Part shown: positions 1 through 32,190 of the stretch, one piece after another
Numbering within the stretch: position 1 is the first letter of the stretch
Layout: each line of letters begins with the position of its first letter
DNA from: a bacterium
GTDB lineage: Bacteria; Patescibacteriota; Minisyncoccia; Phycocordibacterales; Zambryskibacteraceae
Direction: 5' to 3'
NCBI GenBank assembly: GCA_030674415.1
Contig: JAUSGP010000005.1
Coordinates: 1 to 32,190, forward strand
Length of the DNA stretch: 32,190 nt
Notes under the pieces: generated by a model
The model's input: only the letters and a program-made list of their open reading frames with translations
What the model was told of the DNA's origin: nothing
Database searches by the model: none
Position numbers and translations under genes: made by a program

Positions 1-148
1 CCTCCTTGGACTGGAGTTCCAGCCTCTGGATATCCAGCTCCATCGATCCTTTCTTGCCGAGAGAAATGATCAGGCGCAGCAAATAGCCGAAGCCGATACC
101 GGCAGATGCGGCAAGTAATGCGAAAAGTAGCGCTAATTTTAGAGACAT
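1..148 (-). CDS. rny: Ribonuclease Y, N-terminal fragment (runs off the window start)
   Basis: Manual translation from ATG at 148: MSLKLALLFALLAASAGIGFGYLLRLIISLGKKGSMELDIQRLELQSKE. An N-terminal TM anchor followed by a coiled-coil start resembles RNase Y; only 49 codons are visible. Confidence 0.65.
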   Translation of the reverse strand, partial: MSLKLALLFALLAASAGIGFGYLLRLIISLGKKGSMELDIQRLELQSKE

Positions 149-268
149 GACACTATGGCTAGGTTCTAGCGACTAGGTGCTAGGGAGTTCAACCGTGACC
201 GAGTTCGGGAGGAAACTACAAACGTTTCTAATTAATTTTTGAATTGGAACCCCCTTACAATACCAAGA

Positions 269-844
269 TTAGAGAATCTTGTCTATGATGCCGTATTTTT
301 TGGCTTCTTCAGAACCCATGGAGTAATCCCTATCAACATCTTTTTCGATGCGAGAGAGGGGTTGGCCGGTGTTTTGAGAGAGGATTCTATTGGTGATTTC
401 TCGCGCCTTCAAGATACGCTTAGCCGCAATTTCAATGTCGGTCGCTTGACCTTCGGCTCCGCCCAAAGGCTGATGGATTAAAATTTCCGAGTTGGGCAGC
501 GCAAAACGCTTGCCTTTCTTGCCAGCAGAGAGAATAACGGCACCCATCGAAGCGGCGATACCCACGCACACCGTGGAAACGTCGGGCTTAATGTTATTCA
601 TGGTATCGACGATAGCTAGGCCAGATGTAATAACGCCACCGGGGGAATTAACATAGAGAGTGATGTCTTTCTTTGGATCTTCCGACTGAAGGAATAGGAG
701 TTGGGCGATAATGGTATTAGCGACACCGTCATCGATCGGTCCACCGAGGAAAATGATGCGTTCGCGCAAGAGGCGAGAGTAGATATCATAAGCCCGCTCA
801 CCAAACTGGCTCTTCTCTATAACGGTTGGGATAAGATAACTCAT
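269..844 (-). CDS. clpP: ATP-dependent Clp protease proteolytic subunit
   Basis: [30 protein letters not shown] (catalytic Ser) and IHQPLGG (catalytic His) motifs. Confidence 0.98.
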
Positions 845-883
845 GCGAAGTAGAGTAGCTCAAAGTTCTGATATAATCAAGTT

Positions 884-1624
884 ATGTTTGAAAAATACCT
901 CAAAGACATAGGCTTGAGTGATAAAGAAGCTGCCGTCTATTTAGCACTTTTATCTTTTGATAAAGCTCTCGTAACTGAAATAGCCGACAAGGCGAATATC
1001 AAGCGGCCTACTACTTATGTAATTCTTGAAAGTCTAGCCAAGAAAGGTCTTGTTAGTGAAGCCAATATTGGCAAGAAAACTTTTTACATTGCCGAGCCAC
1101 CTGAAAAGTTGGGGCTATTTGTCGAGAGACAAATTCATTTACTGGAGGAAAACAAAAAGAGTCTGGACATTATTGTTCCTCAACTTAAAGGAATTCAGAG
1201 GGAACAGGGAGAAAAACCAGTTGTTCAATTTTTTGAAGGTAAAGAAGGGGTAATAAGTTCTAGCCATAACATTTTCTCAAAAAAGATCAACGATGAACCT
1301 GTATATATAGTCTACTCAAAAGATACGGTTATGGACATGTTTTCAGAAAAGGAGGCGAAAGAGATGCGCGAACTGCGTATCTCTAGAGGAATCAAGTCAA
1401 AAGCAATTTACATCTCCAAAGAGGGGGAGAAACCTTCCGATGAAACAGGAGACAGAATAAAAATAGATGAAAACAAATATCCTATAAAAAGTGACATTAC
1501 CATCTATGGTGATCAGGTGAGAGTGGCAGTATTTGGGAAAAGGCTATCAGGTATTTTCGTAAAGAATCAAGAATTAGCAGACACTTTAAAAAGTCTCATT
1601 AAATATATTTTTGATCATAAATAA
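884..1624 (+). CDS. TrmB-family transcriptional regulator (wHTH plus C-terminal effector domain)
   Basis: GLSDKEAAVYLALL...IKRPTTYVILESLAKKGLV wHTH, then P-x-V-x-FFEGKEG. TGnTATAAT at 869-877 lies 6 nt before the ATG (leaderless). Confidence 0.88.
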   Translation: MFEKYLKDIGLSDKEAAVYLALLSFDKALVTEIADKANIKRPTTYVILESLAKKGLVSEANIGKKTFYIAEPPEKLGLFVERQIHLLEENKKSLDIIVPQLKGIQREQGEKPVVQFFEGKEGVISSSHNIFSKKINDEPVYIVYSKDTVMDMFSEKEAKEMRELRISRGIKSKAIYISKEGEKPSDETGDRIKIDENKYPIKSDITIYGDQVRVAVFGKRLSGIFVKNQELADTLKSLIKYIFDHK

Positions 1625-1627
1625 GAA

Positions 1628-1663
1628 GTGCCGTGGCAGAGAAGTGAATCTCTACCACGGCAC
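1628..1663. terminator. Strong hairpin between convergent transcripts
   Basis: gtgccgtggcagaga-agtgaa-tctctaccacggcac, directly after the TrmB-like stop codon. Confidence 0.7.
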
Positions 1664-1845
1664 AGGTCGGATCAGGCTGTAAGGGAGGGAGTTATCCTAC
1701 CCGCAACCTCTGAACATAAGCGTCATGCACTTCTTTCGTTCTGGCGATGGCTGATGCCCCCGCCTGGCTTGTGAAGAGAATCTGACTCTTGCTTCGATCC
1801 TACGTCCTACACTGGTTGGCGGCCGGACGCACTCCGCCTCGAGTT

Positions 1846-1857
1846 CTAGTCGTTCAC
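1846..1857 (-). other. SD-led minigene GTG-AAC-GAC-TAG
   Basis: Minus strand reads ggaggataaagaa GTG AAC GAC TAG. Confidence 0.4.
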
Positions 1858-1940
1858 TTCTTTATCCTCCACGATCTGTGACTAGAGATAAACTGGAGGC
1901 CTCACAGGGGCGTTGACAACACCCCTGCTCCCCAGCCGCC

Positions 1941-1952
1941 CTAGTCGTGCAT
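1941..1952 (-). other. SD-led minigene ATG-CAC-GAC-TAG
   Basis: Minus strand reads aaggagggttct ATG CAC GAC TAG, about 40 nt downstream of the predicted start site of the 2000-2028 promoter. Confidence 0.45.
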
Positions 1953-1999
1953 AGAACCCTCCTTTTCGCCGGTAACACACCGGGTACTCGCTAGCAGGT

Positions 2000-2028
2000 A
2001 GTATATACCCACTAGTTTTAAATGTCAA
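2000..2028 (-). promoter_or_regulatory. sigma70-type promoter (leftward)
   Basis: TTGACA-17 nt-TATACT on the minus strand. Confidence 0.8.
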
Positions 2029-2165
2029 GTTAGAATAACAAAATTAGTTAGTTTAAGTGTCAATTTTTATCTAGTTTAGTCAGACTCAATTAAATTCTAT
2101 ATTGTACAAAATGGCTATATTTCTAGCTATTTTAAATATTGTATAAGATGAAATGTCAAAACTGC

Positions 2166-2194
2166 TTGACAAAATTACTCTTTAGGTATATACT
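2166..2194 (+). promoter_or_regulatory. sigma70-type promoter driving the array
   Basis: TTGACA (2166-2171), 17 nt spacer, TATACT (2189-2194), with an AT-rich upstream region. Confidence 0.85.
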
Positions 2195-2200
2195 CTCTTT

Positions 2201-2775
2201 GTACCTTGAAATCAGCACTGGTTAGCGACGGCAACCGTCTAGAAAATTATCACGGACCCGCAGTCAGACTGGCTTCAAAAGTACGGTTTCTATCCTGCGG
2301 AGGAACTACGTTCCTCCGCTCCAGAGGCTCAAAAGCCTGTGGGGCGGGGGTGGGTAAGGTGGCCTTAATACCGCATAGGGAGTCTTCCCCTTCAGCAAGG
2401 GAAGTATGCGGAACCAGACGCGAGCACAGACTCGCGGAGGGTAAACCAAGATGGGACGAGTTTTGTGCCTGAAGCCCCGTGAAGCTGCACGGTGTGCTAC
2501 GTCCCAGCCCGAACCCACTCCCCGCGATGTTCTTTTACAAAAAGTGGCTAACACCACTAGAGGACTGGAGGCAGAAGCCACCAAGATCCTCGCTCGGGCA
2601 GGTTTCAAGCCCGATGGCCAACGCAAGTCGATTCGCCGGGAAAGTGTGAGAGCAATCTCCACTCCCTGCGGCGGCAAGCCTGGTTATCGGAGGCGATAAC
2701 CGCCGGGTGCGTCATCTTCGGCCAAGGCACCGAAGTTGCTCCAAAATCCAGGAGTGTAAAAGCATGGGTAAGAAT
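2201..2775 (+). ncRNA. Long structured leader / candidate ncRNA
   Basis: No convincing ORF. Many stems, e.g. ccgcag/ctgcgg, ggaggaac/gttcctcc, ccgcata/tatgcgg, cgcgag/ctcgcg. Long-range pairing of 2344-2355 with 2513-2525 is followed by GTTCTTT at 2529. Confidence 0.55.
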
Positions 2776-2863
2776 GGGTGAGCGGTAAAATATCGCTCGC
2801 CCTCCCATCAAAGCTTTCAAACTTTTGAAAATTTTGATGGGAAATGATTCCCAAATGTTCTTT
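2776..2863 (+). repeat. Array element R1 (hairpin + long palindrome + overlapping hairpin + GTTCTTT)
   Basis: gggtgagcg..cgctcgccc / tcccatcaaa..tttgatggga / gggaa..ttccc / gttcttt. Confidence 0.9.
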
Positions 2864-2875
2864 GGAGATAAAAAG

Positions 2876-3067
2876 ATGCTGAAAAAGATCGGTTTGTCTG
2901 TCCTGTCGGCGTTTTTCGCTGGCGGAGCAGTTCTCTGGTTCTGGGTTGCCTATACGCAATCCAATCCAGAGATGGCGAGGGCGGCTTTCATGATCGCTCT
3001 CGGCCCCACCACGGCCGCAATCCTCTTTGCCCACAAGGCGAGATGGATCAACAAACCCAATCGTTGA
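2876..3067 (+). CDS. Small two-TM membrane protein (array ORF)
   Basis: SD ggag then ATG 2876 directly after R1; two hydrophobic segments. Confidence 0.75.
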   Translation: MLKKIGLSVLSAFFAGGAVLWFWVAYTQSNPEMARAAFMIALGPTTAAILFAHKARWINKPNR

Positions 3068-3090
3068 TGATTGGGTTCCCACCAAAACAT

Positions 3091-3299
3091 GTCCAAGTCG
3101 GTGCAGCGGCTCGAGGACAACAACACTTCATTTAGGGACCTGCGAAAAGCACTGTAAGTGCTACACGGGCCCAGAAAGCTTGAAGTGTACGGTCTCAAAA
3201 GATCGAGATCACTGGGTTCGAATACGGGTGGCTTAGTGCTCTTCCGAAGGAGGTGGCCACAGCCCGTTATTCCATAGAACCTGGACTGCAACGTTCTTT
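3091..3299 (+). ncRNA. Pseudoknot module copy A
   Basis: Hairpin gtccaagtcg-GTGCAG-cggctcgaggac; complementary CTGCA at 3286, then GTTCTTT at 3293. Confidence 0.65.
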
Positions 3300-3303
3300 A
3301 AAA

Positions 3304-3381
3304 GCCGAACTTCGGTTCGGCTTCCATCAGAGTTCTGAAAACTTTCAGAGTTGTGATGGGGAATGTTCCCCGCTGTTCTTT
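3304..3381 (+). repeat. Array element R2
   Basis: gccgaac-ttcg-gttcggc / ttccatca..tgatgggg / ggggaa..ttcccc / gttcttt. Confidence 0.9.
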
Positions 3382-3393
3382 TCAGGAGATTAT

Positions 3394-3714
3394 ATGCCCA
3401 ATACGTTTGCCGAACTGGTCGTCCGGATCAACAATTCGGACAACGGGACTCTGTTCCAGCAGATCTGCGCAATGTTCGCGCAGGTCAGCACGATGGACGC
3501 TAACAGCGTTATCGTGTGCTGGCAGGCTCTCGACATGGTGAGGAGTCTGGACTCCCGCCACGGCTGCACCATTGCAGTCGACAAGCTCCAGCGCGCCTTG
3601 ATTGCCAGGATGCAAGTCCTGAGCAATCAAGAGTTTCCCCACGCCGTCCTCTACAACAGGATGACGCTGCGGGAAAAATTCAGATCAGTAATCGGTCCCG
3701 GGAGAGGGCTGTGA
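3394..3714 (+). CDS. Hypothetical protein (array ORF)
   Basis: SD aggag then ATG 3394 after R2 (MPNTFAELVV...); 106 aa, no recognised family. Confidence 0.75.
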   Translation: MPNTFAELVVRINNSDNGTLFQQICAMFAQVSTMDANSVIVCWQALDMVRSLDSRHGCTIAVDKLQRALIARMQVLSNQEFPHAVLYNRMTLREKFRSVIGPGRGL

Positions 3715-3723
3715 TCTGGGCGC

Positions 3724-3829
3724 CGTCAGTCTCATTAGGTAACTGACGTTAAAGGGAGTTAAGCTGCCCGTCCGTCGTGTAGGACAAAGTGCTGATGACC
3801 AAGCGTCTGCCGGAGCGTCATCCCGGTGC
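3724..3829 (+). ncRNA. Repeated structured module (TTAA..GTTAAGCTG..GTGCTRATGA) plus CGT-loop hairpin, copy 1
   Basis: Homologous to 6218-6323 with compensatory stem changes (cgtcag/ctgacg vs cgtgag/ctcacg; gtcc/ggac vs gcct/aggc). Confidence 0.6.
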
Positions 3830-3900
3830 TGATTCGCAAGAATCGGCTTTCTATCAGAGAACTGAAAAATCAGTCTTCTGACGGGAAGCTGAAACTTCCC
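3828..3900 (+). repeat. Array element R3 (not directly followed by GTTCTTT)
   Basis: gctgattc-gcaa-gaatcggc / tttctatcaga..tctgacgggaa / gggaag..cttccc. Confidence 0.75.
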
Positions 3901-3910
3901 AAAACCAGAG

Positions 3911-4125
3911 GTCCAAGCCGGTGCAGCGGCTCAAGGACTGAGAGAGTTCAAGTTCACCTTTTAAATCCCAACTCTCTGGACGCTCAGAATCTGCTTTTGG
4001 ACTCGTGGAGCAATGCTCGCGAAATCCTAGCAGGAGCGCAAGGTGAATGGTGAACGTAAGTTCATCACCGAGGGCGGCGTGCCAAGCATGACTTGTCACT
4101 CTGCTCCGGACTGCACACGTTCTTT
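3911..4125 (+). ncRNA. Pseudoknot module copy B
   Basis: gtccaagccg-GTGCAG-cggctcaaggac; CTGCAC at 4111; GTTCTTT at 4119. Confidence 0.65.
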
Positions 4126-4140
4126 CTATAGGAGGTGAGT

Positions 4141-4146
4141 ATGTAG
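4141..4146 (+). other. Start-stop minigene ATG-TAG behind a perfect SD
   Basis: aggaggtgagt ATG TAG, followed by the hairpin gtgccggc..gccggcac. Confidence 0.45.
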
Positions 4147-4194
4147 ACGCATACGTGTGCCGGCAGGTTGAGAGCGAGCCGGCACTGTCATTCA

Positions 4195-4275
4195 GCCGAA
4201 CTTCGGTTCGGCTTCCATCAAAGTTTTTAAACTCTTGAAAATTTTGATGGGACAATTCCGTCCCGAAAGTTCTTT
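4195..4275 (+). repeat. Array element R4
   Basis: gccgaac-ttcg-gttcggc / ttccatcaaa..tttgatggga / gggac..gtccc / gttcttt. Confidence 0.9.
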
Positions 4276-4287
4276 GAGGAGAGTGCT

Positions 4288-4662
4288 ATGCAGAATATCA
4301 TCGTTGGCGTGTCTATCCCGGACAACTACCAGATCGGCTCCAAAACCGAAGGTCGGCGGATGGCGGTGCACAGTTGGGATCTCACGAAGAGTGAGAGACT
4401 GACCACCGCCACCTACGGCAGCCGGCAGCACTCAACAACTTGGTTCGAGGACTGCGAAGTTCTCGACGCCGAGGGGGAGCTACCCGAAGCCCTGCACATT
4501 CTCGTCCGCTGTGGGCGTGAGTGGAATGGGTCGATCGGCGGGTCGTCGTGGTTCGCCAGTGAAGCTTTTGTCTCACGAGAACGTGCTGAAGAGTACGTCG
4601 CCAAGTGGGAGTCGGAGCTCAGCTGGTACTGGATCGTCACAACAAGGAGGTGTATCGAGTGA
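4288..4662 (+). CDS. Hypothetical protein (array ORF)
   Basis: SD gaggag then ATG after R4; 124 aa, Trp-rich C-terminus. Confidence 0.8.
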   Translation: MQNIIVGVSIPDNYQIGSKTEGRRMAVHSWDLTKSERLTTATYGSRQHSTTWFEDCEVLDAEGELPEALHILVRCGREWNGSIGGSSWFASEAFVSRERAEEYVAKWESELSWYWIVTTRRCIE

Positions 4663-4693
4663 GTATAGCGTCTGCCGGAGCGTAATCCCGGTA

Positions 4694-4742
4694 CTGTTCA
4701 GAGATGCGTATCTCTGCTGATGAGCTCAAAAGAGCGAAACAG
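4694..4742 (+). ncRNA. Hammerhead ribozyme, type III
   Basis: CUG-UU / stem I cagagat-gcgt-atctctg / CUGAUGA / stem II gctc-aaaa-gagc / GAAA / CAG. Complete canonical core; predicted cut after 4698 (GUU triplet). Confidence 0.85.
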
Positions 4743-4761
4743 AAATTCTTTGAAATTTGGG

Positions 4762-4802
4762 TCCCCATTAGATAATTCAATTTTTGAATTATCTAATGGG
4801 GA
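4762..4802. repeat. Perfect 19-bp inverted repeat (isolated long-palindrome variant)
   Basis: tccccattagataattcaa-ttt-ttgaattatctaatgggga. Confidence 0.85.
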
Positions 4803-4906
4803 GATGTCACTACGCGAGGACAGGGAACAACAGAGCTAGCGTGCTAACGCCACGTGAATACTGCCCGCTGAAACTCCGTGATGCATGACTCTTCCCAAGT
4901 AACACG

Positions 4907-5084
4907 GTCCAGGCCGGTGCAGCGGCCAGAGGACTAGTGGATTCGCTCGCCTGGATTGGTGGGCGGATGGCGACGAGTTCTCGTCGCAACCAGGTATAAG
5001 ACCGGGGGTTCAAATCGCTTCTGAAGGAGGTGCCCCGACCGGTGATAGAGTACCTGGACTGCACACGTTTTACTTTTGTTCTTT
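4907..5084 (+). ncRNA. Pseudoknot module copy C
   Basis: gtccaggccg-GTGCAG-cggccagaggac; CTGCAC at 5059; GTTCTTT at 5078. Confidence 0.65.
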
Positions 5085-5103
5085 CAAAAAGGAGATTAGA
5101 GAG

Positions 5104-5355
5104 ATGATGATCGGCCTTTCGAACTCGGAAGCCAGGGCTCGTTTGGTTGAGGGTGTGGTGTCCGACGATCGTCGCGACATCATCGGGCCGAACGGCCTGA
5201 AGTACAAGGTCAAGAACTACCTTGTACCCACCCTCATCCCAGGAGAGAAGGTGCGGTTCATTCCGCATCAGCGCTCCTGGAAGAGTCAGACCTATGCCGG
5301 CGAGGTCTGGCTGCAAAACGAGCGCCATCGCCGGCGCAAACCCGATCCTTCGTGA
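5104..5355 (+). CDS. Small hypothetical protein, possibly OB-fold/cold-shock-like (array ORF)
   Basis: SD aaggag after GTTCTTT 5078. The V.G.V...L.PGEKVRF pattern loosely recalls small OB folds. Confidence 0.65.
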   Translation: MMIGLSNSEARARLVEGVVSDDRRDIIGPNGLKYKVKNYLVPTLIPGEKVRFIPHQRSWKSQTYAGEVWLQNERHRRRKPDPS

Positions 5356-5422
5356 TCGGGTTCCCATCAAAGTTTTCAAATCATTGAAGATTTTGATGGG
5401 AAATGATTCCCAAATGTTCTTT
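5340..5422 (+). repeat. Array element R5
   Basis: acccgatc..gatcgggt (overlaps the upstream stop codon) / tcccatcaaa..tttgatggga / gggaa..ttccc / gttcttt. The 3' part is nearly identical to R1. Confidence 0.9.
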
Positions 5423-5440
5423 ACAACAGGAGAAGAGATA

Positions 5441-6205
5441 ATGAGAATTCTGGTAATTGACGACAACCCTCTTCATCATGCAAGTGCTCGGCAGACGCTC
5501 GGTGGCCACGAGGTCACGATCGTCGGCACGTACGACGAGGCGCACAAGCTCCTTGAGGAGCCGAGAGCGCACTGGAAAGCCGTGAATGATGAACTGGAAC
5601 GCCGCGGCTTCAAGAACCCATACGCGCCGAACATGACCGCGGAAGAGCGGGCGGCGGCGCGGGCCGAAGAGAAGCGCATTGAGCAGGAGCTCTGTCCGCC
5701 TCCGCCGTTCGAAGCCGTTCTCTCTGACTTGCTCATGCCAGCAAGCAGGATGACCATGGGTCCGGAAGGAGAGAAGTACATCGGGCAGGAAATGCCGGTG
5801 GGCTTCGCTCTCTCGCTCATGGCGGCTCTTCACGCGAAGTACGTGGCGGTCGTGACGGCAACCAACCATCACAACCATCCGGCCTCCGCCATGCTCGACG
5901 CCTTTGAGTCGAGATGCACCCACGAGCACGATTCGGTAGGCAAGCCCCCTCGTTTTGTCATCAACGGAGCGCGTGTCGGTTTCTACCACGCGCCGATGAC
6001 ATTCGTGGAGGGTACCACCTGTCCGGATTGCGGCGGCAGCGGCGACAAGGAGGTCTGCTACTGCGTCGAGCGCAACGCCGGCGTGGCCAAGCCTGATTGC
6101 GACACCTGCAAAGGTGCCGGCCGTCAGTGTTGGACTTGCCGCAATACCGGCAAGCAGTGGGGCAAGGACTGGGGCAAGGTCCTAACTCATATCACTGCTG
6201 GATAG
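5441..6205 (+). CDS. Receiver-like domain protein with C-terminal CxxCxGxG zinc-finger repeats
   Basis: MRILVIDD start and LSDLLMP phospho-acceptor-like motif; CPDCGGSG, CDTCKGAG, CWTCRNTG. SD aggag then ATG 5441. Confidence 0.8.
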   Translation: MRILVIDDNPLHHASARQTLGGHEVTIVGTYDEAHKLLEEPRAHWKAVNDELERRGFKNPYAPNMTAEERAAARAEEKRIEQELCPPPPFEAVLSDLLMPASRMTMGPEGEKYIGQEMPVGFALSLMAALHAKYVAVVTATNHHNHPASAMLDAFESRCTHEHDSVGKPPRFVINGARVGFYHAPMTFVEGTTCPDCGGSGDKEVCYCVERNAGVAKPDCDTCKGAGRQCWTCRNTGKQWGKDWGKVLTHITAG

Positions 6206-6217
6206 CGGTGATAGCCC

Positions 6218-6323
6218 CGTGAGGCTTATCAGATAACTCACGTTAATGAGCGTTAAGCTGCTCGCCTGTTGTGTAAGGCAAAGTGCTAATGATCTGACGT
6301 CCGCCGGAGCGTCATCCCGGTAC
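6218..6323 (+). ncRNA. Repeated structured module plus CGT-loop hairpin, copy 2
   Basis: Homologous to 3724-3829; followed by GTTCTTT at 6325. Confidence 0.6.
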
Positions 6324-6333
6324 TGTTCTTTCC

Positions 6334-6412
6334 GCCGAACCTCGGTTCGGCTCCTACCAGAGTTCTGAAAAACTTCAGAATTGTGGTGGGACAATCCCGT
6401 CCCCTGTTCTTT
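6334..6412 (+). repeat. Array element R6
   Basis: gccgaac-ctcg-gttcggc / tcctacca..tggtggga / gggac..gtccc / gttcttt. Confidence 0.9.
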
Positions 6413-6421
6413 GAGGAAAAA

Positions 6422-6559
6422 ATGAAGAAGAAAATTCTTCGACTGCCTCGCGCACCACTACCGCGCCAGACTGGTGGATACCACAGTCCGGACAAGGGTC
6501 GCGGTGCCTACAACCGCCAGCATGAAAAACTGGCCACCAAAAAGGAGACGCAGGAATGA
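6422..6559 (+). CDS. 45-aa basic peptide resembling alternative ribosome-rescue factor ArfA
   Basis: Manual translation: MKKKILRLPRAPLPRQTGGYHSPDKGRGAYNRQHEKLATKKETQE. SD gagg; PLxRQ...KGxGxYxR pattern. Below the ORF-track size cut-off. Confidence 0.6.
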   Translation: MKKKILRLPRAPLPRQTGGYHSPDKGRGAYNRQHEKLATKKETQE

Positions 6560-6768
6560 TGATGAAAACGATCCCGCAGCAGGTTCAGCGTCCTCGCGTT
6601 CACCAGCCACTGTTTCTGAAACAGAAGCTCGTCTGCTCGATGTGCAAGGTTAGGGAAGTGATCCCGCCGATTGCCGTCTGCTCGCCCTGCTTACAAATCC
6701 TCAACCAGAGGCGCAAGGAAGCAGAGAAGAGTGGGCGTCCGTGGTGGCGGCGATGGTTCTGGGGCTAA
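6556..6768 (+). CDS. Small zinc-binding protein (CxxC...CxxC) with PWWRRWF tail
   Basis: ATGA overlap with the upstream peptide; SD aaggag; CSMC and CSPC. Confidence 0.7.
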   Translation: MMMKTIPQQVQRPRVHQPLFLKQKLVCSMCKVREVIPPIAVCSPCLQILNQRRKEAEKSGRPWWRRWFWG

Positions 6769-6802
6769 ATCACCCAGCGTCTTCCGGAGCGTCATCCCGG
6801 TA

Positions 6803-6851
6803 CTGTTCAGAGATGCGTATCTCTGCTGACGAAGTCGAAAGACAGAAACAG
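6803..6851 (+). ncRNA. Hammerhead ribozyme, type III (variant stem II)
   Basis: Stem III/I identical to the 4694 copy; CUGACGA; a-gtc-gaaa-gac-a (A.A mismatch at the base of stem II); GAAA-CAG. Confidence 0.7.
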
Positions 6852-6870
6852 ATGTTCTTTAAAAAAAATC

Positions 6871-7130
6871 TGCCTGCTTCCCAGAAAGTTCCTGAAATAT
6901 ATTCGGTACTTTTCTGGGGCGCAGGTATGGACAGATACCTTGGACGCCCGGGAAGCCTCCCACCCAATAACCACCTTAAGTCTGACGAGACAAGAGGAGA
7001 ATGGTTATTTGGTTAAAAATCGACCTTGACTTCGCGCTGGTCGATTAGGCCGCTCTTTGCAGGGATCGGAATAGGCATTCCTAAAGGTCTCGGATGATGC
7101 AACATTTGAGACCACTGTCCACCGTTCTTT
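6871..7130 (+). ncRNA. Long palindrome plus multi-stem non-coding domain
   Basis: tgcctgc..cccagaaa/tttctggg..gcaggta at 6871-6927. tggacag (6928) pairs with ctgtcca (7115), enclosing several hairpins, then GTTCTTT at 7124. Confidence 0.5.
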
Positions 7131-7132
7131 TT

Positions 7133-7214
7133 GCCGAACTCATGTTCGGCTTCCGTAAAAGTTTTTAAATCATTGAAAATTTTTACGGGACAATTTGGTC
7201 CCAACCTGTTCATT
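7133..7214 (+). repeat. Array element R7
   Basis: gccgaac-tcat-gttcggc / ttccgtaaaa..ttttacggga / gggac..gtccc / gttcatt variant. Confidence 0.88.
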
Positions 7215-7239
7215 TCATCATCAGAAGGATGGCTTGGCT

Positions 7240-7599
7240 ATGGAAAAGAAGTTTGTTCTCTCTATTGTCGAATCCGAGAATACGAAGTATGGGTATAACC
7301 CATGTGAGTGCTCGGATTGCACCCACTGGAGTATCAACTTCGAGCCCTCGGCAGACGAGGCGGCGGTGAAGGAGCTTTGCGATTTCGTCAATCGAGTATC
7401 TCACTCGAAAGGCAAAATCAAGGAGCTTGGGGAGAAGGAGTGCAAATTCCTGTCGGCCCTTTTGGGAATCAACATCACAGGAGGTCTTCCTTATGTTGAA
7501 GCTAGATACTGGGAATACCAGGAACCTAGACCCGAACCGCCACCATCATCTGTTTCCGAGGCATTCCGGAGGTTGCACAATCTTAAGCGGGGATCCTAG
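7240..7599 (+). CDS. Hypothetical protein with CxCxxC motif (array ORF)
   Basis: ATG 7240 after R7; PCECSDC. Confidence 0.75.
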   Translation: MEKKFVLSIVESENTKYGYNPCECSDCTHWSINFEPSADEAAVKELCDFVNRVSHSKGKIKELGEKECKFLSALLGINITGGLPYVEARYWEYQEPRPEPPPSSVSEAFRRLHNLKRGS

Positions 7600-7635
7600 T
7601 GAATCCATAAGCTAGGGCGAGACCGCAGTGCATAT

Positions 7636-7725
7636 GGGTGAGCGGCAAAATATCGCTCGCCCTCCCATCAGAGTTTTTCAAAAATTGGAAAGTTCTGATG
7701 GGACAATAGTGTCCCTGTGTTCTTT
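7636..7725 (+). repeat. Array element R8
   Basis: First hairpin nearly identical to R1 / tcccatcaga..tctgatggga / gggaca..tgtccc / gttcttt. Confidence 0.9.
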
Positions 7726-7746
7726 CACAGCCTAAGGAGTGCGTCC

Positions 7747-8199
7747 ATGAAAAGCGTTGAAAAAGAGTTACCAGAAGTCTACGGGATCATCTCCCGCGAC
7801 CACGCCCAAAACGGCAAGAACAGCGCTGTCTCCAAGTACGTGAACGGCGGGTGTACCTCGGATTCAGCAGAGCCAGTACTGGCACTCGTGATGCCCTATT
7901 TCGAGAGCTACGAGATGTCCAGGCTCCTCGCTCTGTATGATGCGGTCTGGAGCGCTCATCAAGTCGGTCTGTTGCACCACATCAATTTCAGCAACAGGAA
8001 GATCAGAGAGGAGGCGCGCAAGTACGGCATCTCTGATGATCGGGTGTGGCCAGCGAAGCTCGTGGACATCGAGGAAATCAGCGTGGGCGACCCGGAGGAT
8101 ATCGGGTCTGCCATTGCGGAGATCCTCAGTGTCCTCATGAAAATGAGAGACATGGAGAGCTTCCTCGAGACTCGCGCCGATCAACTTCTGAGTTCTTAG
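7747..8199 (+). CDS. Hypothetical protein (array ORF)
   Basis: SD taaggag then ATG 7747 (MKSVEKELPE...); 150 aa. Confidence 0.8.
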   Translation: MKSVEKELPEVYGIISRDHAQNGKNSAVSKYVNGGCTSDSAEPVLALVMPYFESYEMSRLLALYDAVWSAHQVGLLHHINFSNRKIREEARKYGISDDRVWPAKLVDIEEISVGDPEDIGSAIAEILSVLMKMRDMESFLETRADQLLSS

Positions 8200-8236
8200 G
8201 AATAAAATACGTCCACTGGCGCGTAAGCCCAGTATC

Positions 8237-8329
8237 GTCCGAGGAAGTCATATATCCTCGGACTTCCTTCAGAGAATTTAACTTCGGTTGAATGTTCTGA
8301 AGGAACGAATGGTTCGTTCCATGTTCTTT
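8237..8329 (+). repeat. Array element R9
   Basis: gtccgagga..tcctcggac / ttccttcaga..tctgaaggaa / ggaacgaa..ttcgttcc / gttcttt. Confidence 0.88.
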
Positions 8330-8343
8330 GAGGAGATAAAAAG

Positions 8344-8733
8344 ATGGAAACAGAAAAGGATTTGTTCGAGCTTGAAATGGAGGAGAAGCGGAAGCAGGAA
8401 CCTCCGATCTCATCCGATAACCCCGCACCCTTCAAACAGCCGTTTCTGGTCATTACGTTCAAAGATCAGAAAATCCACGGCAACGTTGCCGACGGCTGGC
8501 ACGTCGAAGTCGACGGTCAGATTCAGAAGTACTTCGAAGAATTCACGGAGCGCACTCTCGAATGGGCTCCGCCGTTCAATTCAATGCACCGCGCGACGCC
8601 GCTTCTGAGGAGCATCGTCGAGTACTTCGCGAGCCGTGGCATGGAGGTCGCGAGTGTGGCCACGTACGCCGGATCGGCTGGCCCATCACATGTACTGAGG
8701 AACGGGGCGTTCTTCAAGCGCATGAGGTTCTAA
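8344..8733 (+). CDS. Hypothetical protein (array ORF)
   Basis: SD gaggag then ATG; 129 aa. Confidence 0.8.
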   Translation: METEKDLFELEMEEKRKQEPPISSDNPAPFKQPFLVITFKDQKIHGNVADGWHVEVDGQIQKYFEEFTERTLEWAPPFNSMHRATPLLRSIVEYFASRGMEVASVATYAGSAGPSHVLRNGAFFKRMRF

Positions 8734-8754
8734 CGTTCATTAAAAGGAGGTAAT

Positions 8755-8853
8755 ATGCCACCGGATTCAAAAGGGATAGCTGAGCGGCCCGATTCAAGAC
8801 TCAGCCCTAGATCTTCGAGGTTTAGAGAGGTAACGGTACGTGCCTTCACGTGA
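8755..8853 (+). CDS. 32-aa peptide (array ORF)
   Basis: gttcatt, then SD aaggagg, then ATG: MPPDSKGIAERPDSRLSPRSSRFREVTVRAFT. Confidence 0.45.
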   Translation: MPPDSKGIAERPDSRLSPRSSRFREVTVRAFT

Positions 8854-8864
8854 TCCGACCTAAT

Positions 8865-8959
8865 GGGGAAGAACCAAAACTTGGCCAACCTTCCCCTTTC
8901 ATCTAAGGTTTTAGAAAATTGAAATTTTAGATGAGAGAATAGTTCTCTCAATGTTCTTT
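8865..8959 (+). repeat. Array element R10 (most divergent copy)
   Basis: ggggaag..cttcccc / ctttcatctaa..ttagatgagag / tgagagaa..ttctctca / gttcttt. Confidence 0.8.
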
Positions 8960-8974
8960 GAGAAAAGAGGTGTC

Positions 8975-9298
8975 ATGTATCGAAGGATCGAACCTCCAGG
9001 CAGCTCGGCTATGACTCTTGGTTGCGAGGCAATGTGTCAGTCTGGTCTTCCGGATCCCCGCGGTTGGGTTCAAGGCACTCGACCAGTCGAATATTTCTTC
9101 ACCGAATACGGCTGGCGCAAAAGCGGTCATGCAGTTCTGAGCGAAATTCGCTCAAAGGGTGTTATCGCCAAAGTGATCGCAGTGAAGGAAAGGGACCCTC
9201 GTATCCATGTTCGCTACCAGGACAAGTGGCAAGTGATTGTCACCTGGGGATGTCGAAAGGAACATAACTCCAAACGAAGGGTATCAACCCAAAACTAG
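8975..9298 (+). CDS. Hypothetical protein (array ORF)
   Basis: SD gaggtg then ATG 8975 (MYRRIEPP...FFTEYGWRK...). Confidence 0.75.
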   Translation: MYRRIEPPGSSAMTLGCEAMCQSGLPDPRGWVQGTRPVEYFFTEYGWRKSGHAVLSEIRSKGVIAKVIAVKERDPRIHVRYQDKWQVIVTWGCRKEHNSKRRVSTQN

Positions 9299-9307
9299 GA
9301 GTGAGAA

Positions 9308-9508
9308 ATGTTCTTCGATAACCATGAAATTTTGGTCCAGGGTTCCACGCTTGTAGGTATTCAGAATGTAACCTTGCTTTGCAAGATTCACGACGAGCTC
9401 GAGCTCCTAATCATCGACACCCAAGCAATAGTGCCCGGCAAGATCGTTCGTTTAAGATGTCCGTATTGCAGAATGCTTGGCTACCTGATCACTAGCAAAG
9501 CTGAGTAA
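9308..9508 (+). CDS. Small putative zinc-ribbon protein
   Basis: SD aggag; CKIH...CPYC. Confidence 0.6.
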   Translation: MFFDNHEILVQGSTLVGIQNVTLLCKIHDELELLIIDTQAIVPGKIVRLRCPYCRMLGYLITSKAE

Positions 9509-9518
9509 TAACTTGATC

Positions 9519-9598
9519 GGGCAAACTATGTTTGCCCTTCCGTCAGAGAGCTGAAAGATTTCAGAATTCTGACGGGACAATTCCGTCCCGTGTTCTTT
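9519..9598 (+). repeat. Array element R11
   Basis: gggcaaac-tat-gtttgccc / ttccgtcaga..tctgacggga / gggac..gtccc / gttcttt. Confidence 0.9.
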
Positions 9599-9619
9599 GA
9601 GTGAAGAGGAAGTGAAAGA

Positions 9620-9883
9620 ATGGAACAGCATCTGTCGGTTGCTCAAGCCGCAAGCGAAGTAATCCAACACGCCTGCGAGAATTTCTCTACCACGAGCCGA
9701 CAAGACGAACTTTGTGGAGAGATCCTCGCCGCTCTCACGATTGCGGCCAGGGTAGACATCCAGGCAAGGGAGCGCCACGCCTTTGTCTCTAGATGGCAAT
9801 CGCTTCTTCCGGAAGTCCTTCGTGCCAACGGAAGAGCGGTTTTTGCAGTCATCGTGGAGCAGAAGCTAGAAGAACTCCTTTAA
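9620..9883 (+). CDS. Hypothetical protein (array ORF)
   Basis: SD gagga then ATG after R11; 87 aa, predicted helical. Confidence 0.75.
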   Translation: MEQHLSVAQAASEVIQHACENFSTTSRQDELCGEILAALTIAARVDIQARERHAFVSRWQSLLPEVLRANGRAVFAVIVEQKLEELL

Positions 9884-9912
9884 ACAAACGTTCATCGGCA
9901 CGTAAGCCCGGT

Positions 9913-10001
9913 TCCGAGGAAACCATAAATCCTCGGGTTTCCTTAAAAGATTTTCTAACAGGAAATTTTTTAAGGGGACAATTCCGTCCCAACTGTTCTT
10001 T
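9913..10001 (+). repeat. Array element R12
   Basis: tccgagga..tcctcggg (like R9) / tttccttaaaa..ttttaagggga / gggac..gtccc / gttcttt. Confidence 0.88.
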
Positions 10002-10013
10002 GAGGAAAATACG

Positions 10014-10358
10014 ATGAGAATGATTCTGTGTCTTTGTTTTCTGTCCGTTGCTCTCGTCGCGGCGCAAGAACCGGCGCAACAACCGGTATTCCCCGCACTG
10101 ACCGAGCCGGCTTACGTCGGCGTCGGCCAGGTTGATCTCAAGAAGATTTCCTTGAGGTCGGCACGCGACTTGGGCATCATCCGGGCGCAGGGAGCGCTCG
10201 CACGCGCAATCTGCGACCCGAACAACGAGAAGGAGCGCGTCCGCGCTTTCATCGTTGGCAAGCGTCATACCGACGAACTTCGAGTCGGTGACGTGCTCTG
10301 GGTCCGTATCTGGATCCGGAAGGACGAGGTCGAGGTGGACAAAGTCTGCCTCGACTGA
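10014..10358 (+). CDS. Secreted hypothetical protein (signal peptide)
   Basis: MRMILCLCFLSVALVAA-QEP signal peptide; SD gagga. Confidence 0.75.
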   Translation: MRMILCLCFLSVALVAAQEPAQQPVFPALTEPAYVGVGQVDLKKISLRSARDLGIIRAQGALARAICDPNNEKERVRAFIVGKRHTDELRVGDVLWVRIWIRKDEVEVDKVCLD

Positions 10359-10388
10359 AACGGAAACGAATTCATTTTTGGAGGGTGT

Positions 10389-10676
10389 ATGCAACAGAGT
10401 GTGCTCGGCGAACTCATCACGCTCATTTTGGTCATCGTGATCATGCTCGGAGGCATGACAATGATCGTGGGCGGCCCGTCTCTTACGGGACGGTGGTACC
10501 GGTGGATCTTCCGAACTGTAGTACTCGCTCCCCTCGGTTGGGGGCTGCGCCAGATCGGCAGAGGCGTCGAGTGGCTCCTACGATGGAGCGCCCGACAACT
10601 CGGACGACTCCTACTCTATCTCGCTCGACTCACGGGCAGAGGTATCCACTACGCCTGGGTCAGGTTAACCACCTGA
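10389..10676 (+). CDS. Small membrane protein
   Basis: SD gaggg; N-terminal TM segment, then an Arg/Trp amphipathic tail. Confidence 0.7.
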   Translation: MQQSVLGELITLILVIVIMLGGMTMIVGGPSLTGRWYRWIFRTVVLAPLGWGLRQIGRGVEWLLRWSARQLGRLLLYLARLTGRGIHYAWVRLTT

Positions 10677-10738
10677 CCCAGTTTTGTCATATTCTAAGCC
10701 ATATTTTGATAAATTAGAGGTAAAAATAGACAATATAC

Positions 10739-10767
10739 TTGACAATATTTCAAGTATATGATAGGAT
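10739..10767 (+). promoter_or_regulatory. sigma70-type promoter
   Basis: TTGACA-17 nt-TAGGAT with extended TG, 8 nt before ATG 10776. Confidence 0.6.
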
Positions 10768-10775
10768 AGTAATAG

Positions 10776-10976
10776 ATGCAGGCGTTTATCGTCGGCACCA
10801 GGACGGTCGTCAGCAACTTCGTTGACGGCACCCGAATCGTGGAGCAGAGGTTTCGGGAAACCGAAGCGGATGCTCTTGCTCACGCTCTGTGGCTCGAAAG
10901 CCACGGCAAGCGTGAGGAAGCTGTGGAATATCTGGACGACTACCTCCAGAGACACCCAGCCCCGACTCGCCACTAA
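10776..10976 (+). CDS. Small hypothetical protein
   Basis: 66-aa ORF directly behind its own promoter (probably leaderless). Confidence 0.6.
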   Translation: MQAFIVGTRTVVSNFVDGTRIVEQRFRETEADALAHALWLESHGKREEAVEYLDDYLQRHPAPTRH

Positions 10977-11047
10977 GGTGGGGGTGCAATGGGGATGTCA
11001 TCGCAGTCCCTGTAAATAAAATGCGTGCCCTTAGCCGGGTCACAAGC

Positions 11048-11110
11048 AAGGCCATTCTTAACCGAACGGCCTTTTTGTTTTACAACAAACCCGCCAATTG
11101 GCGGGTTTGT
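11048..11110. terminator. Two terminator hairpins between convergent units
   Basis: aaggcc..ggccttttt (11048-11076) and acaaacccgcc-aatt-ggcgggtttgt (11085-11110). Confidence 0.75.
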
Positions 11111-11134
11111 GTTTCTTAATTAACTAGAAGGATT

Positions 11135-11392
11135 TTAAGAAGCGTTCATTTCGGCATCGAGATTTTCGAGCTCGGTAGAGTTGAGATCAGCTTCGATGTC
11201 AGCGGTAGTATCAGATTCGCTCTGGATGTTGATGGTATCGAGTTCATTGTTTAGTGCCTGACTCTCACTACGCTGTCCCCAGAAGTAGAGTGCTCCGAAG
11301 ATCACAACAGCGAGAATGACGATAGCGCCGATGATGGGGCCGGCGGAGGAGCCAGACTGAACTGCTGCATTGACGTTGCTTTGTTCGTCCAT
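11135..11392 (-). CDS. Single-TM hypothetical protein
   Basis: GPIIGAIVILAVVIFGALYFWG TM segment with an acidic tail. Confidence 0.8.
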   Translation of the reverse strand: MDEQSNVNAAVQSGSSAGPIIGAIVILAVVIFGALYFWGQRSESQALNNELDTINIQSESDTTADIEADLNSTELENLDAEMNAS

Positions 11393-11415
11393 GTTATTAG
11401 ATGGCTAAATAATAA

Positions 11416-12123
11416 TTAATCGTCGTCTTCCACTTCAACAATTGAGGTGGCATTTGCTTCGACCCTAGTCTTGCCGAGAGCACCGAGGGAGCGAAGTGCC
11501 TTCATGAGACTGGTGTGAGCCTCACGAATATGGCCCTTAACTTCAGCAGCAATATTGCGTACTCGTTCGAAGTTTTCCTGCGCCTTGTCTCCAGAGAGAT
11601 CAACAGAGGCAAAAAGGGCAATGCTCGTCTTGGCTGCAGAGAGATGAACTTTTGCCTCCGCTACGAAACCTTCGGCTTCGGCTGTATTCTTACCCTCGGC
11701 CTTAACCTTCTCTATTCTAGACTCTATCCTGGTAAGAATTTTCTCCAGTCGTTCAACGGTAGCCATGAGCAATCGAGCAGTGTGTTCGGCCTTCTTCTTA
11801 GCTAGACCTCTCTGCATCTCCACGCGCTTAGCTGTTGAGGAAGCTTGGCGCACTTCGCGGTTCTCTTTCATTTCTTCTTTACGAGTTTCGATATTGGCCT
11901 TGATTTCGACTCGACGCTCGGTACTCGATGCCTTACGATTCTCGGCCTCAATCTTCCTCTCTTCTACTCTAGCCTTAACATCAACACCAACCCTTTCGGC
12001 TGGTACAGGAACAGGACGACCACCGAGGTTCTTGTCTCGATAATCAGTATCCAAGGCGAAAGCCGGAGTGGCCAAGGCAACAAGTGCCAAGGCGAGGGTA
12101 GCAGTAATAAATTTTTGTTTCAT
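11416..12123 (-). CDS. Secreted coiled-coil protein
   Basis: Signal peptide (...TPAFA) followed by long charged helices. Confidence 0.8.
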   Translation of the reverse strand: MKQKFITATLALALVALATPAFALDTDYRDKNLGGRPVPVPAERVGVDVKARVEERKIEAENRKASSTERRVEIKANIETRKEEMKENREVRQASSTAKRVEMQRGLAKKKAEHTARLLMATVERLEKILTRIESRIEKVKAEGKNTAEAEGFVAEAKVHLSAAKTSIALFASVDLSGDKAQENFERVRNIAAEVKGHIREAHTSLMKALRSLGALGKTRVEANATSIVEVEDDD

Positions 12124-12213
12124 TTAATATGATTAGCTCTTAATCAGCCATTACCGTAGACGTTAATTATAGCTAATTACTACCACCCCTGCGAATACTT
12201 TTCGTTGTAGAGT

Positions 12214-12798
12214 TTATTCTAGATTCTTGAGATAAATGTCCTTATATCTCTGTTCACATTCTTTGATAACCTTAAGAGCTTCTTCTTTGTCGAAGAACCC
12301 CTTAGGAATACTTTGTCCTGGTTTTTTAAGATCCTTATAATGCTCTAAGAAGTACTCCGTTTCCTTCTTGAATTGTTCTCCTAAATCATCGATATTCTGG
12401 ATGTGATCACTCCTCTTATCATCAGCAAGAACTCCAATGATCTTATCGTCGACTTCTCCAGCATCTTCAAATTTTATCACTCCGATAATACGGACTTCAG
12501 CTAAGCAGCCCAGAGCAAGAGGCTCCATGACGTTAACAATAGCGATATCAAGAGGATCCCCGTCATGATCCCAGGTTTGAGGAATAGCTCCATAGGTGTA
12601 GGGGAACGCCAGGGATGAGTAGCCGACACGATCAAGCTTGAGTTGACCTGATTCAGTAATGATTTCGTATTTGTTGAGAGTTCCAGTATTAATCTCGACA
12701 ATAGTGTTTACTACGTCATTCTTTCCCTCTACAAACGGTGGTAGGACAAGCAAGAGATTGAGCATGAACTTTGACGGCTTGTGGTTTATGTTTGCCAT
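12214..12798 (-). CDS. ppa: Inorganic pyrophosphatase (family I)
   Basis: NKYE, LDRV, YGAIPQT, DGDPLD and DAGEVDDK motifs. Confidence 0.95.
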   Translation of the reverse strand: MANINHKPSKFMLNLLLVLPPFVEGKNDVVNTIVEINTGTLNKYEIITESGQLKLDRVGYSSLAFPYTYGAIPQTWDHDGDPLDIAIVNVMEPLALGCLAEVRIIGVIKFEDAGEVDDKIIGVLADDKRSDHIQNIDDLGEQFKKETEYFLEHYKDLKKPGQSIPKGFFDKEEALKVIKECEQRYKDIYLKNLE

Positions 12799-12826
12799 AT
12801 ATTTATCTATTTAATTTTAACACAAA

Positions 12827-13987
12827 TTAATTTTCTTCTGGAGCTGGAACCTCGGCAGTAGCAAGTTCTTCTCCACGCGCAGACTGAATGTCGATCTTCC
12901 AGCCGGTAAGCTTGGCCGCCAGACGCACGTTCTGTCCGCCCTTGCCGATTGCGAGAGACTGCTGATCTTCAGCAACAATCACGGATGCAGCTTTTTCTTC
13001 TTCGTTTATTTTAATGTCCAAAACCTTAGCCGGGGAGAGAGCTTCTTCAATAAACTTCTTCGGCTCGGCTGACCATTCGATGATGTCAATCTTCTCACCG
13101 CGGAGCTCACTCATGACAGTAGATACACGTACCCCACGCTGGCCGACCAGAGCGCCGATTGGGTCGATATGAGTGTCTACGGCTTGTGCGGCAATCTTGG
13201 AGCGGTAACCCGCTTCTCGGGCAATAGCCTTGATAACTATTGCGCCACTCGCCAGTTCCGGGGCTTCCGCTTCGAAGAGCTTCTCAAGAAACTTCGGATG
13301 AGAGCGGGAAAGTCTGAGGAAGACTCCGCGCGGAGACTCTTCCACTCTATAGAGATAAGCGCGCACGCGTTCGCCTTGGCTGAAGCGCTCACTCGGTATC
13401 TGCTCCTCGTAGGCTAGAAGACCCGTAGCCCGACCCATGTCTACGAAGATATTGCCGCGCTCTATCCTCTGGACGGTGCCGTTCACTATCTCGCCTTCAC
13501 GCTTACCGAATTCGGACACGACAGAAGTTTTCTCCGCCTCACGAATCTTCTGCATGATCACTTGCTTAGCCGTTTGTGCGGCGATGCGACCATACTCACC
13601 CTTAGACTCAATAGGGAAAATAATTTCTTCATCGATCTGGGCGTCCTTCTTAATCTTACGCGCATCTTCAAGGAGGATATGATGCTCCGGATTGTAGACA
13701 ACTCTTTCATCTGCTGAAACAACCGCTTCGTCAACTTCACTTTCTGGAGTTTCTTCGTCTTCAAATATAACGCGTGATTCATCCACCACAATTTTCACCT
13801 GGAAGAAATTAGTTTCCCCAGTCGACAGGTCGAAGGAGGTACGGATAATCTGACCCTTCTTGCCGTACTCCTTCTTATAAGCGGTAGCGAGAGCGGCTTC
13901 AATGGCTTCGATGATCGAGGCCCGCGGAATACCGCGGGCTTCTTCAAGCTCGCTTAGGACTGAATTGATGACTTTGAGATCAAACAT
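12827..13987 (-). CDS. nusA: Transcription termination/antitermination factor NusA
   Basis: GRIAAQTAKQVI, S1 domain, AREAGYRSK, VGQRG, AIGKGGQNVRLA. Start taken at ATG 13987. Confidence 0.97.
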   Translation of the reverse strand: MFDLKVINSVLSELEEARGIPRASIIEAIEAALATAYKKEYGKKGQIIRTSFDLSTGETNFFQVKIVVDESRVIFEDEETPESEVDEAVVSADERVVYNPEHHILLEDARKIKKDAQIDEEIIFPIESKGEYGRIAAQTAKQVIMQKIREAEKTSVVSEFGKREGEIVNGTVQRIERGNIFVDMGRATGLLAYEEQIPSERFSQGERVRAYLYRVEESPRGVFLRLSRSHPKFLEKLFEAEAPELASGAIVIKAIAREAGYRSKIAAQAVDTHIDPIGALVGQRGVRVSTVMSELRGEKIDIIEWSAEPKKFIEEALSPAKVLDIKINEEEKAASVIVAEDQQSLAIGKGGQNVRLAAKLTGWKIDIQSARGEELATAEVPAPEEN

Positions 13988-14171
13988 GTTGGTTTTGGTT
14001 ACGAAATGGGTTCGCCTCACGGCGAACCCACCTCAAGCAAACTTATTACTTATTTACTCTACCAAATGCCTTTAGGGTTTGTCAACTCCCTACGGTCGTT
14101 AGCTTCAGGTTCACTCGGACTCTAAAAACAAAGCGCCGAAGCGAAAGCTGAGGCGGTCTTTCATTTTGTAT

Positions 14172-14426
14172 TTATTCCCACTCTCCAATTATTAACCTCC
14201 CCTTCTTTTCCTTAGTCCATCTCTTTATTTGTGCTTCTCGTTTTCTAGCTGAAGATTTGTCTAAAAATTTTTTTGATACGTAGACAAGATTGAATGGCCC
14301 TTGTTGTTTGGCCATTTGAGATCCCTCACCAGAATTATGTTTGATTATTCTTAAGGCTGGATTAGTAGTGATACCAGTATAAAAATGTTTGAATCTAGAT
14401 TCAGCGATATAGACATACCAGGACAT
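14172..14426 (-). CDS. GIY-YIG nuclease family protein
   Basis: WYVYI...FYTGIT...RIIKHNSG...ARKREAQIKRW. Confidence 0.92.
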   Translation of the reverse strand: MSWYVYIAESRFKHFYTGITTNPALRIIKHNSGEGSQMAKQQGPFNLVYVSKKFLDKSSARKREAQIKRWTKEKKGRLIIGEWE

Positions 14427-14440
14427 TACTGAATTATACT

Positions 14441-14511
14441 CCTTCGATATAACTCAGGATAAAGCCCTTCGACTCTCGCCTGCGGTGAGCGCAGTCGAAC
14501 CGCTCAGGGTA
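14441..14511. repeat. REP-like TTCGAC-N3/4-GCTCA repeats (cluster next to GIY-YIG gene)
   Basis: ccttcgatataactcaggata; ccttcgactctcg[..tgagcgcagtcgaa]ccgctcaggg. More copies at about 15520, 15543, 16328, 16517 and 23930. Confidence 0.7.
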
Positions 14512-14602
14512 CTTCTCCTAAGTGCTTTTATGAGGTTTACACTGAGCAATAGCTATTGAGCGAGCACTTGCGGTGCGAAGCGAAATATGCTATAGTCGAA
14601 GT

Positions 14603-14869
14603 GTGATTTCCAAGACCAAAAAGCAGAAGCTCATAAGTGAAGTACGGGTCCACGACACGGATACCGGCTCCCCTGAAGTGCAAATTTCCATATTGACTAA
14701 GCGCATTGAGGAGCTGGCAAAACACCTCAAGGCAAATGCTAAAGACAATCACTCGCGTCGAGGCCTCTTGGCTATGGTAGCCAACCGCCAGACGCATCTG
14801 AAATATTTGGAAAAGAAGAATCCGAAGCGAGCCTCAGCTTTACAAAAGAAACTTGGTCTCAAGAAATAA
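14603..14869 (+). CDS. rpsO: 30S ribosomal protein S15
   Basis: DTGSPEVQISILT...KDNHSRRGLL; GTG start at 14603. Confidence 0.97.
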   Translation: MISKTKKQKLISEVRVHDTDTGSPEVQISILTKRIEELAKHLKANAKDNHSRRGLLAMVANRQTHLKYLEKKNPKRASALQKKLGLKK

Positions 14870-14971
14870 CCCCGGGCAGCTTTTAGCTGCTAGGGACTAG
14901 CTGTTAGCTTAAATTTCGCACGCGAATTCAAAAGCTAGAAGCTAGAAGCTAATAGCTATAACCTAATTTAT

Positions 14972-15520
14972 ATGTCAGTTATCAAACATAAAGCCCAGCG
15001 GGTCGGCATTTTCATAGACACGCAAAACATTTATCATTCCGCCAAGAACTTGCATCATGCCAAGGCCAACTTCGGCGCCATTGTCAAAGACGCTCTCGAT
15101 GGACGAGTACTCGTCCGCGCTATAGCCTATGTAGCTTCCACGGAAGGAGGGGAAGAAAACGCCTTTTTCGGCGCGCTTTCTAAGGTGGGAATTGAAACCC
15201 GCACCAAGCCGCTTCAAATATTCATCGGCGGAGCCAAGAAAGCCAACTGGGACATCGACATGGCTATGGACGCGGTCAAGCTTGCTCCCAAGCTCGACGC
15301 TATCATCCTCATCACTGGCGATGGAGACTTCGTCTCTCTTGTAGAGTACTTACAAAACACTCACGGTACCCAGGTAGAAGTGGTCTCCTTCGGTAAATCA
15401 TCTTCATCTAAGCTTATCGAGGCTGCGGATGATTTCCTCGACCTAGACCTCAATCCTCGCAAATATCTACTCTCCGGCAATAGTATGGGCATGAGTAATC
15501 CACGAAGGATTTTGAAATAG
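14972..15520 (+). CDS. NYN domain (LabA/DUF88) protein
   Basis: IFIDTQN, WDIDMAMD, TGDGDF, LIEAADDF. Confidence 0.92.
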   Translation: MSVIKHKAQRVGIFIDTQNIYHSAKNLHHAKANFGAIVKDALDGRVLVRAIAYVASTEGGEENAFFGALSKVGIETRTKPLQIFIGGAKKANWDIDMAMDAVKLAPKLDAIILITGDGDFVSLVEYLQNTHGTQVEVVSFGKSSSSKLIEAADDFLDLDLNPRKYLLSGNSMGMSNPRRILK

Positions 15521-15580
15521 TTCGATAAACTCACCACGAGTAGTTCGACCAGCTCACTACAAGTAGGTTAGAATAGAGGG

Positions 15581-16489
15581 ATGGATCCGGAAGAAAAGTC
15601 TCCTTTAAAGCAAATACGCACCTTCCAGGGTGACGTGGCTGACGCCCTTCATCGGCAGAACGAATCGCTTGTTTCCATCCAACAAACCGAGGCCTCTAGG
15701 AGGCGCGCTTCTCCAGACGAAGTTGTTGATTCAGAAATCTCGGAGAGAAGGAAAAAAACTTTCTTCCTTCTCATAGGCAGTCTCTTCTTTATCATCCTCG
15801 GCATAGCGGGAGCCTGGTACGGTTACCGGGAATATTTGAGGAAAACGGCACCGCCTACACCCGTAACCCCTTCTAGTCGGCTCATATCGCCGGAGAGTGC
15901 CGTCACCCTCGATCTTTCGACAGCGAGTCGCGAAATATTTCTCTCCCGATTTGCCGAAGCAATCATAGACGTGCCAGCTGGAGCCTTGCGACACGTCATC
16001 TTGAGGAACGGCCCGACCGTTAATTCACCACTCCTTGAAACCGCAGGTTTTTTCAAAATTCTCGAGAGTCAGGCGCCCGCTAGCCTGGTGCGCTCCTTCG
16101 AGCCCATCTTTATGGTCGGAGCGTTGGGAGAGAGTCCGTTTCTGATCATTAAGCTTAGTAGCTTCGAAAGTGCCTTCGCGGGCATGCTTGCATGGGAGCC
16201 AAATATGGCTCCAGACGTTGCCCCACTTCTAGGAACCGAAGAACTTTTGAAAGTGATTCCTTCCACATCCGTCTTTAAGGATGTGATCGTCAGGAACAAG
16301 GACGTCCGCATGCTCGAATCTAGCTCGGTTTCGACCACTTCGACGAGCTCAGGGCAAGCAAGCTCACCGCAAGCAACTCCGATAATCCTTTATTCCTTCT
16401 TCGACAACCGGATACTCATTATTACGGAGAATTCAGAAACGCTCCAAATCCTCATGGACCGCCTGACCAGGGAGAAATTGTCCCGTTAG
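15581..16489 (+). CDS. Membrane-anchored hypothetical protein
   Basis: IRTFQGD N-terminus, one TM segment, AFAGMLAWE and NKDVR motifs; carries an in-frame repeat insertion. Confidence 0.85.
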   Translation: MDPEEKSPLKQIRTFQGDVADALHRQNESLVSIQQTEASRRRASPDEVVDSEISERRKKTFFLLIGSLFFIILGIAGAWYGYREYLRKTAPPTPVTPSSRLISPESAVTLDLSTASREIFLSRFAEAIIDVPAGALRHVILRNGPTVNSPLLETAGFFKILESQAPASLVRSFEPIFMVGALGESPFLIIKLSSFESAFAGMLAWEPNMAPDVAPLLGTEELLKVIPSTSVFKDVIVRNKDVRMLESSSVSTTSTSSGQASSPQATPIILYSFFDNRILIITENSETLQILMDRLTREKLSR

Positions 16490-16567
16490 CTGGAATCATA
16501 GCGTTCTGTTAAAATGGTTCGACAAGCCCCTTCGACAGGCTCAGGATAAATCACTATAAATAGCAAT

Positions 16568-16930
16568 ATGACCATAGACTACAAACATTTTAAAAATAAG
16601 CTCGAGGAAGAGAAGAAAATCCTCGAGAAGGAACTGGCCCAAGTCGGCCGTATCAATCCTGATAACCCATCGGACTGGGAAGCTACTCCACCCGCCGACC
16701 GAGACATCTCGCAAGCAGATGAAAACACTGCCGCCGATGCCATCGAAGGCTACGAGGACAACGTGGCAATTGTTAAAACTCTCGAAGAGCGCTACAACGA
16801 CATCAAGAGCGGTTTAGATAAAATAAAGCACGGCACTTACGGCGTCTGTCAGGTTTGTCAGAAAGAAATTGAGGTCGATCGTCTCGAAGCCAACCCCTCC
16901 GCAAGGACGTGTAAACAACACATGGACTAA
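16568..16930 (+). CDS. TraR/DksA C4-type zinc finger protein
   Basis: GTYGVCQVC...RLEANPSARTC after a coiled coil. Confidence 0.92.
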   Translation: MTIDYKHFKNKLEEEKKILEKELAQVGRINPDNPSDWEATPPADRDISQADENTAADAIEGYEDNVAIVKTLEERYNDIKSGLDKIKHGTYGVCQVCQKEIEVDRLEANPSARTCKQHMD

Positions 16931-17034
16931 ATATAAGAAAAGCGCCGGATTGCTCCGACGCCCTTTTGCGGTCTCGCCCTGCCTTATTGTTGTCGAGGTG
17001 GCTAGTCTCGACTGATTTCGTGCAGGATCCCCGC

Positions 17035-17406
17035 TCAAGATTTCTGGTGAGCTACCAGCTTGCAACCGAGCTTCTCTTCCAAGAAAGCTACGATTTGTTC
17101 GACTGTCATTTCTCGATACCAGCGATCAATCCACGGCTCTCCCCAGAGAGGATCTGTGGGAATTGGATCCCCACCGATCCTTTCCGCCACATCCCTTAAG
17201 TAGGCATACTTTTGGAACATGGGGAGGATACTGCCCTGGCAACTCTCACCGATCCCATGATCGTCGAGAAGCCAAATTCTGACAGAATTTTTTCCATCAG
17301 GGCTGTCGTCGCTAGTATCAACCATGACCCTGAGTTTCGCTGGATGCAGACGGTAGAGCCTGAACTCTTCCGTATCGAAACCTTTAACGTCTGCTGCACT
17401 TCTCAT
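17035..17406 (-). CDS. Hypothetical protein
   Basis: Strong SD aaggaggtg before the ATG; 123 aa. Confidence 0.7.
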   Translation of the reverse strand: MRSAADVKGFDTEEFRLYRLHPAKLRVMVDTSDDSPDGKNSVRIWLLDDHGIGESCQGSILPMFQKYAYLRDVAERIGGDPIPTDPLWGEPWIDRWYREMTVEQIVAFLEEKLGCKLVAHQKS

Positions 17407-17459
17407 CTCACACCTCCTTCCTTCTCCGCAGCCACGCGGAGTTAATTGTAAGAACTTTA

Positions 17460-17858
17460 CTAAGTGAACCTCCTTTCCAAATCAGAAGGAAGTAGAGGAC
17501 GCTGCCGCTGCCGGGTAAAGCCGATACCAAGGACCAACCCCTCATCGAACACGAACCTCAAGCCGAGTTCGCTCGCGTGCTCAATGCAGTACTTTCCAAG
17601 CTCCTCCCAAGATTTGTTGCTAGGAAAAAGCTCCGCGAGCTTATCCTTGGCAATCCCAGCAGAAGTAAGACTGTGAAGGGGATCAGTTTCCCGATAAAAC
17701 ATCTTCACAACCAGCTCTCCTACTGCCTTGGGGATAGTTGTGCCACCGTAGGAAATGGGCACTGGATCACCCTCACATCTTGCACCCCAACTAAGCCCGC
17801 TCAAGTAGGGCCAAGCCCAGCACAGAGGAGGTGGGGCCTCGCCAATCATGATTACCAT
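17460..17858 (-). CDS. Hypothetical protein
   Basis: SD gaggt; lies behind the promoter at 17881-17909. Confidence 0.65.
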   Translation of the reverse strand: MVIMIGEAPPPLCWAWPYLSGLSWGARCEGDPVPISYGGTTIPKAVGELVVKMFYRETDPLHSLTSAGIAKDKLAELFPSNKSWEELGKYCIEHASELGLRFVFDEGLVLGIGFTRQRQRPLLPSDLERRFT

Positions 17859-17880
17859 CTCTACCTCTCTTTCTGTATTA

Positions 17881-17990
17881 ATCCTATCACAAACGTTAGT
17901 TTATGTCAACTTAGCGAAGCTAAAATACGGCTTATATGGCTCAGTAACAATGTGTAATATTGTTGACAAATTTCAACAACTTGCTAACAT
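17881..17990. promoter_or_regulatory. Divergent promoters with palindromic operator
   Basis: Minus strand: TTGACA-17-TAGGAT (17881-17909). Plus strand: TTGACA-16-TAACAT (17963-17990). Palindrome ttgttga..tcaacaa (17960-17979) overlaps the -35. Confidence 0.65.
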
Positions 17991-17996
17991 TAGAGC

Positions 17997-18734
17997 ATGA
18001 TTCGAGAGCAATTAGAGAAATTGGGATTAAGCACGAAAGAAATTACCTTGTACTTAGCTATCCTTCAAAAAGGCCGAGTTTCCATACCCGAAGTGGCTCA
18101 AATAACAGGTATAAACCGCACTACTGTTTATAGCGTGGCGGAGATATTGGGAGATAAGGGCTATATCATTCAGGACCTCGGTAGTAGGCCCAATATGCTT
18201 ATTGCGGTACCCCCAGAGGAACTGCGTTCTATCGTCCAGAGGCAGAAAAATATTGTGGAAAGTCTTATTCCTGAACTTCATGCAATTTCAAAAGACACGG
18301 GCTATTCCATACCGAAGATCAAATTCGTGCCTGAAGTTGATCTTGAGAGCTATCTCTATTCGGAAGCAGACAGATGGGATAAAAGCATGATGGAGGTAGA
18401 CTCGATACTTTGGAGCGTTCAAGATCCAACCTTTGGACCCAAGTACCAGGAATGGATCAAGTGGTATTACACGAGACCTCATACAAACAATTTTAAATCT
18501 AACGTGATTACAAATGGTGAAGAGCGGGGGATGCCGGAATTTCGTCAGAGAAAAGCGGCAATTTTAGGCGAAGACTTGGACTTCAATTCAGCAGTCTGGG
18601 TGCGCGGACATTACATCGTCATGGTCTCTTACAAAGAGAAGCCGAATTACCTCATTGAGATATACGATAAGCGACTTGCACACAATCTCCGAGAATTGAT
18701 GAGAGGTATTTGGACGCAAAATCAAAAATTGTAG
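17997..18734 (+). CDS. TrmB-family transcriptional regulator (second paralogue)
   Basis: LGLSTKEITLYLAIL...INRTTVYSV wHTH; same architecture as 884-1624. Confidence 0.85.
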   Translation: MIREQLEKLGLSTKEITLYLAILQKGRVSIPEVAQITGINRTTVYSVAEILGDKGYIIQDLGSRPNMLIAVPPEELRSIVQRQKNIVESLIPELHAISKDTGYSIPKIKFVPEVDLESYLYSEADRWDKSMMEVDSILWSVQDPTFGPKYQEWIKWYYTRPHTNNFKSNVITNGEERGMPEFRQRKAAILGEDLDFNSAVWVRGHYIVMVSYKEKPNYLIEIYDKRLAHNLRELMRGIWTQNQKL

Positions 18735-18964
18735 GTATTGTCGTCTTTTCTGGATAAATCCACTACATGCAGGGAATTATCTTTTTCTCTAGCGCAAATA
18801 AATCTAAACTGCATTTTGCGCACTCGATACATATTTTCTTTTCCTCCTAACTTCTTTATATTCAAACCCGCCAGTTTTCCGCTCTTAATATTATCTATTA
18901 TTTCAAGAACCTTAGGCTTGTCCTTACTATTTAACCTGTCGATGAACTTTTGAAGATCTTTCAT
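18722..18964 (-). CDS. RelE/ParE-like toxin
   Basis: Small basic protein with IKKLGG..MYRVRK..FR; overlaps the upstream antitoxin gene. Confidence 0.75.
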   Translation of the reverse strand: MKDLQKFIDRLNSKDKPKVLEIIDNIKSGKLAGLNIKKLGGKENMYRVRKMQFRFICAREKDNSLHVVDLSRKDDNTYNF

Positions 18965-19208
18965 CTTTCTTGATGCTTTTTCTAAGGGCCTTAATCACAT
19001 CGTCTACAGGAACCCCGCGCGGATTGATTTTCCTAAAGTCTATAAGAGTTTTCCAATTACCCTCATCGCCCCATTCATCAACTGGAGTGACTCTAAAGAC
19101 CGGCTTAGAACGCCGAACTACGACGAAAGACTTACCCTTCCCGACCTGGGCAATGTAGTTCTCGGTATTTTCCCTCAAATCCCTAAGCCCGATAATGTTA
19201 ATTTTCAT
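18927..19208 (-). CDS. Phd/YefM-family antitoxin
   Basis: IIGLRDLREN...GKSFVVVRRSKPVF; upstream palindrome at about 19213-19236. Confidence 0.8.
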   Translation of the reverse strand: MKINIIGLRDLRENTENYIAQVGKGKSFVVVRRSKPVFRVTPVDEWGDEGNWKTLIDFRKINPRGVPVDDVIKALRKSIKKDERSSKVHRQVK

Positions 19209-19300
19209 AACAGTAAGTTTATCTTAAGATTAACTTATATACAAGTATTAAACGATACAGAGTATGAATAATTACAAGCGCGTGTTGTACAATATAAAGC

Positions 19301-20830
19301 ATGAGTTTTTCTAAAGTTTATAGCGCTCAGACAAATCTTTTAAATGTTACGCCGATCTCCGTTGAGACGGACATCTCTCGTGGTCTACATTCTTTCGCCG
19401 TTGTCGGACTACCAGACAAGGCAGTAGAGGAAGCGCGAGACAGAGTAAGCGCCGCTATAAAGAATTCCGGTTTTGATTCTCCTAAATCCAAAAATCACAA
19501 AATTATAATTTCCCTTGCGCCCGCGGATGTTAAGAAAGAGGGAACTCATTTTGATGTAGCCATCGCCCTCTCATATCTAACAGCTAATGGCGAGCTGGCC
19601 TTCGACCATGAGCGCAAATTATTTTTAGGTGAACTATCACTCGATGGTAAGGTGCGCCCGATTCGTGGGACTCTTCCGATCGCTCGTTTTGCCAAGCAAA
19701 ATAAATTCAAAGAACTCTATGTGCCGGAAGAAAATGCCGCGGAAGCGGCACTGATAGACGGGATTCTCGTCTTCGGTATCTCGACGCTTTCACAACTAAT
19801 CAATCATTTGAATGGCGAAGAACTGCTTGATGCGACACCTCTCACTCAACTTTCAAAAGAGCGGATTGTTTCTACGACTGACTTTGCTGATGTAAGAAGT
19901 CAGGAGAGAGCTAAGAGAGGGTTGCTTATTGCGGCGGCTGGCGGACACAATGTCGCCATGTACGGTCCGCCCGGCACCGGGAAAACCATGCTGGCCAAAG
20001 CTTTCACGGGTATATTGCCGGAGCTCACTTTCGAAGAAGCGCTTGAAGCGACAAGCATTCACTCGGTCGCGGGAACTCTCACGGAGACATTCATCACCAA
20101 TCCGCCATTCCGCTCGCCCCACCATACTTCTTCTTACGTTTCATTAGTCGGCGGAGGAGCGACACCTAGACCTGGCGAGATAACGCTCGCACACCACGGC
20201 GTGTTATTCATGGACGAGTTTCCAGAGTTTGAAAGACGAGTGTTAGAAAGTTTAAGACAACCACTAGAAGATAAAGTGATTTCTGTCGCCCGCGCCAAGG
20301 GCACCGCGCATTTCCCGGCCAATGTCATGCTCGTGGCCGCTATGAATCCGTGCCCGTGCGGTAACTACGGCTTCCGCGGCAAGCAGTGTGTTTGCACACC
20401 ATCATCACTCCAAAGGTACAGAAGGAAGATGTCTGGACCGATCATGGATAGGATCGACTTGTGGCTCGAAGTGGACAGGATATTGCCGCACGAATTAGGT
20501 AGTGCCGGACCGGAGGGAGACAAAAGTGAATTATTTAGAGAAAAAGTTTCAAAAGCGCGCAAGCTTCAGCAGAAAAGATTTGATGGTAAAAAAGGTGTGA
20601 CCAGAAACGCCGAGATGAGCCCGCGTGATCTTGTTTCGCTTATCAAGCTCGACAAAGAATCCGAGAAGACGCTGAACCTCGCCGCTGAACGCTTAGGCTT
20701 TTCTCCACGTGTCTATCACCGCATGATCAAAGTAGCGCGCACCATCGCTGACCTAGAGGGAAGTGAGAATATTACCGCAAACCATATCCTCGAAGCCGTA
20801 GAATATCGCCCGAAAAAGTTTGATATATAA
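19301..20830 (+). CDS. comM: YifB/ComM Mg-chelatase-like AAA+ ATPase
   Basis: VGLPD, LGELSLDG, GPPGTGKT, PFRSPHH, LFMDEFPEF, AMNPCPCG. Confidence 0.93.
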   Translation: MSFSKVYSAQTNLLNVTPISVETDISRGLHSFAVVGLPDKAVEEARDRVSAAIKNSGFDSPKSKNHKIIISLAPADVKKEGTHFDVAIALSYLTANGELAFDHERKLFLGELSLDGKVRPIRGTLPIARFAKQNKFKELYVPEENAAEAALIDGILVFGISTLSQLINHLNGEELLDATPLTQLSKERIVSTTDFADVRSQERAKRGLLIAAAGGHNVAMYGPPGTGKTMLAKAFTGILPELTFEEALEATSIHSVAGTLTETFITNPPFRSPHHTSSYVSLVGGGATPRPGEITLAHHGVLFMDEFPEFERRVLESLRQPLEDKVISVARAKGTAHFPANVMLVAAMNPCPCGNYGFRGKQCVCTPSSLQRYRRKMSGPIMDRIDLWLEVDRILPHELGSAGPEGDKSELFREKVSKARKLQQKRFDGKKGVTRNAEMSPRDLVSLIKLDKESEKTLNLAAERLGFSPRVYHRMIKVARTIADLEGSENITANHILEAVEYRPKKFDI

Positions 20831-20853
20831 AAATCCGGAAGGATTTTGTAATC

Positions 20854-21837
20854 CTAAAATGGATTCCTTGCACCACGAACTTCAAAGTGGACGTGAGGGC
20901 CGGTGGTCTTGCCGGTCATGCCGATAGAGCCGATCACTTGGCCTTGCGTGACAACTTCACCAACTTCGACATTGTTCTTGCTCATGTGAGCATAGAGGGT
21001 TTGAGTGCCATTCGGGTGACTCACAACTACATAAGTTCCATAACCGCCATTGTAACCTCCTGTACGCGAGACGATAACCTTACCGGAAGCTGAAGCCATG
21101 ATCGGAGTGCCGATCGAAGAGGCGAGGTCAACACCGTTGTGTCCGTGAATGCCCTGGCTCTTCCTACCGCCATTAATAGGCCTGATGTAATAACCGCTTA
21201 CGACATTGGTCTGGCTAGTGACAGTACCGGAAGAATTTGAAACGCCACTAACCACTCCATCAGGAATGATGATAGTATCGCCCACTGCGAGCTTAGCTCC
21301 GGTCGGAATGTTGTTGTATGAAATGATCTCGTCGAGATCAGCTTTGTATTTGTTAGCGAGAGACTGGAGAGTATCTCCCGATTTAACAGTATGCTTCACA
21401 CCCGAGATTGGGAGGATGACAAGTTCTTGGCCCTCCTTCAAGATCTTACTCTTCAAGTCGTTGGCCCAGAGTATGGTATTGGTCGAGACGCCGAACATTT
21501 CCGCAATCTCGCCGATAGTATCCCCCTTGCGCACTATATAGACGCTAATCTCGCCGTTGCCGGAGCGGCCAAGGTCGACGAAAGCGCCAGAATCATCACC
21601 GCCGGAGGAGAGAGCAGTCTCGTCAACAATAGCGACCGAAGGGCCACCGATGCCAGCCGGATTGGTATTCAAATAGCCTTCGAGCAATTCCATAGTTTGG
21701 GAATTGCCGGCACTACGCGTTTCCGGAGCTCGCAAGACCTTACCTCCTTGATTCTTGGCCTCTATGAGTGCTGGGGAGATAATCAGGCCCAATATGACGA
21801 AATGGCTCAATAGAGCCATGTGACCACGTGCTTTCAT
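20854..21837 (-). CDS. LysM (x2) + M23 peptidase
   Basis: YIVRKGDT and HTVKSGDT LysM repeats; HNGVD and HVHFEV. Confidence 0.93.
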   Translation of the reverse strand: MKARGHMALLSHFVILGLIISPALIEAKNQGGKVLRAPETRSAGNSQTMELLEGYLNTNPAGIGGPSVAIVDETALSSGGDDSGAFVDLGRSGNGEISVYIVRKGDTIGEIAEMFGVSTNTILWANDLKSKILKEGQELVILPISGVKHTVKSGDTLQSLANKYKADLDEIISYNNIPTGAKLAVGDTIIIPDGVVSGVSNSSGTVTSQTNVVSGYYIRPINGGRKSQGIHGHNGVDLASSIGTPIMASASGKVIVSRTGGYNGGYGTYVVVSHPNGTQTLYAHMSKNNVEVGEVVTQGQVIGSIGMTGKTTGPHVHFEVRGARNPF

Positions 21838-21950
21838 TGCTGTAAATACATTCTACCACTCATACAAAACTGTGCCACTTGGCAATCCCCATACCTCGTC
21901 CCGTAGTAATTTCATCAGAAATTTACTATCGGGATGTTATAGTGTCATTT

Positions 21951-23930
21951 ATGTCGTCAAAACTCTTCGAAAATCTTAACGCTGAACAAAAAAGGGCGGT
22001 CATGGCTACCGAAGGCCCCGTTTTGGTACTCGCCGGCGCAGGTGCCGGCAAGACCAAGACCATCGCCGAGCGCATAAGGCACCTCGTCTATAAAGGAGTG
22101 GCTCCATCACAAATTCTCGCCATCACCTTCACCAACAAGGCTTCCAAAGAAATGCGTGAAAGGATAGAAAAAGGTTTGCGCGAGGACCCGACGCTCAACT
22201 TACCCGTCTCCTTTAATGAACGGCCGTTTGTCAGCACCTTCCACGCACTCGGAGTCCACATTTTGCGCGAGCAGTCGGCGGCGGCTGGACTGACCCGACA
22301 CTTCAGCATCTTCGACCGCGACGACAGCAAGAAGGCGATCAAAGAGGTGCTGGTAAATCTCGGCCTAGATCCGAAAACTCATGACCCCAATCTCATCATC
22401 AGTATTATTTCCAAGGAAAAGGGGCGCGGTATGAACGCCGAAGAATGGTCTGGTGGGGATAGAGGAGGTTATATCGCCGACGTAGTGGCCCAAGTCTGGC
22501 CCGCGTATGAAAAGATTTTGAAGAGAGAGAACGCCCTCGATTTCGACGACCTATTACTCAAGACCAATAATCTTTTGCGAGAGAATCGGTCTGTCCGCGA
22601 GTATTACCGCCAGGTGTGGCGCTATATTCACATCGATGAGTATCAGGATACCAATAGAGTTCAGTACGAAATATCGCAATCTCTAGTGGGAGAAGCCTCT
22701 AATCTCTGCGTGGTCGGAGACATAGACCAAAACATTTATTCCTGGCGTGGCGCGGATATAAAAAACATTCTAGCCTTCGAACAGGATTATCCGGGTGCCA
22801 CGGTCATCACCTTAGAGGAGAATTATCGCTCGACCAAAACCATTTTGGAAGCAGCCAATACAGTCATCGAGAAGAATAAAATTAGACGCAAGAAAAATCT
22901 TTTTACCAACAAAGCCGATGGGGATAAAATCGGTCTCCATGGCAGTCTAGACGAAGTAGGCGAAGCGGGCTTTATCGCATCGAAGGCCGGTGAACTTATT
23001 AAAAACGGCACCGGTGCGGACGAAATAGCCGTACTCTACAGAGCGAACTTCCAATCACGCGTCTTGGAAGAAGCTTTCATGAATCTTGGTGTCCCATACC
23101 AAATCCTCGGCACACGCTTCTTTGAACGCAAGGAGGTGAAAGATATTATTTCTTATCTACGCGCCTCGCTTAATCCGCAGTCTCTCTCTGATCTTAAACG
23201 CATCATCAATGTCCCAGCTCGTGGCATCGGCAAAACCACGATTGTGAAAATTTTCGGCAATAGCGAATCAGACTTGCCACCAGCCATGAAGAGTAAGATT
23301 GCCGCCTTCCGCGCGTTGCTCACCAACATTGCGGAAATTTCCAGAACTAAAACTCCGAGCGAAACTATCGCCTTCATCATCAAGGAATCGAGACTCGAGG
23401 AAGAATACGGGGGGGAGCATGGTCATGCTTCCGACCGCAAAGAAGACGGTGCGGCCAGACTCGAAAACGCCTACGAATTGGTCAGCTTCGCCTCTCGCTA
23501 CGACGACCAAGCGCCGGAAGAAGGTATTCTTAACTTTCTCTCTGAAACGGCTCTACAGAGCGACCAGGATGAATTGAAGGAGGAGGTGAAGGCGGTAAGA
23601 CTGATGACAGTTCATGCCGCCAAGGGTCTTGAATTCGATGTCGTCTTCATCGCCGGACTTGAAGACGGATTATTTCCACATCGGCGTGCCAATGAATCTA
23701 ATATCAGTCCGGAAGAGGCCGAAGAAGAGAGGCGGCTTTTCTATGTCGCGCTCACGCGCGCGAGGAAAAAAGTTTTTCTTTCTTACGCGCAAGTGCGCAC
23801 CGTCTTCGGCCGACAACAGGTCAACATGCCATCTGAATTCATTTACGACATTCCGGAACAATTAGTCGAGGACGTGGTCTTTGACAACAGCGGTCTGAAG
23901 CGTCGGCCACTACTTGATATAGAATTTTAG
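21951..23930 (+). CDS. pcrA: ATP-dependent DNA helicase PcrA/UvrD
   Basis: AGAGAGKT, DEYQD, VGDIDQNIYSWRGA, TVHAAKGLEF, EERRLFYVALTRA. Confidence 0.95.
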   Translation: MSSKLFENLNAEQKRAVMATEGPVLVLAGAGAGKTKTIAERIRHLVYKGVAPSQILAITFTNKASKEMRERIEKGLREDPTLNLPVSFNERPFVSTFHALGVHILREQSAAAGLTRHFSIFDRDDSKKAIKEVLVNLGLDPKTHDPNLIISIISKEKGRGMNAEEWSGGDRGGYIADVVAQVWPAYEKILKRENALDFDDLLLKTNNLLRENRSVREYYRQVWRYIHIDEYQDTNRVQYEISQSLVGEASNLCVVGDIDQNIYSWRGADIKNILAFEQDYPGATVITLEENYRSTKTILEAANTVIEKNKIRRKKNLFTNKADGDKIGLHGSLDEVGEAGFIASKAGELIKNGTGADEIAVLYRANFQSRVLEEAFMNLGVPYQILGTRFFERKEVKDIISYLRASLNPQSLSDLKRIINVPARGIGKTTIVKIFGNSESDLPPAMKSKIAAFRALLTNIAEISRTKTPSETIAFIIKESRLEEEYGGEHGHASDRKEDGAARLENAYELVSFASRYDDQAPEEGILNFLSETALQSDQDELKEEVKAVRLMTVHAAKGLEFDVVFIAGLEDGLFPHRRANESNISPEEAEEERRLFYVALTRARKKVFLSYAQVRTVFGRQQVNMPSEFIYDIPEQLVEDVVFDNSGLKRRPLLDIEF

Positions 23931-23957
23931 TTCGACTACGCTCACTATAAATAAAAT

Positions 23958-24758
23958 ATGTACGCGAAGAAATCACTCGGTCAGCATTTTTTGAAATCAG
24001 AGAGAGCGCTTACGGTCATTGTTGAGTCTGGGAAAATTGTCCCCGGAGAAACAGTTTTAGAAATCGGCCCTGGTACCGGAGCGCTAACTGAAAAGCTGTT
24101 AGCTACTAGCTGTCAGGTCCTAGCTGTCGAGAAGGACGATAATTTATACGAACTACTGAAGAATAAATTCCAGAAAGAAATTTCTTCCGGACAGCTAAAT
24201 TTAATTCATGATGACATTTTAAAATTTATTGAAAATTCTAAATTAAAAATTGAAAATTATAAACTCATCGCCAACATTCCCTACAACATCACCGGGGCGA
24301 TACTCGAGAAGTTCCTTTCATCTGATCATCAGCCGGTAAGAATGGTGCTTCTGGTGCAAAAAGAAGTGGCAAAAAGGATTATTGGAGATTCTGGACACGG
24401 GGCGTCCAGAATCAAAGAGAGCATCCTCTCTATTTCGGTCAAAACTTACGGTACACCGCGCTACGTTGAGACGGTTAAGGCCGGCTCATTTTCCCCAGCT
24501 CCTTCAGTGGACTCGGCCATCATTACTGTCGAGAATATCTCGAAAGTCTTTTTCAACAATTTCAGCGAGAAAGATTTCTTTATTATGCTTCAGGCGGGCT
24601 TCCAAGCCAAACGCAAGAAATTTTCTTCAAATCTAGCGGTAATTTGCGATAAGAAAGCGGTCTTGGACGCATTTCATAAGCTTGATTTGGACGAAAACAC
24701 GCGTGCGGAAGATGTGGGTATAGAAACTTGGCAAAAATTGGCTGAAAATCTGATATAA
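23958..24758 (+). CDS. rsmA: 16S rRNA dimethyladenosine transferase
   Basis: KKSLGQHFL, LEIGPGTG, ANIPYNIT. Confidence 0.96.
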   Translation: MYAKKSLGQHFLKSERALTVIVESGKIVPGETVLEIGPGTGALTEKLLATSCQVLAVEKDDNLYELLKNKFQKEISSGQLNLIHDDILKFIENSKLKIENYKLIANIPYNITGAILEKFLSSDHQPVRMVLLVQKEVAKRIIGDSGHGASRIKESILSISVKTYGTPRYVETVKAGSFSPAPSVDSAIITVENISKVFFNNFSEKDFFIMLQAGFQAKRKKFSSNLAVICDKKAVLDAFHKLDLDENTRAEDVGIETWQKLAENLI

Positions 24759-24769
24759 TTTCAAGCAAG

Positions 24770-25501
24770 ATGCGTTGGAATCTTGCATTAGCGTTTTCAG
24801 TATCACTTCTCCTCGTCGGATACGCTTCTTGGTCTCGCTTCACCACCGCGAGTACGACCACGCCTAATCTCATTGCCGTGGAATCGCAAGCAACGAATGA
24901 GGCTGACTATCAGGAAATTCTCAATGACTTCCTGGAGCCGAAGGCCACTTCTTCCACACCCGTGGTAACACAAGCCCAGCCACTCACCAAGACAGACATG
25001 CTTAGCCGAGAGCTTTTCTCGGACTATATAGGACTTGCCGGCAGTGGGCAGGCTACCGAGGGTACCATTACCGCTCTGGCGAATAAGTATGTAGAGAATC
25101 TTCCCAAGCTCAATTCAACCGAAGTTGTGAGCTTTTCAGATCTTCGAGTAGTGTCCAATACTAAGGCTAACTTCCAGAAATATGCCGAGGAGTTTGCCGA
25201 GATCGAGAACACATTCGCCGAAGCTCTCGGCTCCAATGATTCACCATTAAGTTTCAGCAAAGCATATACTGTGGCCGCCAAAAGCTTGAAAAAAACTGGT
25301 GTTCCTTCTGCTCTAACTTCCCAACATTTACAGCTTATCAATAGCTATCTCTTAAGCAGTACAGGAATGGAGGTTCTGTCCCGGATGGATAGCGATCCGA
25401 CTACTGCCTTCTCCGGCTTGGTAGCAGTGAATGAAGATTTAGAAAAAGAAGCCCAACTTATTAAGAATATTACGGATATTCTTAAGTCAAATGGAATATA
25501 A
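24770..25501 (+). CDS. Exported/membrane-anchored hypothetical protein
   Basis: N-terminal hydrophobic segment; 243 aa. Confidence 0.8.
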   Translation: MRWNLALAFSVSLLLVGYASWSRFTTASTTTPNLIAVESQATNEADYQEILNDFLEPKATSSTPVVTQAQPLTKTDMLSRELFSDYIGLAGSGQATEGTITALANKYVENLPKLNSTEVVSFSDLRVVSNTKANFQKYAEEFAEIENTFAEALGSNDSPLSFSKAYTVAAKSLKKTGVPSALTSQHLQLINSYLLSSTGMEVLSRMDSDPTTAFSGLVAVNEDLEKEAQLIKNITDILKSNGI

Positions 25502-25511
25502 TTTAAATAAA

Positions 25512-26957
25512 ATGTTCGCGAAACGTTCATTTACTTTTCTGGTAATTATCTCTCTTCTTTCCGTAAACTTTTTACCCATCTTCACCCCTAGAGCAGAAGC
25601 TCAATTCGGAGGAATTGTGCACGACCCTATTATAGGAGCTCTTGTGGCTGCCGAAAAAGTTTACAAACTTGCCAAAGATAAGCTCGATTCCGTGGCAATG
25701 ATAGCGGCGAGACTAGCAATACAGCAGATAGTAAATTCTACAGTGAGATGGGCGCAGAGCGGCTTCGACGGCAACCCGGCTTATATGACCGACCCACGGC
25801 AATATTTTACTGACATGGGTGATGGAATCGCGGGAGACTTTATTGGCGGACCCAAGAGCCCGCTCAATTTCCTTTGTTCGCCATTCCAAACCCAGATACG
25901 ACTATCACTGCGCAATCAATACCTGCAGGATAATCAGTTCCAATGCACCCTGACTGATGTCGTCGCTAATATTGACGCTTTCTACAATGACTTCAGCCAA
26001 GGCGGCTGGGATGGGTGGTTTGCCATGACGCAAAACAGTTCTAACAACCCTTATGGGGCCTATCTCGACGCCCAAATCGAACTGGATTCGCGTATTGCCA
26101 GCGCTGCTGGCTTGAAACAGGATCAGCTCAACAGAAGTAGTGGTTTTCTTTCTTGGGAAGAATGCAAGCCAGAATATATTTTGACCCAGCAAGATATAGA
26201 CAACAGCTACGGAGAATACTATGACAATAATAAAGGCAGGTATTACCAAGCGGGGGATTGTTACGATGACGGATCGGGAAGCAGCAAGACGACGGTGACG
26301 CCTGGTCCTATTATCAAAAGCGGACTGGACAAGGTACTGCCTTCCGGCCTAGAGAGCTTAATCACCGTTAACCATATTGAGCAATTAATAGAAGCTTTTG
26401 CTACTGGCGTACTCAATAAGTATGTGTTCGGCTCTCAAGGCCTTTTTGGCAAAGGCCCAGGGTTACCTACTGATAGACCGAAGGGTGGTCCGGCGGGGGG
26501 TGATCCGGGTAGCGGAGTTGTTGGGGTAGATATAGATGGTGATGGGCTTAATGACATTATCGACAGCGATGGAGACGGAAATATAGATAATTGCCTCTAC
26601 GATGGTGAGTACCCAAGTTGCAAAGGCTCAAAGGAAGCGGCTGCCAATAGCAGTACGATCTGGGGTTACATCTTCGAAGATACGAATAGAAACGGCACAC
26701 AAGATAGCGGGGAATCGCGCCCCTCCGGCATAACGGTTCGTATCAAATCAGCAGACGGCGAGACTGAATTGGGTACTAGCCAAACTTATAACGGCCTCTA
26801 CTCGTTCGCCAATCTGGCAAATGGACAAACTTATAAAGCGGAGGTCATCGTCCCATCCGGTTACGTGACGACCTCGCCCAATGACGTCTCTGTCACGGCC
26901 AATCCTCTGGTCCCGAACCAGCCGGTCAAGAACTTTGGCATCGCTCCTGAACAATGA
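25512..26957 (+). CDS. Secreted protein with DxDGDG Ca-binding repeats and SdrD B-like C-terminal domain
   Basis: Signal peptide ending AEA; DIDGDG and DSDGDG; IWGYIFEDTNRNGTQDSGE. Confidence 0.8.
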   Translation: MFAKRSFTFLVIISLLSVNFLPIFTPRAEAQFGGIVHDPIIGALVAAEKVYKLAKDKLDSVAMIAARLAIQQIVNSTVRWAQSGFDGNPAYMTDPRQYFTDMGDGIAGDFIGGPKSPLNFLCSPFQTQIRLSLRNQYLQDNQFQCTLTDVVANIDAFYNDFSQGGWDGWFAMTQNSSNNPYGAYLDAQIELDSRIASAAGLKQDQLNRSSGFLSWEECKPEYILTQQDIDNSYGEYYDNNKGRYYQAGDCYDDGSGSSKTTVTPGPIIKSGLDKVLPSGLESLITVNHIEQLIEAFATGVLNKYVFGSQGLFGKGPGLPTDRPKGGPAGGDPGSGVVGVDIDGDGLNDIIDSDGDGNIDNCLYDGEYPSCKGSKEAAANSSTIWGYIFEDTNRNGTQDSGESRPSGITVRIKSADGETELGTSQTYNGLYSFANLANGQTYKAEVIVPSGYVTTSPNDVSVTANPLVPNQPVKNFGIAPEQ

Positions 26958-29116
26958 TGAAAAAACTTTTACCAAAAATTTCTGGATTCATTCTGACCTT
27001 CGCGGTTTTTTTTGCGGTGGGTGGGTTTGTTTTTTATAGCCATCTAGAAGCACATGTAATAGACCCGATCCCAGCAGGTGGATGCCCAGCAGGCCATAGT
27101 AAGGTCGACATTGTTGAGGGTGATGTCATAAATTCGTTTTGCGAGGATGGTACACCAGAAGAGGCACAGAACTCGGTCAATAATGCTGTTGGGGCTAGCG
27201 GTTTATGGGCCGGGTTAGCAAATGCTGTCGCCTTTATCCCTGGAGTGATTTCTATAGGCATATTGAAAATTGCGAGCCTCCTCACTTATCTGGCTGGCGC
27301 TCTCTTGAATCTCGTAGTGCAATATTCTGTTGTTGACATGAAAAAACATTTTGATGAAGCAGATGCTGTCAACAATGCTTGGAAAGTCATCCGGGATGTT
27401 TCTAATATGACTTTCATCTTCGTTCTTCTCTACGCGGCTATCAAAACTATTCTTGGAATAGGAACTGACACCAAGAAACTGATCGTCAATATCGTAGTGG
27501 TGGCGATACTCGTCAACTTCAGCCTTTTCTTTACCAAATTTGTGATTGATGTTTCGAACGTCCTTGCCGTAACTTTCTACGACGCCATTGCTCCGGGAGC
27601 GCTTACTAGCACTGCAACAGGTTTATTGGGTAAAACAGGAATAGCCGACAGCCTAATGCAGCCGCTCGGTGTTCAATCTATTTGGAATACTACGGGCTTA
27701 AGTGGGACCAAAATACTCACTGTGGGAGTCATGGGTACTATTGTGACTCTGATCGCCGCCTTCGTCTTCTTCGCCATAGCTATCATGTTTATCATTCGTT
27801 TTGTTGTACTTATATTTGTACTGATACTCTCGCCAATCGCTTTCATCGCCTTTATCCTCCCTCAAGCGGAGAAATATCGAAAGCAATGGTCTGAGGCACT
27901 TATCGGGCAGGCATTCTTTGCTCCTATTTACTTTATGCTGACTTGGATAGTGATAGTGGTTTCCCGCGGGTTACTTCGGAGCGGTGGCAATCTGAGTCTG
28001 GCTGATGCCCTTGGTGGCACAATTGGAGCAGGCGGTCAGGCGCAAGCTCCGACTCCTGAAAATCTCGCAATCTTGATGAACTTTATTATCATGATCGTCC
28101 TTCTTATCGCTTCTCTGATAATAGCAAAAGAATGGTCCAACAAAGCCGGTTCTGGAGTAGCGGGGCTAACCAAATGGGCTACTGGTGCGGCGGGGGGAGT
28201 AACTTTGGGTATGGCGGGGAGATTTGGCAGAGGTACATTTGGTCGGGCTGGAACAGCTATATCAGAGAATGAAAGGCTCAAAACCGCTGCTTCTAAGGGT
28301 GGTGTTGGTGGAATGGCTGCGAGACTTGCCTTGGCCACAACCAGAAAAACTGGTGGCGCAAGCTTTGATGTTAGAGGTAGTGCCCTTGGCGGCCAGCTAG
28401 ATGCCGGTAAGGCACAAGCAGGCGGGTTTGCAAAAGATCTTAAGGATAAAACGGAAGCTGAAAAGAAATACGCCGATTCTCTTAAACCTTCTGAATTAAT
28501 TGTCGCAGCAGCTGAACGAAAACTTGAGGAGACAAAGAAAACGGGAAGTGTTGGAGATGTTGCTAGAGCTCAAGCAGAAGTAGACAGAATAAAGGGTGCT
28601 AGTGAAGAGGATATACGCAATAGAAAGATTAAAGAATTTAGAGCTCAGGGCCTTAACAAAAAAGCAGCGAGAGCCCAGGTGGATAAACTTGAGGATATGA
28701 GATTAAAGAGAATTAATGAACTGAGAAATGCTGGTAAAACAGAAACGGAAGCAAAAGAACAAGCCAAAACAGAAAAAATTGGCTGGGAAGCGGAAAAAGT
28801 TAAGGGTCTAGGTGTAGAAAGAAAAGAGGCTTATGCAAAAGAAAAAGAAACTTCGACCACATTAAATATACCGCTACCTAGGGGCAAGGTAATACCATTT
28901 AGCTTTTCTGGTCGAGTGGGTATGGTTGGTAAAATTAAGAGAGAAAGACTCGAGGAAGCCATTGCTATTAGAAAGAGTGTTAAAGAAAAGAAACCGGCAG
29001 AAAAAATTGCAGAGGAGATAAAAAATCAGAGTGAATCTGCTGCTGATACTAGCGGACCAGAACCAACAGCGCCACCGACACCATCTACTGGAGGAGGAAC
29101 ACCACCAACAACATGA
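26954..29116 (+). CDS. Polytopic membrane protein, VirB6/TrbL-like
   Basis: WKVIRD..N, ILVNFSLF, IRFVVL...LSPIAF; Gly/Ala-rich and charged tail; upstream of PrgI/VirB4-like genes. Confidence 0.7.
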   Translation: MMKKLLPKISGFILTFAVFFAVGGFVFYSHLEAHVIDPIPAGGCPAGHSKVDIVEGDVINSFCEDGTPEEAQNSVNNAVGASGLWAGLANAVAFIPGVISIGILKIASLLTYLAGALLNLVVQYSVVDMKKHFDEADAVNNAWKVIRDVSNMTFIFVLLYAAIKTILGIGTDTKKLIVNIVVVAILVNFSLFFTKFVIDVSNVLAVTFYDAIAPGALTSTATGLLGKTGIADSLMQPLGVQSIWNTTGLSGTKILTVGVMGTIVTLIAAFVFFAIAIMFIIRFVVLIFVLILSPIAFIAFILPQAEKYRKQWSEALIGQAFFAPIYFMLTWIVIVVSRGLLRSGGNLSLADALGGTIGAGGQAQAPTPENLAILMNFIIMIVLLIASLIIAKEWSNKAGSGVAGLTKWATGAAGGVTLGMAGRFGRGTFGRAGTAISENERLKTAASKGGVGGMAARLALATTRKTGGASFDVRGSALGGQLDAGKAQAGGFAKDLKDKTEAEKKYADSLKPSELIVAAAERKLEETKKTGSVGDVARAQAEVDRIKGASEEDIRNRKIKEFRAQGLNKKAARAQVDKLEDMRLKRINELRNAGKTETEAKEQAKTEKIGWEAEKVKGLGVERKEAYAKEKETSTTLNIPLPRGKVIPFSFSGRVGMVGKIKRERLEEAIAIRKSVKEKKPAEKIAEEIKNQSESAADTSGPEPTAPPTPSTGGGTPPTT

Positions 29117-29661
29117 ACGAAACAGATAAACTCATAACAGATCAGTTTGATAGATTGCCTAAACCGCTTCAGCAAGCGATTAATACTGTGCCGTGGAAAT
29201 CTTCGGTTAACGAAATTTCTTTACTTAAAACATTACCTTTAGAGCAGATTGCAACCGTTGAAAGAGAGACCATGTTTATCATCTACGGCTTCGAGAATCC
29301 AGATGATTACATTGCAAATATTATGCGCGAAGCGCAAATCGATGAAGCAACCGCCACAGCTATTGCCGAAGAAGTTAATGAGAAAGTGCTTAATGTAATA
29401 GCTCTCAAAGCAGAAGAATTTGAGAAGCAAGGTCCGACGACAGTTACTGCATCGGTCCCAGAAATCTCTCCGCACAACCTGCCGATGGTCGAACCGGGGG
29501 GGACGGTGCATGATGTACCACACACAGAACCAACGACTAACGACCAACGACTAACGACAGAAAGCCAGAAACAATCTTGGGTACGAAAACCGTGGAATGC
29601 GTCAGTGCCCACCTATAAATACCCAGGCGGGAAAGACCCGTACCATGAGCCACTACAATAA
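29113..29661 (+). CDS. Hypothetical protein (C-terminal DPYxEP motif)
   Basis: QFDRLPKPLQQAI ... DPYHEP; ATGA-coupled to the upstream gene. Confidence 0.8.
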   Translation: MNETDKLITDQFDRLPKPLQQAINTVPWKSSVNEISLLKTLPLEQIATVERETMFIIYGFENPDDYIANIMREAQIDEATATAIAEEVNEKVLNVIALKAEEFEKQGPTTVTASVPEISPHNLPMVEPGGTVHDVPHTEPTTNDQRLTTESQKQSWVRKPWNASVPTYKYPGGKDPYHEPLQ

Positions 29662-29704
29662 CCGCCTATTGTAGTGGCGAATAACGAATGATGAATAAGG
29701 AATA

Positions 29705-30085
29705 ATGAATGAACTCGACATTCAGATAAAAAAGATTGAAAAATTCCAAGACTTAGATGCTTGGAAAGAGGGTCACAAGCTTGTCATAGAGGTATACAAA
29801 ATTTCTCGTCTATTCCCCAAAGAAGAATCCTTCGGCCTTACTAGCCAGATCCGGCGCGCGGTAGTCTCAGTTACTTCTAATATTGCAGAGGGATTTGGCA
29901 GGCAATCATATAAAGACAAGAATAACTTTTACCAAATGGCTTTTGGCTCTATAATTGAAGTGCGGAATCAATTGCTTATTTCAAGAGATGTTGGTTACAT
30001 AAATCAGTCAAATTTTGAGACTCTTGATAACCAGGCAATAAAAGTTGAGAAAATCTGCAGAGGACTAATTAAAAAAATCTCGTGA
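29705..30085 (+). CDS. Four helix bundle protein (23S rRNA IVP family)
   Basis: FQDLDAW...FPKEESFGLTSQIRRAVVSVTSNIAEG. Confidence 0.93.
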   Translation: MNELDIQIKKIEKFQDLDAWKEGHKLVIEVYKISRLFPKEESFGLTSQIRRAVVSVTSNIAEGFGRQSYKDKNNFYQMAFGSIIEVRNQLLISRDVGYINQSNFETLDNQAIKVEKICRGLIKKIS

Positions 30086-30149
30086 ATTCTATTCATAATT
30101 CCTTATTCTCTATTCCTTATTCATTATTCATTATTCGTTATTCATCCCC

Positions 30150-30593
30150 ATGAGATTCCAAGTCCCACAATTTATCGAAGTAGAAGACAAGATTTTCGGC
30201 CCTTTTACCTTCAAGCAGTTCATCTATCTGGCCGGCGGGGTCGGTGCGGCGGTCGTGCTCTACACTCTTCTACCTAAATTCCTGGCCATTTTACTTGCCT
30301 TGCCTATACTCGTCTTCGCCGCCGCGCTCACTTTCTATAAGCCAAACGATAAACCATTTATCCACTTAGTCGAAGCCTTTTTCAATTACACTCTCACTAA
30401 TAAGCTTTATATTTGGAAAAAGGAAGATAAACCAATAAACAATAGACAAGAAACAATGAACAATAAGCCCTTGGAGCAGGTTTACGTCCCCAAGCTTTCT
30501 GAATCTAAGTTAAAAGATCTGTCGTGGAGTCTGGATATCAAAGAGAATCGGAATCCTGTAACCCAGGATTCCGATTCTCTGACCAACAACTAA
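30150..30593 (+). CDS. PrgI family protein
   Basis: FQVPQFIEVEDKIFGPFTFKQF plus two TM segments. Confidence 0.85.
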   Translation: MRFQVPQFIEVEDKIFGPFTFKQFIYLAGGVGAAVVLYTLLPKFLAILLALPILVFAAALTFYKPNDKPFIHLVEAFFNYTLTNKLYIWKKEDKPINNRQETMNNKPLEQVYVPKLSESKLKDLSWSLDIKENRNPVTQDSDSLTNN

Positions 30594-30611
30594 CAACCGG
30601 CGACCTACAAC

Positions 30612-30971
30612 ATGAAGCAATTCAGGTTCCGCGAATGGAAAGTGTACCAAGATGCCCATAGACTTTTCTCCCTCCTTTTAAAAGTAGTTAAGAAGTTACC
30701 GAAAGAATATAGATTTGAACTAGGAAGTCAGCTTGTAAGATCCAGCTCATCTATCCTCCTAAATATTGCTGAGGGTAGCGGGAAACAATCAGAAAAAGAG
30801 CTTAATAGGTTTATCGAAACAGCACTTGGCTCCGCCTACGAAACTCTGGCAAATATCGATATTCTTAGGTTTAATAATTTGATTGAGGAAAAAGATTTTG
30901 GGGACGCACAACAAATAATTACTGATATTTGCAGTCAACTTGGCGCTTTTAAGAAAAAGTTGGATTTATGA
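30612..30971 (+). CDS. Four helix bundle protein (second copy)
   Basis: FREWKVYQ...LPKEYRFELGSQLVRSSSSILLNIAEG. Confidence 0.92.
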   Translation: MKQFRFREWKVYQDAHRLFSLLLKVVKKLPKEYRFELGSQLVRSSSSILLNIAEGSGKQSEKELNRFIETALGSAYETLANIDILRFNNLIEEKDFGDAQQIITDICSQLGAFKKKLDL

Positions 30972-31017
30972 GTAAGCTGTTGGTAGTAGGTTGTCGGTTG
31001 TAGGTTATAATAAACGC

Positions 31018-31668
31018 ATGGCTGCGGCAACTAACGCTACTCAAGAGTTTGTTCCTATTAAAGAAGTTCGAGATGGCATCGTCATCCTTAAGGACGGTGG
31101 CATGCGCGCCATCCTGCTCTGCTCCTCGCTCAACTTCTCGCTCAAAGGGGAGGATGAGAGGAACGCGATCCTGCTCCAGTTCCAAGACTTTCTCAACTCG
31201 CTCGACTTTTCTATCGAGATATTAGTTCAATCCCGCAAATTAGACATCCGCCCTTACCTCGCGCTCCTCGAAGCGCAGGAGGGTAAGCAGACCAACAGCC
31301 TGCTGAAGATTCAGGTACGGGAATATATCGAGTTCATCAAGAATTTCACCGAGAATACCAATATTATGACCAAGCACTTCTTCATCGTGGTGCCTTATAG
31401 CCCATCTACACTCGGATCGGCCACAGCGGGAGGGGTGCTCTCGAGCCTGGGCCTGGGTAAGAAGGAGACTCCAGCAATCAAAGCGGAGAAAAAGGAGGGA
31501 AGCTTCGATGAGAGTCGAAGTCAGCTCGAAGAGCGCCTTTCGGTAGTCGAGCAAGGACTGGTGCGCACGGGTATTAGAATCGCGAGATTAGGAACTGAAG
31601 AGGTTATAGAACTATTTTATAAAGCATTCAATCCCGGAGAAACCGAAAAACCGATTAAGATAAATTAG
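31018..31668 (+). CDS. VirB4/TraC-associated protein
   Basis: TQEFVPIKEVRDG...SSLNFSLK...FLNSLDF; lies between PrgI and the VirB4-like ATPase. Confidence 0.75.
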   Translation: MAAATNATQEFVPIKEVRDGIVILKDGGMRAILLCSSLNFSLKGEDERNAILLQFQDFLNSLDFSIEILVQSRKLDIRPYLALLEAQEGKQTNSLLKIQVREYIEFIKNFTENTNIMTKHFFIVVPYSPSTLGSATAGGVLSSLGLGKKETPAIKAEKKEGSFDESRSQLEERLSVVEQGLVRTGIRIARLGTEEVIELFYKAFNPGETEKPIKIN

Positions 31669-31669
31669 T

Positions 31670-32190
31670 ATGAGTATTTTTGATAAAATTTTAGGGAAAA
31701 AGGAGAAGGAACAAGAGATTAGTTCCATCTTGCCTCAAGAAATCTTTGAAGCTGGAGTTTTGGAGCTTAAAGATATCATCGCTCCATCGGCGCTGAAGGT
31801 TACACCTAAGGAGATTAACCTGGGCGAGAAAATCTTGCGCAGTTTCTTCGTCATCTCGTATCCGCGCTTCCTCTCGGAAGGCTGGTTCTCCCCGATAATC
31901 AATATGGATAAGGTCTTCGACGTCGCGATCTTCGTTCACCCGATCGAGACTTCAAAAGTTTTGCACCAATTCCAACGCAAGGTCGCCGAGGTCCAGAGTC
32001 AGATCCACACAAGGGAAGAGAAGGGCTTGGTGCGCGACCCGATGCTCGACGTCGCCTACCAGGACCTCGAGAACCTGCGCGACCAGCTCCAACAAGCGCA
32101 GGAGAAACTCTTTGACGTCGGGCTCTATATCACTATTTATGGCGACTCTGACTCCGAGCTCGATAAGGTCGAAACCGAGATTAAGAGTAT
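31670..32190 (+). CDS. VirB4-like secretion ATPase, N-terminal part (runs off the window end)
   Basis: Manual translation: MSIFDKILG...LKDIIAPSAL...SYPRFLSEGWFSPIIN. No stop seen before the window end; follows PrgI. Confidence 0.75.
   Translation, partial: MSIFDKILGKKEKEQEISSILPQEIFEAGVLELKDIIAPSALKVTPKEINLGEKILRSFFVISYPRFLSEGWFSPIINMDKVFDVAIFVHPIETSKVLHQFQRKVAEVQSQIHTREEKGLVRDPMLDVAYQDLENLRDQLQQAQEKLFDVGLYITIYGDSDSELDKVETEIKS

What the first reader, a model, noticed from the sequence alone, without database searches (positions are those of the whole stretch)
2166..10680. Single-promoter array of small orphan genes punctuated by families of structured repeats, ribozymes and a common GTTCTTT junction
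Seen: one TTGACA-17-TATACT promoter is followed by ~8.5 kb in which ~16 short, mutually unrelated ORFs all lie on the + strand, each with an SD. They are separated by a limited vocabulary of reused non-coding modules: R elements x12, pseudoknot module x3, hammerhead x2, CGT-loop hairpin x6-7, and a TTAA/GTTAAG module x2. Module order is shuffled, and some intervals contain no gene (3293-3375, 6325-6406, 7124-7208). Known: a promoter followed by gene/palindrome alternation is the layout of integron cassette arrays, but attC sites need RYYYAAC...GTTRRRY, which is absent, and no integrase is in the window. Inference: this is either a new kind of gene-cassette array or a long polycistron cut into units by RNA processing. 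I do not recognise it as a described system.
Basis: partly seen in the sequence, partly recalled or inferred. Interest (0 to 1): 0.95.

Follow-up and report, generated by a model that had tools for sequence, protein, structure and literature searches.

The report
Ribozyme-punctuated small-gene cassette array
A tiny groundwater bacterium carries an optional 10-kb island in which about 18 small genes of unknown function, read from one promoter, are separated by reusable structured RNA pieces, some of them hammerhead ribozymes and most of them undescribed, and related strains hold different genes between the same pieces.

Summary
GTTCTTT occurs 17 times on the + strand, all within 2529-9995. There are 12 three-hairpin R elements, 3 pseudoknot modules, 2 hammerhead-like cores, 6 CGT-loop hairpins and 2 TTAA/GTTAAG modules, and none occurs elsewhere in the 485-kb assembly.

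The R element is a new structured motif. Hairpin B has 10-11 compensatory pairs and G.U outnumbers A.C 69 to 5, so the + strand folds, most likely as RNA. Rfam has no match. In other Patescibacteria contigs the same motif sits just after a promoter as a 5'UTR, or between genes, ending GUUCUUU-SD-AUG. Hammerheads with complete cores occupy the same slot in relatives.

The array belongs to an accessory island: a TrmB-like regulator, a divergent ~350-nt ncRNA, a ~335-nt structured leader, then the cassettes. The leader was found in 4 of 37 genomes of the genus. A 99%-complete congener has clpP almost next to ppa instead. Arrays share only 1-3 ORFs pairwise, with some breakpoints at GTTCTTT.

No attC site, integron integrase or phage similarity was found. 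Best reading: a polycistron punctuated and insulated by RNA modules, whose repeats also drive cassette shuffling. Nothing here shows cleavage or recombination directly.

The parts
884..1624 (+). TrmB-family wHTH regulator gene (246 aa), first gene of the island
   Evidence: Pfam PF01978, E 1.2e-15. An orthologue of 68-85% identity lies next to the leader in all 7 independent copies. There is no HxK(x)4D motif. The gene is absent between clpP and ppa in G028.
1628..1663 (.). 15-bp hairpin serving as a two-way terminator for the TrmB gene and the minus-strand ncRNA
   Evidence: Inverted repeat I23. Terminator-like on the - strand. Conserved in the relatives.
1640..2000 (-). Conserved ~350-nt non-coding RNA transcribed away from the array; its promoter TTGACA-17-TATACT lies at 2028-2000
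   Evidence: Promoter scores 11/12. Six copies were aligned. RNAalifold gives -43.0 on this strand against -33.6 on the other. Predicted pairs contain 26 G.U and no A.C. No Rfam match.
2010..2165 (.). AT-rich control region between the two divergent promoters, with a repeated TGTCAA word and a GCTATA..TAGC palindrome
   Evidence: Read directly. Conserved in relatives. The operator role is inferred.
2166..2194 (+). Array promoter TTGACA-17-TATACT
   Evidence: Scores 11/12. The same promoter form precedes the leader in 5 other copies.
2200..2535 (+). Structured ~335-nt leader ending in GTTCTTT
   Evidence: Six copies were aligned. RNAalifold gives -53.4 against -47.8 for the other strand. A long-range closing helix ends 2-5 nt before GTTCTTT. 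The leader was found in 4 of 37 genomes of the genus, counting G000. No Rfam match.
2529..10001 (+). 17 GTTCTTT junctions (J), starting at 2529, 2857, 3293, 3375, 4119, 4269, 5078, 5416, 6325, 6406, 6854, 7124, 7719, 8323, 8953, 9592 and 9995; variants ATTCTTT at 4745 and GTTCATT at 7209
   Evidence: J always lies 0-6 nt 3' of a helix (R hairpin C, hammerhead stem III, pk pairing, leader closing helix).
2778..2863 (+). R1 (hairpins A, B, C plus J)
   Evidence: Model R1, 68.3 bits.
3300..3381 (+). R2, alone in a gene-free unit
   Evidence: Model R1, 60.5 bits.
3826..3897 (+). R3-like element without J, followed by pk2
   Evidence: Seen by eye. Model R1 does not find it.
4192..4275 (+). R4
   Evidence: Model R1, 83.5 bits.
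5340..5422 (+). R5
   Evidence: Model R1, 68.2 bits.
6331..6412 (+). R6, alone in a gene-free unit
   Evidence: Model R1, 77.3 bits. This unit and the next ORF are shared with G016, and the homology starts at J 6325.
7130..7215 (+). R7 with variant junction GTTCATT
   Evidence: Model R1, 72.8 bits. G021 holds the same R and the same variant junction but a different ORF follows it.
7638..7725 (+). R8
   Evidence: Model R1, 80.1 bits.
8238..8329 (+). R9
   Evidence: Model R1, 64.2 bits. It is co-inherited with the upstream ORF in G021 as far as hairpin C.
8860..8959 (+). R10
   Evidence: Model R1, 54.8 bits.
9517..9598 (+). R11
   Evidence: Model R1, 81.5 bits.
9913..10001 (+). R12
   Evidence: Model R1, 69.9 bits.
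4694..4743 (+). Hammerhead HH1 (type III layout); predicted cut between 4698 and 4699
   Evidence: Rfam Hammerhead_3, 24.5 bits, E 0.12, gathering score 48.5. Complete core CUGAUGA..GAAA, a G10.1-C11.1 pair, a 7-bp stem I, and 4-bp stems II and III.
6803..6852 (+). Hammerhead-like HH2; core present but A/A at 10.1/11.1
   Evidence: Not reported by Rfam at E<=5. It would fail the rejection rule quoted from PMC3088659.
3076..3299 (+). pk1 module
   Evidence: Family D11. The hairpin loop GUGCAG is complementary to CUGCA just 5' of J. The stems covary in relatives. The loop pairing itself never varies, so it is unproven.
3896..4125 (+). pk2 module
4892..5084 (+). pk3 module
3720..3831 (+). TTAA/GTTAAG module 1, with a CGT-loop hairpin at its 3' end
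   Evidence: Family D7. 94-96% identical copies occur in G021 and G016.
6214..6325 (+). TTAA/GTTAAG module 2, with a CGT-loop hairpin at its 3' end
   Evidence: 79% identical to module 1.
6861..7123 (+). 263-nt unit with no SD-led ORF; unexplained
   Evidence: A single copy in the assembly.
2544..10676 (+). About 18 small ORFs: 2544-2699, 2876-3067, 3394-3714, 4288-4662, 5104-5355, 5441-6205, 6422-6559, 6556-6768, 7240-7599, 7747-8199, 8344-8733, 8755-8853 (32 aa, doubtful), 8975-9298, 9308-9508, 9620-9883, 10014-10358, 10389-10676
   Evidence: The five array ORFs shared with relatives have dN/dS 0.06-0.36. No Pfam or PHROG family. The 254-aa ORF has 322 homologues.
10655..10681 (+). Intrinsic terminator closing the array
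   Evidence: 11-bp stem followed by TTTTGT. Conserved in G021.
10739..10976 (+). Separate promoter and a 66-aa ORF (10776-10976); in a relative this ORF is the first cassette inside the array
   Evidence: Promoter scores 10/12. 55% amino-acid identity to the first cassette of G016. dN/dS 0.28.
11416..12123 (-). 235-aa protein of no known family at the far end of the island
   Evidence: No Pfam or NCBIfam family. Homologues lie at the far end of arrays in G016, L060 and L061.

Best explanation
This is an accessory genomic island of a small Patescibacteria (CPR) genome. It holds a TrmB-like regulator, a divergently transcribed ~350-nt ncRNA, and one long + strand operon. The operon opens with a ~335-nt structured leader and carries about 18 small protein genes.

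The repeats between the genes act on the transcript. Type III hammerhead ribozymes cut it. That is the family's established property and was not shown here. The more frequent and undescribed R motif has four parts in order:
- a GC-rich hairpin A that belongs to the 3' end of the upstream cistron;
- an 18-22-bp hairpin B with an invariant A-U/A-U/G.U patch;
- a short hairpin C;
- 0-6 nt of spacer and then GUUCUUU-SD-AUG.

R marks the same slot as the hammerheads. I infer that a host RNase processes it, with RNase III acting on hairpin B as my first guess. I infer that every module leaves the downstream cistron with the same start: a stable 5' structure followed by the single-stranded GUUCUUU and the SD. 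This would work as a natural insulator that makes each small gene express independently of its neighbours.

Because the modules are repeated and co-oriented, recombination between them swaps, duplicates and deletes units of the form J-ORF-R-J. That gives the array its cassette-like variability.

Shown: the anatomy, the covariation, the strand bias, the distribution and the variability. Inferred: transcription from one promoter, cleavage, the RNase involved, the insulator role and the recombination mechanism.
For: 1. Structure and strand.
- Hairpin B has 10-11 pairs with compensatory changes. 93-95% of cells are paired. 0 of 500 shuffles reach the observed covariation, and slid controls fall to 36-62% paired.
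- G.U plus U.G number 69 against 5 A.C plus C.A in 522 cells.

2. 5'UTR use.
- Of 35 non-redundant strong R hits in metagenome contigs, 9 lie 35-44 nt behind a TTGACA..TATAAT promoter. The others follow an upstream stop codon and hairpin A.
- 28 of 35 have an SD-led start 7-22 nt after J, 5 have one at 43-51 nt, and 2 have none.

3. Interchangeability with ribozymes.
- 17 distinct hammerhead cores occur in these arrays and contigs. Each is followed by stem III plus 2 nt and then a J-like heptamer: GTTCTTT 7, GTTCATT 3, GATCTTT 3, GCTCTTT 2, ATTCTTT 1, other 1.
- Rfam scores 6 of them in relatives at 37-42 bits, E 5e-6 to 1.3e-4.
- Some sit directly before SD-AUG.

4. J follows four kinds of helix: R hairpin C, hammerhead stem III, the pk pairing and the leader closing helix.

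5. J is not a general start-site signal. Outside the array 2 of 97 copies precede an SD-led ORF, against 0-3 for permuted heptamers.

6. RNase III is encoded in all 5 genomes checked.

7. Precedent. Clustered hammerheads flank genes in prophages and cut ~2-kb polycistronic transcripts in vitro (PMC3088659, passages read).

8. Variability.
- The leader is found in 4 of 37 genomes of the genus and R in 10 of 37.
- G028 has clpP about 350 bp from ppa where the island would sit.
- Arrays share 3, 3 and 1 ORFs pairwise.
- G016 carries a tandem duplication bounded by hammerhead modules.
- Other contigs of the source sample join R1-like sequence to an ORF15 homologue.
Against: - No RNA data exist for this organism: no RNA run was listed. 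Transcription, cleavage and the single-promoter claim are therefore untested.
- All hammerhead matches score below Rfam's gathering score of 48.5.
- 6 of the 17 cores have a mismatch at 10.1/11.1, including the window's second copy.
- Nothing identifies the enzyme that would act on R. RNase III is a guess from helix length.
- J also stands between non-coding modules (HH-J-pk-J-R-J in G016; gene-free units in the window). An insulator or RBS role does not explain that; a DNA joint would.
- Some breakpoints lie exactly at J and the downstream R travels with its ORF. That is the integron cassette logic.
- G.T pairs also form in single-stranded DNA, so the strand bias alone does not exclude a top-strand DNA structure.
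Confidence: 0.55

Rival explanations
1. This is a DNA-level cassette platform that works like an integron but is not one. GTTCTTT is the crossover site. The R element, folded as top-strand DNA or bound as a duplex, is the recombination signal carried at the 3' end of each mobile unit. An unidentified recombinase encoded elsewhere inserts and excises units.
For: - All units are co-oriented behind one promoter, and gene-free units consist of R plus J only.
- J bounds non-coding modules too.
- For ORF 7747-8199, homology with G021 runs through the downstream R to hairpin C and stops where J should be. Upstream, G021 has the R7 orthologue with the same GTTCATT variant joined to a different ORF.
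- Homology with G016 starts at J 6325.
- Cassette turnover between congeners is high.
- One gene is a cassette in G016 and a free-standing gene with its own promoter in the window.
- The array has 53-57% GC against 43-48% in the flanks.
Against: - No PF00589 recombinase occurs in the window or the 80%-complete assembly.
- The recombinase near arrays in relatives scores best as XerD/XerC (237 and 223 bits against 132 for integron integrase). It is linked to nusA/ppa rather than to the array.
- Y1 transposase hits do not track arrays: G016 has 10 R matches and no Y1 hit.
- No RYYYAAC...GTTRRRY pair occurs on either strand.
- The hairpin C to J spacing varies from 0 to 6 nt.
- R serves as a 5'UTR directly behind promoters.
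- Other breakpoints are not at J: after ORF 6422-6559 and after ORF 10014-10358.
- Ordinary homologous recombination between about 60 nt of 80-85% identical R/J sequence explains the same joints.
Confidence: 0.2
2. The R motif, and possibly the pk, TTAA/GTTAAG or leader modules, is itself a new class of self-cleaving ribozyme that cuts at or next to GUUCUUU. The array would then be cut into monocistronic RNAs by several ribozyme classes.
For: - R stands in the same slot as hammerheads.
- According to the introduction of PMC4604425, new ribozyme classes were found precisely by looking near hammerhead and twister genes.
- R has invariant nucleotides beyond its helices: the A-U/A-U/G.U patch, GGGA and J.
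- The two competing folds of R are close to equal in energy: median difference 0.0 kcal/mol over 29 copies (3 skewed by misaligned hairpin C, 1 could not be evaluated).
Against: - R is mostly regular helix and shows no conserved multi-helix junction or internal-loop core.
- The spacer before J varies from 0 to 6 nt, which is unusual for a fixed active site.
- No covariation links J to any other part.
- There is no match to any of the 4227 Rfam families at E<=5.
- The pk module does not have the pistol layout.
Confidence: 0.12
3. R is a transcription attenuator. Hairpin C plus the U-rich GUUCUUU is a weak intrinsic terminator. The basal 4 bp of extended hairpin B form the competing antiterminator. 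On this reading the modules set a polarity gradient or a regulated read-through along the operon.
For: - The consensus scan lists hairpin C plus J as terminator-like at 10 or more R elements.
- The 3' strand of extended hairpin B (GGGA) overlaps the 5' strand of hairpin C.
- The two folds are nearly equal in energy.
Against: - Hairpin C has only 5-8 bp. The U run is broken by C and starts up to 6 nt after the stem.
- J equally follows hammerheads, pk modules and the leader, where no terminator hairpin precedes it.
- Twelve terminators in series would silence the distal genes, yet those genes are under purifying selection.
- R also lies directly behind promoters of single genes.
Confidence: 0.08
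4. The array is the remnant of a phage or plasmid early operon inserted next to clpP, as in the prophage hammerhead clusters already described.
For: - Hammerhead clusters are typical of prophages (PMC3088659).
- The genes are small and of unknown family.
- Distribution within the genus is sporadic.
- GC content is higher than in the flanks.
Against: - 0 of 10 ORFs match PHROGs.
- blastn of 8 kb found nothing in 50,697 phage records or 72,556 plasmid records.
- The R pattern has 0 matches in the viral contig collection.
- The island holds no integrase, replication or structural gene.
- The same TrmB-ncRNA-leader head is conserved in 7 of 7 copies, several at the same chromosomal site.
Confidence: 0.05

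Closest known systems
Clustered hammerhead ribozymes flanking genes in prophage operons (Perreault et al. 2011, PMC3088659; passages read)
   Same: Several type III hammerheads lie between small, variable genes in one transcription unit. The proposed role is cutting a long transcript into gene-length mRNAs.
   Different: Here hammerheads are the minority module: 2 in the window against 12 R elements. Every module ends in GUUCUUU. The array has a conserved TrmB/ncRNA/leader head. It lies in a CPR chromosome with no phage genes. I could not see that paper's supplementary hammerhead lists, so CPR examples may already be listed there.
Integron cassette arrays (attC sites, IntI, Pc promoter); consensus as quoted in the finding plus my own recall
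   Same: One promoter is followed by co-oriented, promoterless cassettes. A structured element sits at the 3' end of each cassette. A short conserved G-TT... word lies at the joint just before the next SD. Empty units occur. Content differs between close relatives.
   Different: No IntI gene and no R''/R' inverse core pair (0 matches). The structured element is three hairpins with an RNA-like G.U bias. Ribozymes take its place in some units. The element also serves as a 5'UTR behind promoters.
RNase III processing sites of the phage T7 early polycistronic mRNA (recalled, not looked up)
   Same: Long hairpins lie between cistrons of a single-promoter operon. Cutting would leave a 3' hairpin on the upstream mRNA and a defined 5' end on the downstream mRNA.
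   Different: No cleavage is shown here. R has a conserved heptamer and a second small hairpin that T7 sites lack.
RiboJ, the synthetic ribozyme-plus-hairpin insulator (PMC6206723; search listing and start of abstract only)
   Same: A self-cleaving ribozyme followed by a hairpin, placed between promoter or upstream context and the RBS to make expression independent of context.
   Different: RiboJ is engineered. The present modules are natural, occur in series inside an operon, and mostly are not known ribozymes.
REP/BIME intergenic palindromes with RAYT (Y1) transposases (recalled)
   Same: Repeated intergenic hairpins with a short conserved flanking word, found in operons. Y1_Tnp homologues exist in the own genome (2 matches).
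   Different: REPs are scattered genome-wide in both orientations. R is confined to one array and one strand. G016 has 10 R matches and no Y1 hit.

Membership tests
Hammerhead ribozyme, type III (Rfam RF00008) | Conserved core CUGANGA ... GAAA with A15.1-U16.1 and an unpaired H17 at the cleavage site | tested here: met
   HH1 4694-4743: CUGUU^C ... CUGAUGA-GCUC AAAA GAGC-GAAAC. 17 of 17 regex-selected cores in the arrays keep the core, by construction of the regex.
Hammerhead ribozyme, type III (Rfam RF00008) | Three stems, I and II closed by loops, no mispair next to the core (rule quoted from PMC3088659) | tested here: inconclusive
   HH1 meets it: stem I 7 bp, stems II and III 4 bp, G10.1-C11.1. 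HH2 (6803-6852) has A/A at 10.1/11.1 and fails. 11 of 17 cores in all loci are regular and 6 have a 10.1/11.1 mispair.
Hammerhead ribozyme, type III (Rfam RF00008) | Score at or above Rfam's gathering threshold (48.5 bits) | tested here: not met
   Window: 24.5 bits, E 0.12, and 0 matches at gathering. Relatives: 37.4-42.3 bits, E 5.4e-6 to 1.3e-4. The short 4-bp stem III costs score (alignment).
Hammerhead ribozyme, type III (Rfam RF00008) | Site-specific self-cleavage | not testable with these tools
   Needs in vitro transcription or RNA end mapping. No RNA run was listed.
Integron | Integron integrase (IntI) gene next to the array | tested here: not met
   No PF00589 in the window ORFs or in the 80%-complete assembly. 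The recombinase in a relative scores 237 bits for XerD against 132 for integron integrase, below every curated cut-off.
Integron | attC sites with paired RYYYAAC ... GTTRRRY core sites | tested here: not met
   0 matches on either strand in 2166-10680; shuffled mean 0.9. GTTCTTT does not fit GTTRRRY.
Integron | Co-oriented promoterless cassettes behind one promoter, with content that varies between relatives | tested here: met
Pistol ribozyme (for the pk module) | P1 loop pseudoknotted to the P2-P3 junction, then a P3 hairpin, with the GU cleavage junction between P3 and P2 (PMC4604425) | tested here: not met
   In the pk module the 3' partner of the loop is followed directly by ACG-UUCUUU with no P3 hairpin or P2 closure. 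No Rfam Pistol match at E<=5 or at E<=1 in relatives.
Intrinsic terminator (for hairpin C plus J) | GC-rich stem directly followed by a U tract | tested here: inconclusive
   The consensus scan lists them. But the stems are 5-8 bp, the U run is interrupted, and the spacer is 0-6 nt.
Any described RNA family (for R, pk, T module, leader, ncRNA) | Match to an Rfam 15 covariance model | tested here: not met
   0 matches at gathering over the whole window. At E<=5 over 1500-11300 only the hammerhead and chance-level hits appear.

The most novel reading that the evidence does not exclude
The island is an integrase-independent gene-cassette platform specific to a CPR lineage, in which the cassette boundary is an RNA part. 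Each mobile unit would carry its own processing and insulating module ending in GUUCUUU. At least one of the undescribed modules (R, pk, TTAA/GTTAAG module, leader) would be a new class of self-cleaving ribozyme or a new RNase-guiding motif. The whole would be controlled by a dedicated TrmB-like regulator and a divergent ncRNA.
Probability: 0.2. Interest if true: 0.9.

Novelty: new variant of a known kind. Interest (0 to 1): 0.75.

Why it matters
1. The island concentrates at least six conserved structured RNAs that no Rfam family covers: R, pk, the TTAA/GTTAAG module, the CGT-loop hairpin, the leader and a divergent ncRNA. They sit beside hammerheads with complete cores. This is the kind of neighbourhood in which new ribozyme classes were found before (PMC4604425 introduction). 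The modules are therefore testable ribozyme or RNase-site candidates.

2. It shows a way to build a variable array of small accessory genes without an integron integrase, in bacteria with 0.5-Mb genomes and very few mobile-element genes.

3. If the modules insulate each cistron, they are a natural counterpart of the synthetic ribozyme insulators used in circuit design.

4. The genes themselves form a pool of small CPR proteins under purifying selection with no known family.

Tried and rejected
Known RNA families. Rfam gave nothing at gathering. At E<=5 it gave only the weak hammerhead.

tmRNA and tRNA. ARAGORN found none in the window. I rejected RNase P, tmRNA, 6S and SRP for the ncRNA and the leader on the Rfam blanks alone.

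attC. No paired core sites.

Pistol reading of the pk module. I dropped it after reading the published layout.

Extended Shine-Dalgarno reading of J. J plus SD is not used elsewhere in the genome: 2 of 97, like the controls. A 16S 3' region was found on contig C9. It shows no canonical anti-SD word directly after helix 45 and only one AAAGAAC word in the 1.7 kb upstream. I drew no conclusion from it.

J pairing with the ncRNA or the leader. No conserved AAAGAAC word appears in the alignments.

Triple-helix or pseudoknot role for J. J does not covary with the A/G change in hairpin B.

TrmB as a hidden nuclease. There is no HxK(x)4D motif. I did not fold it.

Phage or plasmid origin. No match.

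RNA evidence. No RNA holder was listed.

DNA contigs of the probable source sample were laid. They break at the repeats and show other arrangements at lower depth. These are most likely other strains or species, so they are weak and not independent evidence.

Reverse transcriptase search in five genomes. The tool gave no usable answer and I did not repeat it.

Recombinase linkage. A Xer-like gene lies near nusA/ppa in four array-bearing relatives, but none is found in the own assembly. With so few genomes I left this unresolved.

Literature. Searches for Saccharibacteria + hammerhead, Patescibacteria + ribozyme, candidate phyla radiation + hammerhead and Saccharibacteria / gene cassette / integron / hypervariable returned no paper describing such arrays. 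The library lacks most subscription journals, and supplements were closed. The 2015 and 2017 comparative-genomics papers on new ribozymes and RNA motifs were not read; I recalled them only.

Correction. An earlier count said 10 of 35 promoter-proximal R hits. The count is 9 of 35.

Full report
WHAT IS THERE

The window is a whole contig (C36) of a 484,927-bp, 36-contig assembly that is 80% complete. Its genes and its relatives place it in the Patescibacteria.

Between clpP (269-844, -) and ppa/nusA (12214-14020, -) lie, in order:
- a TrmB-family regulator gene (884-1624, +);
- a 15-bp terminator hairpin (1628-1663);
- about 350 nt of conserved non-coding sequence;
- an AT-rich region with two divergent TTGACA-17-TATACT promoters, at 2028-2000 (-) and 2166-2194 (+), each scoring 11/12;
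- 8.5 kb that ends at a strong terminator (10655-10681).

In that 8.5 kb GTTCTTT (J) occurs 17 times on the + strand and nowhere else on that strand of the contig. The rest of the assembly has 97 copies on both strands together.

The units between junctions hold about 18 small + strand ORFs, most with an SD 7-20 nt after J. Three units hold no ORF.

The array has 53-57% GC against 43-48% in the flanks.

THE REPEATS

A covariance model (R1) was built from 29 copies, 9 from the window and 20 from other contigs. It finds 11 R elements on the + strand of the window and none elsewhere in the assembly. A twelfth at 3826-3897 lacks J.

R consists of:
- a variable GC-rich hairpin A;
- an AU-rich hairpin B;
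- a short hairpin C (mostly GGGAC-loop-GUCCC);
- 0-6 nt of spacer;
- J.

Hairpin B is supported by 10-11 pairs with changes on both sides. 93-95% of cells are paired. 0 of 500 shuffles reach the observed covariation score. When the 3' partners are slid by 1-3 columns, only 36-62% of cells remain paired.

Inside hairpin B, two A-U pairs are invariant (29 of 29 each). The neighbouring pair is G.U in 27 of 29 copies. A poorly paired spot follows.

Across the helix G.U/U.G outnumber A.C/C.A 69 to 5. The + strand is therefore the folded one.

The basal four pairs of an extended hairpin B use the same GGGA as hairpin C. The two folds are nearly equal in energy, with a median difference of 0.0 kcal/mol over 29 copies. 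Three of those values are distorted by misaligned hairpin C and one could not be evaluated. I report this as an observation only.

The other modules are also real and confined to the array:
- three pk modules, in which a hairpin loop GUGCAG is complementary to CUGCA(C) just 5' of J;
- two TTAA/GTTAAG modules;
- six CGT-loop hairpins;
- two hammerhead-like cores.

Rfam reports nothing at gathering. At E<=5 it reports only Hammerhead_3 at 4698-4745, at 24.5 bits.

HAMMERHEADS

HH1 (4694-4743) has the full core, a G10.1-C11.1 pair, a 7-bp stem I and 4-bp stems II and III. HH2 (6803-6852) has an A/A mispair at 10.1/11.1.

In relatives the cores are more often regular. Rfam scores six of them at 37-42 bits (E 5e-6 to 1.3e-4), still under the 48.5-bit threshold.

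A regex scan found 17 distinct cores in the arrays and contigs held. Eleven are regular and six have a 10.1/11.1 mispair.

In all 17, stem III is followed after 2 nt by a J-like heptamer: GTTCTTT 7, GTTCATT 3, GATCTTT 3, GCTCTTT 2, ATTCTTT 1, other 1. In several the next thing is SD-AUG. Hammerheads and R elements therefore occupy the same slot.

WHERE ELSE

An exact-pattern scan found the R core in 13 of 15 loci returned from the species-representative genome collection. The other two are chance hits without hairpin B. It found 38 metagenome loci and none in the viral contig collection.

Model R1 matches:
- 10 of 37 genomes of the genus;
- 8 of 150 other genomes sampled from the order, with 1-3 copies each at 37-50 bits; one looks false by eye;
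- 0 of 150 in an even sample of the phylum.

I searched 36 of the 38 metagenome loci, leaving out two duplicates. This gave 65 matches at E<=0.001. I examined the 35 non-redundant matches above 50 bits, dropping 6 duplicate rows:
- 9 lie 35-44 nt behind a strong promoter, without hairpin A. There R is the 5' end of a primary transcript.
- The others follow a stop codon and hairpin A.
- 28 have an SD-led start 7-22 nt after J.
- 5 have a start at 43-51 nt, with an extra small hairpin in between.
- 2 have none.

This is the behaviour of a 5'UTR/intercistronic RNA element. It is hard to reconcile with a pure DNA recombination site.

THE ISLAND

The leader (2200-2535) is conserved in six copies. 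It folds into a domain whose long-range closing helix ends 2-5 nt before J.

The conserved stretch at 1640-2000 folds better on the - strand (-43.0 against -33.6). Its predicted pairs contain 26 G.U and no A.C. Together with its promoter and terminator, this makes it a divergent ncRNA.

A TrmB orthologue of 68-85% identity precedes all 7 independent leader copies.

The leader is present in only 4 of 37 genomes of the genus.

In G028 (99% complete; ClpP 69%, Ppa 68% and NusA 84% identical) clpP is followed after about 350 bp by ppa, with only a small membrane-protein gene between them. About 10 kb (884 to about 11120) is therefore an optional island. I saw no repeats at its ends.

CASSETTE BEHAVIOUR

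Three complete arrays (window, G016, G021) share 3, 3 and 1 ORFs pairwise. The six shared ORFs that I aligned give dN/dS 0.06-0.36, so they are real genes.

G016 has a tandem duplication bounded by hammerhead modules.

The 66-aa gene at 10776-10976 has its own promoter in the window. In G016 it is the first cassette after the leader.

Breakpoints:
- ORF 7747-8199. Homology with G021 runs 120 nt past the stop, through the CGT hairpin and hairpins A, B and half of C, then ends where J stands in the window.
- Upstream of that ORF, G021 has the orthologue of R7 with the same GTTCATT variant, joined to this ORF instead of ORF 7240-7599.
- ORF 6422-6559. Homology with G016 begins at J 6325.
- After ORF 6422-6559 and after ORF 10014-10358, homology ends at the stop codon, not at J.
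- ORF 10389-10676 has its own R and J in G021 but none in the window.

The unit J-ORF-R-J is thus often, but not always, the unit of exchange.

Contigs of the probable source sample break at the repeats. At lower depth they show an R1-like element joined to an ORF15 homologue, and the leader joined to the 10776 gene. These are probably other strains.

WHAT COULD DO IT

- No tyrosine recombinase was found in the assembly.
- The one near nusA/ppa in four array-bearing relatives is Xer-like.
- Y1 transposase homologues do not track arrays.
- No attC-type core pairs occur.
- There is no similarity to phages or plasmids.
- RNase III is present in all five genomes checked.
- J is not a general start-site signal in this genome.

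CONCLUSION

The best-supported reading is RNA-level punctuation of a long operon. Hammerheads would cut, which is a known property of the family. The new R motif marks the same slot and is probably processed by a host RNase. Each module leaves a structured 5' end followed by GUUCUUU-SD.

The precedent is the hammerhead-flanked prophage operons of Perreault et al. (PMC3088659, passages read).

New here:
- the R motif and its companions;
- the universal heptamer;
- the TrmB/ncRNA/leader head;
- the CPR chromosomal setting;
- the cassette-like turnover without an integrase.

One observation fits the RNA model worst and keeps the DNA-joint reading alive: J also separates non-coding modules from one another.

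No RNA data were available. No paper describing these arrays turned up in the searches. Supplements were closed.

Noticed in passing
window 1640-2000 (-), with copies in L025, L026, L027, L041, L046: The divergent ncRNA carries two copies of an SD-like GGAGG followed by AUG/UUG/GUG-NNN-GAC(U)-UAG, a 3-codon mini-ORF. The GACUAG of the first copy pairs with a downstream CUAGUC. In L041 the promoter sits right before the first GGAGG.
   Followed up: partly
window 17997-18734 (+): A second TrmB-family paralogue (245 aa). It is related to the island's TrmB only in the N-terminal wHTH (about 31-33% identity over about 110 residues to the orthologues in relatives). No array or ncRNA lies beside it.
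   Followed up: partly
window 14172-14426 (-): An 84-aa GIY-YIG domain ORF sits between nusA and rpsO. A relative (L001 1745-2701) has a Xer-like tyrosine recombinase gene at this position.
   Followed up: partly
G000 contig C9, - strand, around 1577-1650 of the reverse complement: The 16S rRNA 3' region, found with a universal word, is not followed by the usual GGAUCACCUCC anti-SD word after helix 45, although the window's genes have strong GGAGG SDs. This could be an insertion or intron, as is common in CPR rRNA genes, or an assembly end.
   Followed up: partly
loci L076 1049-1091, L075, L052, L054, L077; also L002 and L025 cassettes: Another recurrent 5'UTR hairpin (stem CUC/CUY..GAG around a GUGGCU-type loop) lies between J and the SD in 5 of 35 R-led genes, and before some cassettes in the arrays of relatives.
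   Followed up: no
window 7575-7633; L025 6838-6770; several places in L002 and L025: A further module (GGGGAUCCURG ... CYAGGGCGAGACC, a hairpin inside a closing stem with purine-rich internal loops) recurs upstream of the CGT-loop hairpin. In the window it overlaps the last codons of ORF 7240-7599.
   Followed up: no
G000 contig C3 9716-9745 and downstream to about 9950: A promoter 78% identical over 76 nt to the array promoter region follows a nusG-like ORF end. It precedes a ~190-nt structured, terminator-ended stretch with no ORF.
   Followed up: no
window 29705-30085 and 30150-30593: A 23S rRNA intervening-sequence protein homologue (PF05635) and a PrgI-family protein lie downstream of large surface-protein-like ORFs (SdrD B-like domain at 25491-26957).
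   Followed up: no
window 5441-6205: The largest cassette protein combines a divergent CheY-like receiver with a C-terminal Cys-rich (CxxC-repeat) tail. Its 322 homologues are spread over many CPR lineages (Uhrbacteria, Campbellbacteria, Kerfeldbacteria and Falkowbacteria by source names).
   Followed up: partly

Follow-up and report, generated by a model that had tools for sequence, protein, structure and literature searches.

Why should one heptamer, GTTCTTT, close nearly every RNA module of a long operon in a tiny groundwater bacterium? This operon (the array) lies in the window, i.e. the whole 32,190-nt stretch of DNA that was analysed, which is contig C36 of an assembly (G000) of 484,927 bases (485 kb) in 36 contigs. 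There are 17 exact copies on the + strand of the window, all inside the array, and a direct count recovered every one of the single-strand copies listed by the original prediction, whose variants at 4745 (ATTCTTT), 7208 and 8735 (both GTTCATT) are equally real. With the pair on the - strand (19709 and 28754), the window holds 19 copies, against a mean of 6.82 (sd 2.94, maximum 15) in dinucleotide shuffles, 0/100 of which had at least 19. The reverse complement does not occur inside the array, and local one-strand enrichment is roughly 20-fold. As had been expected of a motif that is not common elsewhere, the 97 copies found outside the array on both strands of the whole assembly are an ordinary count (41 other permutations of the same letters span 38-198), and no module context was seen around these copies.

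The array reads as one transcription unit of ~8.5 kb, ~60% coding, a mosaic of ~17 small ORFs without family match (none has a Pfam or PHROG match) with structured RNA modules in between: a covarying hairpin module A (11 copies), two type III hammerheads, and modules of ~220 nt and ~110 nt. Modules end in GUUCUUU 1-5 nt past their last helix, a few having a one-mismatch variant instead. All features below are on the + strand. The promoter (TTGACA, 17-nt spacer, TATACT; 2166-2194) has 11/12 consensus matches and is conserved upstream of relatives' arrays. Six nucleotides past its -10 hexamer is TGTACCTTGAAA (2200-2211), the BoxA-like sequence that had been placed at the predicted start (~2200), although its BoxA-like look is kept in only two of four genomes. 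The noncoding leader RNA (~330 nt, 2200-2535), which starts GUACCUUGAAAU, has no Rfam match; in an alignment of four genomes, 14 of its 54 predicted pairs show compensatory change, and a long-range helix, GGGGGUGGGU / ACCCACUCCC, ends 5 nt upstream of the first heptamer (2529-2535). It is followed by a small ORF of 51 aa with a GTG start (2544-2699), conserved in a relative's array, and by the first module A (2800-2875; CM R1, 81.1 bits; heptamer 2857-2863), made of a long hairpin, P1, and a small one, P2, ahead of an ORF of 63 aa (2876-3067).

Module B copy 1 (3076-3299, repeat family D9, heptamer 3293-3299) has a 5' hairpin, ...GGUGCAGCGG..., and the 3' end GGACUGCAAC. Next come a module A (3319-3393, heptamer 3375-3381) with its ORF (3394-3714, 106 aa) and a composite noncoding stretch of families D6 and D9 (3720-4125), in which module C (3720-3831), an A-like hairpin and module B copy 2 (3896-4125, heptamer 4119-4125) succeed one another. 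Another module A (4210-4287, 89.4 bits, heptamer 4269-4275) and ORF (4288-4662, 124 aa) lead to a module C hairpin joined to a type III hammerhead (4667-4751, hammerhead 4693-4743, variant ATTCTTT 4745-4751). This hammerhead matches Rfam Hammerhead_3 at 24.5 bits (E 0.12), under the gathering score of 48.5, with a predicted cut between 4698 and 4699. Module B copy 3 (4892-5084, heptamer 5078-5084) precedes an ORF of 83 aa (5104-5355), a module A (5359-5434, heptamer 5416-5422) one of 254 aa (5441-6205), and module C copy 2 (6214-6331, family D6, heptamer 6325-6331) a module A (6349-6424, heptamer 6406-6412) with two ORFs (6422-6559 and 6556-6768). The second module C hairpin plus hammerhead (6776-6860, family D7, hammerhead 6802-6852, heptamer 6854-6860), with a predicted cut between 6807 and 6808, has no ORF of at least 20 aa starting within 70 nt of its heptamer and adjoins a noncoding module of unnamed type (6861-7130, heptamer 7124-7130). 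Six further copies of module A complete the series: 7148-7226 (variant GTTCATT 7208-7214; ORF 7240-7599), 7660-7737 (heptamer 7719-7725; ORF 7747-8199, 150 aa), 8261-8341 (heptamer 8323-8329; ORF 8344-8733, 129 aa), 8894-8971 (P2 being GAGAGA/UCUCUC; heptamer 8953-8959; ORFs 8975-9298 and 9308-9508), 9535-9610 (heptamer 9592-9598; ORF 9620-9883) and 9936-10013 (heptamer 9995-10001; ORFs 10014-10358 and 10389-10676). The remaining GTTCATT (8735-8741) follows the stop codon of ORF 8344-8733 and has no stem. An intrinsic terminator-like hairpin of 11 bp plus TTTTGTCATA (10655-10681) is the likely end of the array transcript, setting the operon's downstream bound near 10681.

The heptamers had been described as lying just 3' of a stem whatever the module type, and outside SD-led ORFs; indeed 17/17 are within 1-5 nt 3' of a helix strand and 0/17 are inside such an ORF. 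What precedes them is the P2 hairpin of module A in ten cases, the end of module B in three and, once each, a hammerhead, module C, the closing helix of the leader and the unnamed module. Twelve are 1-20 nt upstream of a Shine-Dalgarno sequence (SD) and start codon, five precede another noncoding module, and ORFs directly after another ORF (6556, 9308, 10389) have none. Judged by this placement, the heptamer belongs to modules, not to ORF starts. Across five genomes of the genus, 28 of 33 copies of module A have the exact heptamer, three a variant and two neither, while the 15 hammerheads of the genus are followed by the exact form in eight cases, by a one-mismatch form in six and by neither in one. 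Compensatory changes affect 11 of the 14 pairs of P1, which includes an invariant G-U pair (32/32 rows), and three of the five pairs of P2; hammerhead stems I and II covary too, and among 151 cleavage-site nucleotides there are 114 C, 21 U, 16 A and no G. The invariant G-U pair and the strand-specific structure argue for selection on RNA, and this covariation leads us to conclude that the module structures are genuine and under selection as RNA of the + strand.

BoxA is the place where helper proteins normally load onto RNA polymerase, and the comparison with the genome's own rrn BoxA that had been proposed proved informative. On contig C2, the 16S leader of G000 runs from a promoter (TATACT) through ...CACGTCTTAACTA... 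to a hairpin, CCTGTCgttaaGACGGG, then t and GTTCTTTGAAAATTGAATAAG; it thus reads hairpin plus GTTCTTTGAAAATTGAAT, with an exact GTTCTTT at the BoxA position, so that the rrn BoxA core is the array heptamer. At the same place, the pattern in 20 other genomes of the genus is G[T/A/C][T/A/C]C[T/A]TT[N]A[A/C]AA, in forms including GTTCTTT, GATCTTT, GCTCTTT and GTTCATT, the commonest being GTACTTT, not GTTCTTT. A 9-mer weight matrix built from the rrn BoxAs of these 20 relatives only gives 48 sites in G000 at or above 12 bits, 11 of them in the array versus ~0.4 expected from its share of sequence, and the top 12-mer match is the genome's own rrn leader. Verified module ends in relatives carry the one-mismatch forms GTTCATT, GATCTTT, GCTCTTT, GTTCTCT and ATTCTTT, from which we conclude that the variants tolerated there are those of rrn BoxA. 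The array motif does not, however, co-vary with each genome's rrn variant: G016 has GCTCTTT in its rrn leader, yet 14 array copies of GTTCTTT, and G021 has GTACTTT, yet seven array-strand GTTCTTT in the fetched locus (six in the array proper) and three GTTCATT. The conservation patterns also differ, since 18 of the 28 16S leaders examined across the order have G-N-N-C-W-U-U-G-A-M-A-A, in which positions 2-3 are free and UUGAMAA is fixed, whereas in the array GUUC is fixed and positions 8-12 vary. Module A and the G000 rrn leader are alike in having a small hairpin directly before BoxA, an anatomy that PMC13753749 also describes for the rrn leaders of B. subtilis (hairpin, then AUGAUCUUUGAAA; UGCUCUUUAACA in E. 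coli), where NMR demonstrated NusB binding.

A scan for the array's hammerhead subtype by an unbiased pattern, in bacterial MAGs (mostly Patescibacteria), found the exact heptamer within 18 nt 3' of 48/149 hammerheads and a loose form at 74/149, compared with 1, 1 and 3 (exact) and 4, 1 and 4 (loose) in control windows; A occupies each of positions 9-11 past the core in 51-54 of the 74 loose sites. When split by record titles, Patescibacteria-type hammerheads have the exact heptamer in 31/68 cases and those of other phyla in 1/9. After the same ribozyme in viral contigs, the exact form was seen in 0/130 cases and the loose one in 1/130, so the heptamer is not part of the ribozyme. In distant Patescibacteria it appears at variable offsets (1-10 nt) amid otherwise unrelated flanks. 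Its coupling to predicted RNA cleavage sites is, on these counts, lineage-specific.

On the sequence evidence, the heptamer is an element of BoxA type in the nascent transcript of a single long operon. That its copies are NusB/S10 loading sites, renewed after every RNA-processing module, is a narrower proposition to which we give an even chance. The modules would serve to separate cistrons. Cleavage by the two hammerheads, at CUGUU|C, would leave the conserved upstream hairpin at the 3' end of the upstream mRNA and ribozyme plus heptamer at the 5' end of the downstream RNA; P1 of module A, an 18-bp hairpin, is a plausible RNase III substrate, and P2, which competes with the base of P1, could fold once cleavage has taken place and cap the RNA downstream. 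The heptamer would then bind NusB-S10, as the identical 16S leader sequence presumably does, so that whenever the RNA tether to the preceding BoxA is cut or becomes buried in structure, a Nus-modified RNA polymerase would be re-established or passed to a new BoxA, a parallel to the BoxAs in leaders and spacers of rrn operons. The tether idea has a precedent in the rrnTAC model, in which boxA is anchored to NusB and nascent RNA loops out (PMC10250234).

The reloading of an antitermination complex, as originally proposed, thus stands in part. The shared rrn core, the scarcity of the motif elsewhere, the presence of nusB (with nusG and nusA) in G000 and the hammerheads, which offer a concrete rationale for reloading once the RNA is cut, speak for it; the missing co-variation, a conservation pattern unlike that of rrn BoxAs and a start element that is BoxA-like in only half of the four genomes limit it. 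Of the other factor genes that it had named, rho was found neither in G000 nor in 36/37 genomes of the genus (0/22 for those of high quality), and suhB was not found in G000 (80% complete), so classical anti-Rho antitermination is not the rationale. Given this apparent lack of Rho in the lineage, the operon would gain not anti-Rho protection but fewer pauses or intrinsic stops at its numerous hairpins, quicker elongation or chaperoning of its RNA. Shared ancestry of modules that spread recently may account for part of the strict conservation and was counted against the BoxA reading.

Instead of NusB/S10, a different conserved host factor might recognize or cut the heptamer, for example an RNase Y/E/J-type endoribonuclease or an RNA-binding protein; it would remove what is left of the ribozyme or hairpin, or define where each downstream RNA begins, and the rrn leader copy would be a pre-rRNA processing site. 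In accord with this, the motif is always in a short single-stranded A/U-rich stretch adjoining a helix, processing sites are also located in the rrn leader, the 5' half of the array motif is fixed more strictly than in the order's rrn BoxAs, and it does not co-vary with the rrn variant. However, no RNase known to us has a site of such length and exactness, module-end variants are those of rrn BoxA, and the likeness reaches as far as the known BoxA consensus of E. coli and B. subtilis and the hairpin-then-BoxA anatomy, which makes this reading rather unlikely.

It is improbable that P2 and the GUUCUUU after it work as a weak intrinsic terminator or attenuator, opposed by an extended P1 as anti-terminator, so that successive leaky stops in the array would produce graded expression along the operon. 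Terminator-like scanning does flag P2 plus heptamer ~11 times (25 sites in the region versus 10.7 +/- 3.1 in shuffles), and GGGA is contested by the P1 extension (4 pairs) and P2 (5 pairs), both pairable in nearly all of 32 distinct copies. Nevertheless, no local hairpin stands immediately before the heptamers of the hammerheads, modules B and C and the leader; P2, of only 5-7 pairs, is followed by 2-5 non-U bases before an interrupted U tract, whereas the genome's true terminators have stems of 11-15 bp and longer U tracts; and the rrn leader copy is left unexplained.

A role as a DNA-level junction, in which the heptamer is the core where mobile gene cassettes cross over (integron-like or repeat-mediated) and its presence in RNA is incidental, is decidedly improbable, and the 'join site' alternative of the original prediction finds little support. 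Arrays of related genomes do contain different, shuffled cassettes at this chromosomal locus, homology of modules between genomes often breaks off 0-8 nt from the heptamer end, G016 has an exact 816-bp tandem duplication with its junction in ...GAAACAGAAGTTCTTT, and the first cassette of the G016 array is here outside the array with its own promoter (10776-10976). Yet homologous recombination between repeated modules would also end homology at a shared repeat, there is no recombinase or integrase in or beside the array, where ORFs have no family match, and both the RNA-level selection and the rrn leader copy point elsewhere. The integron core consensus is GTTRRRY, which GTTCTTT does not fit, and no inverse core is present upstream.

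That the heptamer is a functionless 3' end of recently spread modules, resembling BoxA by chance, would agree with the 75-96% identity of module copies between genomes and with the failure to track the rrn variant, but is very improbable, given that it closes no fewer than five unrelated module types (A, B, C, hammerhead, leader), that it follows hammerheads in many distant Patescibacteria at varying offsets but not in viral contigs, and that the chance of an exact match to the host rrn BoxA core is an estimated 1 in 10^3-10^4. A translation enhancer or standby site upstream of the SD, suggested by the 12 copies so placed, is scarcely credible in view of the five before noncoding modules, the ORFs with neither upstream module nor heptamer, the ordinary frequency among permutations of 5'UTR-like positions elsewhere (4/97) and the untranslated rrn leader copy. 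Finally, the array is flanked by genes for ClpP, a TrmB-type regulator, a pyrophosphatase and NusA; since nusA (12827-14020) is on the - strand with two genes intervening, its nearness is most likely the coincidence it had been suspected to be.

The 17 + strand copies of the heptamer GTTCTTT (GUUCUUU in the RNA) in the window all lie within 2529-10001, inside an operon of about 8.5 kb (hereafter the array) that starts at a near-consensus promoter (TTGACA-17-TATACT, 2166-2194, + strand) and ends at a strong terminator-like hairpin (10655-10681, + strand). The array holds about 17 ORFs of 32-254 aa, most of them with a Shine-Dalgarno (SD) sequence, and Pfam and PHROG searches assigned a family to none of them. 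By summed ORF coordinates they cover about 5.1 of the 8.5 kb, the rest being structured noncoding RNA in recurring modules, so that the array is about 40% noncoding in a groundwater Patescibacteria genome (G000) that is about 84% coding by a crude ORF call. These modules, all on the + strand, are a leader of about 330 nt (2200-2528), 11 copies of module A (a long hairpin, P1, and a small one, P2), three copies of module B (about 220 nt; 3076-3299, 3896-4125 and 4892-5084), two full copies of module C (about 110 nt), whose terminal hairpin also occurs in several other places, two predicted type III hammerheads (4693-4743 and 6802-6852) and an unnamed noncoding module (6861-7123). Rfam gave no match in the whole window at gathering scores and, at E up to 10 within 1500-11200, only a weak hammerhead match and terminator look-alikes; a tRNA/tmRNA scan of the window found none.

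The original prediction, that a BoxA-like heptamer closes nearly every module and might reload an antitermination complex, stands in its descriptive part: the 17 + strand copies were recovered at exactly the predicted coordinates, as were the variants ATTCTTT at 4745 and GTTCATT at 7208 and 8735, and TGTACCTTGAAA at 2200. All 17 copies are the last element of their module, whichever of six kinds it is (module A 10, module B three, and one each for hammerhead, module C, leader and unnamed module). Two further copies, on the - strand at 19709 and 28754, bring the window to 19, against 6.8 +/- 2.9 in dinucleotide shuffles, none of which reached 19 in 100, and the reverse form (AAAGAAC) is absent from the array. 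Nor is the motif equally common elsewhere. The window is contig C36 of the assembly (484,927 bases in 36 contigs, rated 80% complete), and the sequencing runs listed for the locus are all DNA runs of one groundwater study. The rest of the assembly holds 97 copies on both strands, which is unremarkable beside the 38-198 copies of the 41 other permutations of these letters; none of the 97 has a module context. A role as a general 5'UTR element was rejected, since only four of the 97 occupy 5'UTR-like positions, with no excess among the 42 permutations. A few single cases outside the array do combine a promoter, GTTCTTTGA and an SD. One of them, on contig C30 at about 2182 (- strand), has GTTCTTTGAAAG 9 nt after a promoter-like TTGAAA...TAGAAT, with an SD and a zinc-ribbon-like ORF next, and may be a single-copy mRNA-leader BoxA.

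The likeness to BoxA extends to the genome's own rRNA leaders. Upstream of the 16S gene (contig C2), a promoter is followed by CACGTCTTAACTA, the hairpin CCTGTCgttaaGACGGG, one base and then GTTCTTTGAAAATTGAATAAG, and the BoxA stretch after the hairpin reads GTTCTTTGAAAATTGAAT (GUUCUUUGAAAAUUGAAU in the leader RNA, the array-type counterpart being GUUCUUUGAGGAGA). Since this leader carries GTTCTTT after a small hairpin, the rrn BoxA core of the genome is the heptamer itself, placed as in module A. The 23S leader has GAACCTTAACAACTGAATA after its hairpin, and the BoxA position of the 16S leader in 20 further genomes of the genus reads G[T/A/C][T/A/C]C[T/A]TT.A[A/C]AA, with GTACTTT the commonest core and GTTCTTT, GATCTTT, GCTCTTT, GTTCATT and GTCCTTT also present. 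A weight matrix built from the 20 relatives' leaders only ranked the genome's own rrn site first, and of its 48 matches in this genome at 12 bits or more over nine positions, 11 fell in the array, a 0.9% share of the sequence searched. With the rrn-leader matrix the array's transcription-start word, GUACCUUGAAAU, scores 12.9 bits; the 5' end of the leader (GUAC...UCAG) is conserved, while the BoxA-like middle is kept in only two of four genomes. The core is of the same class as that of E. coli (UGCUCUUUAACA) and B. subtilis (AUGAUCUUUGAAA); B. subtilis rrn leaders are described as having a small hairpin and then the boxA-like element, with NusB binding seen by NMR (PMC13753749, 2026).

Module A bears the marks of an RNA under selection. 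Its covariance model recovered 33 copies, all from the window or one of four related genomes, and matched nothing in loci of other families; the 33 copies end in the exact heptamer in 28 cases, in a one-mismatch form in three and in neither in two. Compensatory changes affect 11 of the 14 pairs of P1 and three of the five of P2, and a G-U pair in P1 is invariant in 32/32 distinct rows; as this would be a C-A mismatch on the other strand, it points to selection on the + strand RNA. Paired cells reach 95.9%, against 81.0% in shuffles and at most 66.5% with partners slid, in a model-fitted alignment that leans towards the model's own structure, and RNAalifold, applied independently to the 11 copies of the window, predicted 18 pairs, 12 of them with compensatory change. 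P1 can be extended by four pairs (UUCC with GGGA) in almost all copies, and this extension competes with P2 for the same GGGA. The leader (54 predicted pairs, 14 with compensatory change in four genomes) is likewise conserved and of no known family, and might serve the operon as a whole as a sensor or scaffold. In module B, the loop GUGCAG of a 5' hairpin is complementary to CUGCAC located 2-3 nt before the heptamer, a pseudoknot pairing recognised by eye in 6/6 copies (window and two relatives) whose invariant bases allow no covariation signal; the layout recalls pseudoknotted self-cleaving ribozymes, and has no Rfam match.

Both window hammerheads have the cores CUGAUGA and GAAA. Compensatory changes are found in six of seven pairs of stem I and all three of stem II (50 rows, one on the wrong strand), stem III consists of only four, invariant, pairs, and the 151 copies compared have C (114), U (21) or A (16) at the cleavage position and never G, a pattern that fits H and not G. 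The short stem III accounts for the low Rfam score of the match at 4698-4745 (24.5 bits, under the gathering score of 48.5), the second copy not being listed. Core, covarying stems and cleavage nucleotide agree with type III, with self-cleavage predicted at 4698|4699 and 6807|6808. In the genus loci, a conserved hairpin always lies just 5' of the cut (15 hammerheads), and the exact heptamer follows in eight cases, GTTCATT, GATCTTT, GCTCTTT or ATTCTTT in six and none in one. That hairpin is the terminal hairpin of module C, found in the window at 3805-3831, 4669-4697, 6300-6325, 6778-6806, 8210-8240 and 9893-9915 (e.g. GCCGG-AGCGUCAUC-CCGGU), with a stem that covaries (CCGG/CUGG/UCGG) and a kept loop, GCGU(C/A)A(U/G)C; lying directly 5' of the cut, it would end up 3'-terminal in the upstream product.

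Coupling of heptamer and hammerhead reaches well beyond the window. A scan for the hammerhead subtype in one genome per prokaryote species, with a pattern that did not include the heptamer, yielded at least 149 sites in at least 141 loci. Among the matches listed, GTTCTTT occurs within 18 nt downstream at 48/149 and the loose form G[TAC][TAC]C[TA]TT at 74/149, against 1, 1 and 3 exact and 4, 1 and 4 loose in three control windows of the same size; a reverse-complement control (34/149) was invalid because AAAGTTC, often present before the motif, reads GAACTTT there and fits the loose pattern. In the listed matches the offset from the hammerhead ranges over 1-10 nt, and A occupies each of positions 9-11 after the core in 51-54 of 74. 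By record title, in our own grouping of the 80 loci with listed titles, the exact form accompanies 31/68 in Patescibacteria-type MAGs, 1/9 in other named phyla and 1/6 in MAGs titled only 'bacterium'. The same pattern found 130 sites in viral contigs, 123 with a CUGUH cut site and often just before an SD and ATG, of which none carries the exact heptamer and one the loose form. This contrast (0/130 viral against 48/149 listed bacterial) led us to reject the heptamer as part of the ribozyme; as judged from these comparisons of sequence, it is an addition that accompanies the ribozyme only in the Patescibacteria-type bacterial lineage.

The genome encodes nusB, nusG, nusA and RNase III, so that nusB, the first of the factors by which the original prediction could be judged, is there. 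The other two were not found in this assembly (80% complete): suhB is missing from it, and so is the Rho RNA-binding domain, which was detected in one of 37 genomes of the genus and in none of the 22 of high quality. With rho seemingly missing, the classical role of BoxA against Rho-dependent termination cannot apply. About 600 nt separate the RNase III gene (2005-2385) from nusB (2972-3361), both on the - strand of contig C27.

Features of the heptamer's placement are its presence on the transcribed strand in 17/17 cases, a covariation-backed P2 hairpin and a presumably single-stranded state. We give about an even chance to a BoxA/Nus mechanism in which the heptamer would be a NusB-S10 site renewed after each RNA-processing module. 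Ribosomal operons have a second BoxA after the first RNase III or processing site. The array would be transcribed as one RNA and then cut between cistrons: the hammerheads would cleave at CUGUH|, so that the upstream mRNA would finish in the conserved hairpin and the downstream RNA would begin with the ribozyme and a 5'-OH, and P1, 18 bp long with its extension, is a plausible RNase III substrate whose cleavage could free GGGA to form P2 as a 5' cap, a proposal that would account for the keeping of both competing helices. In the model of the rrn complex, boxA remains held by NusB as the growing transcript loops out (PMC10250234). A cut within such a loop would sever the tether to the NusB-anchored boxA, and a new BoxA, emerging directly after each cut element, would bind NusB-S10, keep the polymerase modified and possibly release the finished mRNA. 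In a cell lacking Rho, the gain could lie in passage through many hairpins and terminator-like sites, in speed or in RNA folding. A wider proposal, which we hold only tentatively, is that ribozymes and RNA modules act as punctuation cutting hypervariable small-gene operons in Rho-less Patescibacteria, each cut being coupled to a fresh BoxA that hands over the Nus-modified polymerase. Among these modules would be a hairpin of the RNase III type, and modules B and C may represent new classes of ribozyme; the severed pieces would be single stable mRNAs, and the proposal would account for the roughly 40% of noncoding DNA in the array.

The array motif does not co-vary with the rrn BoxA of the same genome in two relatives: G016 combines rrn GCTCTTT with 14 copies of GTTCTTT in its array, and G021 rrn GTACTTT with GTTCTTT/GTTCATT. 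Co-variation would be predicted only for a site that evolves in place and has narrow tolerance. Moreover, 18 of 28 16S leaders examined across the order show G-N-N-C-W-U-U-G-A-M-A-A, in which positions 2-3 are free and the 3' half UUGAMAA is fixed, an emphasis opposite to that of the array motif, where position 8 is free and, before ORFs, the stretch is replaced by the SD. The strictness of the array motif may come in part from recent spread of the modules. Recognition of the heptamer by another host RNase or RNA-binding protein is, in our estimate, unlikely, and it is the best placed of the alternatives to a BoxA. Next, and improbable in our view, comes a weak terminator or attenuator: P2 with the heptamer passes a loose terminator scan about 11 times, with P2 stems of 5-7 bp, an interrupted U tract and no local hairpin at 7/17 heptamers.

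A DNA cassette junction has some backing. Parts of the array were matched in 19 of 61 related genomes, this one included (15/37 in the genus and 4/24 in other families), and four genus genomes have long homologous arrays with the same promoter, leader and locus in which the cassettes are different and shuffled; these arrays are mosaic between genomes, homology tends to end at the heptamer, and G016, whose 14 heptamers all lie on the array strand with none on the other, harbours an exact 816-bp tandem duplication of three modules and two ORFs (locus L014, 3744-5375 of the reverse complement; junction within ...GAAACAGAAGTTCTTT). Cassettes do move in and out of the array, as a 66-aa ORF with its own promoter just after it (10739-10976) has its homologue as first cassette in the array of G016. 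Integron arrays similarly combine one promoter, variable promoterless small ORFs, a conserved locus and a GTT-initial junction motif after a folded element. We nevertheless regard a junction role as less probable still, since no recombinase was found, the motif is unfit for an integron core and selection shows at the level of RNA. An integron cassette array proper was rejected: flanking and array ORFs include no integrase, GTTCTTT does not fit GTTRRRY, neither an inverse core (AAAGAAC) upstream of the hairpins nor an imperfect palindrome of attC type is present, and the structure, with its invariant G-U, is selected as RNA. That the heptamer has no function of its own is a reading to which we give even less weight. 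Least probable is a translation enhancer: an SD and start codon lie within 30 nt 3' of 12/17 heptamers, but another noncoding module follows the remaining five and ORFs directly after another ORF (6556, 9308 and 10389) have no heptamer, and the motif thus belongs to the modules and not to translation starts.

Compared with known systems, a BoxA-like element shares with rrn BoxA its core class, its identity to the 16S leader copy and its nature as a sense-strand RNA element right after a small hairpin in structured, poorly translated RNA. It differs in that the array has 17 copies in one 8.5-kb protein-coding operon where rrn has one or two, in its coupling to ribozymes and hairpin modules, in a 3' half (GAAAA/GACAA/AACAA in rrn) that seems not to be kept as such and in a lineage that is seemingly Rho-less. 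Outside rrn, BoxA is reported ahead of CRISPR arrays and in some mRNA leaders, that of suhB among them; there it is a single leader copy that acts against Rho and keeps RNA polymerase going through long untranslated or structured RNA, whereas here the BoxA-like element is repeated at every module in a genus in which rho was found in one of 37 genomes. Phage lambda nut sites also juxtapose a hairpin and BoxA on nascent RNA, at more than one site per genome, but their order, boxA then boxB, is reversed in the array, which has a far higher copy number and for which no counterpart of the N protein was identified. Phages and prophages, too, have intergenic hammerheads as self-cleaving structures between cistrons of a polycistronic transcript, the same subtype being found at the 130 viral sites, which differ in lacking the heptamer. 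T7 early genes have RNase III sites between cistrons. Finally, synthetic insulators of the RiboJ type put a hammerhead and a hairpin ahead of each gene so that its 5' end is defined whatever the context; the array is natural and adds a BoxA-like element, its ribozyme, end-protecting hairpins, BoxA and SD resembling hand-built insulated multi-gene expression in synthetic biology.

BoxA, bacterial hammerheads and intergenic processing are already known. In open papers and preprints we found no description of such an array architecture, of a protein-coding operon in which every module carries a BoxA-like site or of a systematic hammerhead-BoxA coupling in Patescibacteria-type genomes. The function of bacterial hammerheads is largely unknown, and their alternation with genes and a proposed polymerase-loading signal makes a role directly testable. 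If true, the mechanism would give these ribozymes a physiological role and amount to a processive, self-renewing antitermination or chaperone system, in which BoxA and Nus factors would be used outside rRNA synthesis in minimal Rho-less bacteria; such use bears on the retention of these factors in 0.5 Mb genomes. Modules A, B and C, the leader and a divergent RNA of about 370 nt have no Rfam family, and some of these RNAs may be new ribozymes.

A few features adjoin these. At 4119-4147, the heptamer is followed by a strong SD (TATAGGAGGTGAG) and by ATG then TAG, a start-stop mini-ORF before a hairpin and module A. Separate leaders, each with a hairpin and a BoxA-like element, precede the 16S and 23S genes (contigs C2, C9 and C13, and the relative G032, where no 23S follows the 16S), and the rRNA genes appear to be unlinked in the genus. 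The divergent noncoding RNA (1628-2000, - strand), without an Rfam match, has a near-consensus promoter at 2028-2000 (TTGACA-17-TATACT) and a 15-bp terminator; it is conserved beside the array in four genomes, with 49 predicted pairs, nine of which show compensatory change.

What the first reader, a model, noticed from the sequence alone, without database searches (positions are those of the whole stretch)
2776..10001. Twelve copies of a three-part element with a conserved overlapping (mutually exclusive) hairpin and extensive covariation
Seen at 2776, 3304, 3828, 4195, 5340, 6334, 7133, 7636, 8237, 8865, 9519 and 9913. Each copy has a GC hairpin, then immediately a ~40-nt imperfect palindrome with an AT-rich centre, then a short hairpin whose 5' arm reuses the last 4-6 nt of the long palindrome. 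That overlap reads tccc..ggga..tccc, ttcc..ggaa..ttcc in R9, and tttca..tgagag..ctctca in R10. Then come GTTCTTT, an SD and ATG (R3 lacks these; R7 has GTTCATT). Sequence changes while pairing is kept (ccatca/tgatgg, ccgtaa/ttacgg, ccttca/tgaagg, ccgtca/tgacgg, cctacca/tggtggg), often via G.T pairs on the + strand, which favours a single-stranded fold over a dsDNA operator. Inference: these are RNase III-type processing stems (as between T7 early genes), a translational switch, or folded ssDNA recombination sites.
Basis: partly seen in the sequence, partly recalled or inferred. Interest (0 to 1): 0.88.

Follow-up and report, generated by a model that had tools for sequence, protein, structure and literature searches.

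The report
Hairpin-plus-boxA punctuation of a cassette operon
The twelve repeats are real, conserved RNA hairpin units that sit between small genes of one long operon in an ultra-small groundwater bacterium, and each ends in the same short signal that the cell's ribosomal RNA operon uses to keep RNA polymerase from stopping, with hammerhead ribozymes taking their place at some junctions.

Summary
All 12 copies exist at the stated coordinates. Stem P2 covaries strongly, and G.U pairs outnumber A.C 100 to 8, so the sense (+) strand folds.

New findings:
1. The element is a family found in Parcubacteria: 13 of 101 related genomes, always in same-strand arrays.
2. The terminal GTTCTTT marks every module junction (17 exact copies in 7.5 kb). 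It is identical to the boxA-like heptamer behind a hairpin in this genome's own rRNA leader, and it matches published boxA variants. P3 plus GTTCTTT therefore looks like an rrn-type nut site (boxB-like hairpin, then boxA).
3. Type III hammerhead ribozymes occupy the same slot at other junctions (2 in the window, 15 distinct overall), each followed two bases later by the boxA-like heptamer.
4. NusB (fused to NUDIX) and RNase III are adjacent genes. Rho was not found.

Best reading (0.62): these are RNA-level intercistronic punctuation units. P1 and P2 act as processing and stability stems, with P2 a candidate RNase III site. P3 plus boxA reloads Nus-factor antitermination after each cut.

An integron-like ssDNA site, a dsDNA operator and a new ribozyme are less likely. 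No cleavage or binding was tested.

The parts
2165..2194 (+). Array promoter: TTGACA, 17-nt spacer, TATACT
   Evidence: Read from the sequence. The same promoter type stands before the leaders of G016, G021 and G036.
2195..2528 (+). About 330-nt structured leader RNA. A long-range G-rich/C-rich helix closes it a few nt before the first boxA-like heptamer.
   Evidence: Alignment of 4 genomes: 54 predicted pairs, 15 of them with compensatory changes.
2529..2535 (+). First boxA-like heptamer GTTCTTT, at the end of the leader
   Evidence: Conserved at the end of the leader in G016, G021 and G036.
2776..2863 (+). R1: P1, P2, P3 and GTTCTTT, then SD and ATG at 2876
3304..3381 (+). R2: an ORF-less unit lying between two GTTCTTT copies (3293 and 3375)
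3828..3890 (+). R3: P1, P2 and P3 with no heptamer. It runs into an 'A' RNA module that ends in GTTCTTT at 4119.
   Evidence: (39.4 bits)
4195..4275 (+). R4
   Evidence: (86.4 bits)
5340..5422 (+). R5
6334..6412 (+). R6: an ORF-less unit lying between GTTCTTT at 6325 and at 6406
   Evidence: A homologous unit is present in G016.
7133..7214 (+). R7: preceded by GTTCTTT at 7124 and ending in the variant GTTCATT
7636..7725 (+). R8
8237..8329 (+). R9: has a longer P3. Its P1 and P2 travel with the upstream ORF; its P3 and heptamer travel with the downstream ORF in relatives.
8865..8959 (+). R10
9519..9598 (+). R11
9913..10001 (+). R12: last unit, in front of the conserved last cassette ORF (10014-10358)
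4694..4742 (+). Hammerhead type III ribozyme 1. Predicted cut between 4698 and 4699. The heptamer variant ATTCTTT follows at 4745-4751.
   Evidence: Rfam Hammerhead_3, 24.5 bits, E 0.12.
6803..6851 (+). Hammerhead type III ribozyme 2. Predicted cut between 6807 and 6808. The first pair of stem II is A.A, so it may be weak. GTTCTTT follows at 6854.
3091..3299 (+). 'A' RNA module, copy 1 of 3 (the others are 3911-4125 and 4907-5084). The loop of its 5' hairpin is complementary to 6 nt that lie 2 nt before its terminal GTTCTTT.
   Evidence: Homologues are present in G016, G021 and G036. The structure is inferred by eye and was not tested.
6325..6331 (+). One of the further junction heptamers not attached to an R unit. 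The full set is 3293, 4119, 5078, 6325, 6854 and 7124 (GTTCTTT) and 8735 (GTTCATT).

Best explanation
The elements work as RNA, on the sense strand of one long operon. That operon starts at the promoter at 2165-2194 and carries small ORFs and non-coding RNA modules. Each element is a composite intercistronic punctuation unit.

(a) The terminal (U)GUUCUUU plus its purine-rich tail is a boxA. This is the linear RNA signal that loads NusB-S10 onto RNA polymerase and makes it resistant to termination and pausing. With hairpin P3 lying 2-4 nt upstream, it forms an rrn-type nut-like site (boxB-like hairpin, then boxA).

(b) P1 and P2 are processing and stability stems. P2, an 18-20 bp duplex with a conserved block of pairs 8-12 bp from its loop, is the likely target of RNase III. 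After a cut, P1 is left as a 3' protective hairpin on the upstream RNA. The freed GGGA pairs with its 3' partner, so P3 forms as a 5' hairpin on the downstream RNA. This would explain why both mutually exclusive pairings are conserved.

(c) A cut severs the earlier boxA from the transcribing polymerase, so a fresh boxA follows each cut. This is the logic of rRNA operons, which carry boxA in the leader and again in the spacer behind the RNase III-released 16S. At other junctions a hammerhead ribozyme makes the cut instead.

What is shown: the fold, its strand, its conservation, identity of the heptamer with the rRNA-leader motif, the hammerheads, and the presence of NusB and RNase III.

What is inferred: NusB-S10 binding, antitermination, RNase III cleavage and the refolding.

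Sub-claims: boxA identity about 0.8; RNase III cleavage in P2 about 0.35-0.4.
For: Fold on the sense strand.

The heptamer is a junction mark for all module types (leader, R, A, hammerhead, simple hairpins), not only for R:
- 17 exact copies lie on the + strand in 7.5 kb.
- 68 distinct junctions from 12 stretches of arrays give T at -1 in 44 of 68 and a purine-rich tail.
- 34 of 39 distinct R copies are followed by it.
- 11 of 15 hammerheads have GTTC[AT]TT exactly 2 nt after stem III. Three others have ATTCTTT, GATCTTT or GCTCTTT, and one has none.

Identity with the rRNA leader:
- G000 contig C2:4147 reads promoter, 10-bp hairpin, 3 nt, then GTTCTTTGAAAATTGAATA.
- This stretch aligns with the G021:C60 leader, which lies about 200 nt upstream of the 16S gene.
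- The leader motif is found in 24 of 37 genomes of the genus, with heptamers such as GTTCTTT, GTACTTT, GTTCATT, GTCCTTT, GTTCCTT and GCACTTT.

Literature (passages read):
- E. coli boxA is UGCUCUUUAACA. The B. subtilis rrn boxA-like AUGAUCUUUGAAA lies immediately downstream of a small hairpin and binds NusB. boxA also stands before suhB and CRISPR operons (PMC13753749).
- Taylorella boxA is TGTTCTTTAACA (PMC2666751).
- rrn nut-like sites occur in the leader and the spacer in the order boxB-boxA. RNase III cuts co-transcriptionally (PMC8632103).

Factors present:
- NusB is found in 5 of 5 genomes. In G016 it is a NusB-NUDIX fusion directly followed by RNase III.
- RNase III is found in 5 of 5 genomes.

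Other promoters are followed by the heptamer: L042, L018 and L020.

Hammerheads are real: 98.2% of cells paired, stems I and II covary, the core is invariant, and 0 of 500 shuffles score as high. Eight Rfam hits in relatives have E from 7e-6 to 4e-4.

A review states that bacterial hammerheads and twisters have been suggested to process polycistronic transcripts (PMC6765202).
Against: - No RNA data exist for this organism, so no RNA end, cleavage or read-through was observed.
- NusB-S10 binding was not tested, and S10 was not searched for.
- The tail after the heptamer is only loosely conserved and overlaps the purine-rich SD.
- Seventeen or more boxA sites in one operon is unprecedented to my knowledge.
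- Rho was not found in 5 of 5 genomes, so the classical anti-Rho role cannot be the reason here.
- P2 is 18-20 bp, at the short end for RNase III. Its strongly conserved base pairs, including an invariant G.U, could equally mark a sequence-specific RNA-binding protein.
- ORF-less R units and the variable cassette content also fit a DNA-level cassette model.
Confidence: 0.62

Rival explanations
1. Integron-like cassette platform. The hairpins fold in single-stranded DNA, and GTTCTTT is the crossover core at which cassettes are inserted, excised and shuffled by a site-specific (tyrosine or HUH) recombinase.
For: - The architecture is integron-like: a promoter, then promoterless same-strand cassettes separated by structured repeats.
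- ORF-less units lie between two heptamers.
- Cassette content and order differ between genomes that share the same flanks.
- G016 has a perfect 816-bp tandem duplication of three modules.
- Several homology blocks between arrays end within 0-3 nt of a heptamer.
- The array has 52% GC against 47% for the rest of the window.
- All 17 cassette ORFs lack Pfam families above the curated cut-off.
- A published motif (DUF1874) in consecutive intergenic regions was discussed as a possible atypical attC (PMC5737381).
Against: - The heptamer is explained by the rRNA-leader boxA.
- It also follows ordinary promoters at single genes.
- No inverse partner exists: AAAGAAC occurs on the + strand only at 19709 and 28754, outside the array.
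- The fold favours the sense strand (100 G.U against 8 A.C).
- No tyrosine recombinase was found in G000, which is 80% complete.
- The one near the arrays in G016 and G022 scores as XerC/D-like and falls below the integron-integrase cut-off (132 against 265 bits).
- IS200-like Y1 genes have their own, different flanking hairpins and are absent from array-bearing G016.
- One mapped breakpoint lies between P2 and P3, not at the heptamer. This fits homologous recombination between repeats.
- Contigs of the source run show no cassette-skipping joints, but contigs hide rare variants.
Confidence: 0.1
2. RNA operator for a sequence-specific RNA-binding protein. P2, with its conserved C-A-R-A-G / U-U-Y-U-G block and invariant G.U, binds a protein that sets translation or stability of the neighbouring cistrons. 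The P2/P3 alternative would be a translational switch. No endonucleolytic cut is involved.
For: - Conserved base identities lie inside a helix: 37-39 of 39 copies at five pairs.
- The two alternative pairings are near-isoenergetic.
- The element lies 9-21 nt upstream of start codons.
Against: - No candidate protein was identified.
- ORF-less units and units followed by non-coding modules have nothing to translate.
- The SD itself is not sequestered in the predicted folds.
- Equivalence of position with hammerheads points to cutting.
Confidence: 0.13
3. A new self-cleaving ribozyme class. R (or the A or leader modules) cuts itself near the heptamer, as the hammerheads do at other junctions.
For: - R shares its genomic slot with hammerheads. 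That criterion has led to new ribozyme classes before (PMC5737381 passages).
- R is not in Rfam.
Against: - Almost all conserved nucleotides of R lie in regular helices.
- The linker between P3 and the heptamer varies in length (2-4 nt) and in sequence.
- The heptamer is accounted for as boxA.
- P1 is variable in sequence, so no conserved tertiary partner is visible.
Confidence: 0.05
4. Double-stranded DNA operators. The P2 palindromes are binding sites for the adjacent TrmB-like regulator.
For: - P2 is palindromic.
- A TrmB-like gene (884-1624) stands directly upstream of the array.
- Its orthologue (E <= 1e-40) is found in only 7 of 37 genomes of the genus. Six of the seven carry an array: G000, G036, G014, G021 and G016 with R arrays, and G004 with a related array. 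The seventh, G020, was not inspected.
Against: - Both arms change together while pairing is kept, in 11-12 of the P2 pairs. Operator half-sites would keep their sequence.
- A conserved G.T asymmetry and 100 G.U against 8 A.C show strand-specific pairing.
- The regulator more plausibly acts at the divergent promoter region (about 2000-2200).
Confidence: 0.04

Closest known systems
rrn-type nut-like sites (boxB hairpin, then boxA) of ribosomal RNA operons, bound by NusB-S10 (Nus-factor antitermination complex)
   Same: - A linear U-rich motif 2-4 nt behind a hairpin on the nascent sense RNA.
- The heptamer is identical to that of the organism's own rRNA leader and to a published boxA variant.
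- The motif is repeated after a processing site, as in the rRNA leader and spacer.
   Different: - There are 17 or more copies in one operon, which carries protein-coding cassettes and small RNAs rather than rRNA.
- It is joined to two further conserved hairpins (P1, P2).
- No boxC was recognised.
- The host appears to lack Rho.
- Binding is untested.
boxA before non-rRNA operons (suhB, CRISPR arrays in gammaproteobacteria)
   Same: boxA is used to carry polymerase through long, poorly translated, repeat-rich transcripts (passage in PMC13753749).
   Different: Those cases have a single leader boxA that counters Rho. Here boxA recurs at every junction, and no Rho was found.
RNase III processing stems between phage T7 early genes and flanking rRNAs
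   Same: Intercistronic hairpins on a polycistronic transcript would leave a 3' hairpin upstream and a structured 5' end downstream. RNase III is encoded in these genomes.
   Different: - P2 is a perfect 18-20 bp hairpin with conserved base identities.
- It overlaps a second hairpin.
- Cleavage is not shown.
- The comparison with T7 rests on recall.
Bacterial hammerhead and twister ribozymes in polycistronic mRNAs
   Same: Type III hammerheads lie between cistrons in these very arrays. Processing of polycistronic transcripts has been suggested for such ribozymes (PMC6765202).
   Different: R itself has no hammerhead core. Here the ribozymes are systematically coupled to a boxA 2 nt downstream and to an upstream hairpin with a conserved loop.
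Integron attC sites, and the DUF1874 motif found in consecutive intergenic regions
   Same: Structured repeats lie between consecutive small, mostly unannotated ORFs on one strand. No integrase is adjacent, as was noted for DUF1874.
   Different: - There is no inverse core partner.
- The fold is on the sense strand.
- The heptamer equals boxA.
- Neither motif matched in Rfam.

Membership tests
boxA / rrn-type nut-like antitermination site | Sequence fits the boxA consensus of the organism's own rRNA leader and of published boxA sites | tested here: met
   - GTTCTTT plus a purine tail equals the motif at G000 C2:4147 in the rRNA leader.
- The leader motif is present in 24 of 37 genomes of the genus, with the same heptamer variants.
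- Published sites: UGCUCUUUAACA, AUGAUCUUUGAAA and TGTTCTTTAACA.
boxA / rrn-type nut-like antitermination site | Lies on the transcribed strand, downstream of a promoter, preceded by a hairpin (boxB position) | tested here: met
   - All 17 copies are on the + strand behind the promoter at 2165-2194.
- A helix end lies 2-5 nt upstream in the R, hammerhead, A and leader modules.
- In the rRNA leader the hairpin lies 3 nt upstream.
boxA / rrn-type nut-like antitermination site | The cognate factors NusB and S10 are encoded | tested here: inconclusive
   The NusB domain is found in 5 of 5 genomes, as a NusB-NUDIX fusion in G016. NusA is in the window. S10 was not searched for.
boxA / rrn-type nut-like antitermination site | Binds NusB-S10 and confers read-through | not testable with these tools
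   This needs EMSA, NMR and reporter assays.
RNase III processing stem | Regular RNA duplex of about two helical turns on the transcript | tested here: inconclusive
   P2 has 14 core plus 4 outer pairs and is 92-94% paired. That makes 18-20 bp, at the lower end. The length criterion is recalled.
RNase III processing stem | RNase III is present, and cleavage products have ends inside the stem | tested here: inconclusive
   The enzyme, with its dsRBD, is present in 5 of 5 genomes. Ends could not be tested because no RNA run was listed.
Integron attC | Core site paired with an inverse core site at the other end of the element | tested here: not met
   The reverse complement of the heptamer is absent from all 12 elements. 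Its only + strand copies are at 19709 and 28754. The attC consensus itself is recalled.
Integron attC | Integron-type tyrosine integrase | tested here: not met
   - PF00589 is absent in G000.
- In relatives there is only a XerC/D-like protein, scoring 132 bits on the integron integrase model against a cut-off of 265.
Hammerhead ribozyme type III (neighbouring modules, not R) | Catalytic core, three stems and an NUH cleavage triplet | tested here: met
   - The core is invariant in 15 of 15 sequences.
- 98.2% of cells are paired, and stems I and II covary.
- The triplet is GUC in 8, GUU in 6 and GUA in 1.
- Rfam scores of 24.5-42.3 bits stay under the gathering score of 48.5, probably because stem III has only 4 bp.
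Any Rfam 15 family (for R itself) | Match to a curated covariance model | tested here: not met
   There were no matches at the gathering score in the window. At E <= 1 there was only a chance-level microRNA hit on the opposite strand of R1.
dsDNA operator of a TrmB-type regulator | Half-sites keep their sequence, with no need for pairing | tested here: not met
   Compensatory changes occur in 11-12 P2 pairs. There are 100 G.U cells against 8 A.C.

The most novel reading that the evidence does not exclude
These Parcubacteria apply an rRNA-operon-like maturation pathway to a whole operon of mRNAs and small RNAs. Every module is released by a cut (hammerhead, RNase III or a still unknown activity of the R, A or leader RNAs) and is handed on by a fresh boxA. 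The unusual NusB-NUDIX fusion, encoded next to RNase III, would use boxA as a guide to act on nearby RNA 5' ends. In this reading R is a new functional RNA class (a processing-coupled nut site). The array would be a natural system that reveals what bacterial hammerheads are for.
Probability: 0.2. Interest if true: 0.85.

Novelty: new variant of a known kind. Interest (0 to 1): 0.66.

Why it matters
- It would be the first case I could find of boxA-type antitermination signals used serially, once per cistron, outside rRNA operons. The host is an ultra-small, apparently Rho-less bacterium.
- It ties bacterial hammerhead ribozymes, whose function is an open question (PMC6765202), to a definite and testable role. 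The role is to cut a polycistronic transcript at junctions where polymerase is immediately re-armed.
- It adds several conserved RNA motifs that are not in Rfam: R, the leader, the A module and others.
- It adds a NusB-NUDIX fusion next to RNase III, which suggests a link between transcription elongation control and RNA end processing.

Tried and rejected
Known RNA families
- Rfam at the gathering score gave nothing. ARAGORN found no tRNA or tmRNA.
- From memory I compared R and the 'E' motif with pistol, hatchet and twister ribozymes. Rfam at E <= 1 gave no such hit, so I dropped the idea.

Other readings of the heptamer
- Cold-shock protein site: no cold-shock domain in 5 of 5 genomes. Rejected.
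- ECF-type promoter: the spacing to P3 varies by 13-15 nt and other module types have no -35-like box. This was judged by eye. Rejected.
- Terminator U-tract: it lies 2-5 nt from weak stems. Not favoured.
- Start codon (ATG made with the preceding AT): only part of the junctions have AT at -2/-1. Rejected.
- Pairing of the heptamer with P2 or P3 arms: possible, but any U-rich run would pair. No weight given.

Recombinases
- Tyrosine.
- Serine: 5 of 5 genomes, elsewhere in the genomes.
- Reverse transcriptase: 3 of 5.
- Y1 HUH: 4 of 5, but with their own hairpins and absent from G016.
- Y2: 0 of 5, but the control was silent, so this is uninformative.

Sequencing runs
- No RNA holder was listed. 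Only the probable source DNA run holds the stretch.
- Laying contigs showed full cover and one small joint inside the first A module (3115-3241), with no joint at a heptamer. Loose ends belong to related organisms.

Collection scans
- Genome contigs gave 8 loci. Four were confirmed by the model and two were judged chance (L038 no model match, L040 only 19.6 bits). The other two are the G016 and G036 contigs already in hand.
- Metagenome contigs gave 6 loci. L047 and L051 are chance hits inside a permease gene. L046 is a true array. L048-L050 were not inspected closely.

Cassette proteins
- Of 17 cassette ORFs, 16 have no Pfam match at E <= 0.05 and none has a match above the curated cut-off.
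- The 254-aa ORF is a divergent CheY-like receiver with 322 relatives, some of them labelled by their sources as candidate-phyla (Patescibacteria-group) bacteria.

Literature
- hammerhead + candidate phyla radiation: 3 unrelated papers.
- hammerhead ribozyme + Patescibacteria: 0.
- Parcubacteria + ribozyme: 3 unrelated.
- The last search listed only CPR papers without boxA, so it does not show absence.
- PMC4509812 is not held.
- Supplements are closed. The B. subtilis leader alignment (Fig. S1 of PMC13753749) was not seen.

Rows dropped
- For one search I used the 40 best of 57 model matches, minus one reverse-strand echo (window 2766-2845).
- In one search two duplicate junctions of the G016 tandem repeat were merged (70 to 68). 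One counted site (window 5256) lies inside an ORF and is probably chance.

Full report
CONTEXT

The window is a whole 32-kb contig of a 485-kb genome that is 80% complete. It carries cellular genes: ClpP, NusA, pyrophosphatase, UvrD, KsgA and two TrmB-like regulators. Related contigs in the public collection carry titles such as Candidatus Zambryskibacteria, Wildermuthbacteria and Minisyncoccia. The only run that holds the sequence is a groundwater metagenome. The organism is therefore a Parcubacteria-type member of the candidate phyla radiation.

THE OBSERVATION

All twelve elements are present at the stated coordinates. Each has three parts: a GC-rich hairpin P1 of variable sequence, a long AT-centred hairpin P2, and a short hairpin P3 whose 5' arm reuses the last four bases of the extended P2.

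- Pair counts on the 12 copies give 91-94% pairing, 12-13 pairs with changes on both sides, and no shuffle of 500 as good. Sliding the partner by one to three columns drops pairing to 36-66%.
- A covariance model recovers the 12 copies and finds more in relatives.
- Over 39 distinct copies, P2 holds 100 G.U-type cells against 8 A.C-type. One G.U pair is kept in 37 of 39 copies.
- The + strand folds better than its complement in 3 of 3 copies tested. The fold therefore belongs to the sense strand.
- The shared GGGA can pair with the 5' partner in 155 of 156 cells and with the 3' partner in 176 of 184. Predicted folds pick either form. The 'mutually exclusive' feature is real.
- P1 abuts P2 in 39 of 39 copies although its sequence differs widely.

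THE ARRAY

The element occurs nowhere else in this genome. It does occur in 13 of 101 related genomes, G000 included. That is 9 of the 36 other genomes of the genus and 3 genomes of other families of the order.

The larger arrays read through (G016, G021, G036, and G004 with a related array that lacks the long leader) share one plan:

1. A TrmB-like gene.
2. A terminator.
3. A roughly 370-nt non-coding RNA on the opposite strand, with its own promoter.
4. A strong promoter.
5. A structured leader of about 290-390 nt.
6. Small ORFs and non-coding modules, all on one strand.

Cassette content and order differ between genomes. None of the 17 cassette ORFs of the window has a Pfam family above the curated cut-off. 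One is a divergent CheY-like receiver with 322 relatives, some of them labelled by their sources as candidate-phyla bacteria.

HAMMERHEADS

A weak Rfam hit led to two type III hammerheads in the window, at 4694-4742 and 6803-6851, and to 15 distinct ones overall.

- The catalytic core is invariant. Stems I and II covary, and 98.2% of cells pair.
- Eight score E 7e-6 to 4e-4 in Rfam, below the gathering score. The likely reason is that stem III has only four pairs.
- Each hammerhead sits where an R unit sits elsewhere: behind the 3' untranslated region of an ORF, after a hairpin with a conserved loop, and two bases before the heptamer.

THE HEPTAMER

GTTCTTT is not a private part of R. Seventeen exact copies lie on the + strand between 2529 and 10001. 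They end the leader, the R units, the three 'A' modules, the hammerheads and simple hairpins.

- Sixty-eight distinct junctions show T at -1 in 44 cases and a purine-rich tail.
- Observed variants are GTTCATT, ATTCTTT, GATCTTT and GCTCTTT.
- In other genomes the heptamer follows ordinary promoters, either at once or after a short structured leader.

The key result concerns the rRNA leader. Outside the array, contig C2 of this genome carries a promoter, a 10-bp hairpin, three bases and then GTTCTTTGAAAATTGAATA. That stretch aligns with a stretch of G021 that lies about 200 nt upstream of the 16S gene. The motif is in 24 of 37 genomes of the genus, with heptamers such as GTTCTTT, GTACTTT, GTTCATT and GTCCTTT.

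This is the position and form of boxA.

- Published boxA sequences read UGCUCUUUAACA (E. coli), AUGAUCUUUGAAA (B. subtilis; directly behind a small hairpin and bound by NusB) and TGTTCTTTAACA (Taylorella) (passages read).
- rrn nut-like sites stand in the leader and again in the spacer, in the order boxB then boxA. RNase III cuts the transcript while it is being made (passages).
- NusB is encoded in 5 of 5 genomes examined. In G016 it is fused to a NUDIX domain and is directly followed by RNase III. The same neighbourhood is seen by coordinates in G000, G021 and G036.
- Rho was not found in 5 of 5 genomes.

MECHANISM PROPOSED

The operon is transcribed as one long, highly structured RNA by a polymerase that is modified through boxA.

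- Each R unit combines processing and stability stems (P1, P2) with a nut-like site (P3 plus boxA).
- A cut in P2 would leave P1 at the 3' end of the upstream RNA. It would also free GGGA to form P3 at the 5' end of the downstream RNA. RNase III is the obvious candidate for the cut, but this is untested.
- The cut separates the earlier boxA from the polymerase, so the next boxA re-arms it.
- Hammerheads do the same job at other junctions. Their cut leaves an upstream hairpin at the 3' end and stem I at the new 5' end.
- This is the logic of rRNA operons, applied here to mRNAs and small RNAs.

Shown: structure, strand, conservation, motif identity, presence of the ribozymes and of the factors. 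Inferred: binding, read-through, RNase III cleavage and refolding.

RIVALS

The integron-like reading has real attractions: the architecture, ORF-less units between two heptamers, a perfect 816-bp tandem duplication in G016, and homology blocks that end at heptamers. The case against it is stronger.

- The heptamer has no inverse partner.
- No integron-type integrase is present.
- The fold is on the sense strand.
- One breakpoint could be placed inside R. A distinctive P3 plus heptamer travels with the downstream ORF (window 8344-8733, G036, L046). The matching P1 plus P2 travels with the upstream ORF (window 7747-8199, G021). Shuffling is thus better explained by homologous recombination between the repeated RNA motifs.

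A dsDNA operator is contradicted by the compensatory changes and the G.T asymmetry. The TrmB-like orthologue does co-occur with arrays: it is found in 7 of 37 genomes of the genus, and six of the seven carry an array. It probably regulates the promoter.

A new ribozyme is unlikely for R, because nearly all conserved bases lie in regular helices and the linker to the heptamer varies. A protein-binding RNA operator cannot be excluded.

NOVELTY

- R is not in Rfam.
- My literature searches found nothing on hammerheads or such arrays in these bacteria. They are limited to the open-access library, and the last search was uninformative.
- boxA, RNase III stems and hammerheads are known kinds. Their serial coupling at every junction of a cassette operon is a new variant, in a Rho-less ultra-small bacterium with a NusB-NUDIX fusion.

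Noticed in passing
window 1628-2000 (- strand), promoter at about 2000-2028: A non-coding RNA of about 370 nt is transcribed divergently from the array. It has its own TTGACA/TATACT promoter and a terminator hairpin (1628-1663) shared with the TrmB-like gene. It is conserved in G016, G021, G036 and G004 and has no Rfam match.
   Followed up: partly
window 3091-3299, 3911-4125, 4907-5084: Three copies of an 'A' RNA module. The hexaloop of its 5' hairpin is complementary to six bases just before its terminal boxA, which suggests a long-range pseudoknot. Some copies hold a strong SD-like run without a start codon. Homologues are present in G016, G021 and G036.
   Followed up: partly
window 3810-3826, 4675-4691, 6304-6320, 6784-6800, 8216-8232: A small hairpin with a conserved 9-nt loop and covarying stem precedes both hammerheads and several R units. 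It may be the 3'-end hairpin of the upstream RNA.
   Followed up: partly
window about 3727-3800 and 6215-6290; about 7589-7635: Two further conserved 3'-UTR motifs recur in G016, G021, G014 and a misbinned contig (L041). One is about 75 nt and contains GTTAA.G...GTTAAGCTGC. The other starts GGGGATCC and has a covarying hairpin. Neither is in Rfam.
   Followed up: no
window 4770-4810 and 6880-6925: Long perfect AT-centred hairpins (about 19 bp), unrelated in sequence to P2, follow the hammerhead-boxA pairs. They are further candidate dsRNA processing sites.
   Followed up: no
window 4126-4145: A boxA, a strong SD and then ATG directly followed by TAG form a start-stop mini-ORF inside an otherwise non-coding unit.
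   Followed up: no
L056 982-1917 (-) and 276-980 (-) (G016:C3); G000:C27 2005-3361: NusB is fused to a NUDIX hydrolase domain (311 aa) and is followed after one base by RNase III. An L32 gene lies upstream. By coordinates, the same nusB-rnc neighbourhood is present in G000, G021 and G036.
   Followed up: partly
L029 (G016:C8), reverse strand 6240-7871: A perfect tandem duplication of an 816-bp block of three modules: an A module, an ORF-less R unit, and two ORFs with a hammerhead.
   Followed up: partly
L034 (G021:C32) about 530-1208: A roughly 700-nt GC-rich, apparently non-coding stretch lies between a hammerhead and a boxA. It may be a large structured RNA cassette.
   Followed up: no
whole genomes G000, G004, G016, G021, G036: No Rho RNA-binding domain and no cold-shock domain was found in any of the five genomes, four of which are at least 90% complete. 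IS200-like Y1 genes are present in 2-7 copies in four of the five genomes searched for them (G000, G021, G022, G036; none in G016).
   Followed up: partly
window 884-1624 and 17997-18734: There are two TrmB-like regulators. The orthologue of the first is restricted to 7 of 37 genomes of the genus, six of which were seen to carry an array.
   Followed up: partly
window 29705-30085 and 30150-30593: A 23S-rRNA-intervening-sequence/bAvd-like protein and a PrgI-family protein lie near the contig end. A reverse transcriptase is encoded elsewhere in the genome (C28).
   Followed up: no

Follow-up and report, generated by a model that had tools for sequence, protein, structure and literature searches.

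Three copies of a predicted pseudoknotted RNA module in a hammerhead-bearing operon of a Patescibacteria genome

Where a complex fold goes together with long-range pseudoknots and conserved junction bases, the RNA is usually a ribozyme, a riboswitch or the core of a ribonucleoprotein; to our knowledge, new classes of such RNAs are rare. Hammerhead-rich settings have yielded the pistol, hatchet and twister-sister ribozymes. In the pistol ribozyme, helices P2 and P3 together with a conserved A-rich linker make up a compact core of some 50 nt. The P1 of pistol is a hairpin whose 6-nt loop is wholly paired to a downstream strand, and this fully paired loop forms a pseudoknot near the G-U cleavage site. 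The polycistronic early mRNA of phage T7, which carries small genes, is punctuated by structured elements, the RNase III processing hairpins. The exoribonuclease-resistant RNAs (xrRNAs) are found in flaviviruses and plant viruses, and we know of no bacterial xrRNA. In PMC5760640, a pseudoknotted xrRNA fold blocks the bacterial RNase J1 in vitro, and PMC4113751 describes the blocking of RNase J1 by the Shine-Dalgarno-like STAB-SD sequence via 30S binding.

The module analyzed here comes from the poorly known Patescibacteria, in an ultra-small groundwater bacterium of the Paceibacteria-type CPR. The window, i.e. the whole stretch of 32,190 nucleotides that was analyzed, contains three copies of about 200 bases each on the + strand. 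They are located in a strain-variable operon of about 8.5 kb (the island) composed of small orphan genes, type III hammerheads and long AU-rich hairpins. The features of the locus are the following.

2166..2194, + strand: sigma-70-like promoter TTGACA-17-TATACT, 11 of 12 positions.
3091..3299, + strand: module copy 1, type I, by pattern, fold and covariance model.
3091-3118: copy 1 P1, outer GUCC/GGAC, inner AGUCG/CGGCU, loop GUGCAG at 3101-3106.
3124-3187: copy 1 P2.
3191-3210: copy 1 P3.
3212-3284: copy 1 P4, containing AAGGAGGUG at 3247-3255.
3285-3291: copy 1 tail A-CUGCA-A, with GUUCUUU at 3293-3299.
3911..4125, + strand: module copy 2, variant P4 without the GGAGGU core, by pattern, fold and covariance model.
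3911-3938: copy 2 P1, loop at 3921-3926.
3953-4047: copy 2 large P2 domain.
4049-4069: copy 2 P3, with the closing helix at about 4068-4109.
4110-4116: copy 2 tail ACUGCAC, with GUUCUUU at 4119-4125.
4694..4742, + strand: complete type III hammerhead, stem I of 9 bp, stem II of 4 bp, stem III of 4 bp.
4803..4902, + strand: structured spacer (GGGGAGAUGUCAC...GACUCUUCCC, about 95 nt) just ahead of copy 3, recognized by eye.
4907..5084, + strand: module copy 3, type I, by pattern, fold and covariance model.
4907-4934: copy 3 P1, loop at 4917-4922.
4941-4968: copy 3 P2, with P3 at 4970-4987.
4990-5057: copy 3 P4, containing AAGGAGGUG at 5024-5032.
5058-5064: copy 3 tail ACUGCAC, with GUUCUUU at 5078-5084.
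10655..10691, + strand: intrinsic terminator closing the island operon.

The pattern GTCCARGYCGGTGCAGCGGC, with up to 3 mismatches, gave exactly three matches in the window, at 3091, 3911 and 4907, all on the + strand, for 0.01 expected, and 0 of 100 shuffles reached this number. This bears out the claim of the earlier note that the module is present three times with conserved ends. No further copy was found elsewhere in the whole 0.485-Mb genome. The 3' ends read CCTGG-ACTGCAACGTTCTTT in copy 1 (last base 3299), TCCGG-ACTGCACACGTTCTTT in copy 2 (last base 4125) and CCTGG-ACTGCACACGTTTTACTTTTGTTCTTT in copy 3 (last base 5084), and the distance between the start of the hairpin and ACTGCA is respectively 194, 199 and 151 nt. 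For copies 1, 2 and 3, the minimum free energies were -76.2, -82.9 and -77.3 kcal/mol, with z-scores of -2.96, -3.11 and -3.25 versus dinucleotide shuffles, and the covariance-model scores were 144.2, 119.4 and 128.1 bits. The interior had been described as variable but paired; all four helices quoted for it are present and predicted to be paired in the folds, namely cacttca/tgaagtg in copy 1 (3124-3130 / 3181-3187), ttcacctt/aaggtgaa in copy 2 (3953-3960 / 4040-4047), and gcgacgag/ctcgtcgc (4970-4977 / 4980-4987) and ccaggta/tacctgg (4990-4996 / 5051-5057) in copy 3. The module had also been said to end in GTTCTTT. The motif is indeed present after each copy but it is not specific to the module, its 17 + strand copies (2529 to 10001) trailing nearly every structured element of the island, plain hairpins and hammerheads included. 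Directly 3' of copy 3 are a ribosome-binding site and a gene at 5104-5355.

The promoter at 2166-2194 is the sole strong + strand match upstream of the island, and the modules therefore probably lie inside one long sense polycistronic transcript. In G025, the same terminator as the one that closes the island is found directly 3' of a module. The neighbouring hammerheads invoked by the earlier note proved real: the element at 4694-4742, 165 nt upstream of copy 3, matched a strict type III descriptor (0 matches in 50 shuffles), and a variant with a CUGACGA core was read from the sequence at about 6803-6851. With the Rfam Hammerhead_3 model, the former obtained 24.5 bits, under the gathering score of 48.5. 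The strict descriptor found 16 matches in 19 sources, 15 of them outside the window in related loci, where stem I shows covariation; all 16 stay under the Rfam gathering score because stem III has only 4-5 bp. The hammerheads have the CUGANGA and GAAA cores, the three stems and the NUH cleavage site of type III. Only a few bases separate the module from a hammerhead on its 5' side in two related loci (L017 and L018). By eye, elements resembling the 4803..4902 spacer precede the copies of L048 and L061. In the genome, which is 80% complete, RNase J and RNase III were found, and neither RNase E/G nor RNase Y was found.

A covariance model combined with pattern scans led to a set of 19 distinct copies; the sources of the module are 9 small genomes of Patescibacteria and 14 metagenome loci. 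In this set, 89.0% of the cells pair, versus 77.0% in shuffles, and double-sided changes occur in 28 of the 38 pairs, pair counts that are inflated by the fitting of the alignments to the model structure and by the relatedness of the sequences. None of 500 shuffles reached any of the pairing or covariation measures, slid controls gave only 26-39% pairing, and the G·U:A·C ratio on the sense strand is 35:14. In the resulting fold, P1 is a two-part 5' hairpin with an outer (G/C/A)UCC strand, a conserved A opposite NRA and a 5-bp inner stem; P2 and P3 are variable hairpins; P4 is complex and its 7-bp closing helix stops just before the tail. The family spans 90-245 nt. Its minimal form, the 90-nt L050, consists of P1, the closing helix and the tail only, and the distant copy L093 keeps the architecture without GUUCUUU and without GGAGGU. 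Conserved junction bases are A[CU]G between P2 and P3 and AAAG ahead of the 3' strand of P4a. An internal Shine-Dalgarno-like GGAGGU(G) is found in 12 of the 19 copies, where the alignments show it conserved irrespective of pairing; the other 7, including copy 2 and L093, are devoid of it. ATG or GTG codons occur 12-15 nt 3' of this motif in frames that differ among copies, and a small conserved peptide encoded by P4 and the tail was rejected on this ground.

Several candidate loci were set aside. The hairpin pattern alone was found at 11 of 19 genome contig loci and at 16 of 30 metagenome loci, for the most part in coding DNA of Xanthobacter, Azorhizobium and others. L004, L006, L062, L088 and L089 were discarded as chance or spurious matches, L094 as a coding region, and L098-L105 as products of the P4-core pattern scan. 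Other readings were also abandoned. A tRNA-like reading of GGTTCGAAT and GGTTCAAAT was dropped: ARAGORN gave 0 genes and the bases are helix strands. The tail and GTTCTTT, inspected by eye as sigma-54-like or sigma-70-like promoters, were rejected, the canonical promoters being elsewhere, and P1 and P4 lack the sequence features of a K-turn, an 11-nt tetraloop receptor or a T-box.

The proposed pseudoknot associates the 6-nt P1 loop GUGCAG with the 6-nt CUGCAC placed one A 3' of P4. The majority of the copies were recovered by a pattern requiring GUGCAG. Over the 19 copies, loop and tail are complementary in every cell readable on both sides. L093 carries GUGUAG/CUACAC, i.e. one C-G to U-A double change, and the helix also shows one G·U pair. 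The GTGCAG/CTGCAC pseudoknot put forward in the earlier note is supported by this complementarity and by the one compensatory event of L093, which is not a proof. Furthermore, Rfam 15 gave 0 matches in the window at the gathering score; with E values up to 10 and lax filters, none overlapped 3091-3299, 3911-4125 or 4907-5084, and in the related loci tRNAs alone passed. Together with the compensatory helix changes of the 19 homologues, these results support the unrecognized structured RNA class suggested previously. On sequence grounds, the modules are an uncatalogued family of structured RNA domains without detectable relative.

The module was found in 4 of 37 genomes of the genus, in 0 of 150 other genomes of the order and in 3 of 105 genomes of another order. 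It is optional and its position shifts between genomes, orthologous genes being accompanied by the module in one genome and by plain hairpins in another. Five of the 19 copies are the last element before an intrinsic terminator, with no downstream gene, some are followed by more hairpin units, and others occupy a 5' UTR position (copy 3, L017, L035, L056, L069 and L096). The island looks like a cassette array at a fixed locus adjoining a TrmB-like gene. Viral contigs gave 0 matches for two patterns, and neither a DNA nor a protein match came from phage records.

Several functions can be weighed against these data. The main rival of the explanation retained below is a new class of self-cleaving ribozyme that would sever the polycistronic transcript at one end of the module or close to it, e.g. 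where the pseudoknot tail is followed by GUUCUUU; its core would consist of the P1-pseudoknot-P4a stack, with P2, P3 and the P4 tip as peripheral parts. The module is found in the same type of intergenic slot as genuine hammerheads and at times stands in tandem with them, its conserved unpaired bases and loop-tail pseudoknot resemble the pistol ribozyme, and its 90-nt minimal form is ribozyme-sized. According to PMC6765202, self-cleaving ribozymes of bacteria lie in clusters, which has led to the discovery of new classes. We nevertheless regard this ribozyme as unlikely: none of the Rfam ribozyme models matches, the GU 3' of the tail is part of the GUUCUUU common to plain hairpins and hammerheads and missing in L093, and the module is bigger and more variable than the known small self-cleavers. 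Quite unlikely is a module released from the operon RNA to act as a scaffold or in trans, binding a protein or the 30S via the P4 core (GGCUAAGU ... AAGGAGGUGGCCAAC). This core is missing from 7 of the 19 copies, copy 2 and the distant L093 among them, no co-occurring partner protein emerges from island genes that are only patchily common to genomes, and the assembly has no 16S gene for an anti-Shine-Dalgarno comparison; the conservation of GGAGGU(G) in its 12 copies, paired or not, the presence of several copies per operon and the location of some at operon ends would fit such a role.

A pseudoknot-dependent pause site or terminator, in which the stack of P4a and pseudoknot stops 2-3 nt ahead of a U-rich tract and the folding of the module would decide read-through, could be suggested by U-rich tails such as GUUCUUUU and AUUCUUUUU and by the terminator-like combination of small hairpin and GUUCUUU (25 found versus 10.4 expected in a simple scan). 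However, in the canonical terminators of this genome the U-tract directly follows the stem; moreover, 17 such sites per operon would choke expression and L093 has no U-tract, which makes this attenuator very unlikely. It is highly improbable that the module has no RNA function and is only a mobile or recombinogenic DNA repeat (a MITE-like, REP-like or attC-like cassette boundary). The patchy distribution, the GTTCTTT flanking several copies on both sides and the cassette-array look of the island would be expected of such a repeat, but compensatory changes preserve four helices, G·U is in excess on the sense strand, the orientation always matches that of the genes, and the same slots are occupied by hammerheads, which act as RNA. 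No terminal inverted repeats were seen beyond the 6-nt loop and tail and, as regards R''/R' core sites of the integron attC type (RYYYAAC...GTTRRRY), the inverse core AAAGAAC is absent from the + strand of the island. Finally, a metabolite-sensing riboswitch controlling the downstream gene would account for the complex conserved fold and the frequent 5' UTR location, but we consider it extremely unlikely, and it is the least likely of the functions named earlier. The downstream genes are unrelated orphans without a Pfam or PHROGs match passing the cut-off and show no functional coherence, and no conserved alternative pairing with a ribosome-binding site or terminator was detected. Since the module is optional, moves and precedes a terminator in 5 of 19 copies (others being followed by more hairpin units), a gene-specific riboswitch is unlikely.

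We tentatively favour, with low confidence, an autonomous RNA processing or stability module in the form of a nuclease-resistant knot. The module would act in cis on its own RNA, whichever gene comes next, as a punctuation element in an mRNA cut up by the hammerheads and probably by RNase III. The loop-tail pairing would tie both ends of the domain together, and the compact knot may halt exonucleolytic decay, the genome having an RNase J. It would thus delimit and stabilize a processed segment or persist as a discrete RNA, and in 12 of the 19 copies GGAGGU(G) may also recruit the 30S, as STAB-SD does. Autonomy is suggested by the exchange of module and plain hairpin beside the same orthologues, by the 5 copies placed before a terminator only, by the minimal form of L050 and by the architecture retained in L093; the single promoter, the abundant hammerheads and the two nucleases found, RNase J and RNase III, speak for a processing context. 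On the other side, no sign of an xrRNA-like ring or knot topology was seen, a copy placed right ahead of a terminator would be of little use in protecting either end, and the pseudoknot covariation comes from one sequence, with pair counts inflated as mentioned above. As a simple hairpin would suffice as a barrier, the conserved P4 core and junction bases suggest a more specific activity. It seems doubtful, in turn, that we are dealing with a new class of natural RNA that is catalytic or has special mechanical properties, either a self-cleaver built on the P1/pseudoknot/P4a stack or the first bacterial counterpart of the xrRNAs, which CPR bacteria would use with hammerheads to cut and stabilize pieces of orphan-gene transcripts. 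If it self-cleaved or blocked RNase J, it would be a new RNA class and would also give insight into mRNA processing without RNase E or RNase Y in ultra-small bacteria. Even a merely stabilizing leader would belong to an unusual RNA-punctuated gene-cassette architecture, and the several diverged copies per genome are natural variants at hand.

Compared with known systems, the T7 early mRNA suits the long AU-rich hairpins of the island and not the pseudoknotted module. Like the RAGATH-type motifs, as they appear in PMC6765202, the module sits in intergenic slots beside hammerheads among small unknown genes, and Rfam gave no match between it and pistol, hatchet, twister-sister or RAGATH. With STAB-SD (PMC4113751), one of the 5' mRNA stabilizers of RNase J organisms, it may share a strong Shine-Dalgarno-like sequence without a start codon at working distance (AAGGAGGUG at 3247 and 5024). 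In contrast to STAB-SD, this motif is inside a conserved helix-loop core, often paired with CUCC or CUUCC, it is missing from 7 of 19 copies, and 30S binding by the module is putative. As in the xrRNAs, a compact multi-helix fold is closed by a long-range pseudoknot, but this one joins a loop to the 3' tail, whereas xrRNAs form a ring around the 5' end of a three-way junction; sequence and model similarity are lacking and the resistance of the module is putative. The module is 3-4 times the size of pistol and has three additional hairpins (120-190 nt) between P1 and the pseudoknot partner, and neither a pistol-like P2/P3 arrangement nor a compact core is visible. The feature it has in common with pistol is the P1 loop pseudoknot, predicted here from the complementarity of loop and tail.

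The module is a real, conserved and uncatalogued structured RNA family. Its 20-nt hairpin consensus matched the window exactly three times, always on the plus strand at 3091, 3911 and 4907 (expected 0.01; at least three matches in 0/100 shuffles), and no further match was found in the rest of the 0.485-Mb genome, confirming the three copies described in the earlier note.

3091 to 3299, plus strand: module copy 1
3911 to 4125, plus strand: module copy 2
4907 to 5084, plus strand: module copy 3

The conserved 5' hairpin, predicted by RNAfold with an open 6-nt loop, and the conserved 3' end (...YYGG-A-CUGCA(C)-AC-GUU, then GTTCTTT) were present in all three, and the tail was predicted to be unpaired in copies 1 and 3. 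The interior helices quoted in the earlier note were also predicted as paired, with fold z-scores of -2.96, -3.11 and -3.25 for the three copies (RNAfold). Directly 3' of copy 2 (4130-4146, plus strand), a perfect AGGAGGUG is followed after 3 nt by an ATG-TAG start-stop mini-ORF.

At the gathering score, no Rfam 15 family matched the window, and the Rfam scan that the earlier note had proposed gave no family over the modules at E values up to 10 (1-12000, and 3050-5100 with laxer filters). The sole relevant weak match was Hammerhead_3 at 4698-4745 (24.5 bits versus a gathering score of 48.5). Neither tRNA nor tmRNA was detected by ARAGORN. Literature searches on CPR hammerheads, RAGATH, Patescibacteria structured RNAs and polycistronic hammerheads gave no description of the motif in the portions available; supplements of motif-discovery studies could hold one.

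BLAST of the region revealed DNA resembling the island (the variable operon that carries the modules in the window) in 9/37 genomes of the genus. A relaxed hairpin pattern retrieved 19 loci in GTDB genome contigs, 30 in metagenome contigs and none in viral contigs. A full module was present at 8 of the 19 and 14 of the 30, the other loci being hairpin matches only, mostly within coding DNA. A covariance model (R1; 203 positions, 32 base pairs) was then built from 14 copies.

Genomes matched by R1 in each group searched
Genus of the window: 4/37 (8 matches)
Order of the window: 1/151 (the window's own genome only)
Class sample: 3/151 (own genome; G271, real; G267, spurious)
Family of G271: 3/41
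Order of G271: 3/105

The G267 match lies in coding DNA and was rejected. The final alignment (A4) comprised 20 matches, 19 of them distinct. Within the searched groups, the family is rare, patchy and limited to a few Paceibacteria lineages.

Architecture of the module, 5' to 3'
P1 outer stem: 4 bp, (G/C/A)UCC/GGA(C/G/U)
P1 middle: conserved A opposite NRA
P1 inner stem: 5 bp, RGYCG/CGRCY
P1 loop: GUGCAG
P2: hairpin of unconstrained sequence and length (10 to about 95 nt)
J2/3: A[CU]G
P3: small hairpin whose loop is often GNRA
J3/4: about 2 nt
P4: closing helix (P4a) of 7 bp
Type I P4 core: GCGAGC/GCUCGC, GGC/GCC, GGCUAAGU ... (A)AGGAGGUGGCCAAC, and AAUGCCAAAG
Tail: one A, then CUGCAC

The type I core is conserved in 12/19 copies, including copies 1 and 3; other P4 interiors occur in copy 2 and in the homologues G037a, G039, L044b, L097 and L093. 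The homologous locus L050 is a 90-nt minimal form made of P1, the closing helix and the tail only.

In the alignment of the 19 distinct rows, which was fitted to the model, contains related sequences and forces the variant-P4 rows in P3 and P4, 89.0% of cells pair versus 77.0 ± 0.9% in shuffles, and both sides changed in 28/38 pairs versus 14.6 ± 2.1. None of 500 shuffles reached any of the five measures, and pairing fell to 26-39% when partners were slid by 1-3 columns. Double changes were observed in P4a (7/7 pairs), P3 (7/7), P4b (5/6), inner P1 (4/5) and outer P1 (2/4), the two innermost P1 pairs being tandem A·G and G·A in four closely related copies. This covariation, a check also proposed by the earlier note, together with the lack of an Rfam 15 match, bears out its idea of an unrecognised structured RNA class.

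The complementarity noted between the GTGCAG loop and the CTGCAC tail holds in every copy where both sides are readable. Since the search pattern fixed GUGCAG for most copies, invariance of the loop is by itself weak evidence for a pseudoknot. L044b and L097, found by the model alone, kept GUGCAG and CUGCAC with different P1 stems. The L050 tail (AUUGCAC) gives a G·U at one end of the helix and the copy 1 tail (CUGCAA) a mismatch at the opposite end. In the distant L093 (27.8 bits, another order), the loop is GUGUAG and the tail CUACAC, the sole changed position in each being the paired one (C-G to U-A); the odds of such a double change by coincidence are roughly estimated at 1 in 18. The loop-to-tail pseudoknot, resting on this one compensatory event, is likely. 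The 3' strand of P4a runs on through a single A into the pseudoknot strand, so that stacking of P4a and the pseudoknot is probable, and the predicted pseudoknot would hold the two module ends together.

The window (contig C36, 32,190 bases, 1 of 36 contigs of a genome rated 80% complete) is chromosomal DNA of an ultra-small bacterium of the Patescibacteria (CPR) and not a phage, as indicated by its larger, housekeeping genes (NusA, inorganic pyrophosphatase, KsgA, UvrD, a ComM-like ATPase and an M23 peptidase), its two TrmB-like regulators and the labels Zambryskibacteria, Minisyncoccia and Paceibacterota on records with homologous loci. No DNA or protein match was found among phage records. 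RNase J and RNase III are encoded, and RNase E/G and RNase Y were not found in this 80% complete genome. Two genes for 23S-rRNA-IVP/Avd-like four-helix-bundle proteins (29705-30085 and 30612-30971, plus strand) flank a PrgI-family gene (30150-30593).

Elements in and beside the island
884 to 1624, plus strand: TrmB-like regulator
1628 to 2028, minus strand: candidate independent non-coding RNA gene without Rfam match; divergent sigma-70-like promoter (2028-2000, 11/12 positions) and strong terminator (1663-1628) bracketing about 335 nt without an ORF of at least 60 aa on either strand
2166 to 2194: strong sigma-70-like promoter (next at 10739-10767)
About 2200 to 2535, plus strand: operon leader, poor in ORFs and about 330 nt long, starting immediately after the promoter
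3717 to 3831 and 6214 to 6325, plus strand: conserved 'type B' element, ...GUUAAAGGGAGUUAAGCUGCCCGUCC...CCGGAGCGUCAUCCCGGUACU; its 3' portion recurs in shorter form at about 4669-4700 and 6776-6800
4694 to 4742, plus strand: type III hammerhead, strict descriptor match
About 6803 to 6851, plus strand: hammerhead variant, CUGACGA core, stem II with A·A at its base
2800-2856, 3322-3372, 4215-4265, 5355-5412, 7660-7716, 8880-8950, 9530-9590 and 9940-9990, plus strand: three-part unit
5441 to 6205, plus strand: largest island protein, 254 aa
10655 to 10681: terminator

A TrmB-like regulator gene adjoins the variable island of orphan genes (2200-10700) here and in all 8 other loci. Between promoter and terminator lie about 16 small co-oriented genes, with no Pfam match above cut-off and a PHROGs match in 0/16. 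The 254-aa protein, without Pfam, PHROGs or phage match, has a Cys-rich CxxC cluster at its C-terminus and a faint N-terminal likeness to a response-regulator receiver domain (E 0.07). In its 3' part the leader shares 87% identity with G025:C2 from another genome, and this part resembles the leaders upstream of the L035 and L050 modules; the leader is probably another structured RNA.

The neighbouring hammerheads mentioned in the earlier note are present: strict type III matches with covarying stem I number 16 in 19 sources, with one in the window and none in 50 window shuffles. These hammerheads, seen in the window and at L017, L018, L019, L023, L041, L048, L056 and L069, have a stem III of only 4-5 bp, and none reaches the Rfam gathering score. 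The 'type B' element (79-96% identity across genus genomes, no Rfam match) ends at GUUCUUU or continues directly into a hammerhead cleavage site; it is a candidate further RNA family and resembles pistol only loosely. The three-part unit starts with a GC hairpin (GCCGAACUUCGGUUCGGC), continues with an AU-rich hairpin of 13-16 bp that RNase III could cut, and includes a small GGGAC...GUCCC hairpin, which insertions can enlarge by as much as about 90 nt; the modules are placed between this small hairpin and GUUCUUU.

GTTCTTT follows all three modules, as previously noticed, but is not specific to them. It occurs at 17 plus-strand sites between 2529 and 10001 (window total 19 versus 6.8 ± 2.9 expected; 0-6 on each other contig), so that its enrichment is confined to this contig, and closes nearly every structured intergenic unit before a ribosome-binding site or the next unit. 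Such a unit may be a module, a 'type B' element, a hammerhead, or a long AU-rich hairpin joined to a small GC one. Because L093 lacks it, GUUCUUU belongs to the grammar of the island and not to the module; it could be a U-tract, nuclease site, cassette junction or translation element.

Island gene content varies among genomes of one genus, with genes shared only patchily. Some genes that follow a module in other genomes have orthologues here with plain leaders, and vice versa. In 5/19 distinct copies the module is the final element before an intrinsic terminator; at L035 and L050 it comes after the operon leader, and at L017 and L018 it lies within a few bases downstream of a hammerhead. The module is optional, variable in position, indifferent to the following gene and tied at its ends, features which argue for a self-contained RNA-level function as against gene-specific sensing. 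A riboswitch, ranked last among the rivals, is very improbable. We consider a DNA-level repeat, fourth in rank, scarcely more credible: G·U cells exceed A·C cells by 35:14 (type I alone 25:6; earlier 16-row alignment), which fits an RNA transcribed from the gene-sense strand. A pseudoknot-dependent pause or terminator ranks third and is improbable. A released scaffold or 30S-binding RNA, in second place, is unlikely. The first rival, a new self-cleaving ribozyme, is likewise unlikely, if the least so.

Tentatively, we favour the possibility that the module would act as a nuclease-resistant punctuation or stability element. This reading is favoured by the RNase J/III genome, the gene-independence, the tied ends and several precedents: in RNase J organisms mRNA is stabilised by stable 5' structures and Shine-Dalgarno-like sequences (PMC4113751), a pseudoknotted viral xrRNA stops RNase J1 in vitro (PMC5760640), and clustering of ribozymes in bacteria, with a possible role in processing polycistronic mRNAs, is noted in reviews (PMC6765202). 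The family is well suited to bench tests. As for the island, it resembles an integron-like cassette array, but a scan of 21 large ORFs brought no integrase to notice.

Follow-up and report, generated by a model that had tools for sequence, protein, structure and literature searches.

Two type III hammerhead ribozymes, at 4694–4742 and 6803–6851, lie in an operon of orphan genes in a window of 32,190 nt (the whole stretch of DNA that was analyzed). We think it reasonably probable, though far from assured, that these genuine hammerheads cut the operon RNA, that the GTTCTTT motif associated with them is boxA-like and not a scar, that the hammerhead is an optional module, and that an A10.1·A11.1 mismatch combined with U17 marks a subclass of the family. 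The hammerhead is a textbook ribozyme whose role in bacteria is still largely obscure. In the present case, from a bacterial group that is very large and little understood, hammerheads have a fixed place, with a gene-end hairpin before them and a boxA-like signal after them. This placement offers a concrete connection, open to experiment, between self-cleaving RNA and antitermination.

Identification of two type III hammerheads

An earlier note on this DNA had called both elements type III hammerheads; its sequence statements all check out on re-reading the window, and the assignment is borne out by a model built from relatives only and by covariation. Order and spacing of the core (CUGANGA ... 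GAAA, with position 7 variable) are right in copy 1 (4694–4742, forward strand, canonical core, CUGAUGA) and in copy 2 (6803–6851, forward strand, CUGACGA). Both copies have the A15.1-U16.1 pair and a residue other than G at H17 (U17 in each). Stem I is identical in the two (CAGAGAU-GCGU-AUCUCUG) and stem III (CUGU/ACAG) is likewise common to both, with stem II reading GCUC-AAAA-GAGC in copy 1 and A-GUC-GAAA-GAC-A in copy 2; the G10.1-C11.1 pair that closes stem II is present in copy 1, and its place is taken by A·A in copy 2. Hammerhead numbering assigns the predicted cuts to 4698/4699 and 6807/6808. The pattern CTGANGA-N8-30-GAAAC occurs twice in the window, only at the two hammerheads (0.49 expected; two matches were reached by 7 of 100 shuffles).

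A covariance model of the hammerheads of 17 relatives (R2), which contained neither the window sequence nor the A·A variant, scored copy 1 at 71.9 bits (E = 2.5 × 10−18) and copy 2 at 55.6 bits (E = 1.1 × 10−13). The next best R2 match in the window (10304–10363, 16.1 bits) lies inside an ORF, has a non-consensus core and was dismissed as chance. Six other matches to the core pattern in this genome were also rejected, being equal in number to those of the reversed-pattern control; with model R1, the matches in this genome are limited to the two copies in the window. At gathering score, Rfam returned nothing in the whole window, nothing but tRNAs in eight loci of relatives and nothing in two viral loci; in E-value mode, positions 1600–4700 gave only a chance miRNA match. 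Checked against the Rfam hammerhead models, copy 1 matched Hammerhead_3 at 24.5 bits (cut-off of 48.5), a low score probably explained by the Rfam alignment leaving stem III unpaired, and copy 2 had no match even at E = 10. Folding energies were not unusual (z = −1.83 and −0.68 for copies 1 and 2, respectively). Rfam alone is therefore weak here, and the identity of both hammerheads is decided by comparative evidence; because the subfamily escapes the Rfam threshold, it is missed by standard annotation.

Covariation and distribution of the family

Covariation among 22 aligned family members supports three helices around the core, with stems I and II capped by loops and stem III open: 98.8% of stem cells were paired (80.1% in shuffles, 23 to 47% in slid controls), changes on both sides compensated each other at 9 of the 15 stem pairs, and the covariation score (0.552 versus 0.187) was reached by none of 500 shuffles. 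Model R1 had matches, often clustered, in 7 of 37 genomes of the genus and 36 of 151 of the order. Position 17 across 61 Patescibacteria sites was C (41), A (11) or U (9), and never G. At least 120 stretches of viral contigs match as well; among the matches listed, all 74 sites parsed were type III, and the architecture seen here (a 7- to 8-bp stem I with a UGNGU-type loop, a 4-bp stem II with an NAAA loop and stem III CUGU/ACAG) is abundant among them. Sequence and covariation place both elements among true type III hammerheads, in a subfamily that phages have in common with this bacterial order. They share with phage and bacterial type III hammerheads (Rfam RF00008, clan CL00010) the core, the three-helix topology, the open stem III, an H17 that is never G and covarying stems; they differ from RF00008 in the score of copy 1, below the gathering cut-off, and in the A10.1·A11.1 with U17 of copy 2. 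Unlike the phage ribozymes, those of Patescibacteria are followed by a boxA-like motif (GTTCTTT was near 0 of 74 G·C-type phage sites parsed, among the matches listed).

The A10.1·A11.1 variant and U17

The A·A variant was found at 6 of the 61 Patescibacteria sites and at one in a further genome, G323 (0 in the reversed-pattern control), with three versions of inner stem II (AGUC/GACA, AGGC/GCCA and AGCC/GGCA). At least three bacterial families have it, as do 17 stretches of viral contigs, with compensating substitutions in stems I and II; the 13 viral stretches that were parsed all have an intact 8-bp stem I that differs among them. U17 was present at 15 of 20 A·A sites versus 6 of 129 others (the sites are related, so a P value overstates the association), and it accompanies A·A even in phage hammerheads with no GTTCTTT nearby. 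U·U mismatches at 10.1/11.1 also occur in the order (three examples). Recurrence of A·A with covarying neighbors points to a natural variant and not to decay, and the mismatch is no argument against hammerhead membership. Copy 2 is assigned to a conserved A10.1·A11.1 plus U17 subclass, and copy 1 looks like a chimera that combines the 5′ half of this subclass with a canonical stem II.

Copy 2 had been suspected of being slow or inactive. Inactivity is unlikely given the conservation of the subclass, and slower cleavage is still a possibility: section 8 of PMC3088659 describes U·U as the most active of the mispaired combinations at 10.1/11.1, so A·A may be slow. The natural U10.1-U11.1 variants in the same section are like copy 2 in tolerating a mispair where stem II is otherwise most conserved, and unlike it in that here the mismatch is A·A and is coupled to U17. 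A literature search returned no paper on A·A coupled to U17, although the supplements of that article (alignments, Figures S6 to S8) may list A·A variants. The A·A/U17 core is thereby defined as a natural variant and is a candidate for altered kinetics or metal use.

A probable operon with one strong promoter

The window represents one contig from a Patescibacteria (Parcubacteria-type) genome, that of an ultra-small groundwater bacterium. The stretch from ∼2200 to 10690 is GC-richer and probably forms a single operon, in which orphan genes and structured RNAs are served by one promoter. A sigma-70-like promoter on the forward strand (2166–2194, TTGACA-17-TATACT, 11 of 12 matches) is the only strong one reading into this island, and the promoter scan found no internal promoters (strong promoter count of 1). 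The leader (2201–2542) is conserved, with matches in three relatives (G036, G021 and G016) among the genomes compared at the DNA level. A strong intrinsic terminator on the same strand (10655–10681; an 11-bp stem, then TTTTGTC) probably ends the ∼8.5-kb transcription unit, and the terminator scan counted 25 terminator-like hairpins versus 9.9 expected. None of 13 island ORFs had a Pfam or PHROG family above cut-off, and 4200–7000 had no blastn match to GenBank phages; ORF 10776–10976 had sub-threshold matches only (TPR_14, Peptidase_M48 and TPR_6). The hammerheads lie 36 and 39 nt downstream of the stops of two forward-strand orphan ORFs, 4288–4662 (124 aa, no Pfam or PHROG family) and 6556–6768 (70 aa, two CxxC pairs, with an ortholog on contig C32 of G021), so predicted cleavage would set the 3′ ends of those mRNAs.

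Hairpin H and an optional hammerhead

A hairpin, here called H (CCGGAGCGT(A/C)ATCCCGGTA), has four matches in the window (0.02 expected), all on the forward strand. It stands directly 5′ of hammerhead 1 (4675–4693, CCGG-9-nt loop-CCGG) and of hammerhead 2 (6784–6802), and at both of these occupied sites it is followed by CTGTT|C and a full hammerhead core (4694 and 6803). The pattern search also found it with no hammerhead at 3810–3828, followed by CTGATTC, and at 6304–6322, followed by CTGTTCTTT (6323–6331), i.e., an “empty” site (6304–6331) of hairpin and boxA-like motif. The stem of H shows compensatory changes in relatives (CCAG/CTGG and CTGG/CCAG), and the evidence for the hairpin rests on these, because scoring sites for any hairpin immediately before stem III was uninformative: 54 of 61 sites scored positive, but so did 59% of random positions. 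Among viral contigs, the hairpin pattern was found in nine stretches, seven of them in unrelated contexts and two (L011 and L017) with only the preceding GTC..TCTA in common. Of the occupied-versus-empty pattern proposed earlier, the two states stand (hairpin H occurs at 21 sites in the genus, 10 with a hammerhead and 11 without), and a mere GTTC duplication scar is unlikely, GTTC being part of a conserved motif. Behind the ortholog of ORF 6556–6768 in G021, hairpin H is followed by no hammerhead, and the next module starts directly after GTTC. We take the hammerhead to be an optional module between hairpin H and the boxA-like site, gained or lost among relatives.

GTTCTTT as a boxA-like motif

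In ribosomal RNA operons, boxA is a short sequence signal that sustains transcription by RNA polymerase. The heptamer GTTCTTT occurs 17 times on the forward strand, all within 2529–10001 (starting at 2529, 2857, 3293, 3375, 4119, 4269, 5078, 5416, 6325, 6406, 6854, 7124, 7719, 8323, 8953, 9592 and 9995), and 19 times on both strands of the window (6.8 expected; reached by 0 of 100 shuffles), with no enrichment on the other 35 contigs of the genome. T precedes its G at 13 of the 17 sites, and most heptamers have a short hairpin just before and a Shine-Dalgarno site or the next RNA module just after. The first seven letters of the published boxA search string GYTCTTTAANA (PMC5725501, Methods) are matched by 17 of 17 and all 11 letters by 2 of 17 (3293 and 6854), the second of these being GTTCTTTAAAA (6854–6864, forward strand), a full match after hammerhead 2; after hammerhead 1, the heptamer has one mismatch (ATTCTTT, 4747–4753, forward strand). 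Across the family, a heptamer with no more than one mismatch lies 2 to 6 nt 3′ of stem III behind 45 of 61 Patescibacteria hammerheads (versus 3.1% of random windows), in the extended, A-rich-tailed form wGTTCTTTrAAAA. GTTCTTT is thus most likely a boxA-like NusB/NusE site rather than a target-site duplication. Two further candidates were rejected: integron attC, whose core-site consensus has purines where the motif has pyrimidines, and which finds no inverse core upstream; and a helix between GUUCUUU and the 3′ side of stem II plus loop II, which several copies could form and which shows no covariation, since the heptamer stays constant though stem II changes (GCCG/CGGC in L061).

Similar motifs precede ribosomal RNA genes of the lineage. 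Six of eight 16S leaders fetched were in the right orientation (five of the genus, one from another family of the order), and all six have CTTT(G/A)A after a hairpin, including TGTTCTTTAAAA and GCTCTTTAAAAAA; exact GTTCTTT (TGTTCTTT) is present in one, and the others have GTAC, GATC, GGTC or GCTC. In this genome, the 16S gene is truncated by the end of a contig. The window sites resemble rRNA-operon boxA (PMC3177189 and PMC5725501) in that the heptamer is the start of GYTCTTTAANA, a hairpin stands before it and similar motifs occur in 16S leaders of the genus; unlike it, the putative site is repeated 17 times in a protein-coding operon and often touches the ribosome-binding site. NusB is encoded in this genome (contig C27, 119 bits) and NusA in the window (12827–14020), and UGUUCUUUAAAA-type RNA is a candidate NusB-S10 ligand of the lineage. 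The Rho RNA-binding domain was not found in this genome or in five near-complete genomes of the genus. The lineage thus seems to be without Rho, and the classical anti-Rho role of boxA may not apply.

Alternative explanations

The earlier note had read GTTC as a recombination or insertion junction, with hammerhead cassettes inserted under duplication of GTTC and cutting inside the junction motif, an account that we consider unlikely. It draws on the coexistence in the window of empty GGTA-CTGTTC-TTT and occupied GGTA-CTGTTC-(ribozyme)-(G/A)TTC-TTT, between whose short repeats a deletion would restore the empty site exactly, and on YTG(A)TTC following the hairpin at three of five H sites with no hammerhead, together with the direct junction at GTTC in G021. 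However, the flanking GTTC repeat, seen in both window copies and in other U17/C1.1 members, is not general: in 41 of the 61 family members the sequence at the cut is CUGUC (on the 5′ side) and contains no GTTC, and the cut falls inside GTTC in the window copies only because U17 is followed by C1.1. U17, moreover, is a trait of the A·A subclass even in phages, whose parsed G·C-type sites are free of GTTCTTT, and the extended motif keeps its spacing after the ribozyme across many families; such conservation at a fixed spacing fits a functional site better than a scar. It is also quite improbable that decay has left copy 2, and maybe copy 1 too, as a relic that does not cleave and that only the hairpins and GTTCTTT matter. 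A·A does replace the most conserved stem pair, copy 2 goes unrecognized by Rfam and minimum-free-energy folding is unremarkable, but the mismatch recurs with compensatory changes in several bacterial families and in viral stretches, and the other core positions are all intact.

We regard it as rather unlikely that GTTCTTT serves something other than antitermination, either by forming the U-rich end of a weak terminator or attenuator or by acting as a Nus-dependent translational repressor as at suhB, where Nus binding to a boxA near the start represses translation (PMC5725501). The terminator scan flags many sites of the type “short hairpin + GTTCTTT”, for 12 of the 17 heptamers a start codon is no more than about 25 nt away, and the search of genus genomes gave no Rho; nevertheless, a plain U-tract would not be expected to be an invariant heptamer (17 of 17 exact), non-coding modules too have the motif in front of them (at 3293, 6325, 6854 and 7124), and inside the island there is no promoter from which transcription could start again. 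The chance is slight that the pair excises a 2,109-nt RNA (4699–6807), maybe ligated to a retrozyme- or viroid-like circle. About 62 nt are common to both copies with only three differences (hairpin, 5′ strand of stem III and stem I), so that joining the cut ends would rebuild a complete ribozyme, but Perreault et al. report that no circular or spliced products were detected for clustered bacterial hammerheads (PMC3088659), and the genes of the segment have no DNA-level relatives flanked alike in 61 genomes searched.

Proposed mechanism and comparison with known clusters

Under the favored reading, that of self-cleaving modules followed by boxA-like sites, motif identity, covariation, distribution and associations are observed, and from them we infer cleavage, RNA ends and Nus binding. 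Among the sequencing runs listed as containing this DNA, none is an RNA run. The growing polycistronic transcript is probably cleaved by the hammerheads behind U4698 and U6807. Hammerhead chemistry would leave the message on the upstream side ending in hairpin H, CUGUU and a 2′,3′-cyclic phosphate, and the downstream RNA would begin with a 5′-OH and the folded ribozyme. The boxA-like site behind nearly every module, each hammerhead included, may load NusB/NusE; once a module or a cut has been passed, it probably equips RNA polymerase anew against the many terminator-like hairpins. A tentative extension, on which we would not rely, is that each cleavage detaches the growing RNA from a Nus complex that was loaded further upstream and that the boxA 2 to 6 nt behind the ribozyme reloads NusB/NusE. 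One promoter could in this way drive an ∼8.5-kb, hairpin-dense operon into separately ended RNAs, with the A10.1·A11.1 plus U17 core as a tuned, probably slower ribozyme at chosen junctions.

Clustered hammerheads that cut polycistronic RNAs are documented, with tandems cutting ∼2-kb native fragments in vitro as expected (PMC3088659). The present arrangement is like the clusters of Perreault et al. (2011) in placing several ribozymes between small genes of a single operon; unlike here, the examples given in the available part of that paper are prophage or conjugative-element genes of cultivated bacteria, and that part mentions neither the boxA partner nor the gene-end hairpin seen here (PMC3088659). 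When DNA contigs X1 and X2 were compared with the window, nothing relevant to RNA ends or to occupied and empty alleles emerged; breaks fell at repeated modules, with extra depth over 4670–4763 and small pieces in X2.

Hammerhead identity and distribution

Comparative evidence from sequence settles both window ribozymes as hammerheads; the class is known, and the two members here are new. By hammerhead numbering, copy 1 (plus strand, 4694-4742) comprises stem III (CUGU/ACAG), U17, stem I (CAGAGAU-GCGU-AUCUCUG), the core CUGAUGA, stem II (GCUC-AAAA-GAGC) and GAAA; copy 2 (6803-6851) is the same except for its core (CUGACGA) and stem II (A-GUC-GAAA-GAC-A). What the earlier note had stated about the sequence of the hammerheads, hairpins and GTTC motifs was all correct on re-check. 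Searching the window against Rfam at gathering score gave no match (below it, RF00008 found copy 1 alone, at 24.5 bits), no hammerhead in the loci of eight relatives reached the Rfam threshold, and MFE z-scores of the window hammerheads were unremarkable. Sites in fetched loci were chosen by core pattern and an upstream TGT[ACT] or CCT[ACT] triplet, not by pairing. In an alignment of 22 distinct hammerheads (excluding a near-identical duplicate from genome G016 and a copy from G041 with a long stem II insert), 98.8% of stem cells were paired, versus 80.1% when shuffled and 23-47% when partners were slid; compensatory changes occurred in 9 of 15 pairs, and the sole unpaired cells were four A.A mismatches at 10.1/11.1. 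A covariance model (R2) trained on 17 relatives, with window and A.A sequences left out, scored copy 1 at 71.9 bits and copy 2 at 55.6, the third-best window match reaching 16.1. Covariation and these scores bear out the proposed pair of type III hammerheads.

By a second covariance model (R1), the family occurs in 7/37 genomes of the genus and 36/151 sampled in the order, often clustered, and clustering of hammerheads within an operon is an arrangement already described (PMC3088659). Hammerheads of the same architecture abound in viral contigs (at least 120 stretches; type III at 74/74 parsed sites). On one 3.7-kb contig (G117:C54; loci L067 and L088), nearly all small genes are set apart by a hairpin, a hammerhead and a heptamer (GATCTTT or GCTCATT); of its six model matches, three carry A.A and one has 30 nt inserted in stem II. 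Among the sequencing runs listed as containing this DNA, none was of RNA. Contigs of the DNA run X1 reach a summed depth of ∼95 across the hairpin-hammerhead module (4670-4763) versus ∼22 nearby, and loose contig ends there run on into GATCTTTAAAC-type sequence, which indicates that other genomes in the sample contribute related hammerhead-boxA modules of their own.

A maintained A.A/U17 subclass

Across 61 distinct sites the 10.1/11.1 pair was G-C in 52, A.A in six and U.U in three. A pattern search of 401 genomes of the order recovered A.A copies in this genome (G000), G117 (three copies) and G323 (reversed-pattern control: 0), and within the genus they also occur in G021, G016 and G022. Inner stem II of these copies reads AGUC/GACA, AGGC/GCCA or AGCC/GGCA, and stem I varies among them. 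Viral contigs added 17 further stretches; in the 13 viral A.A sites parsed, the 8-bp stem I was always intact and differed in sequence. U17 was found at 15/20 A.A sites versus 6/129 others (the sites are related, and p-values overstate), or at 7/12 A.A sites counted per distinct stem I sequence. Judged from these sequences, A.A/U17 is a maintained subclass and not decay. The earlier note had suggested that copy 2 may be “slow or inactive”; recurrence with differing stems in bacteria and viral contigs speaks against decay. A.A hammerheads may be slower, since Perreault et al. (PMC3088659, section 8) describe U.U alone at 10.1/11.1 and call it the most active mispair. A literature search, supplements not covered, found no paper on the A.A variant, and the subclass looks undescribed in print. 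Copy 1 joins the hairpin, U17 and stem I of the A.A subclass (∼62 nt, three differences from copy 2) to a canonical stem II, which suggests recent recombination or gene conversion.

GTTCTTT as a probable boxA-like partner

The published boxA search string is GYTCTTTAANA (PMC5725501). Its first seven letters were matched by all 17 island GTTCTTT sites, 13 of which have a T before the G, and all 11 letters at 3293 and 6854, the latter directly behind hammerhead 2. Eight 16S leaders were fetched and the six in the right orientation used; in each, a hairpin is followed by a CTTT(G/A)A motif (TGTTCTTTAAAA, GCTCTTTAAAAAA, GATCTTTGAC, GTACTTTGAAAA, GTACTTTGACAA, GGTCTTTGACAA), with an exact match in one only. 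The leader of G000 is absent from this comparison because its 16S rRNA is partly assembled and broken by an ORF-bearing insertion (C9, 5150-5594, minus strand). NusB is encoded on contig C27 and NusA within the window.

Within 16 nt past stem III, GTTCTTT was found exactly at 25/61 sites across the order and with at most one mismatch at 45/61 (random windows: 0.6% and 3.1%), with the consensus wGTTCTTTrAAAA and a most frequent spacing of 2 nt. No phage site of the same hammerhead type had it (0/74). Given these matches, the spacing and the absence in phages, GTTCTTT would be a functional partner peculiar to these bacterial islands, neither ribozyme part nor scar. Searches of G000 and five near-complete genus genomes found no Rho RNA-binding domain, so any antitermination would work on signals of the intrinsic (hairpin) type; the island has 25 candidates for these versus 9.9 expected. 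Translational repression by Nus binding beside the ribosome-binding site, for which PMC5725501 provides a basis, is a live alternative. Hammerhead-boxA pairing in Patescibacteria was not found described in a literature search exclusive of supplements; the tight pairing, like the A.A/U17 subclass, looks undescribed in print.

Presence and absence at gene-end hairpins

Hairpin H (CCGG-9 nt loop-CCGG), directly 5′ of both hammerheads, follows ACGTC, marks gene ends generally and is backed by compensatory stem changes (CCAG/CTGG, CTGG/CCAG). The occupied and empty sites noticed earlier recur in relatives: a hammerhead comes next at 10 of 21 genus sites of H or its loop variant H′, and is missing at the other 11, five of them H and six H′. 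In H′ (CYGGCGCGTMAGCCCRG; at 8216-8232 in the window, and six times among G016, G021 and G036) a hammerhead is never next, and TATCGTCCGAGG plus a hairpin follows at most sites. A conserved element E of ∼100 nt (...GTGTAGGACAAAGTGCTGATGACC...; ∼3725-3809 and ∼6225-6303; at least seven genus genomes), probably a 3′-end or standalone RNA, often sits before H. It is followed by H and a hammerhead in G014, G016 and G021, by H alone at 3810, 6304 and on G021:C32, and by plain intrinsic terminators in G027 and G003. On G021:C32, the ortholog of ORF 6556-6768 (82% DNA identity) has E and H next and no ribozyme. With H sites both occupied and empty among relatives, the polymorphism is real at the sequence level.

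Eight nucleotides (TACTGTTC) are identical between the empty site at 6321 and the occupied ones, which fits gain or loss between short repeats. In the window copies, the 5′ GTTC corresponds simply to positions G16.2-U16.1-U17-C1.1 of a U17-type hammerhead, and phage members of that subclass show it too, with no heptamer nearby. Of the original proposal of insertion and cleavage at GTTC, presence/absence is real and the short repeats in the window fit, but as a general rule it fails, since 41/61 sites would be cut after GUC.

We infer the following mechanism as a whole from sequence. Transcription from the promoter at 2166 would run through a conserved leader and meet the first boxA-like site at 2529, with Nus loading again at every module. 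Co-transcriptional cleavage at 4698/4699 and 6807/6808 would leave upstream ORF RNAs ending in hairpin H and a cyclic phosphate (for the chemistry, see PMC10250234); both downstream RNAs would begin with a folded ribozyme, then boxA, then structured non-coding RNA instead of an ORF.

Island setting

The window spans contig C36 in full; its genome is 485 kb and 80% complete. The island (∼2200-10690) holds 16 small ORFs, all on the plus strand, with mean GC 0.555 versus 0.472 for eleven flanking genes; none of the 13 scanned had an above-threshold match to a Pfam or PHROG family. Between the ORFs lie structured RNAs and hairpin modules that recur, behind a single strong promoter (2166-2194) and with strong terminators at 10655 and 11085 only. 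By blastn of the island against 61 relatives, matches were mosaic and came from 16 genomes including G000 itself. A 254-aa orphan protein (5441-6205; no Pfam or PHROG family) has four CxxC-type pairs (CPDCGGSG...CYC...CDTCKGAG...CWTC) in its C-terminal 60 residues. At 4119-4146, a boxA-like heptamer and strong Shine-Dalgarno precede a start-stop mini-ORF (ATG directly followed by TAG). On the minus strand, ∼340 nt with no notable ORF and no Rfam match lie between a strong promoter of sigma-70-like type (2028-2000) and a terminator hairpin of 15 bp (1663-1628); this stretch is a candidate for a non-coding RNA transcribed divergently from the island.

A repeated RNA of 180-245 nt without an Rfam match (3086-3299, 3906-4125, 4902-5084; minus strand of L030:9863-10106 and L031:7514-7755) conserves its 5′ hairpin and 3′ end around a variable interior, and in G021 and G016 lies immediately 3′ of hammerhead and boxA. 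Its 5′ hairpin loop GUGCAG is complementary to a 3′ CUGCAC just upstream of the boxA-like heptamer, a pairing that resembles a leader-trailer clamp.
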